Part shown: positions 1 through 40,000 of the stretch, in pieces
Numbering within the stretch: position 1 is the stretch's first letter
Layout: the number at the start of each line of letters is the position of its first letter
NCBI RefSeq assembly: GCF_025210435.1
Contig: NZ_JAOART010000042.1
Span: 1 to 40,000 of the forward strand
Source: Anaeromicrobium sp.
Lineage (GTDB): Bacteria > Bacillota > Clostridia > Peptostreptococcales > Thermotaleaceae
Length of the DNA: 40,000 nt
Reading direction: 5' to 3'
Notes under the pieces: generated by a model
Told to the model about the DNA's origin: nothing
Databases searched by the model: none
What the model saw: the letters and a program-made list of their open reading frames with translations, nothing else
Translations under genes and position numbers: made by a program

Positions 1-60
1 ATAGGAGTTGTATAGATTTATGATATGCTGCCAATTAATTTTAGTTGATTCCTTTGCCAT
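1..60 (-). CDS. hypothetical protein, first 20 codons only (gene runs off left edge)
   Basis: ATG at 60 on minus strand with AAGGAGG about 8 nt upstream (66-76). Reads MAKESTKINWQHIINLYNSY; too short to assign. Confidence 0.4.
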   Translation of the reverse strand, partial: MAKESTKINWQHIINLYNSY

Positions 61-109
61 AACTAGGACCTCCTTACTTTCTCCTATAATTGTAACAAAG
101 GAATCTTAA

Positions 110-1258
110 TATATATATCCGTCAAATCTTTTACGCTTACAGAATGATATTGCTCCTATAAAAAATGTTAGGATTTTAATACTTCCAAGTGATAAACCTA
201 AAGTTCCTAAAAAGTCTAATGACCAAATAGATTATGTTCCTGACCTTGTATTGGAACAACTATTTGAAAATATAAATAATTTACACAAAGAAGTTGTTCC
301 AATAGTATATACTATGTTTAAAACTGGATTAAGAATTTCAGATGTTTTAGGCTTAAAACAAGATTGTTTAGTTAAGTTGAATAATAAATTTTGGATAGAA
401 ACAAACATAGCAAAGACTTATGTAGAAGGACATAGAATACCTATTGATGATGAACTTGCTAATATATTAGCAATATTAATTGATGACGCTAAAAAATATA
501 GTAATCAAGACAATAATCCAGAGAATTATATATTTGTAAGATACAAAGGTTCTCGAAAAGGTAAACCTTATGGTCAATCATGGATTCAACGCAATCTCAA
601 TCTTTTAGCAATAGACAATAATATAACTGATGAATTAGGAAATAGGTATCATTTTAAAAATCATTCCTTTAGACATACTTATGCTATTAAAATGCTTAAT
701 GGTGGTGCTGATATACTTACAGTTCAAGAATTACTCGCTCACGCATCACCCGAAATGACTATGAGGTATGCTAAATTACTTGATAATACTAAAAGAAAAA
801 CTTTTGACAAAGTAGTAAAACAAGGTATATTTAGTTTTGCTGAAAGTGATAAATTAAAGGAAGAAAATGATGGAGAAATACCATCTGACATTATAGATAT
901 GTTATATACAAATCATAAGTTAAATGCTCTTGATACACCTTATGGTACTTGTATGCAAAGAAAAAATGGTAAGTGTAATTTTGCCAAACACCCACCTTGC
1001 TTAACTTGTAATGGTGGAAATCCTTGTAAGGATTTATGTGTAGGAGCATTTGAGGGAGATGTTAGCAAATACCAGATATTAATTAATTCAACTAAAACTA
1101 TGATAGAAAATGCTAAAATGTATAATAGAACTGAAATGGTAAACGAAAATGAAGAATTACTTAAATTATACGAAGATATTTATTCTAAAATATCACAAGG
1201 AAGTATGATTTATAGTAGATTAGATAAGTTAAAGAAAATAGGTGATACAAATGAGTAA
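110..1258 (+). pseudogene. 5'-truncated tyrosine recombinase (Tn554 TnpB-like), catalytic domain retained
   Basis: Frame is open back to a TAA at 107-109 with sensible sequence (..IKNVRILILPSDKPKVPKKSNDQIDYVPDLVLEQLF..) but no ATG or SD. Catalytic motifs are present: TGLRISDV (Arg), HSFRHTYA (HxxR), MTMRYAKL (Tyr). Cys-rich C-terminal tail. The tracked TTG start at 251 is an artefact. Confidence 0.7.
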
Positions 1259-1631
1259 TTACAACCGCAGTGAACAATTAAATGAGTTACATAGTAGGCG
1301 TAAGGCTATAACTCAAGAAAAGGTAGATAAAGCAATACAACGCTTAATAAAGGCACAAAAGCCAATTAATTTTAATAGTGTTGCTAATGAAAGTGGTGTT
1401 ACGAAATCAACACTTTATAACAATCCAGATATAAAAGAAAGAATTCAAGGACTTAGACTACAACAATCTAAAGTTCCTACCCCATCACAAGTAAAAAGAG
1501 AAATGGATGAAAATAATAAAGATGCAATAATAGCAAGTCTTAAAAGGAAAATTAAGAAATTAGGGGAAGAAAATAAAAAATTAAAAGATCAACTTAAAAT
1601 AAGTTATGCTGATATTTATAAAAAAATATAA
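1251..1631 (+). CDS. TnpC-like small transposon protein (DUF6262-like)
   Basis: ATG at 1251 lies 5 nt after AGGTGA and overlaps the recombinase stop. 126 aa, basic with a coiled C-terminus (MSNYNRSEQLNELHSRRKAITQEKVDKAIQRL..). Size and position match Tn554 tnpC. Confidence 0.55.
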   Translation: MSNYNRSEQLNELHSRRKAITQEKVDKAIQRLIKAQKPINFNSVANESGVTKSTLYNNPDIKERIQGLRLQQSKVPTPSQVKREMDENNKDAIIASLKRKIKKLGEENKKLKDQLKISYADIYKKI

Positions 1632-1752
1632 GTTTATAAATTAGTGATCAACCTTATAATTCAATATGTATAACGATATCTATTAAAGAAACTATTATTA
1701 AGCATATGTAAATTGCAAAGATACTTATATCTATATTTCATGTTAATTTATT

Positions 1753-1799
1753 ATAGGCAATAATCTAATTTAGTTTAGATTATTGCCTATTTATTTAGT
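1753..1799 (+). terminator. rho-independent terminator after tnpC-like gene
   Basis: Perfect 16-bp stem ATAGGCAATAATCTAA (1753-1768) / TTAGATTATTGCCTAT (1775-1790), 6-nt loop, then a T-rich tail TTATTTAGTT. Confidence 0.7.
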
Positions 1800-1900
1800 T
1801 GTAAATATGATTCCACGCTATAACTAAAGATTCATATAATATGAATAATGGGAAGTTTGGTGCGTTCAGACTGCTTATATATCATGATAGATTACTTTAC

Positions 1901-3691
1901 TTATTCAGCTTTACTTTTCCAAAATTTATAGATTGGATATTCTTTGAAGTTCTCTTGTTCCATAGGATCCAAACAATCAAAGTGCAACTCAGCTGCAACT
2001 TGATTATCAAGCAATAAGTAAGCTCCGACAAGCATCTCTTCTCGTGTTGCACTGTTTTCCGTGATTGCAAACAGAGCCTTTATTTCTTCAATATTAAATT
2101 TACGCTCTCTCTTGATAATTTGCAGTAAATTTAACTTTTTAATTTCATAGGTAAGCATTGTGTCATCAGTACTTATCAACCATTCAGCAAATGCTTTCGC
2201 AGTATTAAGTATTTCTTTTCTTCCGCTTTCATCATAAGCATACAATAAATTAAGCAAAACGAAATTAGCCCTTTCGGATATATGCTGATTATCCTTAATG
2301 CACTGATATGAGGGTAACAGCACATCAAACCTCATATTTGATACTTTAAGATAGTCTTCTTTTTTTAAGATTGCATATTGCGAAATTGGTTGCATATTTC
2401 CATTTCCGTCTTCATATTTAACATTGTAATTCGTTCTAAAAAAGTCAAGTATCTGATAGGTACCGGCTTCCTCACAAGGAAAAAAAGATAACATCAATGT
2501 TATATTTGAAATTTGTAGTTTCATCACATTCGGCAAATCCGGATTCAAGCCGCTAACAGGTTCTTTTTCAACAAATGCTTTAATTAAATCATCAAAGTTC
2601 CGTTTTTCCTTTGCAGTCATTTTTGCAAGAATCAAATCTTCTTTAACATTTAAGATATCAAGAACTTGTTGCATTTTCTCATAGTATTCAAGATTCTTTT
2701 TCTGTTGCTCGATATCAAAATTGACAAGTTCATCATAAGTTGGTGCTATAGGAAAAGTAGTATTTTCTACGACAAAGCACTTTGCTTCAAGGACATTCAG
2801 CATAAATCCTAAGTCGTTAATTATTGTTCTTAATGTGTCAGTGGTTTTATAGCTGATTTTACAACTTCTGTGTTCTTCCGATATTTCGAGGGTTAAACTC
2901 TTACCAAACTTAAAAGTATCTTTGCCTTTCGACCTTACCCTAAAATAACTGTTATAAAACAACTTGCCATTTGCGAACACTTGATTCTGAATTTCCTGTG
3001 TGGTGTTTAAATCATACGGCAGCATTTCAATCGGCTGTGGGATTGAACATCCTTTTATATTGGCATATATATACACATCGTTTTCAAAGAGTGCTTTTTG
3101 CGGATCATTTCTGTCATATCCATAACCCGAAACAGTCAGAGATATGCCTTTCAATACCCCTTGTTCCTGTAAATCATCCAGAGACAATAATTCTGCACTT
3201 TTAAAACTCGCTTGCTTTGAACTGTGTTCATAAAAGTTTAAAAATATTGTAGCTTTGTGATTATTATCTGTTGGAAACTCTTTAAGTTCAATAGTCTTAG
3301 TCTGTTGACTTTTTGCTTCTGCTAGAATAACTCTCAATTTTATCGGTAATAAATCCGCATAATAGATTTTATTTATCAAGCCATTATTACCTATGTATAC
3401 AACAAAGAAAATCACTCCACCATCATAAAGGTAATTTTTTAAGTCAGCTACTTCAACTGGAAACGATATCTTATCTCGTGAAAAATCATTACTTTCTTTG
3501 CCTTTTACTTGAACAGCAACACGACCTTTCAACTCCCTCTTTTTCTTGCTTTTGTCATTATATATATATACATTACCGTCCCAAGTAGGTTCTTTGTCAT
3601 TATCTGCAATAAATGGGGTGAGATAATCTGATATAGTAATGCTACTTTTTACCGCATTAACTGCCAATATCTCAATTGCGTTATTATCCAT
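1901..3691 (-). CDS. DUF4365-like (PD-(D/E)xK restriction-endonuclease-fold) N-terminal domain fused to ~480-aa uncharacterised domain
   Basis: Strong SD (AAGGAGG then 7 nt then ATG). The N-terminus AIEILAV..KEPTWDGNVYIY..LKGRVAVQVKGK matches my recollection of the DUF4365 E..D..QxK pattern. No Walker A or other motif is recognisable in the rest. Confidence 0.6.
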   Translation of the reverse strand: MDNNAIEILAVNAVKSSITISDYLTPFIADNDKEPTWDGNVYIYNDKSKKKRELKGRVAVQVKGKESNDFSRDKISFPVEVADLKNYLYDGGVIFFVVYIGNNGLINKIYYADLLPIKLRVILAEAKSQQTKTIELKEFPTDNNHKATIFLNFYEHSSKQASFKSAELLSLDDLQEQGVLKGISLTVSGYGYDRNDPQKALFENDVYIYANIKGCSIPQPIEMLPYDLNTTQEIQNQVFANGKLFYNSYFRVRSKGKDTFKFGKSLTLEISEEHRSCKISYKTTDTLRTIINDLGFMLNVLEAKCFVVENTTFPIAPTYDELVNFDIEQQKKNLEYYEKMQQVLDILNVKEDLILAKMTAKEKRNFDDLIKAFVEKEPVSGLNPDLPNVMKLQISNITLMLSFFPCEEAGTYQILDFFRTNYNVKYEDGNGNMQPISQYAILKKEDYLKVSNMRFDVLLPSYQCIKDNQHISERANFVLLNLLYAYDESGRKEILNTAKAFAEWLISTDDTMLTYEIKKLNLLQIIKRERKFNIEEIKALFAITENSATREEMLVGAYLLLDNQVAAELHFDCLDPMEQENFKEYPIYKFWKSKAE

Positions 3692-3833
3692 CTTATAACC
3701 TCCTTTGATACCTATCTGCTTTTGAGAATTCTACTATCAAAATCTTAATTATAATTGAATACTCCAATGTCCATAAACTTCCTTTTATTAGCCTAAATGG
3801 AAGTATATCCCTCTGCTTTTTATGCCTATACAG

Positions 3834-5012
3834 CTAAGGTTTAGGTGTGTAAGGAATAAAGAAATCAAATGGTATATTGGATGTATCTATTTTTATATCT
3901 TGTTTCTTGCTAGCTTTTGATATGTTTTGTAGGTGGAACTTAACTGCCATCAATAGTTTAATACTTTGTGGGTCTGCAACTGTAAACTGTACCCCATACT
4001 GTCCCATTTCAGACCAACTATCCCATAAAGCCGGACTTATTATCAGATTTTGCGAGTACAGGGGTATAAATACATTTATGTAATACTGAATAAGTCCTAT
4101 CGGAAAGTTCCTTATCTGTTCAAGGTATTCACCATATACATTTAAATCTGATTTTAAAGCACTTACTAGAAAATATGATTTGTTTTCTACAGGAAAGGTC
4201 GTAAAAAAAACAAACCGCATTCTCTTGGTCTTACTATCAATTGATTTTATCTTTTTACCCATTAGATCAAACGGAGGCGCTACTGCCATATAATTTGCAA
4301 ACTGTACTCTGAAGGGTAGTTCTATTGCTACTGTCTCTAATCCTGAATAGTCTTTCTGCGCTAGTGCTGTATCAAAGTAGTCTCGATAATACTGTAAATC
4401 TTCTAGTTTCAGATTAGTATTTCTATACTTTTTAACTGAAGACGGGTCTTTTGTTAACTGGGGAATACCTGCAAACATATGAGATTGAAACTTCTTTGAC
4501 ACTATTTCAGTATACAATTCAAAAGCGAAGGTCTTATAAGCAAAAAGAAAAAGTTGCTCTTCATCCAAAGTATCAAGTGTATACTGAAATTTTTCTATTT
4601 TGGCAAATATTGAATCATCATGTGTTTCACAAAAACAGGTAGCTACGGTGGCATCCTTTATCAATATTTTATCTAATAAATAGAAAGGTTCTCGTTTACC
4701 CTCTTTTATTTCCAGCATTTCAGGATTTTTAGTGAAGTCTTGCATATACACTTTCTTATTGACTTCTAATTTATTTAGGATTCTATTCTCCTGCATAGCA
4801 TGTGCTTTTATTATATCTTTTCCCTTGGCTGTACACCCCTTAACTAAACATGTCCTTATTCGGCTCTTTCTCATAGCTTTCCCCATGTAGTTTAAAAGTT
4901 CACCCTCAGTATGAAACCCTCTAGGCTTTTTCGTTTTACAGCAATTTTTATATAGATAACCACTCCCACATGGGCATGGTTCTTTTCCATTAAAAATAAA
5001 GCTTTTGAACAC
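3834..5012 (-). CDS. SEC-C motif / Cys-His cluster protein of unknown function
   Basis: Probable GTG start at 5012, 7 nt after GAGGTGA; the tracked TTG at 5030 lacks an SD. Has N-terminal CPCGSGYLYKNCC (SEC-C-type metal-binding motif), then CLVKGC..IIKAHAMQEN and CFCETHDDSIF clusters. No NTPase motifs. Confidence 0.6.
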   Translation of the reverse strand: MFKSFIFNGKEPCPCGSGYLYKNCCKTKKPRGFHTEGELLNYMGKAMRKSRIRTCLVKGCTAKGKDIIKAHAMQENRILNKLEVNKKVYMQDFTKNPEMLEIKEGKREPFYLLDKILIKDATVATCFCETHDDSIFAKIEKFQYTLDTLDEEQLFLFAYKTFAFELYTEIVSKKFQSHMFAGIPQLTKDPSSVKKYRNTNLKLEDLQYYRDYFDTALAQKDYSGLETVAIELPFRVQFANYMAVAPPFDLMGKKIKSIDSKTKRMRFVFFTTFPVENKSYFLVSALKSDLNVYGEYLEQIRNFPIGLIQYYINVFIPLYSQNLIISPALWDSWSEMGQYGVQFTVADPQSIKLLMAVKFHLQNISKASKKQDIKIDTSNIPFDFFIPYTPKP

Positions 5013-5440
5013 TGATTTATCACCTCTCAATAATCCAAATTATTTGTTGATATTCTTACCTATTTTGGTACTACATTTGACTTTAAAGCTAGGACTCAAT
5101 TTAATCATTCTCTTTTTTATAGATTTAGATTTCATTTGTAATCCTTTAAACTAATTATTAGCTATTAAAAAGATTAATTCCCACGATACTTTTAAAGATA
5201 AAGATTTTTACTGTATAAAAGCTATTATATTAAACTACCTATTATAGACATTATTAATAGCATTGATTTCAATAATATAGGTAAATTATACCATGAAAGT
5301 TAGTTAAAGGAGTAGTCAAGAGAAGTAGAACTTTTTGAAGTGATTTTAGGCTAGTTGCAACAAACCACAAATTTATTTAGATTAAAAATATGTTTGCGAT
5401 TTGTTTATTTAGAAATAGATTGTATAATCGTAGTTTATAC

Positions 5441-5500
5441 AAAAAAACAATGATAGCAACATATTATATATATACAATATGTTGCTATCATTGTTTTTTA
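5441..5500. terminator. long perfect hairpin, likely bidirectional terminator/insulator
   Basis: 24-bp perfect stem (5442-5465 / 5476-5499, AAAAAACAATGATAGCAACATATT) with a 10-nt AT loop. An A-tract sits on one side and a T-tract on the other. Confidence 0.6.
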
Positions 5501-5560
5501 TGAATTTTTTAAAGTTTAGTCTTGATAAAATATAAATACTACCACCCTTATTATTTATTG

Positions 5561-5771
5561 TGAAAACTTGCCTATAAGGGAAAATATATTGAAAATTTTT
5601 GGAACCCTGGAACGTCACAACATCCTATGCTACTCAAACATGACTCATGAACCTATCTACGAAGATTCACACTTTTGCTTGTGACAAGGACTTGGGTGGA
5701 AAAAATTTTCAATATATTTTCCTGAAATAGGCTCACATAAAGCAAGTTTATACACCAGAAATCTATATTTG
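5561..5771. repeat. composite interspersed repeat: two inverted copies of a ~65-bp family flanking a 95-bp GC-richer core
   Basis: Left arm 5561-5602 (CCTATAAGGGAAAATATATTGAAAATTTTTGG) is the reverse complement of the start of the right arm 5698-5771 (GGAAAAAATTTTCAATATATTTTCCTGAAATAGGCTCACATAAAGCAAGTTTATA..). Related copies lie at 23371-23440 and 30731-30835. Confidence 0.75.
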
Positions 5772-5998
5772 TTTTTTTATAAAATTTTTTCATGATAGGT
5801 TTACTTTTTAGAGGCTGATTACATCTTTATATAATAGAGAATAAAATAAATTCTTAATATATTTAAAGGTGTGAGCATAATGAAAATCATACAACAAAAC
5901 AAATATAAAATAATTTTTTTAAATTCTTTTGTCCAAAAACATAACACTTTCATACCTATATGGTTGAAGACAAAAATTTTTAACCAGGGGGTATTGAG

Positions 5999-6505
5999 AT
6001 GAGCAAAAAATTAAAAATCAAAAAGGAATATATATCATATACTACAAATCTATTAAAAATGTATTTACCACTAAAAAAATCTGTAGATCTAATGATAGAA
6101 GATATAAAATTACTAGAAGATGAGAGGGGAAGTATAAGCGGTATAGACTATAAAAACGATAGGTTATCCAAAACCTATAAAATAAATAGCATAGTAGAAA
6201 ATGAAGCTATACATAGAATAGATAGGATTAATCTATTAAATGAGAAAATAGATTTGGCAAATCACAACATAGAAAAAACAGAAGAGGCATTAAAGGTTTT
6301 AGAAGATAAAGAAAAGGATTTAATAGAGGCTAAATATATGAAAAGCAATACTTTATCCTGGGAAGATGTATCTGACTTAGTAGGTTATAGTGTGGATTAT
6401 TGCAAGGGTAAACTTAGAACTTCAGCTGTAGAAAAAATTGCTTTAGCCTTTTACGGAATAGATTCCTTACAAGAAAAACACTTTTTGTGCAATGAATTAA
6501 ATTGA
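5999..6505 (+). CDS. ArpU/RinA-like late transcriptional regulator (sigma-70 region-4-like HTH)
   Basis: First gene of the tail block. C-terminal LSWEDVSDLVGYSVDYCKGKLRTSAVEKIALAF resembles a sigma region-4/ArpU HTH. 168 aa. Confidence 0.5.
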   Translation: MSKKLKIKKEYISYTTNLLKMYLPLKKSVDLMIEDIKLLEDERGSISGIDYKNDRLSKTYKINSIVENEAIHRIDRINLLNEKIDLANHNIEKTEEALKVLEDKEKDLIEAKYMKSNTLSWEDVSDLVGYSVDYCKGKLRTSAVEKIALAFYGIDSLQEKHFLCNELN

Positions 6506-6573
6506 AATACAGGTTATTATGGTATTGTAGAAAAAATAAAAAAACATATGGCCATGTGAGAAAGGAGTTGAAA

Positions 6574-7011
6574 GTGACTCTAGTAAGAATCAAAGAATGT
6601 ATCACAGAAAAGTTAAAGGATGCATTTCCACAAGTGAATATATATGAAAAGGGAACTAAGCAGGAAATCATAAAGCCTGCTTTTTTTATTGACTTTTTTC
6701 CTATCTTTGCAGAAAAAGAAAATATCTATGACCAAAGGAAATTAATCAATGGAACCATATCCTATGACCCAGATAATGATTCTATGGATGATAGATTAAA
6801 TATGGCAGGTCAGCTTATGGAAACTTTCCATGACATTTTAATTGTGGATACAAGGAATATTTGCCCAACCATAATGAAGGCTCAACTAGATGGTGAAAAA
6901 TTAAATTTTACCTATAAGCTCAAATTTATGGATAGGGTAGATGAAACTAAACTTCATGGATATGAAGAATATGAATTAATGGAAGATTTAAATTTAAAGG
7001 AGGAGTTTTAA
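6574..7011 (+). CDS. tail terminator / XkdJ-position protein
   Basis: In-frame GTG at 6574 with AAGGAG 7 nt upstream; the tracked 6502 start has no SD and overlaps the previous gene. ~145 aa, immediately upstream of the sheath gene as xkdJ is in PBSX. Function is from synteny only. Confidence 0.55.
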   Translation: MTLVRIKECITEKLKDAFPQVNIYEKGTKQEIIKPAFFIDFFPIFAEKENIYDQRKLINGTISYDPDNDSMDDRLNMAGQLMETFHDILIVDTRNICPTIMKAQLDGEKLNFTYKLKFMDRVDETKLHGYEEYELMEDLNLKEEF

Positions 7012-8121
7012 ATGGCAGGTATTAAATTAGGATTACCACAAATTATGATTGAATTCAAAACTAAGGGAGTAAGTGCAGTAGTGAGAAGTGCTAGGGGAAT
7101 TGTAGCACTTATATTAAAGGATGATACGGGGGCCTTTGATACAAAGGTATATAAATCCATATCAGAAGTAGAAGATGGACATTGGACTGAAGATAATAGG
7201 GACTATATCTTAAAAACTTTCATGGGAACACCAAGTAAGGTAATAGTAGAAAGAATCCCAACTACAGATACAAACTACAATAAGGGGTTAGAAAGATTAA
7301 AGAATAAAAAATGGAACTATCTAGCTGTACCAGGAATCAAATCGGCAGATGTGACAACGGTGGCTAGCTGGATTGCAGGAGAAAGACAAAACAATAAAAA
7401 GACTTTCAAAGCCGTATTACCTAATTCACCATCAGATAATGAAGGAATTATAAACTTTACAACAGAGGGAATTAAGGTAGATAGAAAAACTATTAAGGAT
7501 GGAAAGTCTGAAACTGTAGAACATACATATTCTGCTAGTGATTATACTTGTAGAATTGCAGGTATATTGGCAGGTATTCCTTTTACTAGAAGTTCTACAT
7601 ACTATGGCCTATCTGAAGTAAAGGCAATTACAGAATCTGCCACACCAAATGTAGATATAGACAAAGGAAAATTAATACTAGTTAATGATGGAACTAAAAT
7701 TAAGATTGGTAGGGGAGTAAACTCATTAACTAGCCTAACTGCTAGTAAAGGAGCAGAATTCCAAAAGATTAAGATTGTAGATGCAGTAGATTTAATGAGA
7801 GATGACATTAGAGATACCTTTGATGGGTCTTATGTGGGTAAGATTATAAACTCTTATGATAATAAGATCCTATTCTTAGCAGCGGTTAATGCATACTTTG
7901 AGCAATTGGAGAAGGATGATGTATTAGATAATTCCTATGACAATAAAGCTCAGATAGATGTGGAGGCTCAAAGAATATATCTAATGCCAAAGGGTGTAGA
8001 TGTGGACAATATGAAAGAACAAGAGATTAAAGAATACAACACAGGAAGTAAAGTATTTGTAAAAGCACAAGTAAAATTCTTAGATGCCATGGAAGATTTA
8101 GCCATGGAAATTAATATGTAG
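7012..8121 (+). CDS. phage tail sheath protein (XkdK-like)
   Basis: 369 aa. The N-terminus MAGIKLGLPQIMIEFKTKG..ARGIVALILKDD is typical of XkdK-type sheaths. Followed by tube and chaperone genes; strong SD. Confidence 0.85.
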   Translation: MAGIKLGLPQIMIEFKTKGVSAVVRSARGIVALILKDDTGAFDTKVYKSISEVEDGHWTEDNRDYILKTFMGTPSKVIVERIPTTDTNYNKGLERLKNKKWNYLAVPGIKSADVTTVASWIAGERQNNKKTFKAVLPNSPSDNEGIINFTTEGIKVDRKTIKDGKSETVEHTYSASDYTCRIAGILAGIPFTRSSTYYGLSEVKAITESATPNVDIDKGKLILVNDGTKIKIGRGVNSLTSLTASKGAEFQKIKIVDAVDLMRDDIRDTFDGSYVGKIINSYDNKILFLAAVNAYFEQLEKDDVLDNSYDNKAQIDVEAQRIYLMPKGVDVDNMKEQEIKEYNTGSKVFVKAQVKFLDAMEDLAMEINM

Positions 8122-8134
8122 GGGGTAGAAGAAT

Positions 8135-8578
8135 ATGGCAAACAAATTAACAGGAAACAGAATTATAAACGGTACTTGGGGGGAAGTTTGGTTAGATGGA
8201 GACAAACTAAGTGAACTAACTGGATTAAATGCCAAGATAGAGCTTAAAAAAGAAGAAGTAAAAATGTGTGGAGTAATGGCCAAGGAAACTAAGATTGTAG
8301 GCTGGGAAGGAAAGGGAACTTTAAAGCTACATAAGGTAAATTCTAGAATGGCCATTAAAATGGGAGATATGATCAAAAAAGGTAAAGATGTTAGATTTAC
8401 AATCATATCAAAACTAGCTGACCCAGACACTATAGATGCTCAATCAGAAAGAATTGTACTTAAAAATGTAAGTTTTGATAATTTAACACTGGCAGACTTT
8501 GAAATGAAGGCCCTAGGAAAGGTAGAGTGCCCATTTACATTTACTGACTATGACTTTGTGGATTTAATCCAAGGATAA
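8135..8578 (+). CDS. phage tail tube protein (XkdM-like)
   Basis: 147 aa with N-terminus NGTWGEVWLDG typical of XkdM/DUF2001 tube proteins. Lies directly after the sheath gene. Confidence 0.8.
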   Translation: MANKLTGNRIINGTWGEVWLDGDKLSELTGLNAKIELKKEEVKMCGVMAKETKIVGWEGKGTLKLHKVNSRMAIKMGDMIKKGKDVRFTIISKLADPDTIDAQSERIVLKNVSFDNLTLADFEMKALGKVECPFTFTDYDFVDLIQG

Positions 8579-8597
8579 TATAGAGGAGGAATTTGAT

Positions 8598-8993
8598 ATG
8601 AACATTATGGATATGCTTCTTCAATTAGATGAAACGAAGCTAGTAAAACCTAAAAAACAAGTAGAAATGAAGAGATTATCAGAAATATTAGGAGACAAGG
8701 TAGTCTTCAATGTGGAGGCCATAACACCTGATAAAATGAGTGAAATTCAGGATATGTCCATAGACTACGAAAAGGAAAGTGTAAATTTAGAAGAGTTACA
8801 GGTCATGACTGTAATAGAAGGTACAAAGGAACCTAACTTCAAATCCAAAGAGCTTATGGACAAGTTTAAGGTATATACTCCAAAGGATCTAGTTAAAAAG
8901 CTTTTATTACCAGGAGAGATAATTAGCCTTTATAACATGATTGGAGAACTTAGTGGATTTAATGGAGAAACAGTTGAAGAAGTAAAAAACTAA
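8598..8993 (+). CDS. tail assembly chaperone (XkdN-like), zero-frame product
   Basis: 131 aa, acidic, located between the tube and tape-measure genes. Ends with the slippery heptamer A_AAA_AAC just before its stop. Confidence 0.75.
   Translation: MNIMDMLLQLDETKLVKPKKQVEMKRLSEILGDKVVFNVEAITPDKMSEIQDMSIDYEKESVNLEELQVMTVIEGTKEPNFKSKELMDKFKVYTPKDLVKKLLLPGEIISLYNMIGELSGFNGETVEEVKN
8984..8990 (+). promoter_or_regulatory. candidate -1 programmed ribosomal frameshift site A_AAA_AAC
   Basis: The heptamer is in the correct X_XXY_YYZ phase in the chaperone frame (codons GTA AAA AAC TAA). The -1 frame is open from here to 9163. Confidence 0.6.
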
Positions 8994-9163
8994 TAGACAC
9001 AGATGGTTTCACATCCATGATGTACTACTTTTGGAAAACCAAAGGTATAAGACCCTCTGTGTTTTATAATATGCCAAAGGGAGAATTGGCAGTTCTTATA
9101 GCCTTCTATGAAAAGGAAATGGATGAGCTAAAGGAAGAACAAAATAGAATGCCAGCCTACTAG
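8990..9163 (+). CDS. -1 frame extension of tail chaperone (gpG/gpGT-like fusion tail)
   Basis: Hand translation of the -1 frame gives LIDTDGFTSMMYYFWKTKGIRPSVFYNMPKGELAVLIAFYEKEMDELKEEQNRMPAY*. It has no SD or start of its own, which fits expression only by frameshifting. Confidence 0.55.
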   Translation, partial: LIDTDGFTSMMYYFWKTKGIRPSVFYNMPKGELAVLIAFYEKEMDELKEEQNRMPAY

Positions 9164-9215
9164 GCTGGCATTTATTTCTCTAGAGGGAAAATTAGAACAG
9201 GAAGAAGGTGATAAT

Positions 9216-10979
9216 ATGATATGCATGACAGAAGATAAATATCTGATTATGACTTATAAATCAACTGATAAAATATTAAAACAAATTAAGAAAAATCAAA
9301 AGCTATTAATAACTATGAAAAACATATGTCTACAGATGAATAACTTTTTTAAATATCCCATTAATTATGAAAATAAGAAAGAGATGAAGGATGATGAAGA
9401 ATCAGTAGGCCTTAAAAAGATGATAGAAGTGAATATCACAAAAGCTGAGCCCATAACATTATGGAAAAATATTATAGCATGGACTGCTTTTGGAAGTAAC
9501 ATAGGGCAAATTACTAAAGATTTTAATACCTTAAAAACCATTAAAAATAGAAATATAATACAAGGAAGAAATACTTATAAGAATGTAAACCTATTTTCTA
9601 GAAATGGGAAAATAGATAAAAAAGTAATGGAACTTTCTTCACGAAGGAATAATTTGAAACTTTTAAGTAAAACAAATAAAGATAGTAAGACAGTAGCTAA
9701 ATTAACTAAACAAATAGATAAACTAGATGAGCAGATAAAAATATTAAAGAACATTAAGTCATATAACTTAGACTCTATGAAAATCTTAAAAAATAATGGA
9801 TTTAAGTTTGGCGCAAAAATAAAGACAATTCTAAAAGACACAGGAAAGAGAATAGCATCCAAGGCAGGTGATTTTAAGAAATTAGTCACATTAAAAGGTA
9901 TTAGTAATGCGAAAACCTTTGCAGGTGCAATGCTAGGACCTGCTGCAATGGCTGTTAATCTGCACACAATGCTTGACGAAGGGGAAAGCTCATTTAAAAG
10001 AACCCTAGCTATGATTGATTTTATAGGAGACTTTACCCTATTAAGTCCTATTACATCAGTATTAAATGTTGTGGGGCCTTTAATGTATGATATGTTAGAT
10101 CTTCAAACTCAAGGTAAAATAGATGAGGTTTTTAAAGCGATTGGAGAGGTACTTAACTATGCATATGAGGCTGTATATGTAGTTATAAAACCTTTGTTTG
10201 ACTCCCTAAAGAGTCTTTTTGGTGTTATCTTTCATATTGTAGGAATATGTGCTAAAAAGTTATTTGGTCTCATGTCTGGACCACTAGCTTGTATTTTTAA
10301 ATGGGTAGGTAAAGGAATGAGATTACTAGTGGATTTATGGTCAATGAGTATAGGAAAAATAATTGAAGACATAACCACAGTAATAGATGTAATATCTTAT
10401 GTTTTAAAACAGGTATATGAGTTTATAGCTAATCCAATGAAATATATCAATTCCATGAAGGAAAACTTTAAAGGATTCATAGGTAAAGGCATTGATGGAG
10501 CAAAGAATTTATTTTCTAATACAATAGAGTACTTAAATCCAATGAAACAGATAAATGATATGGATGGAAAAAATAATATAAAAAGTGAATTAGAAAAATC
10601 ACTTAAACATACTCCTGTATCAGAAACATTAGATAATGCATATGATCTAATGGGGAATAAAACGAAAAAGAAAGTGGATAATTTAACCAATACAGTTAAA
10701 AAGTCTGTAGATGATACAATAACTAAAGTTTTAAATAAAACTAAAGGTATTATGAGAGATATAGAACAAAATTTAAAAGTAAAACCTCTACCACAACCAC
10801 GAAAAATTGAAAAAAGTGTTCCATTATATCATTCAACAGGAAAATCTACATATAACAATAATCAATCTAATTATAATTATAATAATTACAATGTAAGTGT
10901 AGATGTACTTGAAAAAATGGGAGTACAAATAATGGATAAAATTATGCCTGAGGTAAATAAAGCCATGGCAATAACCTAA
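9216..10979 (+). CDS. tail tape measure protein
   Basis: 587 aa in the position after the chaperone. Has coiled/charged ends and a central hydrophobic Gly/Ala-rich segment (GAMLGPAAMAVNLHTML..LLSPITSVLNVVGPLMYDML). No lytic domain is recognisable. Confidence 0.7.
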   Translation: MICMTEDKYLIMTYKSTDKILKQIKKNQKLLITMKNICLQMNNFFKYPINYENKKEMKDDEESVGLKKMIEVNITKAEPITLWKNIIAWTAFGSNIGQITKDFNTLKTIKNRNIIQGRNTYKNVNLFSRNGKIDKKVMELSSRRNNLKLLSKTNKDSKTVAKLTKQIDKLDEQIKILKNIKSYNLDSMKILKNNGFKFGAKIKTILKDTGKRIASKAGDFKKLVTLKGISNAKTFAGAMLGPAAMAVNLHTMLDEGESSFKRTLAMIDFIGDFTLLSPITSVLNVVGPLMYDMLDLQTQGKIDEVFKAIGEVLNYAYEAVYVVIKPLFDSLKSLFGVIFHIVGICAKKLFGLMSGPLACIFKWVGKGMRLLVDLWSMSIGKIIEDITTVIDVISYVLKQVYEFIANPMKYINSMKENFKGFIGKGIDGAKNLFSNTIEYLNPMKQINDMDGKNNIKSELEKSLKHTPVSETLDNAYDLMGNKTKKKVDNLTNTVKKSVDDTITKVLNKTKGIMRDIEQNLKVKPLPQPRKIEKSVPLYHSTGKSTYNNNQSNYNYNNYNVSVDVLEKMGVQIMDKIMPEVNKAMAIT

Positions 10980-10992
10980 AGGAGGATAGGAA

Positions 10993-11415
10993 ATGATAGA
11001 TATACATTTGTCTATAAATAACAGAGAACAAGTAATACAACTTCCAATCCTACCTTCTGAATTTAAAATTAAATCACAACATAAAAATGAGACTTATGAC
11101 ACCATAAGCCAAGGTGAAATAAAATTAATAGGAATGGAAGGATTAAAGAGTATAAGTATAGAATCCTTTTTCCCATCGAAAAAATACAATTTTAATAGGT
11201 CTAATGAATACTATGGTTGGGAATACGTGGAGATCATAGAAAAGTGGAAAGAGAGAAGAGTTCCCATAAGAATAGTCATCTCTAATACTCCAATAAATAT
11301 GGCATGTACCATAGACTCCTTTGAATATGGAATAAAGGATGGAACAAAGGATATATACTATACCTTAGAACTTGGTGAATTTAAATTTATAAACCTCAAC
11401 AAAAAGGAGGTTTAA
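10993..11415 (+). CDS. XkdP-position tail protein (no LysM domain)
   Basis: 140 aa directly after the tape measure, with a strong SD. Synteny matches PBSX xkdP, but no LysM motif is visible. Confidence 0.55.
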   Translation: MIDIHLSINNREQVIQLPILPSEFKIKSQHKNETYDTISQGEIKLIGMEGLKSISIESFFPSKKYNFNRSNEYYGWEYVEIIEKWKERRVPIRIVISNTPINMACTIDSFEYGIKDGTKDIYYTLELGEFKFINLNKKEV

Positions 11416-11419
11416 TTTT

Positions 11420-12388
11420 ATGTACAAAATATTAAACATACTAAACAATGTTCAAACAGATATAACTCCCCTTATAGGGGACTTTTCATGGAGTAGTAAT
11501 ATAGATCAAATAAGTAGAAAGATGGACTTTCAAGTGGCCTTTAATGATGATAGATACTTCCCTCAAAATCCAATAGATATAGGCTCACAGATAATATTAT
11601 CATCAAATGATGAAATATTTAGGGGCATAGTAGTAAGTGAAGAGAGAAAGGGAAGGGGAAGTATATCCTATACGGCCTTTGATTATGGCTTTTATTTAAA
11701 CAAAAGTAATGCCACCTATCAATTTAACAATATATCAGGAAAGGCTGCCATAGAAACCATATTAAAAGATTTTAATATACAAATAGGATCTATAGAAAAC
11801 ATAACCACAGTAGTCAATAAGATATATAGAAATAAAGTGGTAGCAGAAATAATAAAAGATATATTAGATATGGCTAAAAAGGAAACTTCCGTAAAATATT
11901 TTATGGAATTTCATGAGGGGAAAATCTTCATAAAGAAAGAAGAAAATTTCATAATAAAGGGTCAATTTCAATTAGCATCAAATATAGGACCTAATGATAT
12001 AAGTTCTAGTATAGGTAATCCTGTAAGGAAAAGAACTATAGAAGATATGAAAAATGCCGTGTTAATAGTAGAGAATGATAAAATCATATATACCCTAACA
12101 AATAATGAACTAATGAATAAATACGGTAAATTGCAAACTATAGAAGAAGTAAGTAAAAAAGATAAGGTACAGGCTAAAAACATAGCACAAAAGGTATTAA
12201 AGGATTTAGGAAAAATATTTGAAGAAAACTCATTAGAAATCCTAGGGGATGATAGAGTAAGGGCAGGTAGGTTAATAGAAATAGATGAACCTGTTACAGG
12301 TATGAAGGGTACATATAAGATGAAAAATGTAACCCATACTGTAAAAAATAATATTCATAAAATGAACATAGGATTGGGGGTCGTGTGA
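11420..12388 (+). CDS. XkdQ/YqbQ-like baseplate hub protein (gpD-like)
   Basis: 322 aa. Order and size match xkdQ. Strong SD AAGGAGG. Confidence 0.65.
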   Translation: MYKILNILNNVQTDITPLIGDFSWSSNIDQISRKMDFQVAFNDDRYFPQNPIDIGSQIILSSNDEIFRGIVVSEERKGRGSISYTAFDYGFYLNKSNATYQFNNISGKAAIETILKDFNIQIGSIENITTVVNKIYRNKVVAEIIKDILDMAKKETSVKYFMEFHEGKIFIKKEENFIIKGQFQLASNIGPNDISSSIGNPVRKRTIEDMKNAVLIVENDKIIYTLTNNELMNKYGKLQTIEEVSKKDKVQAKNIAQKVLKDLGKIFEENSLEILGDDRVRAGRLIEIDEPVTGMKGTYKMKNVTHTVKNNIHKMNIGLGVV

Positions 12389-12780
12389 TGAATGGTATTG
12401 TAGAATTAGCTAAATTACTAAAGGAGAGGGAAAATAGAGACTATATGGGTCCTCAAGTGGGAAACGTAATAAGTCCACTTCCAGAAATTAAAATAAGATT
12501 AGATGAAAATATAATACTAGATAAAAATCACCTCCTAATCTGTGAACATTTAATAACAAAGGTAGGTAAGTTTAAGTTAAATGGAGCTTCTAATATTGGT
12601 TCTACCACATTAAAAGTAAGTACTAGTCAAAACTATGACATAGTAGATATAAACATAGGTGATGAAAACAAAACCCATATGGAAAATTTCTATGAGCTAA
12701 AGGTAGGAGATAAAGTATTAGTAATCCCAACTACAGATGAACAAACCTATTATGTAGTAGATAAGGTGGTGAGAGTATAA
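12388..12780 (+). CDS. XkdR-like (DUF2577) baseplate spike/plug protein
   Basis: ~130 aa, translationally coupled to the upstream gene (GTGTGATG). Position matches xkdR. An alternative GTG start exists at 12385. Confidence 0.55.
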   Translation: MNGIVELAKLLKERENRDYMGPQVGNVISPLPEIKIRLDENIILDKNHLLICEHLITKVGKFKLNGASNIGSTTLKVSTSQNYDIVDINIGDENKTHMENFYELKVGDKVLVIPTTDEQTYYVVDKVVRV

Positions 12781-13223
12781 TGCTTCCACAAGTTGCACAA
12801 CTAGAAATAAAAGTAGATAAAAATGATGATTTACCTAAGATAGGTAAGTCTTTTTTATTTGACTTTAAAACGGGAGAATTTAAGTTAGCAGATGGAAAAC
12901 CTGTAGAAGTAGAGGGTATAGATGGACTTAAGATCTGGATAGAAAAAATACTTAGAACTGAAAAATATAGATACAAAATCTATGAAAGAGCTGATAAGGA
13001 TGAATATGGAGTAGTATTAGAAGACCTAATCGTAGGAAATAACTTTCCCACATCCTTTGTAGAAGCAGAAATAAAGAGAGAAATATCTCAGGCACTACTT
13101 AGGAATCCTGTTATAGATGCATTAACCAATTGGAAGTTAAGTAGAGAAAGGGAGAGGCTAAACATAAGCTTCAAAGTAAATACAGTCTATGGAGATTCCT
13201 TTAATCAGGAGGTGAACTTATGA
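12780..13223 (+). CDS. XkdS-like (DUF2634, gp25/gpW-like) baseplate wedge protein
   Basis: 147 aa with a TAATG overlap to the previous gene. Has the LPKIGKSFLFDFKTGEF N-terminus typical of XkdS/YqbS. Confidence 0.6.
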   Translation: MLPQVAQLEIKVDKNDDLPKIGKSFLFDFKTGEFKLADGKPVEVEGIDGLKIWIEKILRTEKYRYKIYERADKDEYGVVLEDLIVGNNFPTSFVEAEIKREISQALLRNPVIDALTNWKLSRERERLNISFKVNTVYGDSFNQEVNL

Positions 13224-14299
13224 CAAGTGAACATATAGTTAATAGAATACTAAAAAATATAGAAGGAGATTATGATAAATCAGAGGGTGGCTTTTTATAT
13301 GATCTAGTAAAAGCCGTATCCTTAGAGTTATCTTCCTCCTATGAAAAGCAAGATAGGATATTAGATAATGGATTTGCCCTTACTGCCTCTGATAATAGCC
13401 TAGATAAAAAGGTTGCTGAACAGGGAATCAGAAGAAAAGCCAGTAAACAGGCAACTACTACAGTAGTTTTTCATGGAGAAGAAGGTGCTAAAATCCCTAA
13501 AGGAACTAAAGTATCTACAGATGTGGTAAGCTTCATAACCTTAGAAGAAAAAACTATAGGACAAAATAAAACAATAGAAGTTTCAGTAGAGTGTGAAATA
13601 CCAGGAACTATAGGAAATGTAAAAGCAGGCAGGATAAAACATATTCCAGTGACCATAACAGGAGTAAGTAAAGTGAATAATCCTAATAATGTGGAAAATG
13701 GATATGATGAAGAAGTGGATGAGGAACTAAGACAAAGATACCTACAAAAGGTAAGAACTCCGGGAACCAGTGGCAATAAATATCATTACATAAATTGGGC
13801 CAAAGAAGTACCTGGAGTAAAAGAAGTTCAAGTAGAATCACCAAGCCCTGGCCAAGTCCTAGTAACTATTATAGACACTGACATGAGAGGAACAGGATCT
13901 AAATTAGAAAATGATGATTCAAAACTAACTGTTAATGTAAAAAATCATATAGATGAAAAAAGACCCATAGGAGCCACCGTACAAGTGAATCTAGCAGCAG
14001 AAGTTACTATTAATATAAATGTAAAAATAGTAATAAACACGGGCCTAGATTCTGTAGAAAACATAAAGGCTAACATATTTAAAAATATAGAAAAATATAT
14101 AAAGGATAAAGCCTACTATGAAGGATATGTGAGTAAATCTAAGATAGGAAGTGCCATATTAGACACTTACGGAGTAGTAAACTACTCTAATCTTCTAATC
14201 CCAGGATTAAATGAAGATGAAATGATAGTGATACAACCAAAAACAGTGCCCATACTAGGAGGGATAACCTATGACCAAGTTAAAGAACAATCTTCCTAG
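13220..14299 (+). CDS. baseplate J family protein, copy 1 (XkdT-like)
   Basis: 359 aa. Blocks DKSEGGFLYD, ENGYDEEVDEELRQRY and TSGNKYHYINWAKEVPGV are characteristic of Baseplate_J proteins. Confidence 0.8.
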   Translation: MTSEHIVNRILKNIEGDYDKSEGGFLYDLVKAVSLELSSSYEKQDRILDNGFALTASDNSLDKKVAEQGIRRKASKQATTTVVFHGEEGAKIPKGTKVSTDVVSFITLEEKTIGQNKTIEVSVECEIPGTIGNVKAGRIKHIPVTITGVSKVNNPNNVENGYDEEVDEELRQRYLQKVRTPGTSGNKYHYINWAKEVPGVKEVQVESPSPGQVLVTIIDTDMRGTGSKLENDDSKLTVNVKNHIDEKRPIGATVQVNLAAEVTININVKIVINTGLDSVENIKANIFKNIEKYIKDKAYYEGYVSKSKIGSAILDTYGVVNYSNLLIPGLNEDEMIVIQPKTVPILGGITYDQVKEQSS

Positions 14300-14834
14300 T
14301 TATTATAGAAAAAGTGATTTAATAAACTCTTTAGCCAAGGCTATCCAAAAGGAACTAGATGAACTAGACAAAAGTATTATTAATAGGGGAAATCAATTTT
14401 ATGTAGATTCTAGTGATACTTCCTTAGACAGATATGAAAAGGATTTAAAAATAAATATAGATATAAATAAGGATTTAAATGAAAGAAGAAGTGTTATAAA
14501 GTCAAAATTGAGAGGTATTGGAACTGTCAATGTAGATATGATTAAAAATGTAGCTGAGAGCTACGATAAAGGAACCATAGAAGTTAGGGAAGATAACCCT
14601 AACTTAACTTTCATAGTAAAGTTTATAGATACTCTAGGTATCCCACTAAATATATGGGATCTAAAAAGAGCTATAGAAGAAATAAAACCAGCTCATTTGA
14701 GAGTTAAATATGAATTAAAGTATCTTACTGTAGGTGAGGTACAAAAGATGACCTTAGGACAAATACAAAACAGAAAGCTAGGAGATTTTTCTCCGTTTAA
14801 GCCAATACTAGGAGGTGGTATTATTGGCAAATAA
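14271..14834 (+). CDS. XkdU/YmfQ-like (DUF2313) tail protein, copy 1
   Basis: 187 aa, overlaps the J gene. Has blocks RRSVIKSKLRGIG and IKPAHL. Position matches xkdU. Confidence 0.7.
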   Translation: MTKLKNNLPSYYRKSDLINSLAKAIQKELDELDKSIINRGNQFYVDSSDTSLDRYEKDLKINIDINKDLNERRSVIKSKLRGIGTVNVDMIKNVAESYDKGTIEVREDNPNLTFIVKFIDTLGIPLNIWDLKRAIEEIKPAHLRVKYELKYLTVGEVQKMTLGQIQNRKLGDFSPFKPILGGGIIGK

Positions 14835-16260
14835 TACGAAAAATTTAGGATTATACAAGAAAGATCCAGTTAGTGATAGTAATGATTATTTTGATGTAAA
14901 GACTATGCTTAATGATAACTGGGATAAGGTAGATGAGAAGTGTAAGGATACAGATGATAGGTTAACTGGTATAGAGAATGAAGTTGTGACGCATAAGGCT
15001 GAAACTGGGGATATAATTAAAAATATTACAGGAAAAAATGACTGGAAAACAAATCCAAGAACAACTTTGGAAAATGCAGTAAAGCGTGATGGCGATACCC
15101 TGTCGGGAAACTTAGAAATTAAGAAGAGTGATAATCAAGATTCCCACATTGGACTGTACGAAAGTAATGGTCTACATGGTGTTACTATAAAATATGAAGC
15201 TTCTTCTGAAGGGACTAGTGATGGTATTCATATTTTAGGTAAAGATAATGGTGTAGAAAGAGAAGGTATTTACTTTCCTAGAATACCAACTGTTGAGGGA
15301 CTAACATACATGGGTCATAAAGTTTGGCATCAAGGTAATGATGGTTCTGGAAGTTCCTTAGATGCAGATTGCATAGATGGAATTCAAGGGGTTGAGCTTG
15401 CAAGAAGGGTTGACTTCGACGGACAAATTACTACTAGCTACCGAAAGGTTGTTATTGCTCTTTGTAGAGTAGACAACGATTATATTAATAGAAATTCGTA
15501 TTCGTTGGGGACTCTTTATTTTCATAGAACAAATGGATTGTATGGTTCAATTTCAATAGATGTTTTAGCAGAAAAACGTTATAATACTGAACAAATGCAC
15601 ATTACCTTAACTGTTAAAGGTTCCCGTCCTAATATAGTAAAACCTTGCACTTTCAAGTATAATGGGATTACTTATGGTGGAATCGAATACTATCCTCAGC
15701 CTGCAGAAACTCGTAAAGCATTTTTTGTAGGTGAAACTAGTGGGGATATATTTATCAAAGAATTTTATAACACTAATGATGATTCAGTGTTGAACTCAGA
15801 AATCTATAATTCTTTAAATTACGACAATGCAATTCTTGTAAACTATCTTAACTTTTGTGAAGGGAAAGTTTGGACTGAATTAAATAGTTTTCCAATAGTA
15901 GAGCAAGGTTCAAATTCCAATGGCACTTATGTTAAGTTTGCAGATGGAACTTTGATTTGCTATACATCCATTCATTGGACGACTTGGGGTTCATACAGTA
16001 CTATTTTTCCTAGTGGGATTCTACAAAGACGTACAAAAACACATTCTAAAAGTTTTCCGGCAACTTTCAGTAATACTCCTCACATAATAACTAGCCTGAA
16101 AAATCTTGTGAAAAGTGATGGGTATAATGGAGAGCTATCTTTTTCAGGTTGTACCATATTTAGCTCCACTAAAACTAGCCTGGAGGCACAAGCTTGGTGT
16201 ATTTCTGATGATATCGTAGAGGGATATCAAGATATAATTGCAATTGGGAGGTGGAAATAG
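14824..16260 (+). CDS. tail fibre / receptor-binding protein, copy 1
   Basis: TTG at 14824 lies 5 nt after GGAGGTGG (tracked GTG at 14815). N-terminus MANNTKNLGLYKKDP..NDNWDKVDEK and the GSGSSLDADCIDGIQG fibre motif are present. The C-terminal ~250 aa are unique. Confidence 0.7.
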   Translation: MANNTKNLGLYKKDPVSDSNDYFDVKTMLNDNWDKVDEKCKDTDDRLTGIENEVVTHKAETGDIIKNITGKNDWKTNPRTTLENAVKRDGDTLSGNLEIKKSDNQDSHIGLYESNGLHGVTIKYEASSEGTSDGIHILGKDNGVEREGIYFPRIPTVEGLTYMGHKVWHQGNDGSGSSLDADCIDGIQGVELARRVDFDGQITTSYRKVVIALCRVDNDYINRNSYSLGTLYFHRTNGLYGSISIDVLAEKRYNTEQMHITLTVKGSRPNIVKPCTFKYNGITYGGIEYYPQPAETRKAFFVGETSGDIFIKEFYNTNDDSVLNSEIYNSLNYDNAILVNYLNFCEGKVWTELNSFPIVEQGSNSNGTYVKFADGTLICYTSIHWTTWGSYSTIFPSGILQRRTKTHSKSFPATFSNTPHIITSLKNLVKSDGYNGELSFSGCTIFSSTKTSLEAQAWCISDDIVEGYQDIIAIGRWK

Positions 16261-16607
16261 TGCGGGTAAAACTTACTCCCCAAAGGAATGACAACATTCT
16301 AGAATATCAATATAAGACTGACAAAGTAGTAGTCATCTATCATAAAAGAGAAGTTAGGACTGTACTTAAAGAAATAGAAGAAAGTCCTGTACAACTAGAA
16401 GAACTACAAACCATAGAAACTTTTACAGATACTTTCGATTTTTTGGAACTACCTGATGGTATTGTAACAGATATAGAAACAAACCTGCCTGTAAACCCAA
16501 TAGTTTCAGCAGAAAGAAAAGATGGATTGTTATCTATTGTTTTACTTAACTTTATAGGTGCAGATGCTACAGTGGAAGATAGGTTTCCAATATGGAAGGA
16601 GGTGTAG
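16260..16607 (+). CDS. XkdW-position protein (possible fibre chaperone)
   Basis: GTG at 16260 lies 5 nt after GGAGGTGG. ~115 aa directly after fibre 1. Function is from synteny only. Confidence 0.5.
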   Translation: MRVKLTPQRNDNILEYQYKTDKVVVIYHKREVRTVLKEIEESPVQLEELQTIETFTDTFDFLELPDGIVTDIETNLPVNPIVSAERKDGLLSIVLLNFIGADATVEDRFPIWKEV

Positions 16608-16610
16608 GGC

Positions 16611-16754
16611 ATGGCAAAAATCACATGGAAAACGGACGAAGATATAAAAGATGAGAAGTTATTAGAAAAAGTAATTCCGACTTGTGAAGAAGTGAATGAA
16701 GCTAAAATAGAAATACAAGTATTAAATTTATTAGAGGAGGTTGGAGTGATATGA
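16611..16754 (+). CDS. small protein, XkdX-position (47 aa), not in ORF track
   Basis: ATG lies 4-6 nt after GGAAGGAGGTG. Reads MAKITWKTDEDIKDEKLLEKVIPTCEEVNEAKIEIQVLNLLEEVGVI. Its stop overlaps the next start (ATATGA). Confidence 0.5.
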   Translation: MAKITWKTDEDIKDEKLLEKVIPTCEEVNEAKIEIQVLNLLEEVGVI

Positions 16755-16930
16755 CAAAGGTACAAAAAAGATTAATAAATGCGTATGCAATATTGTTATT
16801 AGCCAATAGAATAGAATTAGAGAATATTCCTGCTATAGGAATGACTCTAGAAAATGGGACAAAGTCTACTATTAGACAAGAAACAGAAGTGAGAAAAGCA
16901 GAAATTGAAATAGAAAGATTAACACAATAG
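16751..16930 (+). CDS. small hypothetical protein (59 aa), not in ORF track
   Basis: ATGA-coupled to the previous small ORF, with GAGGAGG upstream. Reads MTKVQKRLINAYAILLLANRIELENIPAIGMTLENGTKSTIRQETEVRKAEIEIERLTQ. Confidence 0.45.
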   Translation: MTKVQKRLINAYAILLLANRIELENIPAIGMTLENGTKSTIRQETEVRKAEIEIERLTQ

Positions 16931-16989
16931 GTAAATATTGCGACATGAATAATTTTTTTAATCTGTTTATGAAAGGGAAGGAGGAAGTT

Positions 16990-18075
16990 ATGAACAATAT
17001 AGTAAAAAGAATGATTGATAGTGTGAAAAATACCTTTGACAAATCAGAAGGTAGTTTTTTTTATGACTTTTTTAAGCCTGTTGCCATGGAAATAGAAGAA
17101 CTAGACAACAAAATAGAAGTTGTAAAATCAAAACTAAGCATAGAAAATCTCTCTGGTGATGAACTAGAGGAGCGAGTGTATGAAAAAACAGGAATAAAAA
17201 GAAAACAAGCTACCAAAGCTACTGGTCAAGTGATTACAAAAGGTAAAGCTGGTACTACTATAAACGAGGGATATATGGTAGCTAGTGAAAATGTGAACTT
17301 TATTATTAAAGAAACAAAAGAAATAGACCAAAATGGTCAAGTGGTTATTTTAGTAGAATGTGAGGAAGCTGGAACTATAGGAAATGTACCAGAGAATAGT
17401 ATAACAAAGTTCCCTATACAATTAACAGATATAAACTCCGTTACTAACCCTAAAACCTTTGAAAATGGATATAGGGCAGAAAATGATGAAGAACTACTAG
17501 AAAGATACTATGAATATATAAAAACTCCAGCTACTAGTGGCAATAAGTATCATTACATGAAGTGGGCGAAGGAAATTGATGGAGTAGGTGATGCAAAAGT
17601 ATTTCCTTTAGCTAATGGAGACAATACAGTAAAAGTATTAATAATAGGTAATGATAGAGAACCAGCCAGTGATAAATTGGTGAATAGTGTTCAAGACCAT
17701 ATAGATCCATATACAGGTGTAGATGAAAAAGGAAAAAAGATTGGCAATGGTGCTGGAAATGGAAAAGCTCCTATAGGAGCTTTTTGTACTGTGAAAAGTG
17801 TTGAAGGTGTGAAGATTAATATATCATTAAATCCACAAAAAGAAAACAATGTAGATCATGAAGAAATGTTAAAGGATATAAAGGCTAATGTAAGAACTTA
17901 TTTTAGAGAAATAGCTTTTAATAATAATAAAGTTAGTTATAACAAAATAGCCAGTATCATACTAGATTCAAAGGGCATAGTAGACTTTACAAATCTAATA
18001 GTGAATAATTCCAAAGGAAATATTCTATTAAAAGAGGAGCAAGTTCCTGTGTTAGGGGATGTTACTATTGATTAA
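16990..18075 (+). CDS. baseplate J family protein, copy 2 (diverged paralogue)
   Basis: ATG at 16990 follows GGAAGGAGGAAGTT (tracked start 16945 lacks an SD). Blocks DKSEGSFFYD, ENGYRAENDEELLERYY and TSGNKYHYMKWAKEIDGV parallel copy 1. Confidence 0.8.
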   Translation: MNNIVKRMIDSVKNTFDKSEGSFFYDFFKPVAMEIEELDNKIEVVKSKLSIENLSGDELEERVYEKTGIKRKQATKATGQVITKGKAGTTINEGYMVASENVNFIIKETKEIDQNGQVVILVECEEAGTIGNVPENSITKFPIQLTDINSVTNPKTFENGYRAENDEELLERYYEYIKTPATSGNKYHYMKWAKEIDGVGDAKVFPLANGDNTVKVLIIGNDREPASDKLVNSVQDHIDPYTGVDEKGKKIGNGAGNGKAPIGAFCTVKSVEGVKINISLNPQKENNVDHEEMLKDIKANVRTYFREIAFNNNKVSYNKIASIILDSKGIVDFTNLIVNNSKGNILLKEEQVPVLGDVTID

Positions 18076-18622
18076 AACAAAATTAATAAATAGAATGCCT
18101 ACCTATGAAAGAAAATCACAGTTAGTTAATGAAATATTTACTCCCGTATCCATAGAACTAGAAAATGAAGAAATAAAAATAGATGATTTAAAAGATCAAC
18201 TATGGATAGATAGAGCTACTTGGGCATTAGATATATATGAAAAGGAATTAGGATTAAATTCTCAAGATGAAAACATTGAAAATAGAAGAAGTATAATAAA
18301 ATCCAAATATAGGGGAGTAGGTAAGGTAGGTAGTGATCTAATTAAAAAAGTATGTGATTCCTATACTAATGGAGATGTGGAAGTAACCTTTGATGGAAAG
18401 ATAAAAATAAAGTTTACAAGTGTATATGGTATCCCATCTAATATGGATAGTGTTAAGCAGGCTATAGATCATATAAAACCTGCTCATTTAGATTTTGATT
18501 TTATATACATCTATACTACGTGGGACGAATTAGATAAATACAATAATAGTTGGCAACAGTGGGACGATCTAAACCTTACATGGGATGAATTTGAGAAATA
18601 TAGGGGGGATAAACATGCCTAG
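18059..18622 (+). CDS. XkdU/YmfQ-like (DUF2313) tail protein, copy 2
   Basis: Blocks RRSIIKSKYRGVG and IKPAHL parallel copy 1. The start is uncertain: ATG 18059, or TTG 18068 giving IKTKLINRMPTYERKS, which aligns with MTKLKNNLPSYYRKS of copy 1. Confidence 0.7.
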   Translation: MLLLIKTKLINRMPTYERKSQLVNEIFTPVSIELENEEIKIDDLKDQLWIDRATWALDIYEKELGLNSQDENIENRRSIIKSKYRGVGKVGSDLIKKVCDSYTNGDVEVTFDGKIKIKFTSVYGIPSNMDSVKQAIDHIKPAHLDFDFIYIYTTWDELDKYNNSWQQWDDLNLTWDEFEKYRGDKHA

Positions 18623-19931
18623 TAAAGATAAAACTAAACATCTAAAATTAAACAAATGGGTAGGAAATGAATATGTTAAGAGGCAAGACTTTGTAGATGA
18701 CAATGAGAAGATAGATGAAGCTATTAAAGACTTAGATAATTCCAAAGTAGATAAAGTGTCCGGTAAAGGTCTGAGTACCAATGATTACACAAATGGAGAA
18801 AAAAGTAAGCTATCAGGAATTGAAAATGGGGCAAACAGATACACTCATCCATCAAACCATCCAGCAAGTATGATTACAGGTCTACATAATGTGGCTAAAA
18901 GTGGAGACTATAGGCAACTTAAAAACAAGCCCACATCATTACCTGCAAATGGAGGCAATGCTGATAAAGTAGATGGACTACATGCTAGTAGTTTTTTGAG
19001 AAGTGATGCAGATGATACTATAAATGGGAATTTAACACTTGCTAAAGGAAAAAGAATTAAATTACATGATAGTAATGCTATAGGATCTGCTATAGGTATG
19101 GATGGAGAGAACTTTGTTATTTGGGAAGAAGAAGATGGAGATAGGAAAATGCTTGAAATAAGAGATGATGAGCATGCATATGTTTATGGTAATAAAGTTT
19201 GGAGTAGTAGGAATGATGGACATGGTAGCGGATTGGATGCAGATACGGTAGATGGTATTCATAGTAACAATTTACAAAAGATTGTAAATCAAACATTTGA
19301 AGTAGGAGGGGATAAAGATACATTCTATCCAGTTATAATATCAAAATTTGATACATCTGAGATGAAGGATTTAATCATTTGTAGAAAATATCATGAACCA
19401 GCTCCTGATACGTGGAATACAGATACTCATAGAGGTGGGTTGAGAATGGATTTTACAAATGTTGCATTAGGAGGATGGGGCGGTCATTATGTAACTTATG
19501 ATGTAAGAATATCTCAAATATATTCAAATCAAGTTGCTGATTATGGCGTATTATCTCCAGATACTAGTAAATTTGTTGTATGGTTAAGAGGTGGTGGAGC
19601 AAGGTACCATCTGGTTCAAAGGAGTTGTTTTAATATATCACAGGTTAAGGTTTATCTTTCTACCTATACGTACAACCCATCATCTGAAAAAGAGTCAGAA
19701 TACAATTGTGTATTGAAGCCCAAATCAATTAATGAAATAAATCCTATACTTCAGCCTAAAGGAAGTGTTCATATTAAACATGGACAGTATCAACGGGGTG
19801 TTTATGTTGCAAATGAAAGTAGGCCAGGAGCTTCTTCTTATAAAATTTGGGATGAAAGGACATTAAAGATAGAAGAAGGCAAATTAAAGTATTATGCAAA
19901 TGGAAAATGGGTGGAAGTTAATACTGTATGA
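18615..19931 (+). CDS. tail fibre / receptor-binding protein, copy 2
   Basis: ATG at 18615 follows AGGGGGGAT. Fibre repeat motifs GKGLSTNDYTNGEKSKLSGIENGAN, GGNADKVDGLHASSFLRSD and GHGSGLDADTVDGIHS are present. The C-terminal domain is unrelated to fibre 1. Confidence 0.7.
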   Translation: MPSKDKTKHLKLNKWVGNEYVKRQDFVDDNEKIDEAIKDLDNSKVDKVSGKGLSTNDYTNGEKSKLSGIENGANRYTHPSNHPASMITGLHNVAKSGDYRQLKNKPTSLPANGGNADKVDGLHASSFLRSDADDTINGNLTLAKGKRIKLHDSNAIGSAIGMDGENFVIWEEEDGDRKMLEIRDDEHAYVYGNKVWSSRNDGHGSGLDADTVDGIHSNNLQKIVNQTFEVGGDKDTFYPVIISKFDTSEMKDLIICRKYHEPAPDTWNTDTHRGGLRMDFTNVALGGWGGHYVTYDVRISQIYSNQVADYGVLSPDTSKFVVWLRGGGARYHLVQRSCFNISQVKVYLSTYTYNPSSEKESEYNCVLKPKSINEINPILQPKGSVHIKHGQYQRGVYVANESRPGASSYKIWDERTLKIEEGKLKYYANGKWVEVNTV

Positions 19932-19968
19932 TAGCTTATGGAAGATATAATAAAAGAGAGGTATTTGT

Positions 19969-20364
19969 ATGTATAAAGTAGTTAAGAATATAAAATTAAG
20001 TAAAAATTTTTCTATTTCCGAATTCGTATGCAAAGAGGGAAAAAAAGAAGTGCTATGCGATTACAAACTAATAGAAAAACTACAAAAACTAAGAGATAAA
20101 ATAAATAAACCTATAACCATAAATAGTGGGTATAGATCAAAAACCTACAATAAAAAAGTAGGAGGAAGCCCTAAGAGTCAGCATTTATTAGGTAAAGCAG
20201 CAGATATAGTTACAAAAGGGATAGATAAAGAGAAAATAAAAGAAATAGCCATAGAACTAGGATTCACAGGAATAGGGCTATATGACATATTTGTCCACCT
20301 AGATGTACGCAACAATCCCCATCCTAGAGGTTATTCATTTTGGGATAATAGAACTAAGAGATAA
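19969..20364 (+). CDS. peptidase M15A-type cell-wall hydrolase (endolysin)
   Basis: 131 aa. Zn-ligand pattern SGYRS..SQH..GKAADI..FVHLDVR is typical of the Peptidase_M15_3/YcbK-like family. No wall-binding domain. Confidence 0.7.
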   Translation: MYKVVKNIKLSKNFSISEFVCKEGKKEVLCDYKLIEKLQKLRDKINKPITINSGYRSKTYNKKVGGSPKSQHLLGKAADIVTKGIDKEKIKEIAIELGFTGIGLYDIFVHLDVRNNPHPRGYSFWDNRTKR

Positions 20365-20377
20365 AGCAGGTGATAAA

Positions 20378-20584
20378 TTGACAATAGATATAATACAAAA
20401 GTTAGCAACGCAATATGGCCTATTTGTAGCATTAGTTGTATATGTTATATGGGATAGTAGGCTGAGGGAAGTTAAGTATATTAGGATAATAGATGATCTG
20501 TCTAGGAAATTTGGTGTTATTACAGATATAAAGAAGGAAGTTTACTATATTAAAAGGAGTATTGAAAAAATAAATAGGGGGTAG
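20378..20584 (+). CDS. BhlA/UviB-family holin-like peptide
   Basis: TTG at 20378 lies 5 nt after AGGTGA (tracked 20303 start overlaps the lysin). 68 aa with one N-terminal TM segment (QYGLFVALVVYVIWDSRLRE) and a charged tail, as in BhlA/UviB. Confidence 0.55.
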   Translation: MTIDIIQKLATQYGLFVALVVYVIWDSRLREVKYIRIIDDLSRKFGVITDIKKEVYYIKRSIEKINRG

Positions 20585-20587
20585 AAG

Positions 20588-20929
20588 ATGATTGGTTTTA
20601 TGAAGAATCATTACCTGGATTTAATCACTGTAATAGGGACTATTGCAGTTTTATTATTTTTATACAAAAAAGAGAAAATAGAATTAGTAAAAAAAATCGT
20701 ATTATCCCTAGTAATTCAAGCAGAAAAGGCATTTGGTAGGGGTATGGGGGACATAAAATATTTTTATGTGGTGGAAAAGACCTATGAGGTACTGCCTACT
20801 GTGGTAAAGGTACTTATTACTAAAAAAGATTTGGACAACTTAATAGAAGAAGGAGTTACCTATATGAAATCCTATCTATCTAAAGAGGGTAGGCATATGG
20901 ATGACATACTAAATGAAGCGGAGGCCTAG
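20588..20929 (+). CDS. holin, LL-H-family-like
   Basis: 113 aa with an N-terminal TM segment (LITVIGTIAVLLFLY), then LVIQAEKAFGRGMGDIKYFYV resembling the LL-H holin core. It is the last gene of the tail block. Confidence 0.55.
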   Translation: MIGFMKNHYLDLITVIGTIAVLLFLYKKEKIELVKKIVLSLVIQAEKAFGRGMGDIKYFYVVEKTYEVLPTVVKVLITKKDLDNLIEEGVTYMKSYLSKEGRHMDDILNEAEA

Positions 20930-20945
20930 GCCTCCGCTTTTTTTA
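20916..20945. terminator. bidirectional terminator shared by convergent holin and lon-like genes
   Basis: Perfect 20-nt palindrome GCGGAGGCCTAGGCCTCCGC (20918-20937) is followed by T7. It overlaps both stop codons. Confidence 0.75.
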
Positions 20946-23298
20946 ATCTTTCTGCTTCTGCTAATTCGGATAGTTTTTCATTGACTAAATAATGGATAGA
21001 ACCTTCAGGGTATTCGCCTAAATCGTTCTTTTCTCCAGCTTCCACACCTGTTAGGATTTGGATACCTTCATTGATGGTTTTAACTGAATAAATGTGGAAC
21101 ATGCCATTTTTCACGGCCCCAATTACTTCATCGGAAAGCATTAGATTTTTCACATTTTGGTGAGGAATCATAACTCCCTGTTCTCCCGTTAATCCTTTTA
21201 ATTTACATATCTTGTAAAATCCTTCAATTTTTTCGTTTACTCCACCTATAGGTTGGATCTCACCCCTTTGATTTACTGATCCTGTTACGGCTATAGATTG
21301 TTTGATAGGTACTTCTGATATGCTAGATAATATGGCATATAGTTCCGTGGAGGATGCACTGTCTCCATCTACTCCAGAGTATAGTTGTTCAAATACTATA
21401 CTGGCAGATATGGCTAGGGGTTTATCTTGGGCATATTTATGTCCAAGGTATCCACTTATTATCATGACGCCCTTATCGTGAATACGGCCACTAGATTCTA
21501 CTTCCCTTTCAATATTGATTATTCCAGCACGGCCACGATAGGTAGATACGGTGATTTTGCTAGGTTTACCAAAGGAATAGTCACCTACTCCCACAACGGC
21601 TAGTCCATTTATTTCTCCCACTCTTTTCCCATCCACATTTAATAAAATATCTTCTGATTCAAACATTTCAAATATTTTTTCTTCATATATGCCATTTCTG
21701 TACATCTTTTGTTCAATGGCCTTTTTAACATGGGATTTTTCAACTATAGGGCTATTGTCAAATTCTGCCCAAGTATTTGCTTCATAAAGGATTTCAACTA
21801 TGGAATTAAATCTAGCACTTAGCTTTTGTTTATGGTCTGCAAGTCGAGAGCTGTGTTCTATGATCTTTTCTACAGCCTCTTTAGTAAAATGACGTAGATT
21901 CTTTTTTTCACAATGGGAAGCAATGAAACGAGCCATTTTAATTGAATTATTTTTATTTCTTACCATTTGAGTGTCATAGTCAGCCATTATCTTAAATAAT
22001 TTTCTAAAGTCTTCATCGTGGGAATATAAGGCATTATAGGCATAGTGGCTTCCTATTATGATGACTTTTAAATTTAAAGGAATAGATTCAGGTTTCAAAG
22101 TTCCTGAGATAATATAATTTAGGGGTCTATTTAAATCGTCTATCAGGGATTTATTATTAGTTAACATTCTCTTAAGGCTAGTCCAAGTTGCAGAATTAGA
22201 TAATATATCCTTAGCTTGAAGAACTAAATATCCTCCATTAGCTTCATGGATAGATCCGGGTTTTATTTGGGTAAAGTCTGTTTTCATAATCCCCATTTCA
22301 TTTTTGTATTCAATACGCCCTAACAAATTATGATAAGCAGCATTAGATTCAAATATGACAGGGGCCTTATCTAAGGAAGAATTATCAATAAATAGGTTTA
22401 CCTTGTATCTAAGGAAAAATTCTTCGTATCCTTCCTGTTCCTTATTTCCTTTGAAAACGGCTATGTTTTTTAATATATCTTGGGATACCATATTAAAATA
22501 TTCTGTAGTTTTTGGAGAAGATGAGTATTTTTCCTTTAAAGGATCTATATAAAAGTCAATTAAATTAATAACCGTCTCCTCATCTAGTTCTTTGAATTTT
22601 AATTTTATATAAGCATCCTTGTTTTTTAAATCACTAAATATATCTGTAGTTTCTATGGTTAGTTTATCAGATTGAATTCTTATACTTTCGATTTCATCAT
22701 CGGAAAGTTTATTTATATCCTCTTCTGTCATAGGTTCACTATCTTTAAGGGGGAGACTTAATATACCCTGTTCCGTATTAGTAAAGATAAATCCATAGTT
22801 TGGTCCTATCACATTTAATTCTTCAATTAAATTATTTATATAGTTTTCATATTCTTGGGATATACTAGTTTTTGCTCTTTGATATTCTTTAGAATGAAAT
22901 ATCTTTTTAATATCTTTTTTTAGTAATTTTATAGTGTTTTCCATGTCCTTTGAAAACTCTTTTCCAAGACCTGCCTTTAAGTTAATACTCATTGGAGTGT
23001 ATGGATTTTTAAAGTTGTATATATAAATCCAATCATCGGGGATTGAAAGATTTCTTGAAAAATACTTGGCAATATGTTTCACATAACTATTTCGACCAGT
23101 ACCACTGGCACCTGCCACAAAAATATTATAGCCTTTATTTTTCACTGAAAGACCAAATTGTATGGCTTCAGAAGCTCTCTTTTGGCCTATGATTTCAGGT
23201 CCTAATGGAATTAAGTCTTTTGTAGTACTAAAATTTACAGATTCTAAACTACATGTATTTTTTAAATTTTCTATAGATACTTTAGATTTATTGAGCAT
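20926..23298 (-). CDS. Lon-like protease (COG1067/LonC-like) with degenerate Walker A
   Basis: 790 aa. The AAA-like N-terminal half carries GASGTGRNS (Arg replaces the Walker Lys). The C-terminal Lon protease domain has VDGDSASS (catalytic Ser) and PIGGVNEKIEGF (catalytic Lys). Confidence 0.8.
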   Translation of the reverse strand: MLNKSKVSIENLKNTCSLESVNFSTTKDLIPLGPEIIGQKRASEAIQFGLSVKNKGYNIFVAGASGTGRNSYVKHIAKYFSRNLSIPDDWIYIYNFKNPYTPMSINLKAGLGKEFSKDMENTIKLLKKDIKKIFHSKEYQRAKTSISQEYENYINNLIEELNVIGPNYGFIFTNTEQGILSLPLKDSEPMTEEDINKLSDDEIESIRIQSDKLTIETTDIFSDLKNKDAYIKLKFKELDEETVINLIDFYIDPLKEKYSSSPKTTEYFNMVSQDILKNIAVFKGNKEQEGYEEFFLRYKVNLFIDNSSLDKAPVIFESNAAYHNLLGRIEYKNEMGIMKTDFTQIKPGSIHEANGGYLVLQAKDILSNSATWTSLKRMLTNNKSLIDDLNRPLNYIISGTLKPESIPLNLKVIIIGSHYAYNALYSHDEDFRKLFKIMADYDTQMVRNKNNSIKMARFIASHCEKKNLRHFTKEAVEKIIEHSSRLADHKQKLSARFNSIVEILYEANTWAEFDNSPIVEKSHVKKAIEQKMYRNGIYEEKIFEMFESEDILLNVDGKRVGEINGLAVVGVGDYSFGKPSKITVSTYRGRAGIINIEREVESSGRIHDKGVMIISGYLGHKYAQDKPLAISASIVFEQLYSGVDGDSASSTELYAILSSISEVPIKQSIAVTGSVNQRGEIQPIGGVNEKIEGFYKICKLKGLTGEQGVMIPHQNVKNLMLSDEVIGAVKNGMFHIYSVKTINEGIQILTGVEAGEKNDLGEYPEGSIHYLVNEKLSELAEAERLKKAEA

Positions 23299-23370
23299 AA
23301 GAATACCCCCCTTTTATGAATATATACCCTAATAAAAGGTAAAGTATCATGTGAATTGTTGGTAAATAAT

Positions 23371-23440
23371 AAAAATTCAAATATATTTTCCTGAAGTAGG
23401 GCCATATAAAGCTAGTTTATAAATAATAAATCTATAGTTG
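23371..23440 (+). repeat. solo copy of the ~65-bp interspersed repeat family
   Basis: AAAAATTCAAATATATTTTCCTGAAGTAGGGCCATATAAAGCTAGTTTATAAATAATAAATCTATAGTTG aligns along its length with 5698-5771 and with the reverse complement of 30731-30780. Confidence 0.7.
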
Positions 23441-23499
23441 AGTATAAGGGTAATTTGTGATAACATATAAAAAAATATTTATTAATGGTGATTGAGAAG

Positions 23500-23535
23500 C
23501 ACTGTAAAACTTTCGGGTTTTAGGGTGTTTTTTTT
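23500..23535 (+). terminator. terminator-like hairpin plus T8 immediately upstream of the MATE gene
   Basis: CACTGTAAAA (23500-23509) pairs with TTTTAGGGTG (23518-27) with one mismatch and one G-U pair, then TTTTTTTT. It ends ~30 nt before the MATE start. Confidence 0.4.
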
Positions 23536-23564
23536 GTTAGGAAAAATTGAGAGTAGGTGATAAT

Positions 23565-24914
23565 ATGAGTGATTCAAAATCCTTTTATAAGTTACTATTT
23601 AAAGTGGCTTTTCCAATTATGATTCAGTACTTTATAACTTCTTCTGTAAATATGATGGATAGCTTCATGATCGGGAAATTAGGAGAGGAAGCCGTGGCTG
23701 CATTAGGTATCTCAAATCAATACTTTTTCATGTTTAATTTACTTATGATGGGTATATGTTCTGGATGTAATGTTTTAATAGCCCAATTTTGGGGAAAGGA
23801 AGATGTTAATAGTATAAGAAGGGTATTGGGTGTATCTTTGGTATTAGGTATAAGTACTAGCATTGTATTTTTAATAGGAGGAACTTTCTTTAATGAAAAT
23901 ATAATATATTTATTTAATAAAAGTAATGTAGTCATATCCTTAGGTAAAGATTATTTAACCATTGTGAGCATGAGTTATGTGTTTACAGCCATATCCTTAT
24001 CCTATGGAATTGGAAGTAGGGGAGTGCAACAAACGGTTGTGCCTATGGTATGTAGTAGTGTGGCCTTTGTATTAAATGTAGTATTTAATTATGGTCTTAT
24101 ATTTGGGAATTTAGGTATGCCTGCCTTGGGTATAAAGGGAGCAGCCATGGCTACTTTAATAGCTAGAGTTGTGGAAATGGTTTTAATTATATGTTTAATA
24201 TACGGAAAAGGTCATGTGTTAAAAGCTTCTTTTAAGACCTTAATAGACTTTGATAGGGGATTTTTTAAGAGAGTTATGGATGTTACTATACCTGTTATAA
24301 TAAATGAAATTTGTTGGGGGTTAGGTATAGTCATATATGCTATCATATATGGAAATATGGGAACAAGATCAATGGCAGCAGTTCAGATATGTACATCCAT
24401 ACAAAATATGTTTTTAATCGTATTATTTGCCATGGCCAATGGAGCCTGCGCCATTGTGGGAACGGAAGTAGGTAGAGGAGATTATGATAAAAGTAAATAT
24501 TATTCTAAAAAATTACTTGAAACTACTTTGGTCTTATCTGTGATAATAGGAATAATTTTAGTAATATCATCTAAATATGTACTGAAAATTTATAATGTAT
24601 CTGATGAAGTTTATATGAACGCCTATTATATGATTGTAATAACATCAATAGTTCTTCCAGCCCGTTTCATAGGTGGAATATTAATCGTTGGGATACTAAG
24701 GGGTGGAGGAGATACTAAGTATGTTTTAAGGGTAGAGTTTATGACCATGTGGTTTATAGGAGTGCCCCTTTGTTTAATAGGAGCCATCTTATTTAAATTA
24801 AGAATATATGAAGTATATATGTTAGTAACTCTAGAGGAAGTGGTAAAGTGTGTAGTATCCTTTACGAGATATAAATCGGGGAAGTGGATAAAAAATTTAA
24901 CAGTGGCAGAATAA
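23565..24914 (+). CDS. MATE family efflux transporter
   Basis: ATG at 23565 follows AGGTGA. ~449 aa, polytopic and hydrophobic with the typical MATE N-terminus (FYKLLFKVAFPIMIQYFITSSVNMMDSFMIGKLGEEAVAALG). Confidence 0.85.
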   Translation: MSDSKSFYKLLFKVAFPIMIQYFITSSVNMMDSFMIGKLGEEAVAALGISNQYFFMFNLLMMGICSGCNVLIAQFWGKEDVNSIRRVLGVSLVLGISTSIVFLIGGTFFNENIIYLFNKSNVVISLGKDYLTIVSMSYVFTAISLSYGIGSRGVQQTVVPMVCSSVAFVLNVVFNYGLIFGNLGMPALGIKGAAMATLIARVVEMVLIICLIYGKGHVLKASFKTLIDFDRGFFKRVMDVTIPVIINEICWGLGIVIYAIIYGNMGTRSMAAVQICTSIQNMFLIVLFAMANGACAIVGTEVGRGDYDKSKYYSKKLLETTLVLSVIIGIILVISSKYVLKIYNVSDEVYMNAYYMIVITSIVLPARFIGGILIVGILRGGGDTKYVLRVEFMTMWFIGVPLCLIGAILFKLRIYEVYMLVTLEEVVKCVVSFTRYKSGKWIKNLTVAE

Positions 24915-24919
24915 TCTAA

Positions 24920-24950
24920 AAAGGCTAATATGAACTAGGTATTAGCCTTT
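24920..24950. terminator. bidirectional terminator between MATE and 2Fe-2S genes
   Basis: Stem AAAGGCTAATA / TATTAGCCTTT with a 9-nt loop, flanked by A-runs and T-runs. Confidence 0.65.
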
Positions 24951-25229
24951 CTAAATTTCAACTATTATATCTTCCTTAGGAATATAACTACAGGATAATC
25001 GGAAGTTTCTTTTTATTTCTTCGTCGGATAATTTATCATATTCTTCTGCACTAATATCCATTAAATCATTTCCCTTTGTTATTTTAACTCTACACCCTCC
25101 ACAAAGGGCGTTGCCACCACAGGGGGAAGGAATGAATATATTATTATGTCTTAAGATTTGAAGTAATGTACTACCAGGTATTGTGTCTATGATTTTATTA
25201 GATTTGGAAAAGGTGATTTTTATGTACAT
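24951..25229 (-). CDS. small 2Fe-2S ferredoxin-like protein
   Basis: Cys pattern PCGGNALCGGCRV...RLSC is of plant-type fer2 spacing. ATG at 25229 lies ~9 nt after AAGGAT; the tracked GTG is at 25238. Confidence 0.6.
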   Translation of the reverse strand: MYIKITFSKSNKIIDTIPGSTLLQILRHNNIFIPSPCGGNALCGGCRVKITKGNDLMDISAEEYDKLSDEEIKRNFRLSCSYIPKEDIIVEI

Positions 25230-25297
25230 ATTATTCACATCCTTATGTTAAATATAAGAATCATATTAATAGTATATACAATAATATTAATAATAAA

Positions 25298-25325
25298 AGG
25301 AAGGTGAAAATAAATCACCTTCCTT
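25298..25325 (-). terminator. rho-independent terminator after the hydrogenase gene
   Basis: Stem AAGGAAGGTGA / TCACCTTCCTT. On the minus strand it is followed by TTTTATTATT. Confidence 0.65.
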
Positions 25326-25329
25326 AAAA

Positions 25330-27078
25330 TTATATTCTATCTCTCTTTTCATAGTGAGTGTGTAATAAATCATGAGATTTATGGCCAAGGGGTTTTCCTA
25401 GGAACTCTTCATATAGTTTGATGATCTCAGGGTTTTCGTGGGATTTTCTCAATGTCTTACCAGCATCCTCTTCGTATATTGCCTTGTGACGTGCTTCAAT
25501 TATAGATGCATCTCCATGGTGATATGGTTGGCCACCTCCACCAACACATCCACCAGGGCAGGCCATGATTTCTATGGCGTGGTAGTGAGATTTTCCATCC
25601 CTAATATCTTCTAATAATCTTCTGGCATTTCCAAGTCCATGGGCAATACCTATTTTAAGTTCTTTTCCCTTTAAGTCAACGGTAGCTTCCCTAATGCCAT
25701 CAAGACCACGTAGTTGTTTAAAGTCAACCTTTTCTAAAGTTTCCCCAGTAGCCCACTCATAGGCAGTACGAAGGGCAGCTTCAATAACTCCACCAGTTGT
25801 ACCAAATATTACAGATGCTCCAGTACTTTCTCCCATTAATTTATCAAATTCTCCATCTGGTAATTTAGTGAAGTCCATACCAGCTTCTTTAATCATAGTG
25901 GCAAATTCTCTTGTAGTAACTACTAAATCCACATCATTAGCATTATCTTTAGTAAGTTCTGGTCTTTCAGCTTCAGCTTTTTTGGCTACACATGGCATAA
26001 CAGATACTACTACAATCTTATTTGGATCTATTCCCATTTTCTCAGCATAATAAGTTTTAGCAATGGCACCAAACATAATATGTGGTGATTTACATGTGGA
26101 TGGTATATCTAACAACTCTGGGAATTGATGCTCAATGAATTTAACCCAAGCTGGACAACAGCTAGTTAACATTGGAAGGGTTCCGTTGTTTTCTAATCTA
26201 TGGATTAATTCAGATGCTTCTTCCATAATAGTTAAGTCAGCAGCGAAGTCCGTATCAAATACTCCATCAAATCCTAGCCTCTTTAAGGCTGTAGCTATTT
26301 TTCCAGTTACTATAGTTCCTGGTGCCATTCCAAATTCTTCACCTAAGGCAACACGAATTGCTGGTGCTATTTGGGCAATAACATATTTATCCTTATGTTC
26401 AATAGCACTCCATACCTTATCTATAGAGTTAACTTCCGTTAAAGCTGCCGTAGGACATACGGCAACACATTGTCCGCAGTAAGTACATGAAGTATCTTTC
26501 ATTGGAAGATTAAATGCAGGTCCAACAATAGCATCAAAACCCCTGTCTAACCCAGATAATATTCCACAGGTTTGAACGTCATTACACATGGTTTCACAAC
26601 GTCTACACATGATACATTTACTTGGATCTTTTACTATTGAAGCACTTGAAGTATCCTTTGCATATTCTTTCTTTTCACCCTCAAATTTGATTCTAGTGAT
26701 ACCTAAATCCTTAGCTAGGGCTTGTAAGTCACAGTCTAAGTTTCTAGGGCAGGTAAAACACTCATTTGGATGATTTGATAATAATAACTCTACAGCCATC
26801 CTTCTTGCTTTAATAGCCCTAATAGAGTCTGTCTTTATATCCATTCCCTCTGATACTTTAGTAACACAGGCTGGAGCTAAATTATTTTTTCCTGCTACTT
26901 CTACCATACAAACACGGCAAGAAGCGGCCTTGTTAACGGCTTTTAAGTTGTGTAAATCTAAGTGACACAATGTAGGAATATTAATGCCTGCATCCTTAGC
27001 CACGTCTAATATGGTGCTATCCTTAGGTACTTGATAATCTTCACCATTTATAATAATTGAAACTGTTTCTTTAGACAT
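25330..27078 (-). CDS. hndD: [FeFe] hydrogenase catalytic subunit (group A, HndD/HydA-like)
   Basis: H-cluster motifs TSCCPAW, MPCVAKKAE and EIMACPGGCVGGGGQP are present, together with an N-terminal 2Fe-2S domain and two 4Fe-4S ferredoxin domains. Confidence 0.9.
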   Translation of the reverse strand: MSKETVSIIINGEDYQVPKDSTILDVAKDAGINIPTLCHLDLHNLKAVNKAASCRVCMVEVAGKNNLAPACVTKVSEGMDIKTDSIRAIKARRMAVELLLSNHPNECFTCPRNLDCDLQALAKDLGITRIKFEGEKKEYAKDTSSASIVKDPSKCIMCRRCETMCNDVQTCGILSGLDRGFDAIVGPAFNLPMKDTSCTYCGQCVAVCPTAALTEVNSIDKVWSAIEHKDKYVIAQIAPAIRVALGEEFGMAPGTIVTGKIATALKRLGFDGVFDTDFAADLTIMEEASELIHRLENNGTLPMLTSCCPAWVKFIEHQFPELLDIPSTCKSPHIMFGAIAKTYYAEKMGIDPNKIVVVSVMPCVAKKAEAERPELTKDNANDVDLVVTTREFATMIKEAGMDFTKLPDGEFDKLMGESTGASVIFGTTGGVIEAALRTAYEWATGETLEKVDFKQLRGLDGIREATVDLKGKELKIGIAHGLGNARRLLEDIRDGKSHYHAIEIMACPGGCVGGGGQPYHHGDASIIEARHKAIYEEDAGKTLRKSHENPEIIKLYEEFLGKPLGHKSHDLLHTHYEKRDRI

Positions 27079-27097
27079 ATTATCACCTCGCTCTTTA

Positions 27098-28891
27098 CTA
27101 TGGTTTAACTATTGCACTAAATTTACATGTGTTAAAACATGCTCCACACTTAATACATCTGCTTTCATCTATAACGTGTTCTTTTTTAACTTCACCTTCA
27201 ATACAATCTACAGGACAAACTCTAGCACAGGCAGTACATCCAACGCATTTTTCAGGAATGATCTTATACTTGGCAAGGCCAGAACATTCTCCTGTAGGAC
27301 AGTGTTTGTCTTTAACGTGGGCCAGGTATTCATCCCAAAAGAAGTTCATAGTACTAAGTACTGGGTTAGGAGCCGTTTGTCCTAGACCACACAAGGAACT
27401 TCCCTTAATCATATGGGATAATTCTTTTAAGTTTTGTAAATCATCCATACTTCCTTCACCATCAGTGATCTTTTGTAATATTTCATACATTCTCTTAGTA
27501 CCTACACGACAAGGAGTACATCTACCGCAAGATTCTTCCATAGTGAACTCTAAGTAGAATTTGGCAATATTTACCATGCAATTGTCTTCGTCCATTACGA
27601 TCATACCACCAGAACCCATCATAGATCCGATACCCATTAAACTTTCATAATCAATTGGAGTATCTAAGTCCTTCTCTGTGATTACACCACCAGATGGTCC
27701 TCCCGTTTGAACAGCCTTAAATTTCTTTCCGTGTTGTATTCCACCGCCAATATCATATATTATTTCCCTTAAGGTAATACCCATAGGAACTTCAACTAGG
27801 CCTACGTTGTTTACTTTTCCAGCTAGGGCGAAAACCTTAGTTCCTTTGGATTTTTCACTTCCAATGGAGCTAAACCATTTGGCACCCTTTAAAATGATAG
27901 GTGGAATATTAGCAAAAGTCTCCACGTTGTTAACGGATGTGGGCATTCCTTTATATCCACTTTCTGCCGGATATGGAGGTTTATAAGTAGGCTCTCCACG
28001 TTTACCTTCTAAGGAGTGGATAAGTGCAGTTTCTTCACCACATACGAAGGCTCCAGCTCCGTATTTAATATCTATATCAAAGTTAAATCCTGTACCGAAT
28101 ATATCTTTTCCTAATAATCCAGTTTCACGAGCTTGCTTAATAGCCACGTTTAATCTCTCAATTGCTAGTGGGTATTCAGCACGAATATAGATATATCCAA
28201 AATCAGCTCCTATGGCATATCCAGCTATGGCCATGGCTTCTAATACAGAATGGGGATCACCCTCTAGGATACTTCTATCCATGAATGCTCCTGGATCTCC
28301 TTCATCAGCATTACATATGATATACTTTTGATCAGATTCTGATTGTCTAGTGAATTTCCATTTAAGTCCTGTGGGGAATCCACCACCTCCACGACCACGA
28401 AGTCCTGATTCTTGAATTTCTTCAATAACTTCATCTGGAGTCATTTTAGTCAATACTTTTCCAAGGGCTGCATATCCATCAAATGCTATGTATTCATGAA
28501 TATCCTCTGGATTAACTAAACCACAATTCCTTAAAGCTATACGTAATTGCTTTTGATAAAAGGGCATATTTTCGTGTTCTTGGATTTTCTTTTTCATGTT
28601 TGGTTCTTCATAAAGAAGTCTTTCAACTTTTCTTCCCTTGATAATGTGTTCATCAATGATTTCCTTAGCATCCTGGGGTTTAACTTTTACGTAAAATACA
28701 TTATCTGGATGGATTTTTATTATGGGACCTTGTTCGCAAAATCCAAAACATCCAGTTTTAACAACCTGTACCTCTTTGTCATAGCCACGATCCTTTAGGA
28801 TGAGTTCTAGGTTTTTAATTACCTTGTCACCTTCTGATGCAAGGCACCCAGTACCTCCACAGACCATTATATTTATGCGATAATTGTTCAT
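27098..28891 (-). CDS. hndC: NuoF-like flavoprotein subunit of bifurcating hydrogenase (HndC/HydB)
   Basis: Has the GRGGGGFPTGLKW FMN/NADH site, a SLBB region and C-terminal 4Fe-4S Cys clusters (CxxCxxCxxxCP twice). 597 aa. Confidence 0.9.
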   Translation of the reverse strand: MNNYRINIMVCGGTGCLASEGDKVIKNLELILKDRGYDKEVQVVKTGCFGFCEQGPIIKIHPDNVFYVKVKPQDAKEIIDEHIIKGRKVERLLYEEPNMKKKIQEHENMPFYQKQLRIALRNCGLVNPEDIHEYIAFDGYAALGKVLTKMTPDEVIEEIQESGLRGRGGGGFPTGLKWKFTRQSESDQKYIICNADEGDPGAFMDRSILEGDPHSVLEAMAIAGYAIGADFGYIYIRAEYPLAIERLNVAIKQARETGLLGKDIFGTGFNFDIDIKYGAGAFVCGEETALIHSLEGKRGEPTYKPPYPAESGYKGMPTSVNNVETFANIPPIILKGAKWFSSIGSEKSKGTKVFALAGKVNNVGLVEVPMGITLREIIYDIGGGIQHGKKFKAVQTGGPSGGVITEKDLDTPIDYESLMGIGSMMGSGGMIVMDEDNCMVNIAKFYLEFTMEESCGRCTPCRVGTKRMYEILQKITDGEGSMDDLQNLKELSHMIKGSSLCGLGQTAPNPVLSTMNFFWDEYLAHVKDKHCPTGECSGLAKYKIIPEKCVGCTACARVCPVDCIEGEVKKEHVIDESRCIKCGACFNTCKFSAIVKP

Positions 28892-28939
28892 TATTTACCT
28901 CCTAACCTAATATGAAATTTTTCATTTGGAAATCCTAAT

Positions 28940-29332
28940 TTATGGACGAACAAAGTCAACATCAATTACATATTGGTCCAATACTTTTCCGTTTATAATA
29001 TGCTCTTTAATGATTTCACGACCCTTTGATGGATCTATTTTTCCATATACTACAGGTTTTTCGTTAGGACGATTTACCTGGATTATTGGTTCTGAATGGC
29101 AAAGTCCTATGCAACCTACTTGGATAACTTTAACATCCATTAGGTTATTATTATTAACTTCTTCAACTAAGGCATTTAATGTCTCTCTAGCACCAGATGC
29201 TATACCACATGTGGACATTCCCACAAGGATTTCCGTATGGGGTGAATCGGATTCACCAGTTTGTCTTAAATTCACCTTTTTAAGGGAGTTTTCTCTTATC
29301 TTTTTCAATTCATCTAAAGATTTAATTTGCAT
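28940..29332 (-). CDS. hndB: thioredoxin-like [2Fe-2S] ferredoxin subunit (HndB-like)
   Basis: 130 aa with Cys residues in MSTCGIASG and GCIGLCHSEP. Located between the NuoE-like and NuoF-like genes. Confidence 0.75.
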   Translation of the reverse strand: MQIKSLDELKKIRENSLKKVNLRQTGESDSPHTEILVGMSTCGIASGARETLNALVEEVNNNNLMDVKVIQVGCIGLCHSEPIIQVNRPNEKPVVYGKIDPSKGREIIKEHIINGKVLDQYVIDVDFVRP

Positions 29333-29334
29333 AC

Positions 29335-29853
29335 TTATGCCTCCTCACCTGTATAGGAATCTAAAATTTCATCCATTTCTTCTACAGTAACTCTGCCGTA
29401 TACCTTTTCACCGATAGTTACTACTGGTGCAAGGCCACAGGCTCCTATGCAGCGAACGCTTTTTAATGTGAACAAGCCATCACCTGTAGTTTCTTCAGGT
29501 TTAATATTTAATCTTTGGCTGATCCTTTCTATTACTTTGTCAGCACCCCTTACAAAGCATGCGGTGCCCATACATACGCTTATTGTGTATTTGCCAACAG
29601 GTTCAGTTGTGAAATATGAGTAAAAACTTACGACACCATAAACTTCAGCAGCTGGAAGATTTAATGTTCTAGCTACAAATAATTGAACTTCCTTTGGTAA
29701 ATAACCAAAAATAGTTTGAGCCTTATGTAATATACTGATTAAAGCACCATCGATTGTATCCAAGTTTTCTATATATTTTCTTAGGTCATGGAATTTTTCT
29801 TTTCCTAGATTTGCAGTTTCTGGAATTTGTACATTTAAATTTAAATGACTCAC
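29335..29853 (-). CDS. hndA: NuoE-like [2Fe-2S] subunit (HndA/HydC)
   Basis: Cys pattern VCMGTACFVRG...CIGACGLAP. GTG at 29853 lies 5 nt after AAGGAAGGTGA; the tracked GTG at 29862 abuts the SD. Confidence 0.8.
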   Translation of the reverse strand: MSHLNLNVQIPETANLGKEKFHDLRKYIENLDTIDGALISILHKAQTIFGYLPKEVQLFVARTLNLPAAEVYGVVSFYSYFTTEPVGKYTISVCMGTACFVRGADKVIERISQRLNIKPEETTGDGLFTLKSVRCIGACGLAPVVTIGEKVYGRVTVEEMDEILDSYTGEEA

Positions 29854-29986
29854 AATTTTCACCTTCCTTTCGTGTGATAAAAAGACTTTTACTTATATAA
29901 TTTACCCTTTTCAAAGGGAAAATAATCCTTTTCTTATATAAAAGTTGTAATTACAATAATTTTCTCAAAATTCACAAGATAAGTCA

Positions 29987-30004
29987 ATGATAAATTATTA
30001 ACAA
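29987..30004. promoter_or_regulatory. possible Rex-type operator upstream of hnd operon
   Basis: ATGATAAATTATTAACAA matches 12 of 14 specified positions of the clostridial Rex consensus TTGTTAA-N4-TTAACAA. It lies ~135 bp upstream of hndA. Confidence 0.3.
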
Positions 30005-30055
30005 TCTTAGAGAAAGAATTACAATTATTTGAATAAACTTACAGTTCATAATCTA

Positions 30056-30084
30056 TTGCAAAATATTTTTACATGTGTTAAGAT
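30056..30084 (+). promoter_or_regulatory. sigma-A-type promoter for tRNA-Ser / SRP RNA
   Basis: TTGCAA, 17 nt, then TAAGAT, with a TG extension (TGTTAAGAT). Lies ~40 nt upstream of the tRNA 5' end. Confidence 0.45.
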
Positions 30085-30126
30085 AGTATATGTCGTGATT
30101 GAAGAGAAAATCTTTAATCTCTATAT

Positions 30127-30214
30127 GGAGAGATGACCGAGTGGCTAAGGAGCACGCCTGGAAAGCGTGTAAGGCTTAACGGCCCCGCGGGTTCGAGTCC
30201 CGCTCTCTCCGCCA
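30127..30214 (+). tRNA. tRNA-Ser (anticodon GGA), CCA encoded
   Basis: Acceptor stem GGAGAGA/TCTCTCC, anticodon arm CACGC-CTGGAAA-GCGTG, long variable arm, T arm GCGGG-TTCGAGT-CCCGC, discriminator G, then CCA. Confidence 0.9.
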
Positions 30215-30235
30215 TTTAAAAAGTTTATAAAGTTT

Positions 30236-30501
30236 GCTGTGCTAGATGGGAAGTTGGCGGTGTCCTGTAACCTGCAATCCGCCTTAGCAGGGTCGAACGC
30301 CTATTAGAGGCCTGTCGTTGTGAGGTCTGCCCCGTACAAGTGGCGATGAGATTTGGGTCTTGTGCAATGAAAGCCTATGAACCTCGTCAGATCCGGAAGG
30401 AAGCAGCGATAAGTAGTCCCTTTCATGTGCCACAAGGGTGCCTGAGTTGAGTTAACTATACGGGTCACGCTTGTAACGGCTTGTCGATATAGGTGCACAG
30501 C
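30236..30501 (+). ncRNA. ffs: signal recognition particle RNA (long Bacillus/Clostridium type)
   Basis: Conserved domain IV sequence CAGATCCGGAAGGAAGCAGC. Terminal helix GCTGTGC...GCACAGC. ~266 nt, GC-rich relative to its flanks. Has the classic position just upstream of dnaX. Confidence 0.85.
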
Positions 30502-30521
30502 TTTTATATAAAGTATAATAG

Positions 30522-30556
30522 CATGTAGATTCATATGAATTCTACATGTTTTTTTA
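30522..30556 (+). terminator. rho-independent terminator after SRP RNA
   Basis: Stem CATGTAGA(T)TTCA / TGAATTCTACATG followed by T8. Confidence 0.75.
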
Positions 30557-30730
30557 TTGTTAATAAAAATTTAAGGAATTTTCAAAATATTTATAAAGTA
30601 TACTATGCTTATTGAAATTGATTAAATGTGAGAAAATGTATAAGAAATTAACTAATTTTATGAAGACAATACTTTATAGATTTATAATAATAATTTACAT
30701 ATACTAATTAGTATTTTAAAATAAGAGTAA

Positions 30731-30835
30731 GTATAGATTTCTTATTTATAAACCAGCTTTATGTGTGCCTATTTCAGGGAACTATTGAAAATTTTTTCCT
30801 GAAATAGACTCAAGTAAAGCTATAGACGAGTATTA
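30731..30835. repeat. inverted pair of the interspersed repeat family (palindromic copy)
   Basis: The reverse complement of 30731-30780 reads TCCCTGAAATAGGCACACATAAAGCTGGTTTATAAATAAGAAATCTATAC. A partial direct copy TGAAAATTTTTTCCTGAAATAGACTCAAGTAAAGCTATAGAC lies at 30786-30830. Confidence 0.7.
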
Positions 30836-30865
30836 ATAGAATATACAAAAGAAAGGTAATGTGTT

Positions 30866-32500
30866 ATGGCATATATAGCGTTATATAGAAAGTATAGACC
30901 AAATAAATTTGAAGATGTGGTAGGACAAAGTCATATTACAAGGACACTTAAAAATCAAATAGAGAATAATAATATTGCCCATGCATACTTGTTTTGTGGA
31001 ACTAGGGGTACGGGGAAAACTTCTACGGCTAAAATATTTGCCCGTGCAGTGAATTGTTTAAATCCTATAGATAATAATCCTTGTAATGAGTGTGAAATTT
31101 GTTTGGGAATTTTAAATGAAAGTATAATGGATGTAATTGAGATAGATGCAGCATCTAATAATGGTGTGGATGATGTGAGGGAAATTAGGGAAAATGTAAA
31201 ATATCCACCTACTAAGGGAAAGTATAAGGTCTATATAGTAGATGAGGTTCACATGTTATCTACAGGTGCCTTTAATGCCCTTTTAAAAACCTTAGAAGAA
31301 CCTCCCCATTATGTAATCTTCATATTAGCCACGACGGAACCTCATAAAATACCCGCAACCATATTATCTAGATGTCAAAGGTTTGATTTAAAGAGAATTA
31401 AGGAAGATGATATATCAGGTACTATGGAATCTATTTGTGGTAGCATGAATATCCATGTGGATAGGCAAGCCCTAGAGCTTATAGCTAGAAATTCAGATGG
31501 AGCCTTAAGGGATGCCCTTAGTATATTAGACCAATGCGTTTCGATTAATGAAAATAATATAACCTATGATAATGTGATAGACATACTAGGAACCGTAAAT
31601 GATTCATATTTATTGGATTTAGTAGATAATATAAAAGATGAAAATACTAAGGAATGTATGAAACTCATAGAAAACTTAGTGGATTCAGGCAAGGATATAC
31701 ATCAGTTTATTAAGGTTTTAATAACCCATTATAGGAATCTCATGATGAGTAAAATATCAGATGATTTAGGGGGAATAATAAATTTATCTAAGGAAAATAT
31801 ACAAAGGCTTTGTAAGCAAAGTGAAAGTTTATCTATGAACTCTATTAGTAGGAGTATAAACCTATTATCTAAATTATCTGCCGATGCAAAATGGGCATCT
31901 CAGCCAAGGGTATTGTTAGAACTTACAATCATAAAGTTATCTTCTCCCCAAGTGGATAATTCTGTAGAAGGGTTGTTAGATAGGATAGAATCCCTAGAGA
32001 GAAGAATAAAAACAGGTCAGATAAATGTGGTTTCTAATCCTGTCCCTATGGAAGAGGTTAATGAAAAACCAAAGGAAGATGCAAAAGAAGAAGTAAAAAA
32101 AGAAATTAAACCTGCCACAGTAGTTTCTAGGGGAGATAGATTTAATAGTATTAAAAATAATTGGGAGGGCATATTAAAGGTCATTAAGAAAAAGAAAATA
32201 TCATTACATGCTGTACTAATAGAAGGAAGTCTAGTGGGATTTAAAAACAATAAATTAGTCATATCCTTTGGTGACGCCTTTTCTTTTCATAAAGAAATGG
32301 CATCTCAAGGAAGTGACTTTATACAAAGTGTAATGAAAGAAATGTATGGTGAAAGTATAGGTCTAGATTTTGTTATGGAGTCGCATATAAAGAACTTATC
32401 TGTTAAAAAGGAAGATGAACCAGAAGAACCCCAAAATGAGGAAGCAGAAGTTGAAAAGATAAAAGAAAAGTTTGGAGAATTTAATTTGGAAATACTATAA
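30866..32500 (+). CDS. dnaX: DNA polymerase III subunit gamma/tau
   Basis: N-terminus MAYIALYRKYRPNKFEDVVGQ, Walker A GTRGTGKTS, Zn module CNECEIC, Walker B YIVDEVHMLS, sensor SRCQRF. Confidence 0.95.
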   Translation: MAYIALYRKYRPNKFEDVVGQSHITRTLKNQIENNNIAHAYLFCGTRGTGKTSTAKIFARAVNCLNPIDNNPCNECEICLGILNESIMDVIEIDAASNNGVDDVREIRENVKYPPTKGKYKVYIVDEVHMLSTGAFNALLKTLEEPPHYVIFILATTEPHKIPATILSRCQRFDLKRIKEDDISGTMESICGSMNIHVDRQALELIARNSDGALRDALSILDQCVSINENNITYDNVIDILGTVNDSYLLDLVDNIKDENTKECMKLIENLVDSGKDIHQFIKVLITHYRNLMMSKISDDLGGIINLSKENIQRLCKQSESLSMNSISRSINLLSKLSADAKWASQPRVLLELTIIKLSSPQVDNSVEGLLDRIESLERRIKTGQINVVSNPVPMEEVNEKPKEDAKEEVKKEIKPATVVSRGDRFNSIKNNWEGILKVIKKKKISLHAVLIEGSLVGFKNNKLVISFGDAFSFHKEMASQGSDFIQSVMKEMYGESIGLDFVMESHIKNLSVKKEDEPEEPQNEEAEVEKIKEKFGEFNLEIL

Positions 32501-32520
32501 GGGTGATATTAATCACCCTT
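32499..32520. terminator. hairpin shared by convergent dnaX and histidine kinase genes
   Basis: AAGGGTGAT-ATTA-ATCACCCTT. It overlaps both stop codons. Confidence 0.55.
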
Positions 32521-34323
32521 GTTTAAACTGAAGAAAAACTCTACTCCTTTAGTAGTATTTTTCACTCCAAAGGAACTGTTATGAAGTTCTAATATATTTT
32601 TAACTATGAGTAAACCAAGTCCCGTGCCTCCTGATGCTTTACTTCTAGATTTTTCAACCCTATAGAATCTATCCCATATCTTATGGATTTCATCCTCGGG
32701 TATGTGGGTTCCTGTGTTTTCCATATAAAAATAGATCTCACCGTCCCTTTCATCTATGGATATATTTATTTTTTCATTTTGGGGACTATACCTTATGGCG
32801 TTGGAAAATAAATTGTTTATAACCTGTTCTATCTTAGACTTATGAGCGTATACTGTGGATTTTTTTATATTTAAGTTTACTTTCAGGTTTTTATTTTCAA
32901 CCATACCCTTAAATTTATCCTTTGAGTAAAGGATTAATTTATCTAAGGAAAAATAGTTCTTATTTAGTTTGAAACCTTTAGACTCTAACTTGGATAATTG
33001 GAGCATATCTAAAATGAGTTTGTCCATTTGCTCTACTTCGTCAATTATCACATCTAAATAATAATCCTTCTTCTTTTCATATATACCATCCTTTATGCCC
33101 TCGGAAAAACTTTTGATTATACCTAATGGAGTTTTTAATTCATGGGATATATTTGCCACAAATTCTCGCCTAATATTTTCTTGCTGGCGTTCCTTTTCCA
33201 TGTCATCTACTAATTTTTCATTGGCTATTTTTAATTGGTTTAAATTATGTTCTAAGTTTTTAGATAGTATGTTTAAATTCTTCCCCAGACTTCCTAATTC
33301 ATCATTACTATTTACTTCACAATAATTACTAAAGTCTAAGGTAGCCATTTTTTTAGCCACCCTATTAATATTTATAAGGGGTTTTGATATGATTTTGGAA
33401 TAAAAGAATGATAAAATACCTATTAAAAATAATGCAACTATGAAAAAATATATATAGTATTTTTCTATTACAGTTAAAGCCTCACTAACGGGTTGAAGGG
33501 AAGTGGAAGAAAATACATATTTAGTTTCTAATCCTACTTTAAAGGATTTTATAAAAATAACATGGTTTATGTTAGTCATTTCATCTATATAATCATAGCT
33601 TATAAAGTCACCCTGTGGAGGGGCAAATAAACTTGGATCTGCAAAAAAGTTATTGATCTGTCCTAACAAAATATCATCATAAAAAAAGGTGAAATCCTTA
33701 GAATAATCTGCACGACTTAAGTTTACGATAGTTCCTTTAATGGATGATTCTTTTAAATAATTATCTAAGGTTAAAATATTTTCAGTAGTGGTATCCTCTA
33801 TTTCCAGATAGTATTCTGTGTTTTTATTTGGTACATATTCTTTTCCCTTATATTTTATAGAATAAATATCTATAAATTCATTAAAGTTTTCATCTATCAA
33901 ACCATCTAAGTATATTTCATCATTTAAATTAAATTTTACACTCTGAAAGTCCTCATCATATAATTGGATATCTAAATATACTTTATAAAGTTTGTTATAT
34001 TCTCCTTTAATTACCATGGCCTCTGGAATGGGATTTATCATAGAAGACAATTCTATGTTACCAGAACTATCTGTTATGGCCAGATAAGAATTATTTTCTT
34101 CTATAAACTTATTTATTTCCTTATATGAAGCATTAAAGTTTTCTTCTGTGGAAGGATATTTTTTGATAAATTCATTTATACTGTCTTTTGTGTTCTTAAT
34201 TTTTTCATTGTAGTATACCCGTTCTAAAAAAAGACGTTGAAAAATCATTTGAAATAATAAAAAGGTTAGAAAAGTGCAGGAGGTGATTAAGAATAATTTA
34301 AATACTATGCTTTGTCTTTTCAT
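32509..34323 (-). CDS. sensor histidine kinase (two TM segments, large extracytoplasmic domain, HAMP, HisKA, HATPase)
   Basis: H-box FVANISHELKTPL, N-box NLFSNAIRYSP, G-box GGTGLGLLIVKNI. ATG at 34323 lies 1 nt after the regulator stop (tracked TTG at 34338). Confidence 0.9.
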   Translation of the reverse strand: MKRQSIVFKLFLITSCTFLTFLLFQMIFQRLFLERVYYNEKIKNTKDSINEFIKKYPSTEENFNASYKEINKFIEENNSYLAITDSSGNIELSSMINPIPEAMVIKGEYNKLYKVYLDIQLYDEDFQSVKFNLNDEIYLDGLIDENFNEFIDIYSIKYKGKEYVPNKNTEYYLEIEDTTTENILTLDNYLKESSIKGTIVNLSRADYSKDFTFFYDDILLGQINNFFADPSLFAPPQGDFISYDYIDEMTNINHVIFIKSFKVGLETKYVFSSTSLQPVSEALTVIEKYYIYFFIVALFLIGILSFFYSKIISKPLININRVAKKMATLDFSNYCEVNSNDELGSLGKNLNILSKNLEHNLNQLKIANEKLVDDMEKERQQENIRREFVANISHELKTPLGIIKSFSEGIKDGIYEKKKDYYLDVIIDEVEQMDKLILDMLQLSKLESKGFKLNKNYFSLDKLILYSKDKFKGMVENKNLKVNLNIKKSTVYAHKSKIEQVINNLFSNAIRYSPQNEKINISIDERDGEIYFYMENTGTHIPEDEIHKIWDRFYRVEKSRSKASGGTGLGLLIVKNILELHNSSFGVKNTTKGVEFFFSLNKGD

Positions 34324-34324
34324 T

Positions 34325-35002
34325 TTAAAGGACCTCAAACTTATATCCTACCCTTATGAGGGTATGAATATAGGATGACTTGTCACCGAGTTTTTTTCTC
34401 AACTTTTTTATATGGGTATCTACAACCCTTAAATCACCAAAAAAATCATATGCCCATACATTGTTCAAAATAGTTTCCCTAGATAATACTAAGCCTTTGT
34501 TTTCTATAAGGTAAACTAATAGGGAAAATTCCTTAGGAGCCAAATCTAATTGTTTTCCATCCATGGTTATAATATGGGAACTTTTGTCTATTTTAATACC
34601 TCCTACTTCTAATGTATTAATTGAAGAATTAATGGAACCAGATGCCCTTTTTAGAAGGTTTTTTGCCCTTGCCACTAGTACTTTAGGGCTAAAGGGTTTT
34701 GTGACGTATTCGTCAGCACCTAATTCAAATCCCATTAATTTATCATCTTCATCGGAGCGGGCTGTGATTATTATGATAGGTACATCTGAGTTTTTCCTAA
34801 TCCTCCTACATACAGACCAGCCGTCTAATTTGGGCATCATTATATCTAATACTACTAAATCTATTTTATTAGAGTTAAACAAATCTAAGGCCTCTTGACC
34901 ATCTACTGCTTCAAATACATTAAAATCATTTGCCTTAAAGTAATCGGAAGTGATTTCTAATATTCTAGCTTCATCTTCCACTATAAGTACATTTTTATTC
35001 AA
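34325..35002 (-). CDS. OmpR-family response regulator
   Basis: Receiver domain VLIVEDE..LVVLDIMMPKLDG..KPF plus a winged-helix C-terminus (RVVDTHIKKLRKKL). TTG start lies 7 nt after AAGGAGG. Confidence 0.9.
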   Translation of the reverse strand: MNKNVLIVEDEARILEITSDYFKANDFNVFEAVDGQEALDLFNSNKIDLVVLDIMMPKLDGWSVCRRIRKNSDVPIIIITARSDEDDKLMGFELGADEYVTKPFSPKVLVARAKNLLKRASGSINSSINTLEVGGIKIDKSSHIITMDGKQLDLAPKEFSLLVYLIENKGLVLSRETILNNVWAYDFFGDLRVVDTHIKKLRKKLGDKSSYIHTLIRVGYKFEVL

Positions 35003-35110
35003 AAAAATACCTCCTTTTTATTTCTTTTAATAATTTATAATATAGCATAAAAATAAGGGAGGACAAAAGCTATTAAACTTTATGTACTCCCTTTTTTTGG
35101 GATAAACTAC

Positions 35111-35920
35111 TTAATTTATAGTCTCACATTCTTCCCAATCTATATTTTCGTCTAATTTATGAAAGAGCTTATTCCATAGTTCATTTGCCTCGTCATACTT
35201 ACCTTTTTTATCTAACTCTAAGGCCTGATTATAAAGGTTTTCTAATTCTTTTAGTTCACCTTCCTTTAAATCCTTAGAGAAATCCTTTATAAAATCTTTG
35301 AAGTCTAAATCTTCTATGTTCACAACTACATCATCTTCCAATAATTCAAAAAGATCATTCCATAATTCATTTGCCTCGTCGTATTTATTACTTTTTTCTA
35401 AATCTAATATTTTATTGTAGATTTTTTCTATTTTAGCTAAGTCATTCTTATCATAAGCTCCATCTAGATCTTTAATGAAATCTTTAAAAGAAAGAGGTTC
35501 TCCATTAAAAAATTCATATTTATCAGTGATAGAAAAAATTTCATCCCATAATTTATTTGCTTGATCAAATTTTTCTTTTTTGTCTAACTTTATGGCATCC
35601 TCGTGTAACTTTTTTAATTTTTTTATTTCATCTTTACTTAAATTATCTTTTATAGGTTCTATGAAATCATTAAAATCTATATTATCTACTATTTTAATCA
35701 TTTGTGATACACATGTTGTTGCTTGATTCTTCATATTTATTGTATCATCTTTCGTAGGTTCTATGAAATCATTAAAGTCCATATTATCTACTGTTTCAAT
35801 GATTTGTGATTCACATGTTGTTACTGGACTCTTCATATTTGTTCCTGCAAATACGGGACCAATACATGATGCTAAAATGATTCCACTTAGTATTAATGTT
35901 AATATGCTTGATTTTTTCAT
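35111..35920 (-). CDS. secreted/lipoprotein-like protein built of internal repeats
   Basis: Signal peptide MKKSSILTLILSGIILASC (lipobox-like LASC). Two copies of TTC.SQ.I..VDN.DFNDFIEP.KD. Three copies of FKDFIKD...K..KYDEANELWN.LF. Confidence 0.7.
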   Translation of the reverse strand: MKKSSILTLILSGIILASCIGPVFAGTNMKSPVTTCESQIIETVDNMDFNDFIEPTKDDTINMKNQATTCVSQMIKIVDNIDFNDFIEPIKDNLSKDEIKKLKKLHEDAIKLDKKEKFDQANKLWDEIFSITDKYEFFNGEPLSFKDFIKDLDGAYDKNDLAKIEKIYNKILDLEKSNKYDEANELWNDLFELLEDDVVVNIEDLDFKDFIKDFSKDLKEGELKELENLYNQALELDKKGKYDEANELWNKLFHKLDENIDWEECETIN

Positions 35921-36074
35921 TTTAAAATCCTCCTTATAATTGTGTGCTGCGATTTGACTTAATTTAAGTTTAATGAATTGGTGTGTTCTCTTTGTGTCCT
36001 TCCTATGTTTTCTTAAAGTTTTATGGAAGAATTCATATGGTCTATTAAAAAAATATTATATATATTTGCATATA

Positions 36075-36083
36075 TGGTATAAT
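36075..36083 (+). promoter_or_regulatory. extended -10 element upstream of ybaB
   Basis: TGGTATAAT lies ~58 nt upstream of the ybaB start. No good -35 element. Confidence 0.3.
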
Positions 36084-36140
36084 ATTAAAAGTATAATAGT
36101 ATATAAATTGAAAATTTAATATAAATGGAGGAGAGTTTAA

Positions 36141-36488
36141 ATGGCTAAAGGTAGAGGTAAATTTTCAGGAGGAATGCCTGGAAATATGAATAATATGATG
36201 AAGCAAGTTCAAAAGATGCAAAAGGAAATGGAAAAAATGCAAAGTCAACTTGAAGAAAAGGAAGTAGAAGCTAGTGCAGGTGGAAGTGCAGTTACTGTAA
36301 AGGTAAATGGTAAGAAGGAACTACTAGATGTGGTTATAAAACCAGAAGTAGTAGACCCAGATGATATAGAAATGTTACAAGATTTAATTTTAGCTGCTAC
36401 AAATGAGGCTTTAAGAAAAGCTGATGAAATGATGAATAGTGAAATGGGTAAAGTAACAGGTGGACTTAATATACCAGGATTATTCTAA
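36141..36488 (+). CDS. ybaB: YbaB/EbfC family nucleoid-associated protein
   Basis: 115 aa. N-terminus [21 protein letters not shown] and C-terminus [16 protein letters not shown] are typical. Sits next to recR. Confidence 0.9.
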
Positions 36489-36492
36489 TAAA

Positions 36493-36514
36493 AGACCGAG
36501 CTTAAGCTCGGTTT
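36493..36514 (+). other. intercistronic hairpin between ybaB and recR
   Basis: AGACCGAGC-TTAA-GCTCGGTTT followed by AATTTTT. Possibly a partial terminator or an RNA stability element. Confidence 0.4.
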
Positions 36515-36534
36515 AATTTTTGGAGGTGAATAGG

Positions 36535-37134
36535 ATGGAATATTATGCAGGTCCTGTGGCTAGATTAATAGAAGAGTTTTCTAAATTACCTGGTATTGGG
36601 AAAAAGACAGCTCAAAGACTAGCCTTTCATGTTTTAAATATTAGTATGGAAGAGGCTAAGTCCTTATCAGAGGCTATAGTATATGCTAAAGAAAAGACAA
36701 GATACTGTTCTGTTTGTGCAAATATAACAGATGTGGATCCTTGTAATATATGTAGAAATGAAAGCAGACAAAAGAATCTTATTTGTGTAGTAGAGAGTCC
36801 AAGGGATGTAATAGCCATGGAAAAAACTCGAGAATTTAGAGGTCATTATCATGTATTACATGGAGCCATATCTCCCATGGAAGGTATAGGCCCTGAGAGT
36901 ATAAAGATAAAGGAACTGATAGTGAGATTACAACAAAATCCTGTAGAAGAAGTTATAATCGCTACTAATCCTACCATAGAGGGAGAAGCTACAGCTATGT
37001 ATATTTCTAAGCTAATAAAACCAGCTGGAATAAAGGTTACTAGAATAGCCCATGGAGTTCCTGTAGGTGGAGATTTAGAGTATGCAGATGAGGTGACTTT
37101 ATCTAAGGCATTAGAAGGTAGACGTGAAATATAA
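36535..37134 (+). CDS. recR: recombination protein RecR
   Basis: ATG at 36535 follows GGAGGTG. Has the HhH motif [15 protein letters not shown], the Zn finger [16 protein letters not shown] and a Toprim region. Confidence 0.95.
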
Positions 37135-37165
37135 GAATGGTTGTTAAAGGGCCATTCTTTTTTGT
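37133..37165 (+). terminator. rho-independent terminator after recR
   Basis: Stem AAGAATGG / CCATTCTT followed by a T-run. Confidence 0.6.
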
Positions 37166-37270
37166 TATTATAAAATCTTTTTAAAAATCCCTAAAAAAAG
37201 GTATACCTGCCTAAAAATGTGGAGAAGTTATATATAAGAAGGTTAGAAGATTTTTTTAGGGGGGTTATGT

Positions 37271-37576
37271 ATGCAAGAGGCAGTCAAAAATATTAAAAGA
37301 AGTGAACACTCAAAAAAGAATAGTTTTTTAGATGGAATAAGTAATATATATTCACAACTATTAACGGGCCAAGAGATAAAAAGTGAAGCGGATAAAATGG
37401 TAGATCATATAAGATTGGCCCATGAAGAATGGCAATATGCAGAGAACTTTTTTCAAAATGCCACGGATCCAGACTTGATAGATCATGCCATATTTAGAAT
37501 GGAAGCGGCTAGAACAAAATATATATATCTTATGAGGTTAGCAAGAGAAATGGGAATACATATTAAATTGCAATGA
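37271..37576 (+). CDS. yaaL: YaaL family protein (DUF2508)
   Basis: 101 aa. The sequence AHEEWQYAENFFQNATDPDLIDHAIFRMEAARTKYIYLMRLARE is typical of DUF2508. The position recR-yaaL-bofA matches B. subtilis. Confidence 0.75.
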   Translation: MQEAVKNIKRSEHSKKNSFLDGISNIYSQLLTGQEIKSEADKMVDHIRLAHEEWQYAENFFQNATDPDLIDHAIFRMEAARTKYIYLMRLAREMGIHIKLQ

Positions 37577-37616
37577 GGTTGGGTTAAAAGGTGACCCTAC
37601 TTCATTGTGTTTTTTG
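37571..37616 (+). terminator. rho-independent terminator after yaaL
   Basis: 14-bp stem CAATGAGGTTGGGT / ACCCTACTTCATTG (one mismatch, one G-U pair) followed by TGTGTTTTTT. Confidence 0.65.
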
Positions 37617-37817
37617 TATACGGGTGCAATTATAGAAATATACAATTTCAAAGGCGTCATTGTATACTTTATACTATATACAAAAATCGTGAGATCTCAT
37701 GTTTGATTCATAAAAAGAATAATAAATATTCCAATTAGGGTAATATTTTTTATACAACCCTTAATATAATAAATATAGAAATATTTTTTATAAATGAACC
37801 ATGGAGGGTGGTTATGG

Positions 37818-38084
37818 ATGGCAGTAGAATTACAAGTAATATTAGCCTATGCCTTTGGATTAATACTTTTATACATATTAGGATATGTTCTTTTAATACC
37901 CATTAAAATAACTTTAAAATTAATTTGGAATGGAGTATTAGGGGGCGTATTATTAATAGTAGTAAATTTTTTGGGGAAATTTATAGGACTTAAAATAGGT
38001 ATAAACATAATAACTGCATTAGTGGCAGGTCTATTGGGAATTCCTGGTGTGATTTTATTGATGTTGCTTCAGAAGATTCTGTAA
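37818..38084 (+). CDS. bofA: pro-sigma-K processing inhibitor BofA
   Basis: ATG at 37818 lies 6 nt after GGAGGGTGG. 88 aa with two TM segments and the C-terminus GLLGIPGVILLMLL. Synteny is conserved. Confidence 0.8.
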   Translation: MAVELQVILAYAFGLILLYILGYVLLIPIKITLKLIWNGVLGGVLLIVVNFLGKFIGLKIGINIITALVAGLLGIPGVILLMLLQKIL

Positions 38085-38143
38085 ACAGATAAGGGGAAAT
38101 GGGCTTAGTTTCATAAGAAATAAAAAAATACAAAAAATTACTT

Positions 38144-38178
38144 TAAATTCTGGTGAAAACTACTAGAATTTTTTTTTA
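38144..38178 (+). terminator. rho-independent terminator after bofA
   Basis: Stem AAATTCTGGT / ACTAGAATTT (one G-U pair) followed by T8. Confidence 0.6.
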
Positions 38179-38201
38179 TTATATAATAGAATTGATAGTA
38201 G

Positions 38202-40000
<1,799 letters not shown>

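Follow-up and report, generated by a model that had tools for sequence, protein, structure and literature searches.

Among the described contractile tails closest to the locus reported here are those of PBSX and diffocin. PBSX and the skin element of Bacillus subtilis contain the XkdS-XkdT-XkdU-XkdV-XkdW-XkdX families in that order; PBSX makes heads and has one XkdT/XkdU/XkdV set. Diffocin of Clostridioides difficile (CD1359-CD1376; 8V3W and related structures) is a headless contractile bacteriocin from the Clostridia in which a single triplex set is accompanied by one fibre/RBP pair. [quoted passage not shown]

Kosakonicin, xenorhabdicin and carotovoricin, and the Gin and Cin systems of Mu and P1, allow one kind of tail to recognize two or more receptors. 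In these systems only the fibre/chaperone genes, behind one baseplate, are multiplied or inverted, and an invertase is often present. A further solution is seen in Pseudomonas chlororaphis 30-84, whose dual R-tailocin locus comprises two complete, unrelated tailocins (Dorosky et al., 2018, as outlined in PMC12090994).

Gene content of the locus

The locus lies within a window of 40 kb (the whole stretch of DNA analysed, 40,000 nucleotides) from an Anaeromicrobium MAG, the host being an anaerobic marine Clostridia bacterium. Judged from its gene content, the segment 5999-20940 is a headless, diffocin/PBSX-like R-type contractile tailocin (Table 1). Every contractile tail component was matched between 6502 and 19931 (Pfam, PHROG, PDB), giving a complete set from sheath through fibre, and the 40-kb window contains no genes for a capsid, portal, terminase or replication. 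The location is chromosomal. The cluster is flanked by an integrase/DUF6262/DUF4365 island and by host genes (LonB-like protease, MatE, hydrogenase), host genes also lying directly upstream of the loci of two relatives (L011 and L082), and GC content is even along the whole cluster.

The tail terminator, sheath, tube, tape measure and XkdP/Q/R/S each occur in one copy within the window, from which a second set of sheath, tube and hub, as in a tandem tailocin of the P. chlororaphis type, is absent. XkdS, the trunk protein on which whichever wedge is used would dock, is followed by two modules of a J, a U and a fibre gene, and the lysis cassette, with the locus's own release genes, serves both. 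The first-pass annotation had described two whole wedge-plus-fibre modules in a single tail cluster. The present analysis upholds this, with one trunk, two complete sets in one operon and no switch.

Table 1. Features of the tailocin locus and their positions in the window
Feature	Position	Strand	Basis
Late transcriptional activator, phage-type; opens the cluster	5999..6505	+	PHROG phrog_36 transcriptional regulator, E 8.6e-20
Trunk and hub, single set	6502..12780	+	Pfam matches
Tail terminator	6502-7011	+	Pfam
Sheath	7012-8121	+	Pfam
Tube	8135-8578	+	Pfam
XkdN-like chaperone	8598-8993	+	Pfam
Tape measure	9216-10979	+	Pfam
XkdP-like	10993-11415	+	Pfam
Hub XkdQ/YqbQ, 322 aa	11420-12388	+	Pfam
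Spike DUF2577/XkdR	12385-12780	+	Pfam
Sheath initiator (gp25/XkdS-like), one copy	12780..13223	+	Pfam Sheath_initiator, E 4.9e-30
J, type I wedge protein (Tri2/baseplate J)	13220..14299	+	Pfam Baseplate_J, E 1.2e-57
U, type I Tri1/Mu gp48-like wedge protein	14271..14834	+	Pfam Phage_Mu_Gp48, E 2.3e-25
Fibre 1, 478 aa, TTG start	14824..16260	+	PHROG tail fibre phrog_2712 at aa 358-478
Hinge motif, fibre 1 (GHKVWHQGNDGSGSSLDADCIDGI)	15313..15386	+	Repeat search; closes the fibre 1/fibre 2 BLASTP alignment
Three small genes (115, 47, 59 aa), XkdW/XkdX position behind fibre 1	16260..16930	+	
J', type II wedge protein (Tri2/baseplate J)	16990..18075	+	Pfam Baseplate_J, E 1.3e-67
U', type II Tri1-like wedge protein	18059..18622	+	Pfam Phage_Mu_Gp48, E 2.7e-25
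Fibre 2, 438 aa	18615..19931	+	PHROG tail-fibre families
Hinge motif, fibre 2 (partner of the fibre 1 motif)	19188-19261		
Common lysis cassette	19969..20940		
M15 peptidase	19969-20364	+	Pfam
BhlA-type holin	20303-20584	+	Pfam
Holin-like gene	20588-20929	+	Pfam
Operon terminator	20915-20940	+	Terminator scan

The sheath-to-fibre gene order is that of diffocin, J and J' resembling CD1371 (Tri2), U and U' resembling CD1372 (Tri1), and XkdS being the sheath-initiator counterpart of CD1370 by its Pfam Sheath_initiator family. In contrast to the single triplex set and fibre/RBP pair of diffocin, two full triplex-plus-fibre sets are present here and three in relatives, and the hub is without the long hydrolase extension described for CD1368. 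The order of the Xkd families, including the small genes behind the fibre, is as in PBSX; unlike PBSX, the locus has no head genes and its XkdT-XkdU-XkdV unit is repeated. As in P. chlororaphis 30-84, one locus with one common lysis cassette would provide two killing specificities. In that system, however, sheath, tube and baseplate are specific to each tailocin, whereas here the trunk is common and multiplication is confined to the wedge triplex and fibre. Unlike the fibres of the multi-fibre and invertible systems, each fibre here has its own J and U, and invertase and inverted repeats are absent.

Comparison of the two cassettes

All six ORFs (J, U, fibre 1, J', U' and fibre 2) are intact and lie where they were first annotated. 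J is matched over its full length (aa 2-356) by diffocin TRI-2 CD1371 (8v3w_E; E 1.6e-40), and U by TRI-1 CD1372 (E 6e-16). J' matches phiCD508 gp65 (9g8s_C; E 6.5e-44) and CD1371 (8v3w_E; E 1.7e-41), and U' matches CD1372 (E 5.4e-16). The J' start is backed by a GGAGG Shine-Dalgarno sequence and its 361-aa form corresponds to NCBI protein P0001, while the TTG start of fibre 1 agrees with an independent gene call on L001. The C-terminal tail is of an 'alpha' type in U (..KYLTVGEVQKMTLGQIQNRKLGDFSPFKPI..) and of a Trp-rich 'beta' type in U' (..TWDELDKYNNSWQQWDDLNLTWDEFEKY..). Fibre 1 is built from an 'alpha' N-terminus (NTKNLGLYKKDP..YFDVKTMLNDNWD), a shaft, the hinge motif and an orphan distal domain, and fibre 2 from a 'beta' N-terminus (MPSKDKTKHLKLNKWVGNEYVKRQDFVDDNEKID), a repeat shaft, the hinge motif and an orphan distal domain. 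Homologue searches gave only partial matches for fibre 1, none of them covering aa 340-478, and nothing for aa 335-438 of fibre 2.

The motif blocks previously listed as common to J/J', U/U' and the two fibres are all present in the translations, and the strong divergence reported alongside them is borne out by BLASTP: J and J' are 36% identical over their full length (E 6e-67), U and U' 40% across 158 aa (E 4e-34), and the fibres 28% over ~220 N-terminal residues (E 1e-9). Beyond their shared G.GS.LDAD..DGI motif BLASTP detects no similarity between the fibres, whose C-terminal domains had been called unrelated. The sole DNA-level repeat between the modules found by the repeat search is the hinge motif (74 nt, 70% identity).

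The three small genes behind fibre 1 are tightly packed, with a Shine-Dalgarno sequence before each, and gave no match in Pfam and PHROG searches. Homologues of the 115- and 59-aa proteins sit behind fibre 2 in Marinisporobacter (L010), and the gene at the equivalent position in Crassaminicella (L081) is Pfam XkdX; a role in fibre assembly is possible.

Both modules are on the + strand, and U and U' each overlap the 3' end of their own J. Throughout 12780-19931 the genes overlap or are at most 59 nt apart, and each is preceded by a Shine-Dalgarno sequence, that of U' being weaker than the others. The + strand scan found no terminator-like site between the modules, as first reported, and the only strong + strand terminator downstream of the baseplate genes is that behind the lysis cassette. 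A promoter scan between the modules gave nothing above chance and fewer sites than shuffled sequence, and no regulator or riboswitch-like element lies there.

An invertible host-range switch (Gin/Cin/Min-type, or as in carotovoricin) was considered and rejected. No ORF of 5999-20929 contains a resolvase/invertase domain, the only recombinase being a tyrosine integrase at 251-1258, ~12 kb upstream of the cluster, and the repeat search found no meaningful inverted repeats flanking either module, the longest pairs (16-25 nt) being at chance level or part of the terminator hairpin. The absence of both elements had been noted before, and the two modules share one orientation. An assembly artefact was likewise rejected, the same layout being present in complete chromosomes of Wukongibacter (CP138202.1, CP138200.1) and Crassaminicella profunda (CP082326.1).

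Cassette lineages in related tailocins

Tandem duplication, the origin first proposed for the two modules, is not supported. J' shares 57% identity with the J proteins of Wukongibacter and Maledivibacter as against 36% with the neighbouring J. In the trees of both proteins, J and U, the modules fall into separate deep clades, each of which includes positional orthologues from other genera. On these trees J/U and J'/U' represent two deep cassette lineages, types I and II, and did not arise by tandem duplication at this locus; relatives carry a third lineage, type III. J groups with the post-XkdS J of L010, L035, L042 and L006, and the J' clade takes in both the J of the extra modules in L004-L011 and L035 and that of L009 and L082, where it is the only one.

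Nor is the locus singular. In the close trunk family a trunk usually has two or three cassettes, a state found in at least seven named genera, and co-resident cassettes always differ in type. Types I and II are combined in the window, Marinisporobacter (L010, L035), Crassaminicella (L081) and L083, types I and III in L042, and types I, III and II, as three cassettes, in Wukongibacter (L004, L006) and L084. In Anaerovirgula (L008) type II lies upstream of the trunk and type I behind XkdS. The upstream type II module recurs in Anaerosolibacter (L011), there directly behind a regulator-like ORF likened by its position to the activator that opens the present cluster; the post-XkdS J of L011, of which only the first ~60 aa are inside the locus, is therefore given no type. 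Clostridium (L075, L080) combines a II-like and a type III cassette on a different trunk family. The multi-cassette loci are related by descent and therefore represent few independent events, not many. Among sequenced phage genomes a duplicated J or U is almost never found and the layout is essentially absent. The first-pass annotation had raised the possibility that the layout is common and already characterized in relatives; it is indeed common in related tailocin loci, but no published description or characterization was found in the literature searched.

Single-cassette loci are also present. In Inediibacterium (L082) a type II cassette alone lies directly behind XkdS, with chromosomal flanks as in Crassaminicella (L081). 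The trunks of these two loci are 71-89% identical in tube, chaperone, XkdP, XkdQ and XkdR, 59% in XkdS and 50% in the tape measure. Type II is thus sufficient by itself, being the sole wedge on an orthologous trunk. Anaerophilus (L009) similarly has a type II cassette only, and in several other loci, among them L023 and L043, the one J found belongs to the type I clade, the trunks there being less similar (tube 45-48% identical).

First and extra cassettes are under purifying selection in three species pairs, with dN/dS of 0.09-0.31 (0.13-0.31 for the extra cassettes alone) close to that of trunk genes, dS being near saturation in two of the three pairs. J and U have congruent trees (Mantel r 0.60, 0/999 permutations), a tighter coupling than that of XkdS with J (0.39). 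How similar two U proteins are in their last 40 aa predicts how similar the proteins encoded next are in their first 50 aa (Mantel r 0.64, 0/999), the comparable values being 0.22 (U core) and 0.06 (J); physical linkage could partly explain this covariation in place of a binding code, because the segments are adjacent in DNA. Cassettes that share a locus have unrelated U tails and unrelated fibre N-termini.

Proposed assembly on a common trunk

The favoured explanation, to which a probability of about 0.6 is given, is that alternative, orthogonal wedge-plus-fibre sets are assembled on one common trunk. Each cassette would encode both triplex proteins (two J/Tri2 and one U/Tri1 per triplex, six triplexes forming the wedge ring) and a fibre hanging from U. 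Both cassettes would be co-transcribed and translated together with the trunk, J would assemble with U and J' with U' via co-evolving N-terminal core bundles, and the distinct C-terminal tail of each U would recruit only its own fibre N-terminus through alpha and beta 'docking codes'. Triplexes of either kind would be accepted by the one sheath initiator and hub, and the particles released would carry fibre 1, fibre 2 or, should J and J' be able to make the lateral contact of the ring, a mixture. Such particles would be expected to be bactericidal, with distinct killing spectra. The earlier suggestion that both sets can arm one trunk fits the comparative data, because on orthologous trunks elsewhere each cassette type serves as the only wedge, purifying selection acts on both cassettes and every U tail is matched to the N-terminus of its own fibre; that both sets are incorporated is a prediction from sequence.

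An obligate hetero-baseplate, in which every particle needs both sets, is unlikely. J and J' might then be the two Tri2 conformers (Tri2A, Tri2B), or J'/U' an outer second tier with a second fibre ring, like the long and short fibres of T4. The two sets do share an operon and are conserved together, and complex baseplates elsewhere derive from duplicated wedge proteins, as with gp6/gp7 of T4. However, type II stands alone on the orthologous trunks of L082 and L009, as does a type I-clade J in L023 and L043, though on the less similar trunks noted above; some loci have three cassettes, and cassette position relative to the trunk shifts in L008 and L011. Each J also comes with its own U, which would be needless for subfunctionalized Tri2 conformers.

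It is quite unlikely that the cassettes are regulated alternatives, one being translated or assembled at a time under an unseen post-transcriptional control acting as a non-genetic switch. The 59-nt gap and independent strong Shine-Dalgarno sequence ahead of J' would suit such a control, and the distal operon position could reduce the dosage of module 2, but the region between the modules contains no regulator, riboswitch-like element, terminator or above-chance promoter.

That module 2 is a disused relic, the end of a second tailocin or prophage left without its trunk, is very unlikely given its intact ORFs with Shine-Dalgarno sequences, the dN/dS of the extra cassettes, the uniform GC content over the cluster and the fact that at least seven genera have kept type II as an additional cassette across a divergence at which trunk proteins are only 50-80% identical. 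Clostridiaceae bacterium M8S5 (L068/L072) does have two complete tail clusters in tandem, between which a deletion would yield the present layout, and a J N-terminal fragment remains at the cassette junction of L006 (6211-6393); trunk deletion may well be the origin of the layout, but it does not describe its present state. Most improbable is a module 2 that arms a trunk encoded elsewhere in the genome: several genomes do have further related tail clusters on separate contigs (for example Marinisporobacter, L010 and L043; Anaerosolibacter, L011, L051 and L060), but these clusters already own J and U, module 2 is bracketed within the operon by fibre 1 and the common lysis genes, the type II module of L011 lies between the regulator-like ORF and the trunk, and type II is the only wedge of this trunk in L082 and L009.

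If alternative sets are assembled on the common trunk, two receptor specificities would be served by one trunk and one lysis cassette with no DNA switch. The tailocins of this family, with two to three sets in related genera, would then probably represent one machine armed for several targets.

Gene organization and comparison of the two modules

The tailocin genes of the window form a compact cluster, all on the plus strand, in DNA of low GC content (about 30%). Since capsid, portal and terminase genes are absent from the window and the flanks are an integrase island and host genes, the cluster is, by gene content, a headless contractile tail cluster, namely an R-type tailocin of the diffocin/PBSX kind. 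From the sheath initiator (XkdS) to fibre 2 every gene is preceded by a Shine-Dalgarno sequence, and neighbouring genes overlap or sit at most 59 nt apart. J' starts at 16990 behind a GGAGG rather than at an upstream ATG (16945). The three small proteins encoded after fibre 1 gave nothing usable in Pfam and PHROG.

Features of the tailocin cluster and its flanks
Feature	Position	Strand	Remark
Tyrosine integrase	251-1258	+	left flank
DUF6262 gene	1242-1631	+	left flank
Two large genes	to 5030	-	left flank
Palindrome	5447-5494		
Phage-type late activator	5999-6505	+	PHROG phrog_36; start of cluster (5999-20940)
Tail terminator, sheath, tube, XkdN-like chaperone, tape measure	after activator	+	
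Hairpin	9147-9173		
XkdP-like protein, XkdQ/YqbQ hub, DUF2577 spike, gp25-like sheath initiator	after tape measure	+	
J	13220-14299	+	module 1, after sheath initiator
U	14271-14834	+	module 1
Fibre 1	14824-16260	+	module 1
Three small genes	after fibre 1	+	
J'	16990-18075	+	module 2
U'	18059-18622	+	module 2
Fibre 2	18615-19931	+	module 2
M15 peptidase, two holin-like genes	after fibre 2	+	
Strong terminator	20915-20940		end of cluster
LonB-like protease	20926-23298	-	right flank
MatE transporter, hydrogenase genes	after protease		right flank

Several further elements accompany the cluster. A 48-nt AT-rich near-perfect palindrome (ACAATGATAGCAACATATTGTATATATATAATATGTTGCTATCATTGT) lies in ~970 nt of non-coding DNA 5' of the gene for the late activator and may act as an operator, or as a bidirectional terminator, in the control of tailocin induction. 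The XkdN-like chaperone and tape-measure genes are separated by 222 nt containing a strong 12-bp GC-rich hairpin (GAATGCCAGCC..GGCTGGCATTT). It falls where a small out-of-frame ORF (about 9017-9163) ends; this ORF resembles the frameshift extension usual for the chaperone. The hairpin could weaken transcription, keeping the baseplate genes below sheath and tube, or have a role in frameshifting. The terminator closing the cluster is a perfect, bidirectional hairpin common to the convergent tailocin operon and LonB-like protease gene, and the stop codon of a holin-like gene falls within its stem. In the left flank one reverse-strand gene encodes a protein of 596 aa that matches DUF4365 weakly, the other a protein of 398 aa without a match. 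This stretch (251-5030) has the look of an integrative or defence island separate from the tailocin that it adjoins, and its integrase is not an invertase of the fibre modules.

All six open reading frames of the two modules are intact, as the first-pass annotation had described them. J and J' share 36% identity over their full length (E 6e-67), and U and U' 40% (E 4e-34). The two fibres are 28% identical across the first ~220 residues (E 1e-9), and the earlier view that their C-terminal domains are unrelated holds, as there is no similarity past the shared GxGSxLDADxxDGI motif. This motif is also the sole DNA-level repeat between the modules (74 nt, 70% identity, 15313-15386 and 19188-19261). 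Both fibres are mosaic: homologue searches gave partial, mosaic matches, with partial relatives for the N-termini and shafts. The distal 100-140 residues of each found no homologue among 5.8 billion proteins at the sensitivity used, and Pfam and PHROG gave nothing usable for either. Fast-evolving receptor-binding tips would be expected to show such orphan distal domains, and the two predicted tips differ from each other. The window was likewise confirmed to hold no invertase, no flanking inverted repeats and no terminator between the modules; with the first two absent, an invertible host-range switch was rejected. An assembly chimera was also rejected, since complete genomes show the same layout. 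One locus (L001), 100% identical to the window, possibly comes from the same sample and was not counted as independent support.

Wedge proteins and proposed fibre docking

Along their whole length J and J' match Tri2 proteins of defined structure (diffocin CD1371, 8v3w; phiCD508 gp65, 9g8s), and U and U' match the Tri1 protein CD1372. In diffocin, two Tri2 and one Tri1 form a triplex via an N-terminal core bundle, which is bound by the sheath initiator; six triplexes, joined by Tri2 dimerisation domains, make up the wedge ring, and the C-terminus of Tri1, unresolved in the structure, links to the fibre (PMC10996793). Given these roles, the duplicated unit is the entire outer baseplate together with its fibre. 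Every part onto which the triplex docks is single-copy.

The U proteins divide into discrete types by their last ~35-40 residues, each type paired with a characteristic N-terminus of the protein that follows. In module 1 an 'alpha' U tail (..FKYL..VQK.T..IQ.R.L.DFSPF.PI) precedes a fibre starting NT.NL.LYKKDP...YFD.KTMLNDNWD, and in module 2 a Trp-rich 'beta' tail (W.E.D.YN..W.QWD.LNL.WDEFE) precedes MPSK.KT..L.LN.W.GNEY.KR.DFV.DN.KID. Across 57 U/fibre pairs, similarity of the fibre N-terminus is predicted by that of the U tail (Mantel r 0.64, 0/999 permutations), compared with 0.22 for the U core and 0.06 for J, although tail and fibre start are adjacent in the DNA and linkage may contribute to this value. 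Co-resident cassettes have unrelated U tails and unrelated fibre N-termini. The pairing fits the structural role of the Tri1 C-terminus. It would also explain the need of a second fibre for a second U, as each triplex holds one Tri1, and because of the shared core bundle J must travel with U.

Cassette lineages and their distribution

The modules had been taken for a tandem duplication, an origin that the comparison does not bear out. J' is 57% identical to J of Wukongibacter and Maledivibacter, against 36% to its neighbour J. The phylogeny suggested at that stage as a check was built by neighbour joining from 77 loci, fetched from a collection of species-representative genomes and annotated by phmmer with the window's proteins. 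It places the two modules in different J clades, as does the U tree, and recent duplication is thereby rejected. Type I comprises the window's J and the J directly after XkdS in Marinisporobacter (L010, L035), a Clostridia MAG (L042) and Wukongibacter (L006). Type II comprises J', the extra J of both Marinisporobacter loci, of Wukongibacter (L004, L006), Anaerovirgula (L008) and Anaerosolibacter (L011), and the sole J of Anaerophilus (L009). Type III contains the middle Wukongibacter cassette together with the second ones of L042 and of two Clostridium loci (L075, L080). The U tree shows the same clades. J and U distances correlate more tightly (Mantel r 0.60, reached by 0/999 permutations) than those of XkdS and J (0.39), indicating that J and U are inherited as a unit loosely tied to the trunk, the single-copy tail genes up to XkdS. 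Cassettes co-resident on one trunk were always of different types among the loci compared.

The cassettes also differ in internal layout. In types I and II, unlike type III, U overlaps the end of J; type III cassettes often carry 1-3 extra genes between the two (L006 7754-8323; 7845-8414 in L084, a I+III+II locus; L042 11036-12851), encoding a ~190-aa protein in Wukongibacter-like loci and proteins of 140, 340 and 115 aa in L042. The type II cassettes of Crassaminicella (L081 11612-13789) and Marinisporobacter (L035 11579-12733) lack a long fibre after U' and have instead a glucosaminidase-domain protein followed by short proteins, one of them collagen-like in L081. What hangs on the type II wedge is thus in some loci a fibre and in others a peptidoglycan hydrolase with a mini-fibre. 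Just 5' of the type III J in Wukongibacter L006, a 61-aa fragment matching the J N-terminus (6211-6393) is probably a recombination scar at a cassette junction. Finally, in Clostridiaceae bacterium M8S5 (L068/L072; CP118523.1, about 1.129-1.166 Mb) two tail clusters of this family, both complete, stand in tandem; the terminator, sheath and tube of the second start about 7 kb past the first U. A locus with one trunk and two cassettes could plausibly arise by deletion between clusters of this kind.

When only loci with a tube protein of 75% or higher identity to that of the window are considered, those with several cassettes are the majority. Further look-ups gave I+II in the complete genome of Crassaminicella profunda and in a 258-kb metagenome contig, I+III+II in a 218-kb contig, and II only in Inediibacterium. 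In Anaerovirgula and Anaerosolibacter the type II cassette stands upstream of the trunk, in the latter directly after a regulator-like ORF that occupies the activator position and is closely preceded by host ABC-transporter genes, a placement which implies that the cassette belongs to the operon wherever it stands. Among the best 79 IMG/VR loci more than one J occurs in only five, all of this tailocin family. In sequenced phage genomes J' matched 763 places in 762 records, J 304 in 303 and U' 63 in 63, so that wedge duplication is essentially absent from known phages. The J' and J searches each imply a single record with two J-like places, outside the matches listed, which may represent a rare phage in which a wedge gene is duplicated.

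Proposed use of two cassettes by one trunk

The favoured reading, with a probability of roughly 0.6 from these comparisons, is that two kinds of triplex, each with its own fibre, are armed on one shared trunk. One operon would supply a single trunk and both kinds of triplex; each kind would recruit its own fibre, and both would be able to dock on the one sheath initiator and hub. The outcome would be a particle population of two specificities, or mosaic particles, released by one lysis cassette. Extended to the family in Peptostreptococcales and Clostridium, the proposal has a little better than an even chance: two to three orthogonal J/U cassettes with private U-tail/fibre-N codes would compete for one sheath initiator and hub, giving a mixed or mosaic arsenal of several specificities.

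In three species pairs (Marinisporobacter, Wukongibacter, Clostridium) dN/dS is 0.09-0.31 for J and U of first and extra cassettes and 0.04-0.19 for trunk genes, with dS near saturation in two of the three and unsaturated in the Clostridium pair. Crassaminicella (L081) and Inediibacterium (L082) have common chromosomal flanks (acyltransferase 62%, Na/Ca exchanger 63% identity). Their shared neighbourhood (acyltransferase, Na/Ca exchanger, DUF5711; L081 14300-17550, L082 15133-16982) indicates long vertical residence, not recent prophage acquisition. The trunks are 59-89% identical (tube, chaperone, XkdP, XkdQ and XkdR 71-89%; XkdS 59%), with the tape measure at 50%. L082 has one J/U, placed directly after XkdS; it is 68%/63% identical to the type II cassette of L081 and 43%/40% to type I, and hence orthologous to the former. 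A type II wedge alone thus serves this trunk.

This bears on two of the alternatives. An obligate hetero-baseplate, containing both wedge types, is unlikely though the foremost of them; L082, with type II alone on an orthologous trunk, is evidence against a type II wedge that forms no more than an outer tier. Use of the cassettes as regulated alternatives is slightly less probable again. That module 2 is a relic is improbable, L082 speaking against this as well, and that it serves another trunk is the most doubtful suggestion.

By membership the locus belongs to the contractile tailocins, with wedge proteins of the Tri2 and Tri1 families, and it is neither an invertible switch, a tandem of complete tailocins nor the product of recent duplication. 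According to a 2024 review, a genome normally has one tailocin and a tailocin (particle type) one fibre allele, the exceptions being two complete tailocins in one locus of P. chlororaphis, several fibres in Kosakonia and an invertible fibre in Erwinia (PMC12090994). The locus differs from the first in having several wedge-plus-fibre cassettes on one trunk, and from the other two in that the wedge triplex is multiplied along with the fibre. No description of several J/U sets per trunk was found in the literature searched (tailocins, including multi-fibre and Bacillota ones, XkdT/XkdU, the diffocin triplex, baseplate duplication), which agrees with the initial impression of an undescribed arrangement; it is not singular, however, as by genome comparison it recurs across genera.

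Multiplying triplex and fibre together is a different answer to narrow specificity, and implies that these Gram-positive machines exchange host range in units of J-U-fibre instead of fibre-chaperone. To specialists the architecture is surprising, and cultivable relatives allow it to be tested directly; its support is of a comparative-genomic kind throughout. If true, the proposal for the family would mean a combinatorial way of arming that has not been described in tailocins, phages or eCIS, and would offer natural orthogonal adaptor pairs for engineering multivalent tailocins. If both sets enter particles, the family would be a system for testing how competing wedges are selected by a six-fold baseplate, and its orthogonal Tri1-tail/fibre-N pairs could be used to engineer diffocin-like antibacterials that have two or three specificities. 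Such use of both sets would also explain how slow-growing sediment anaerobes could widen their killing range without maintaining several trunks.
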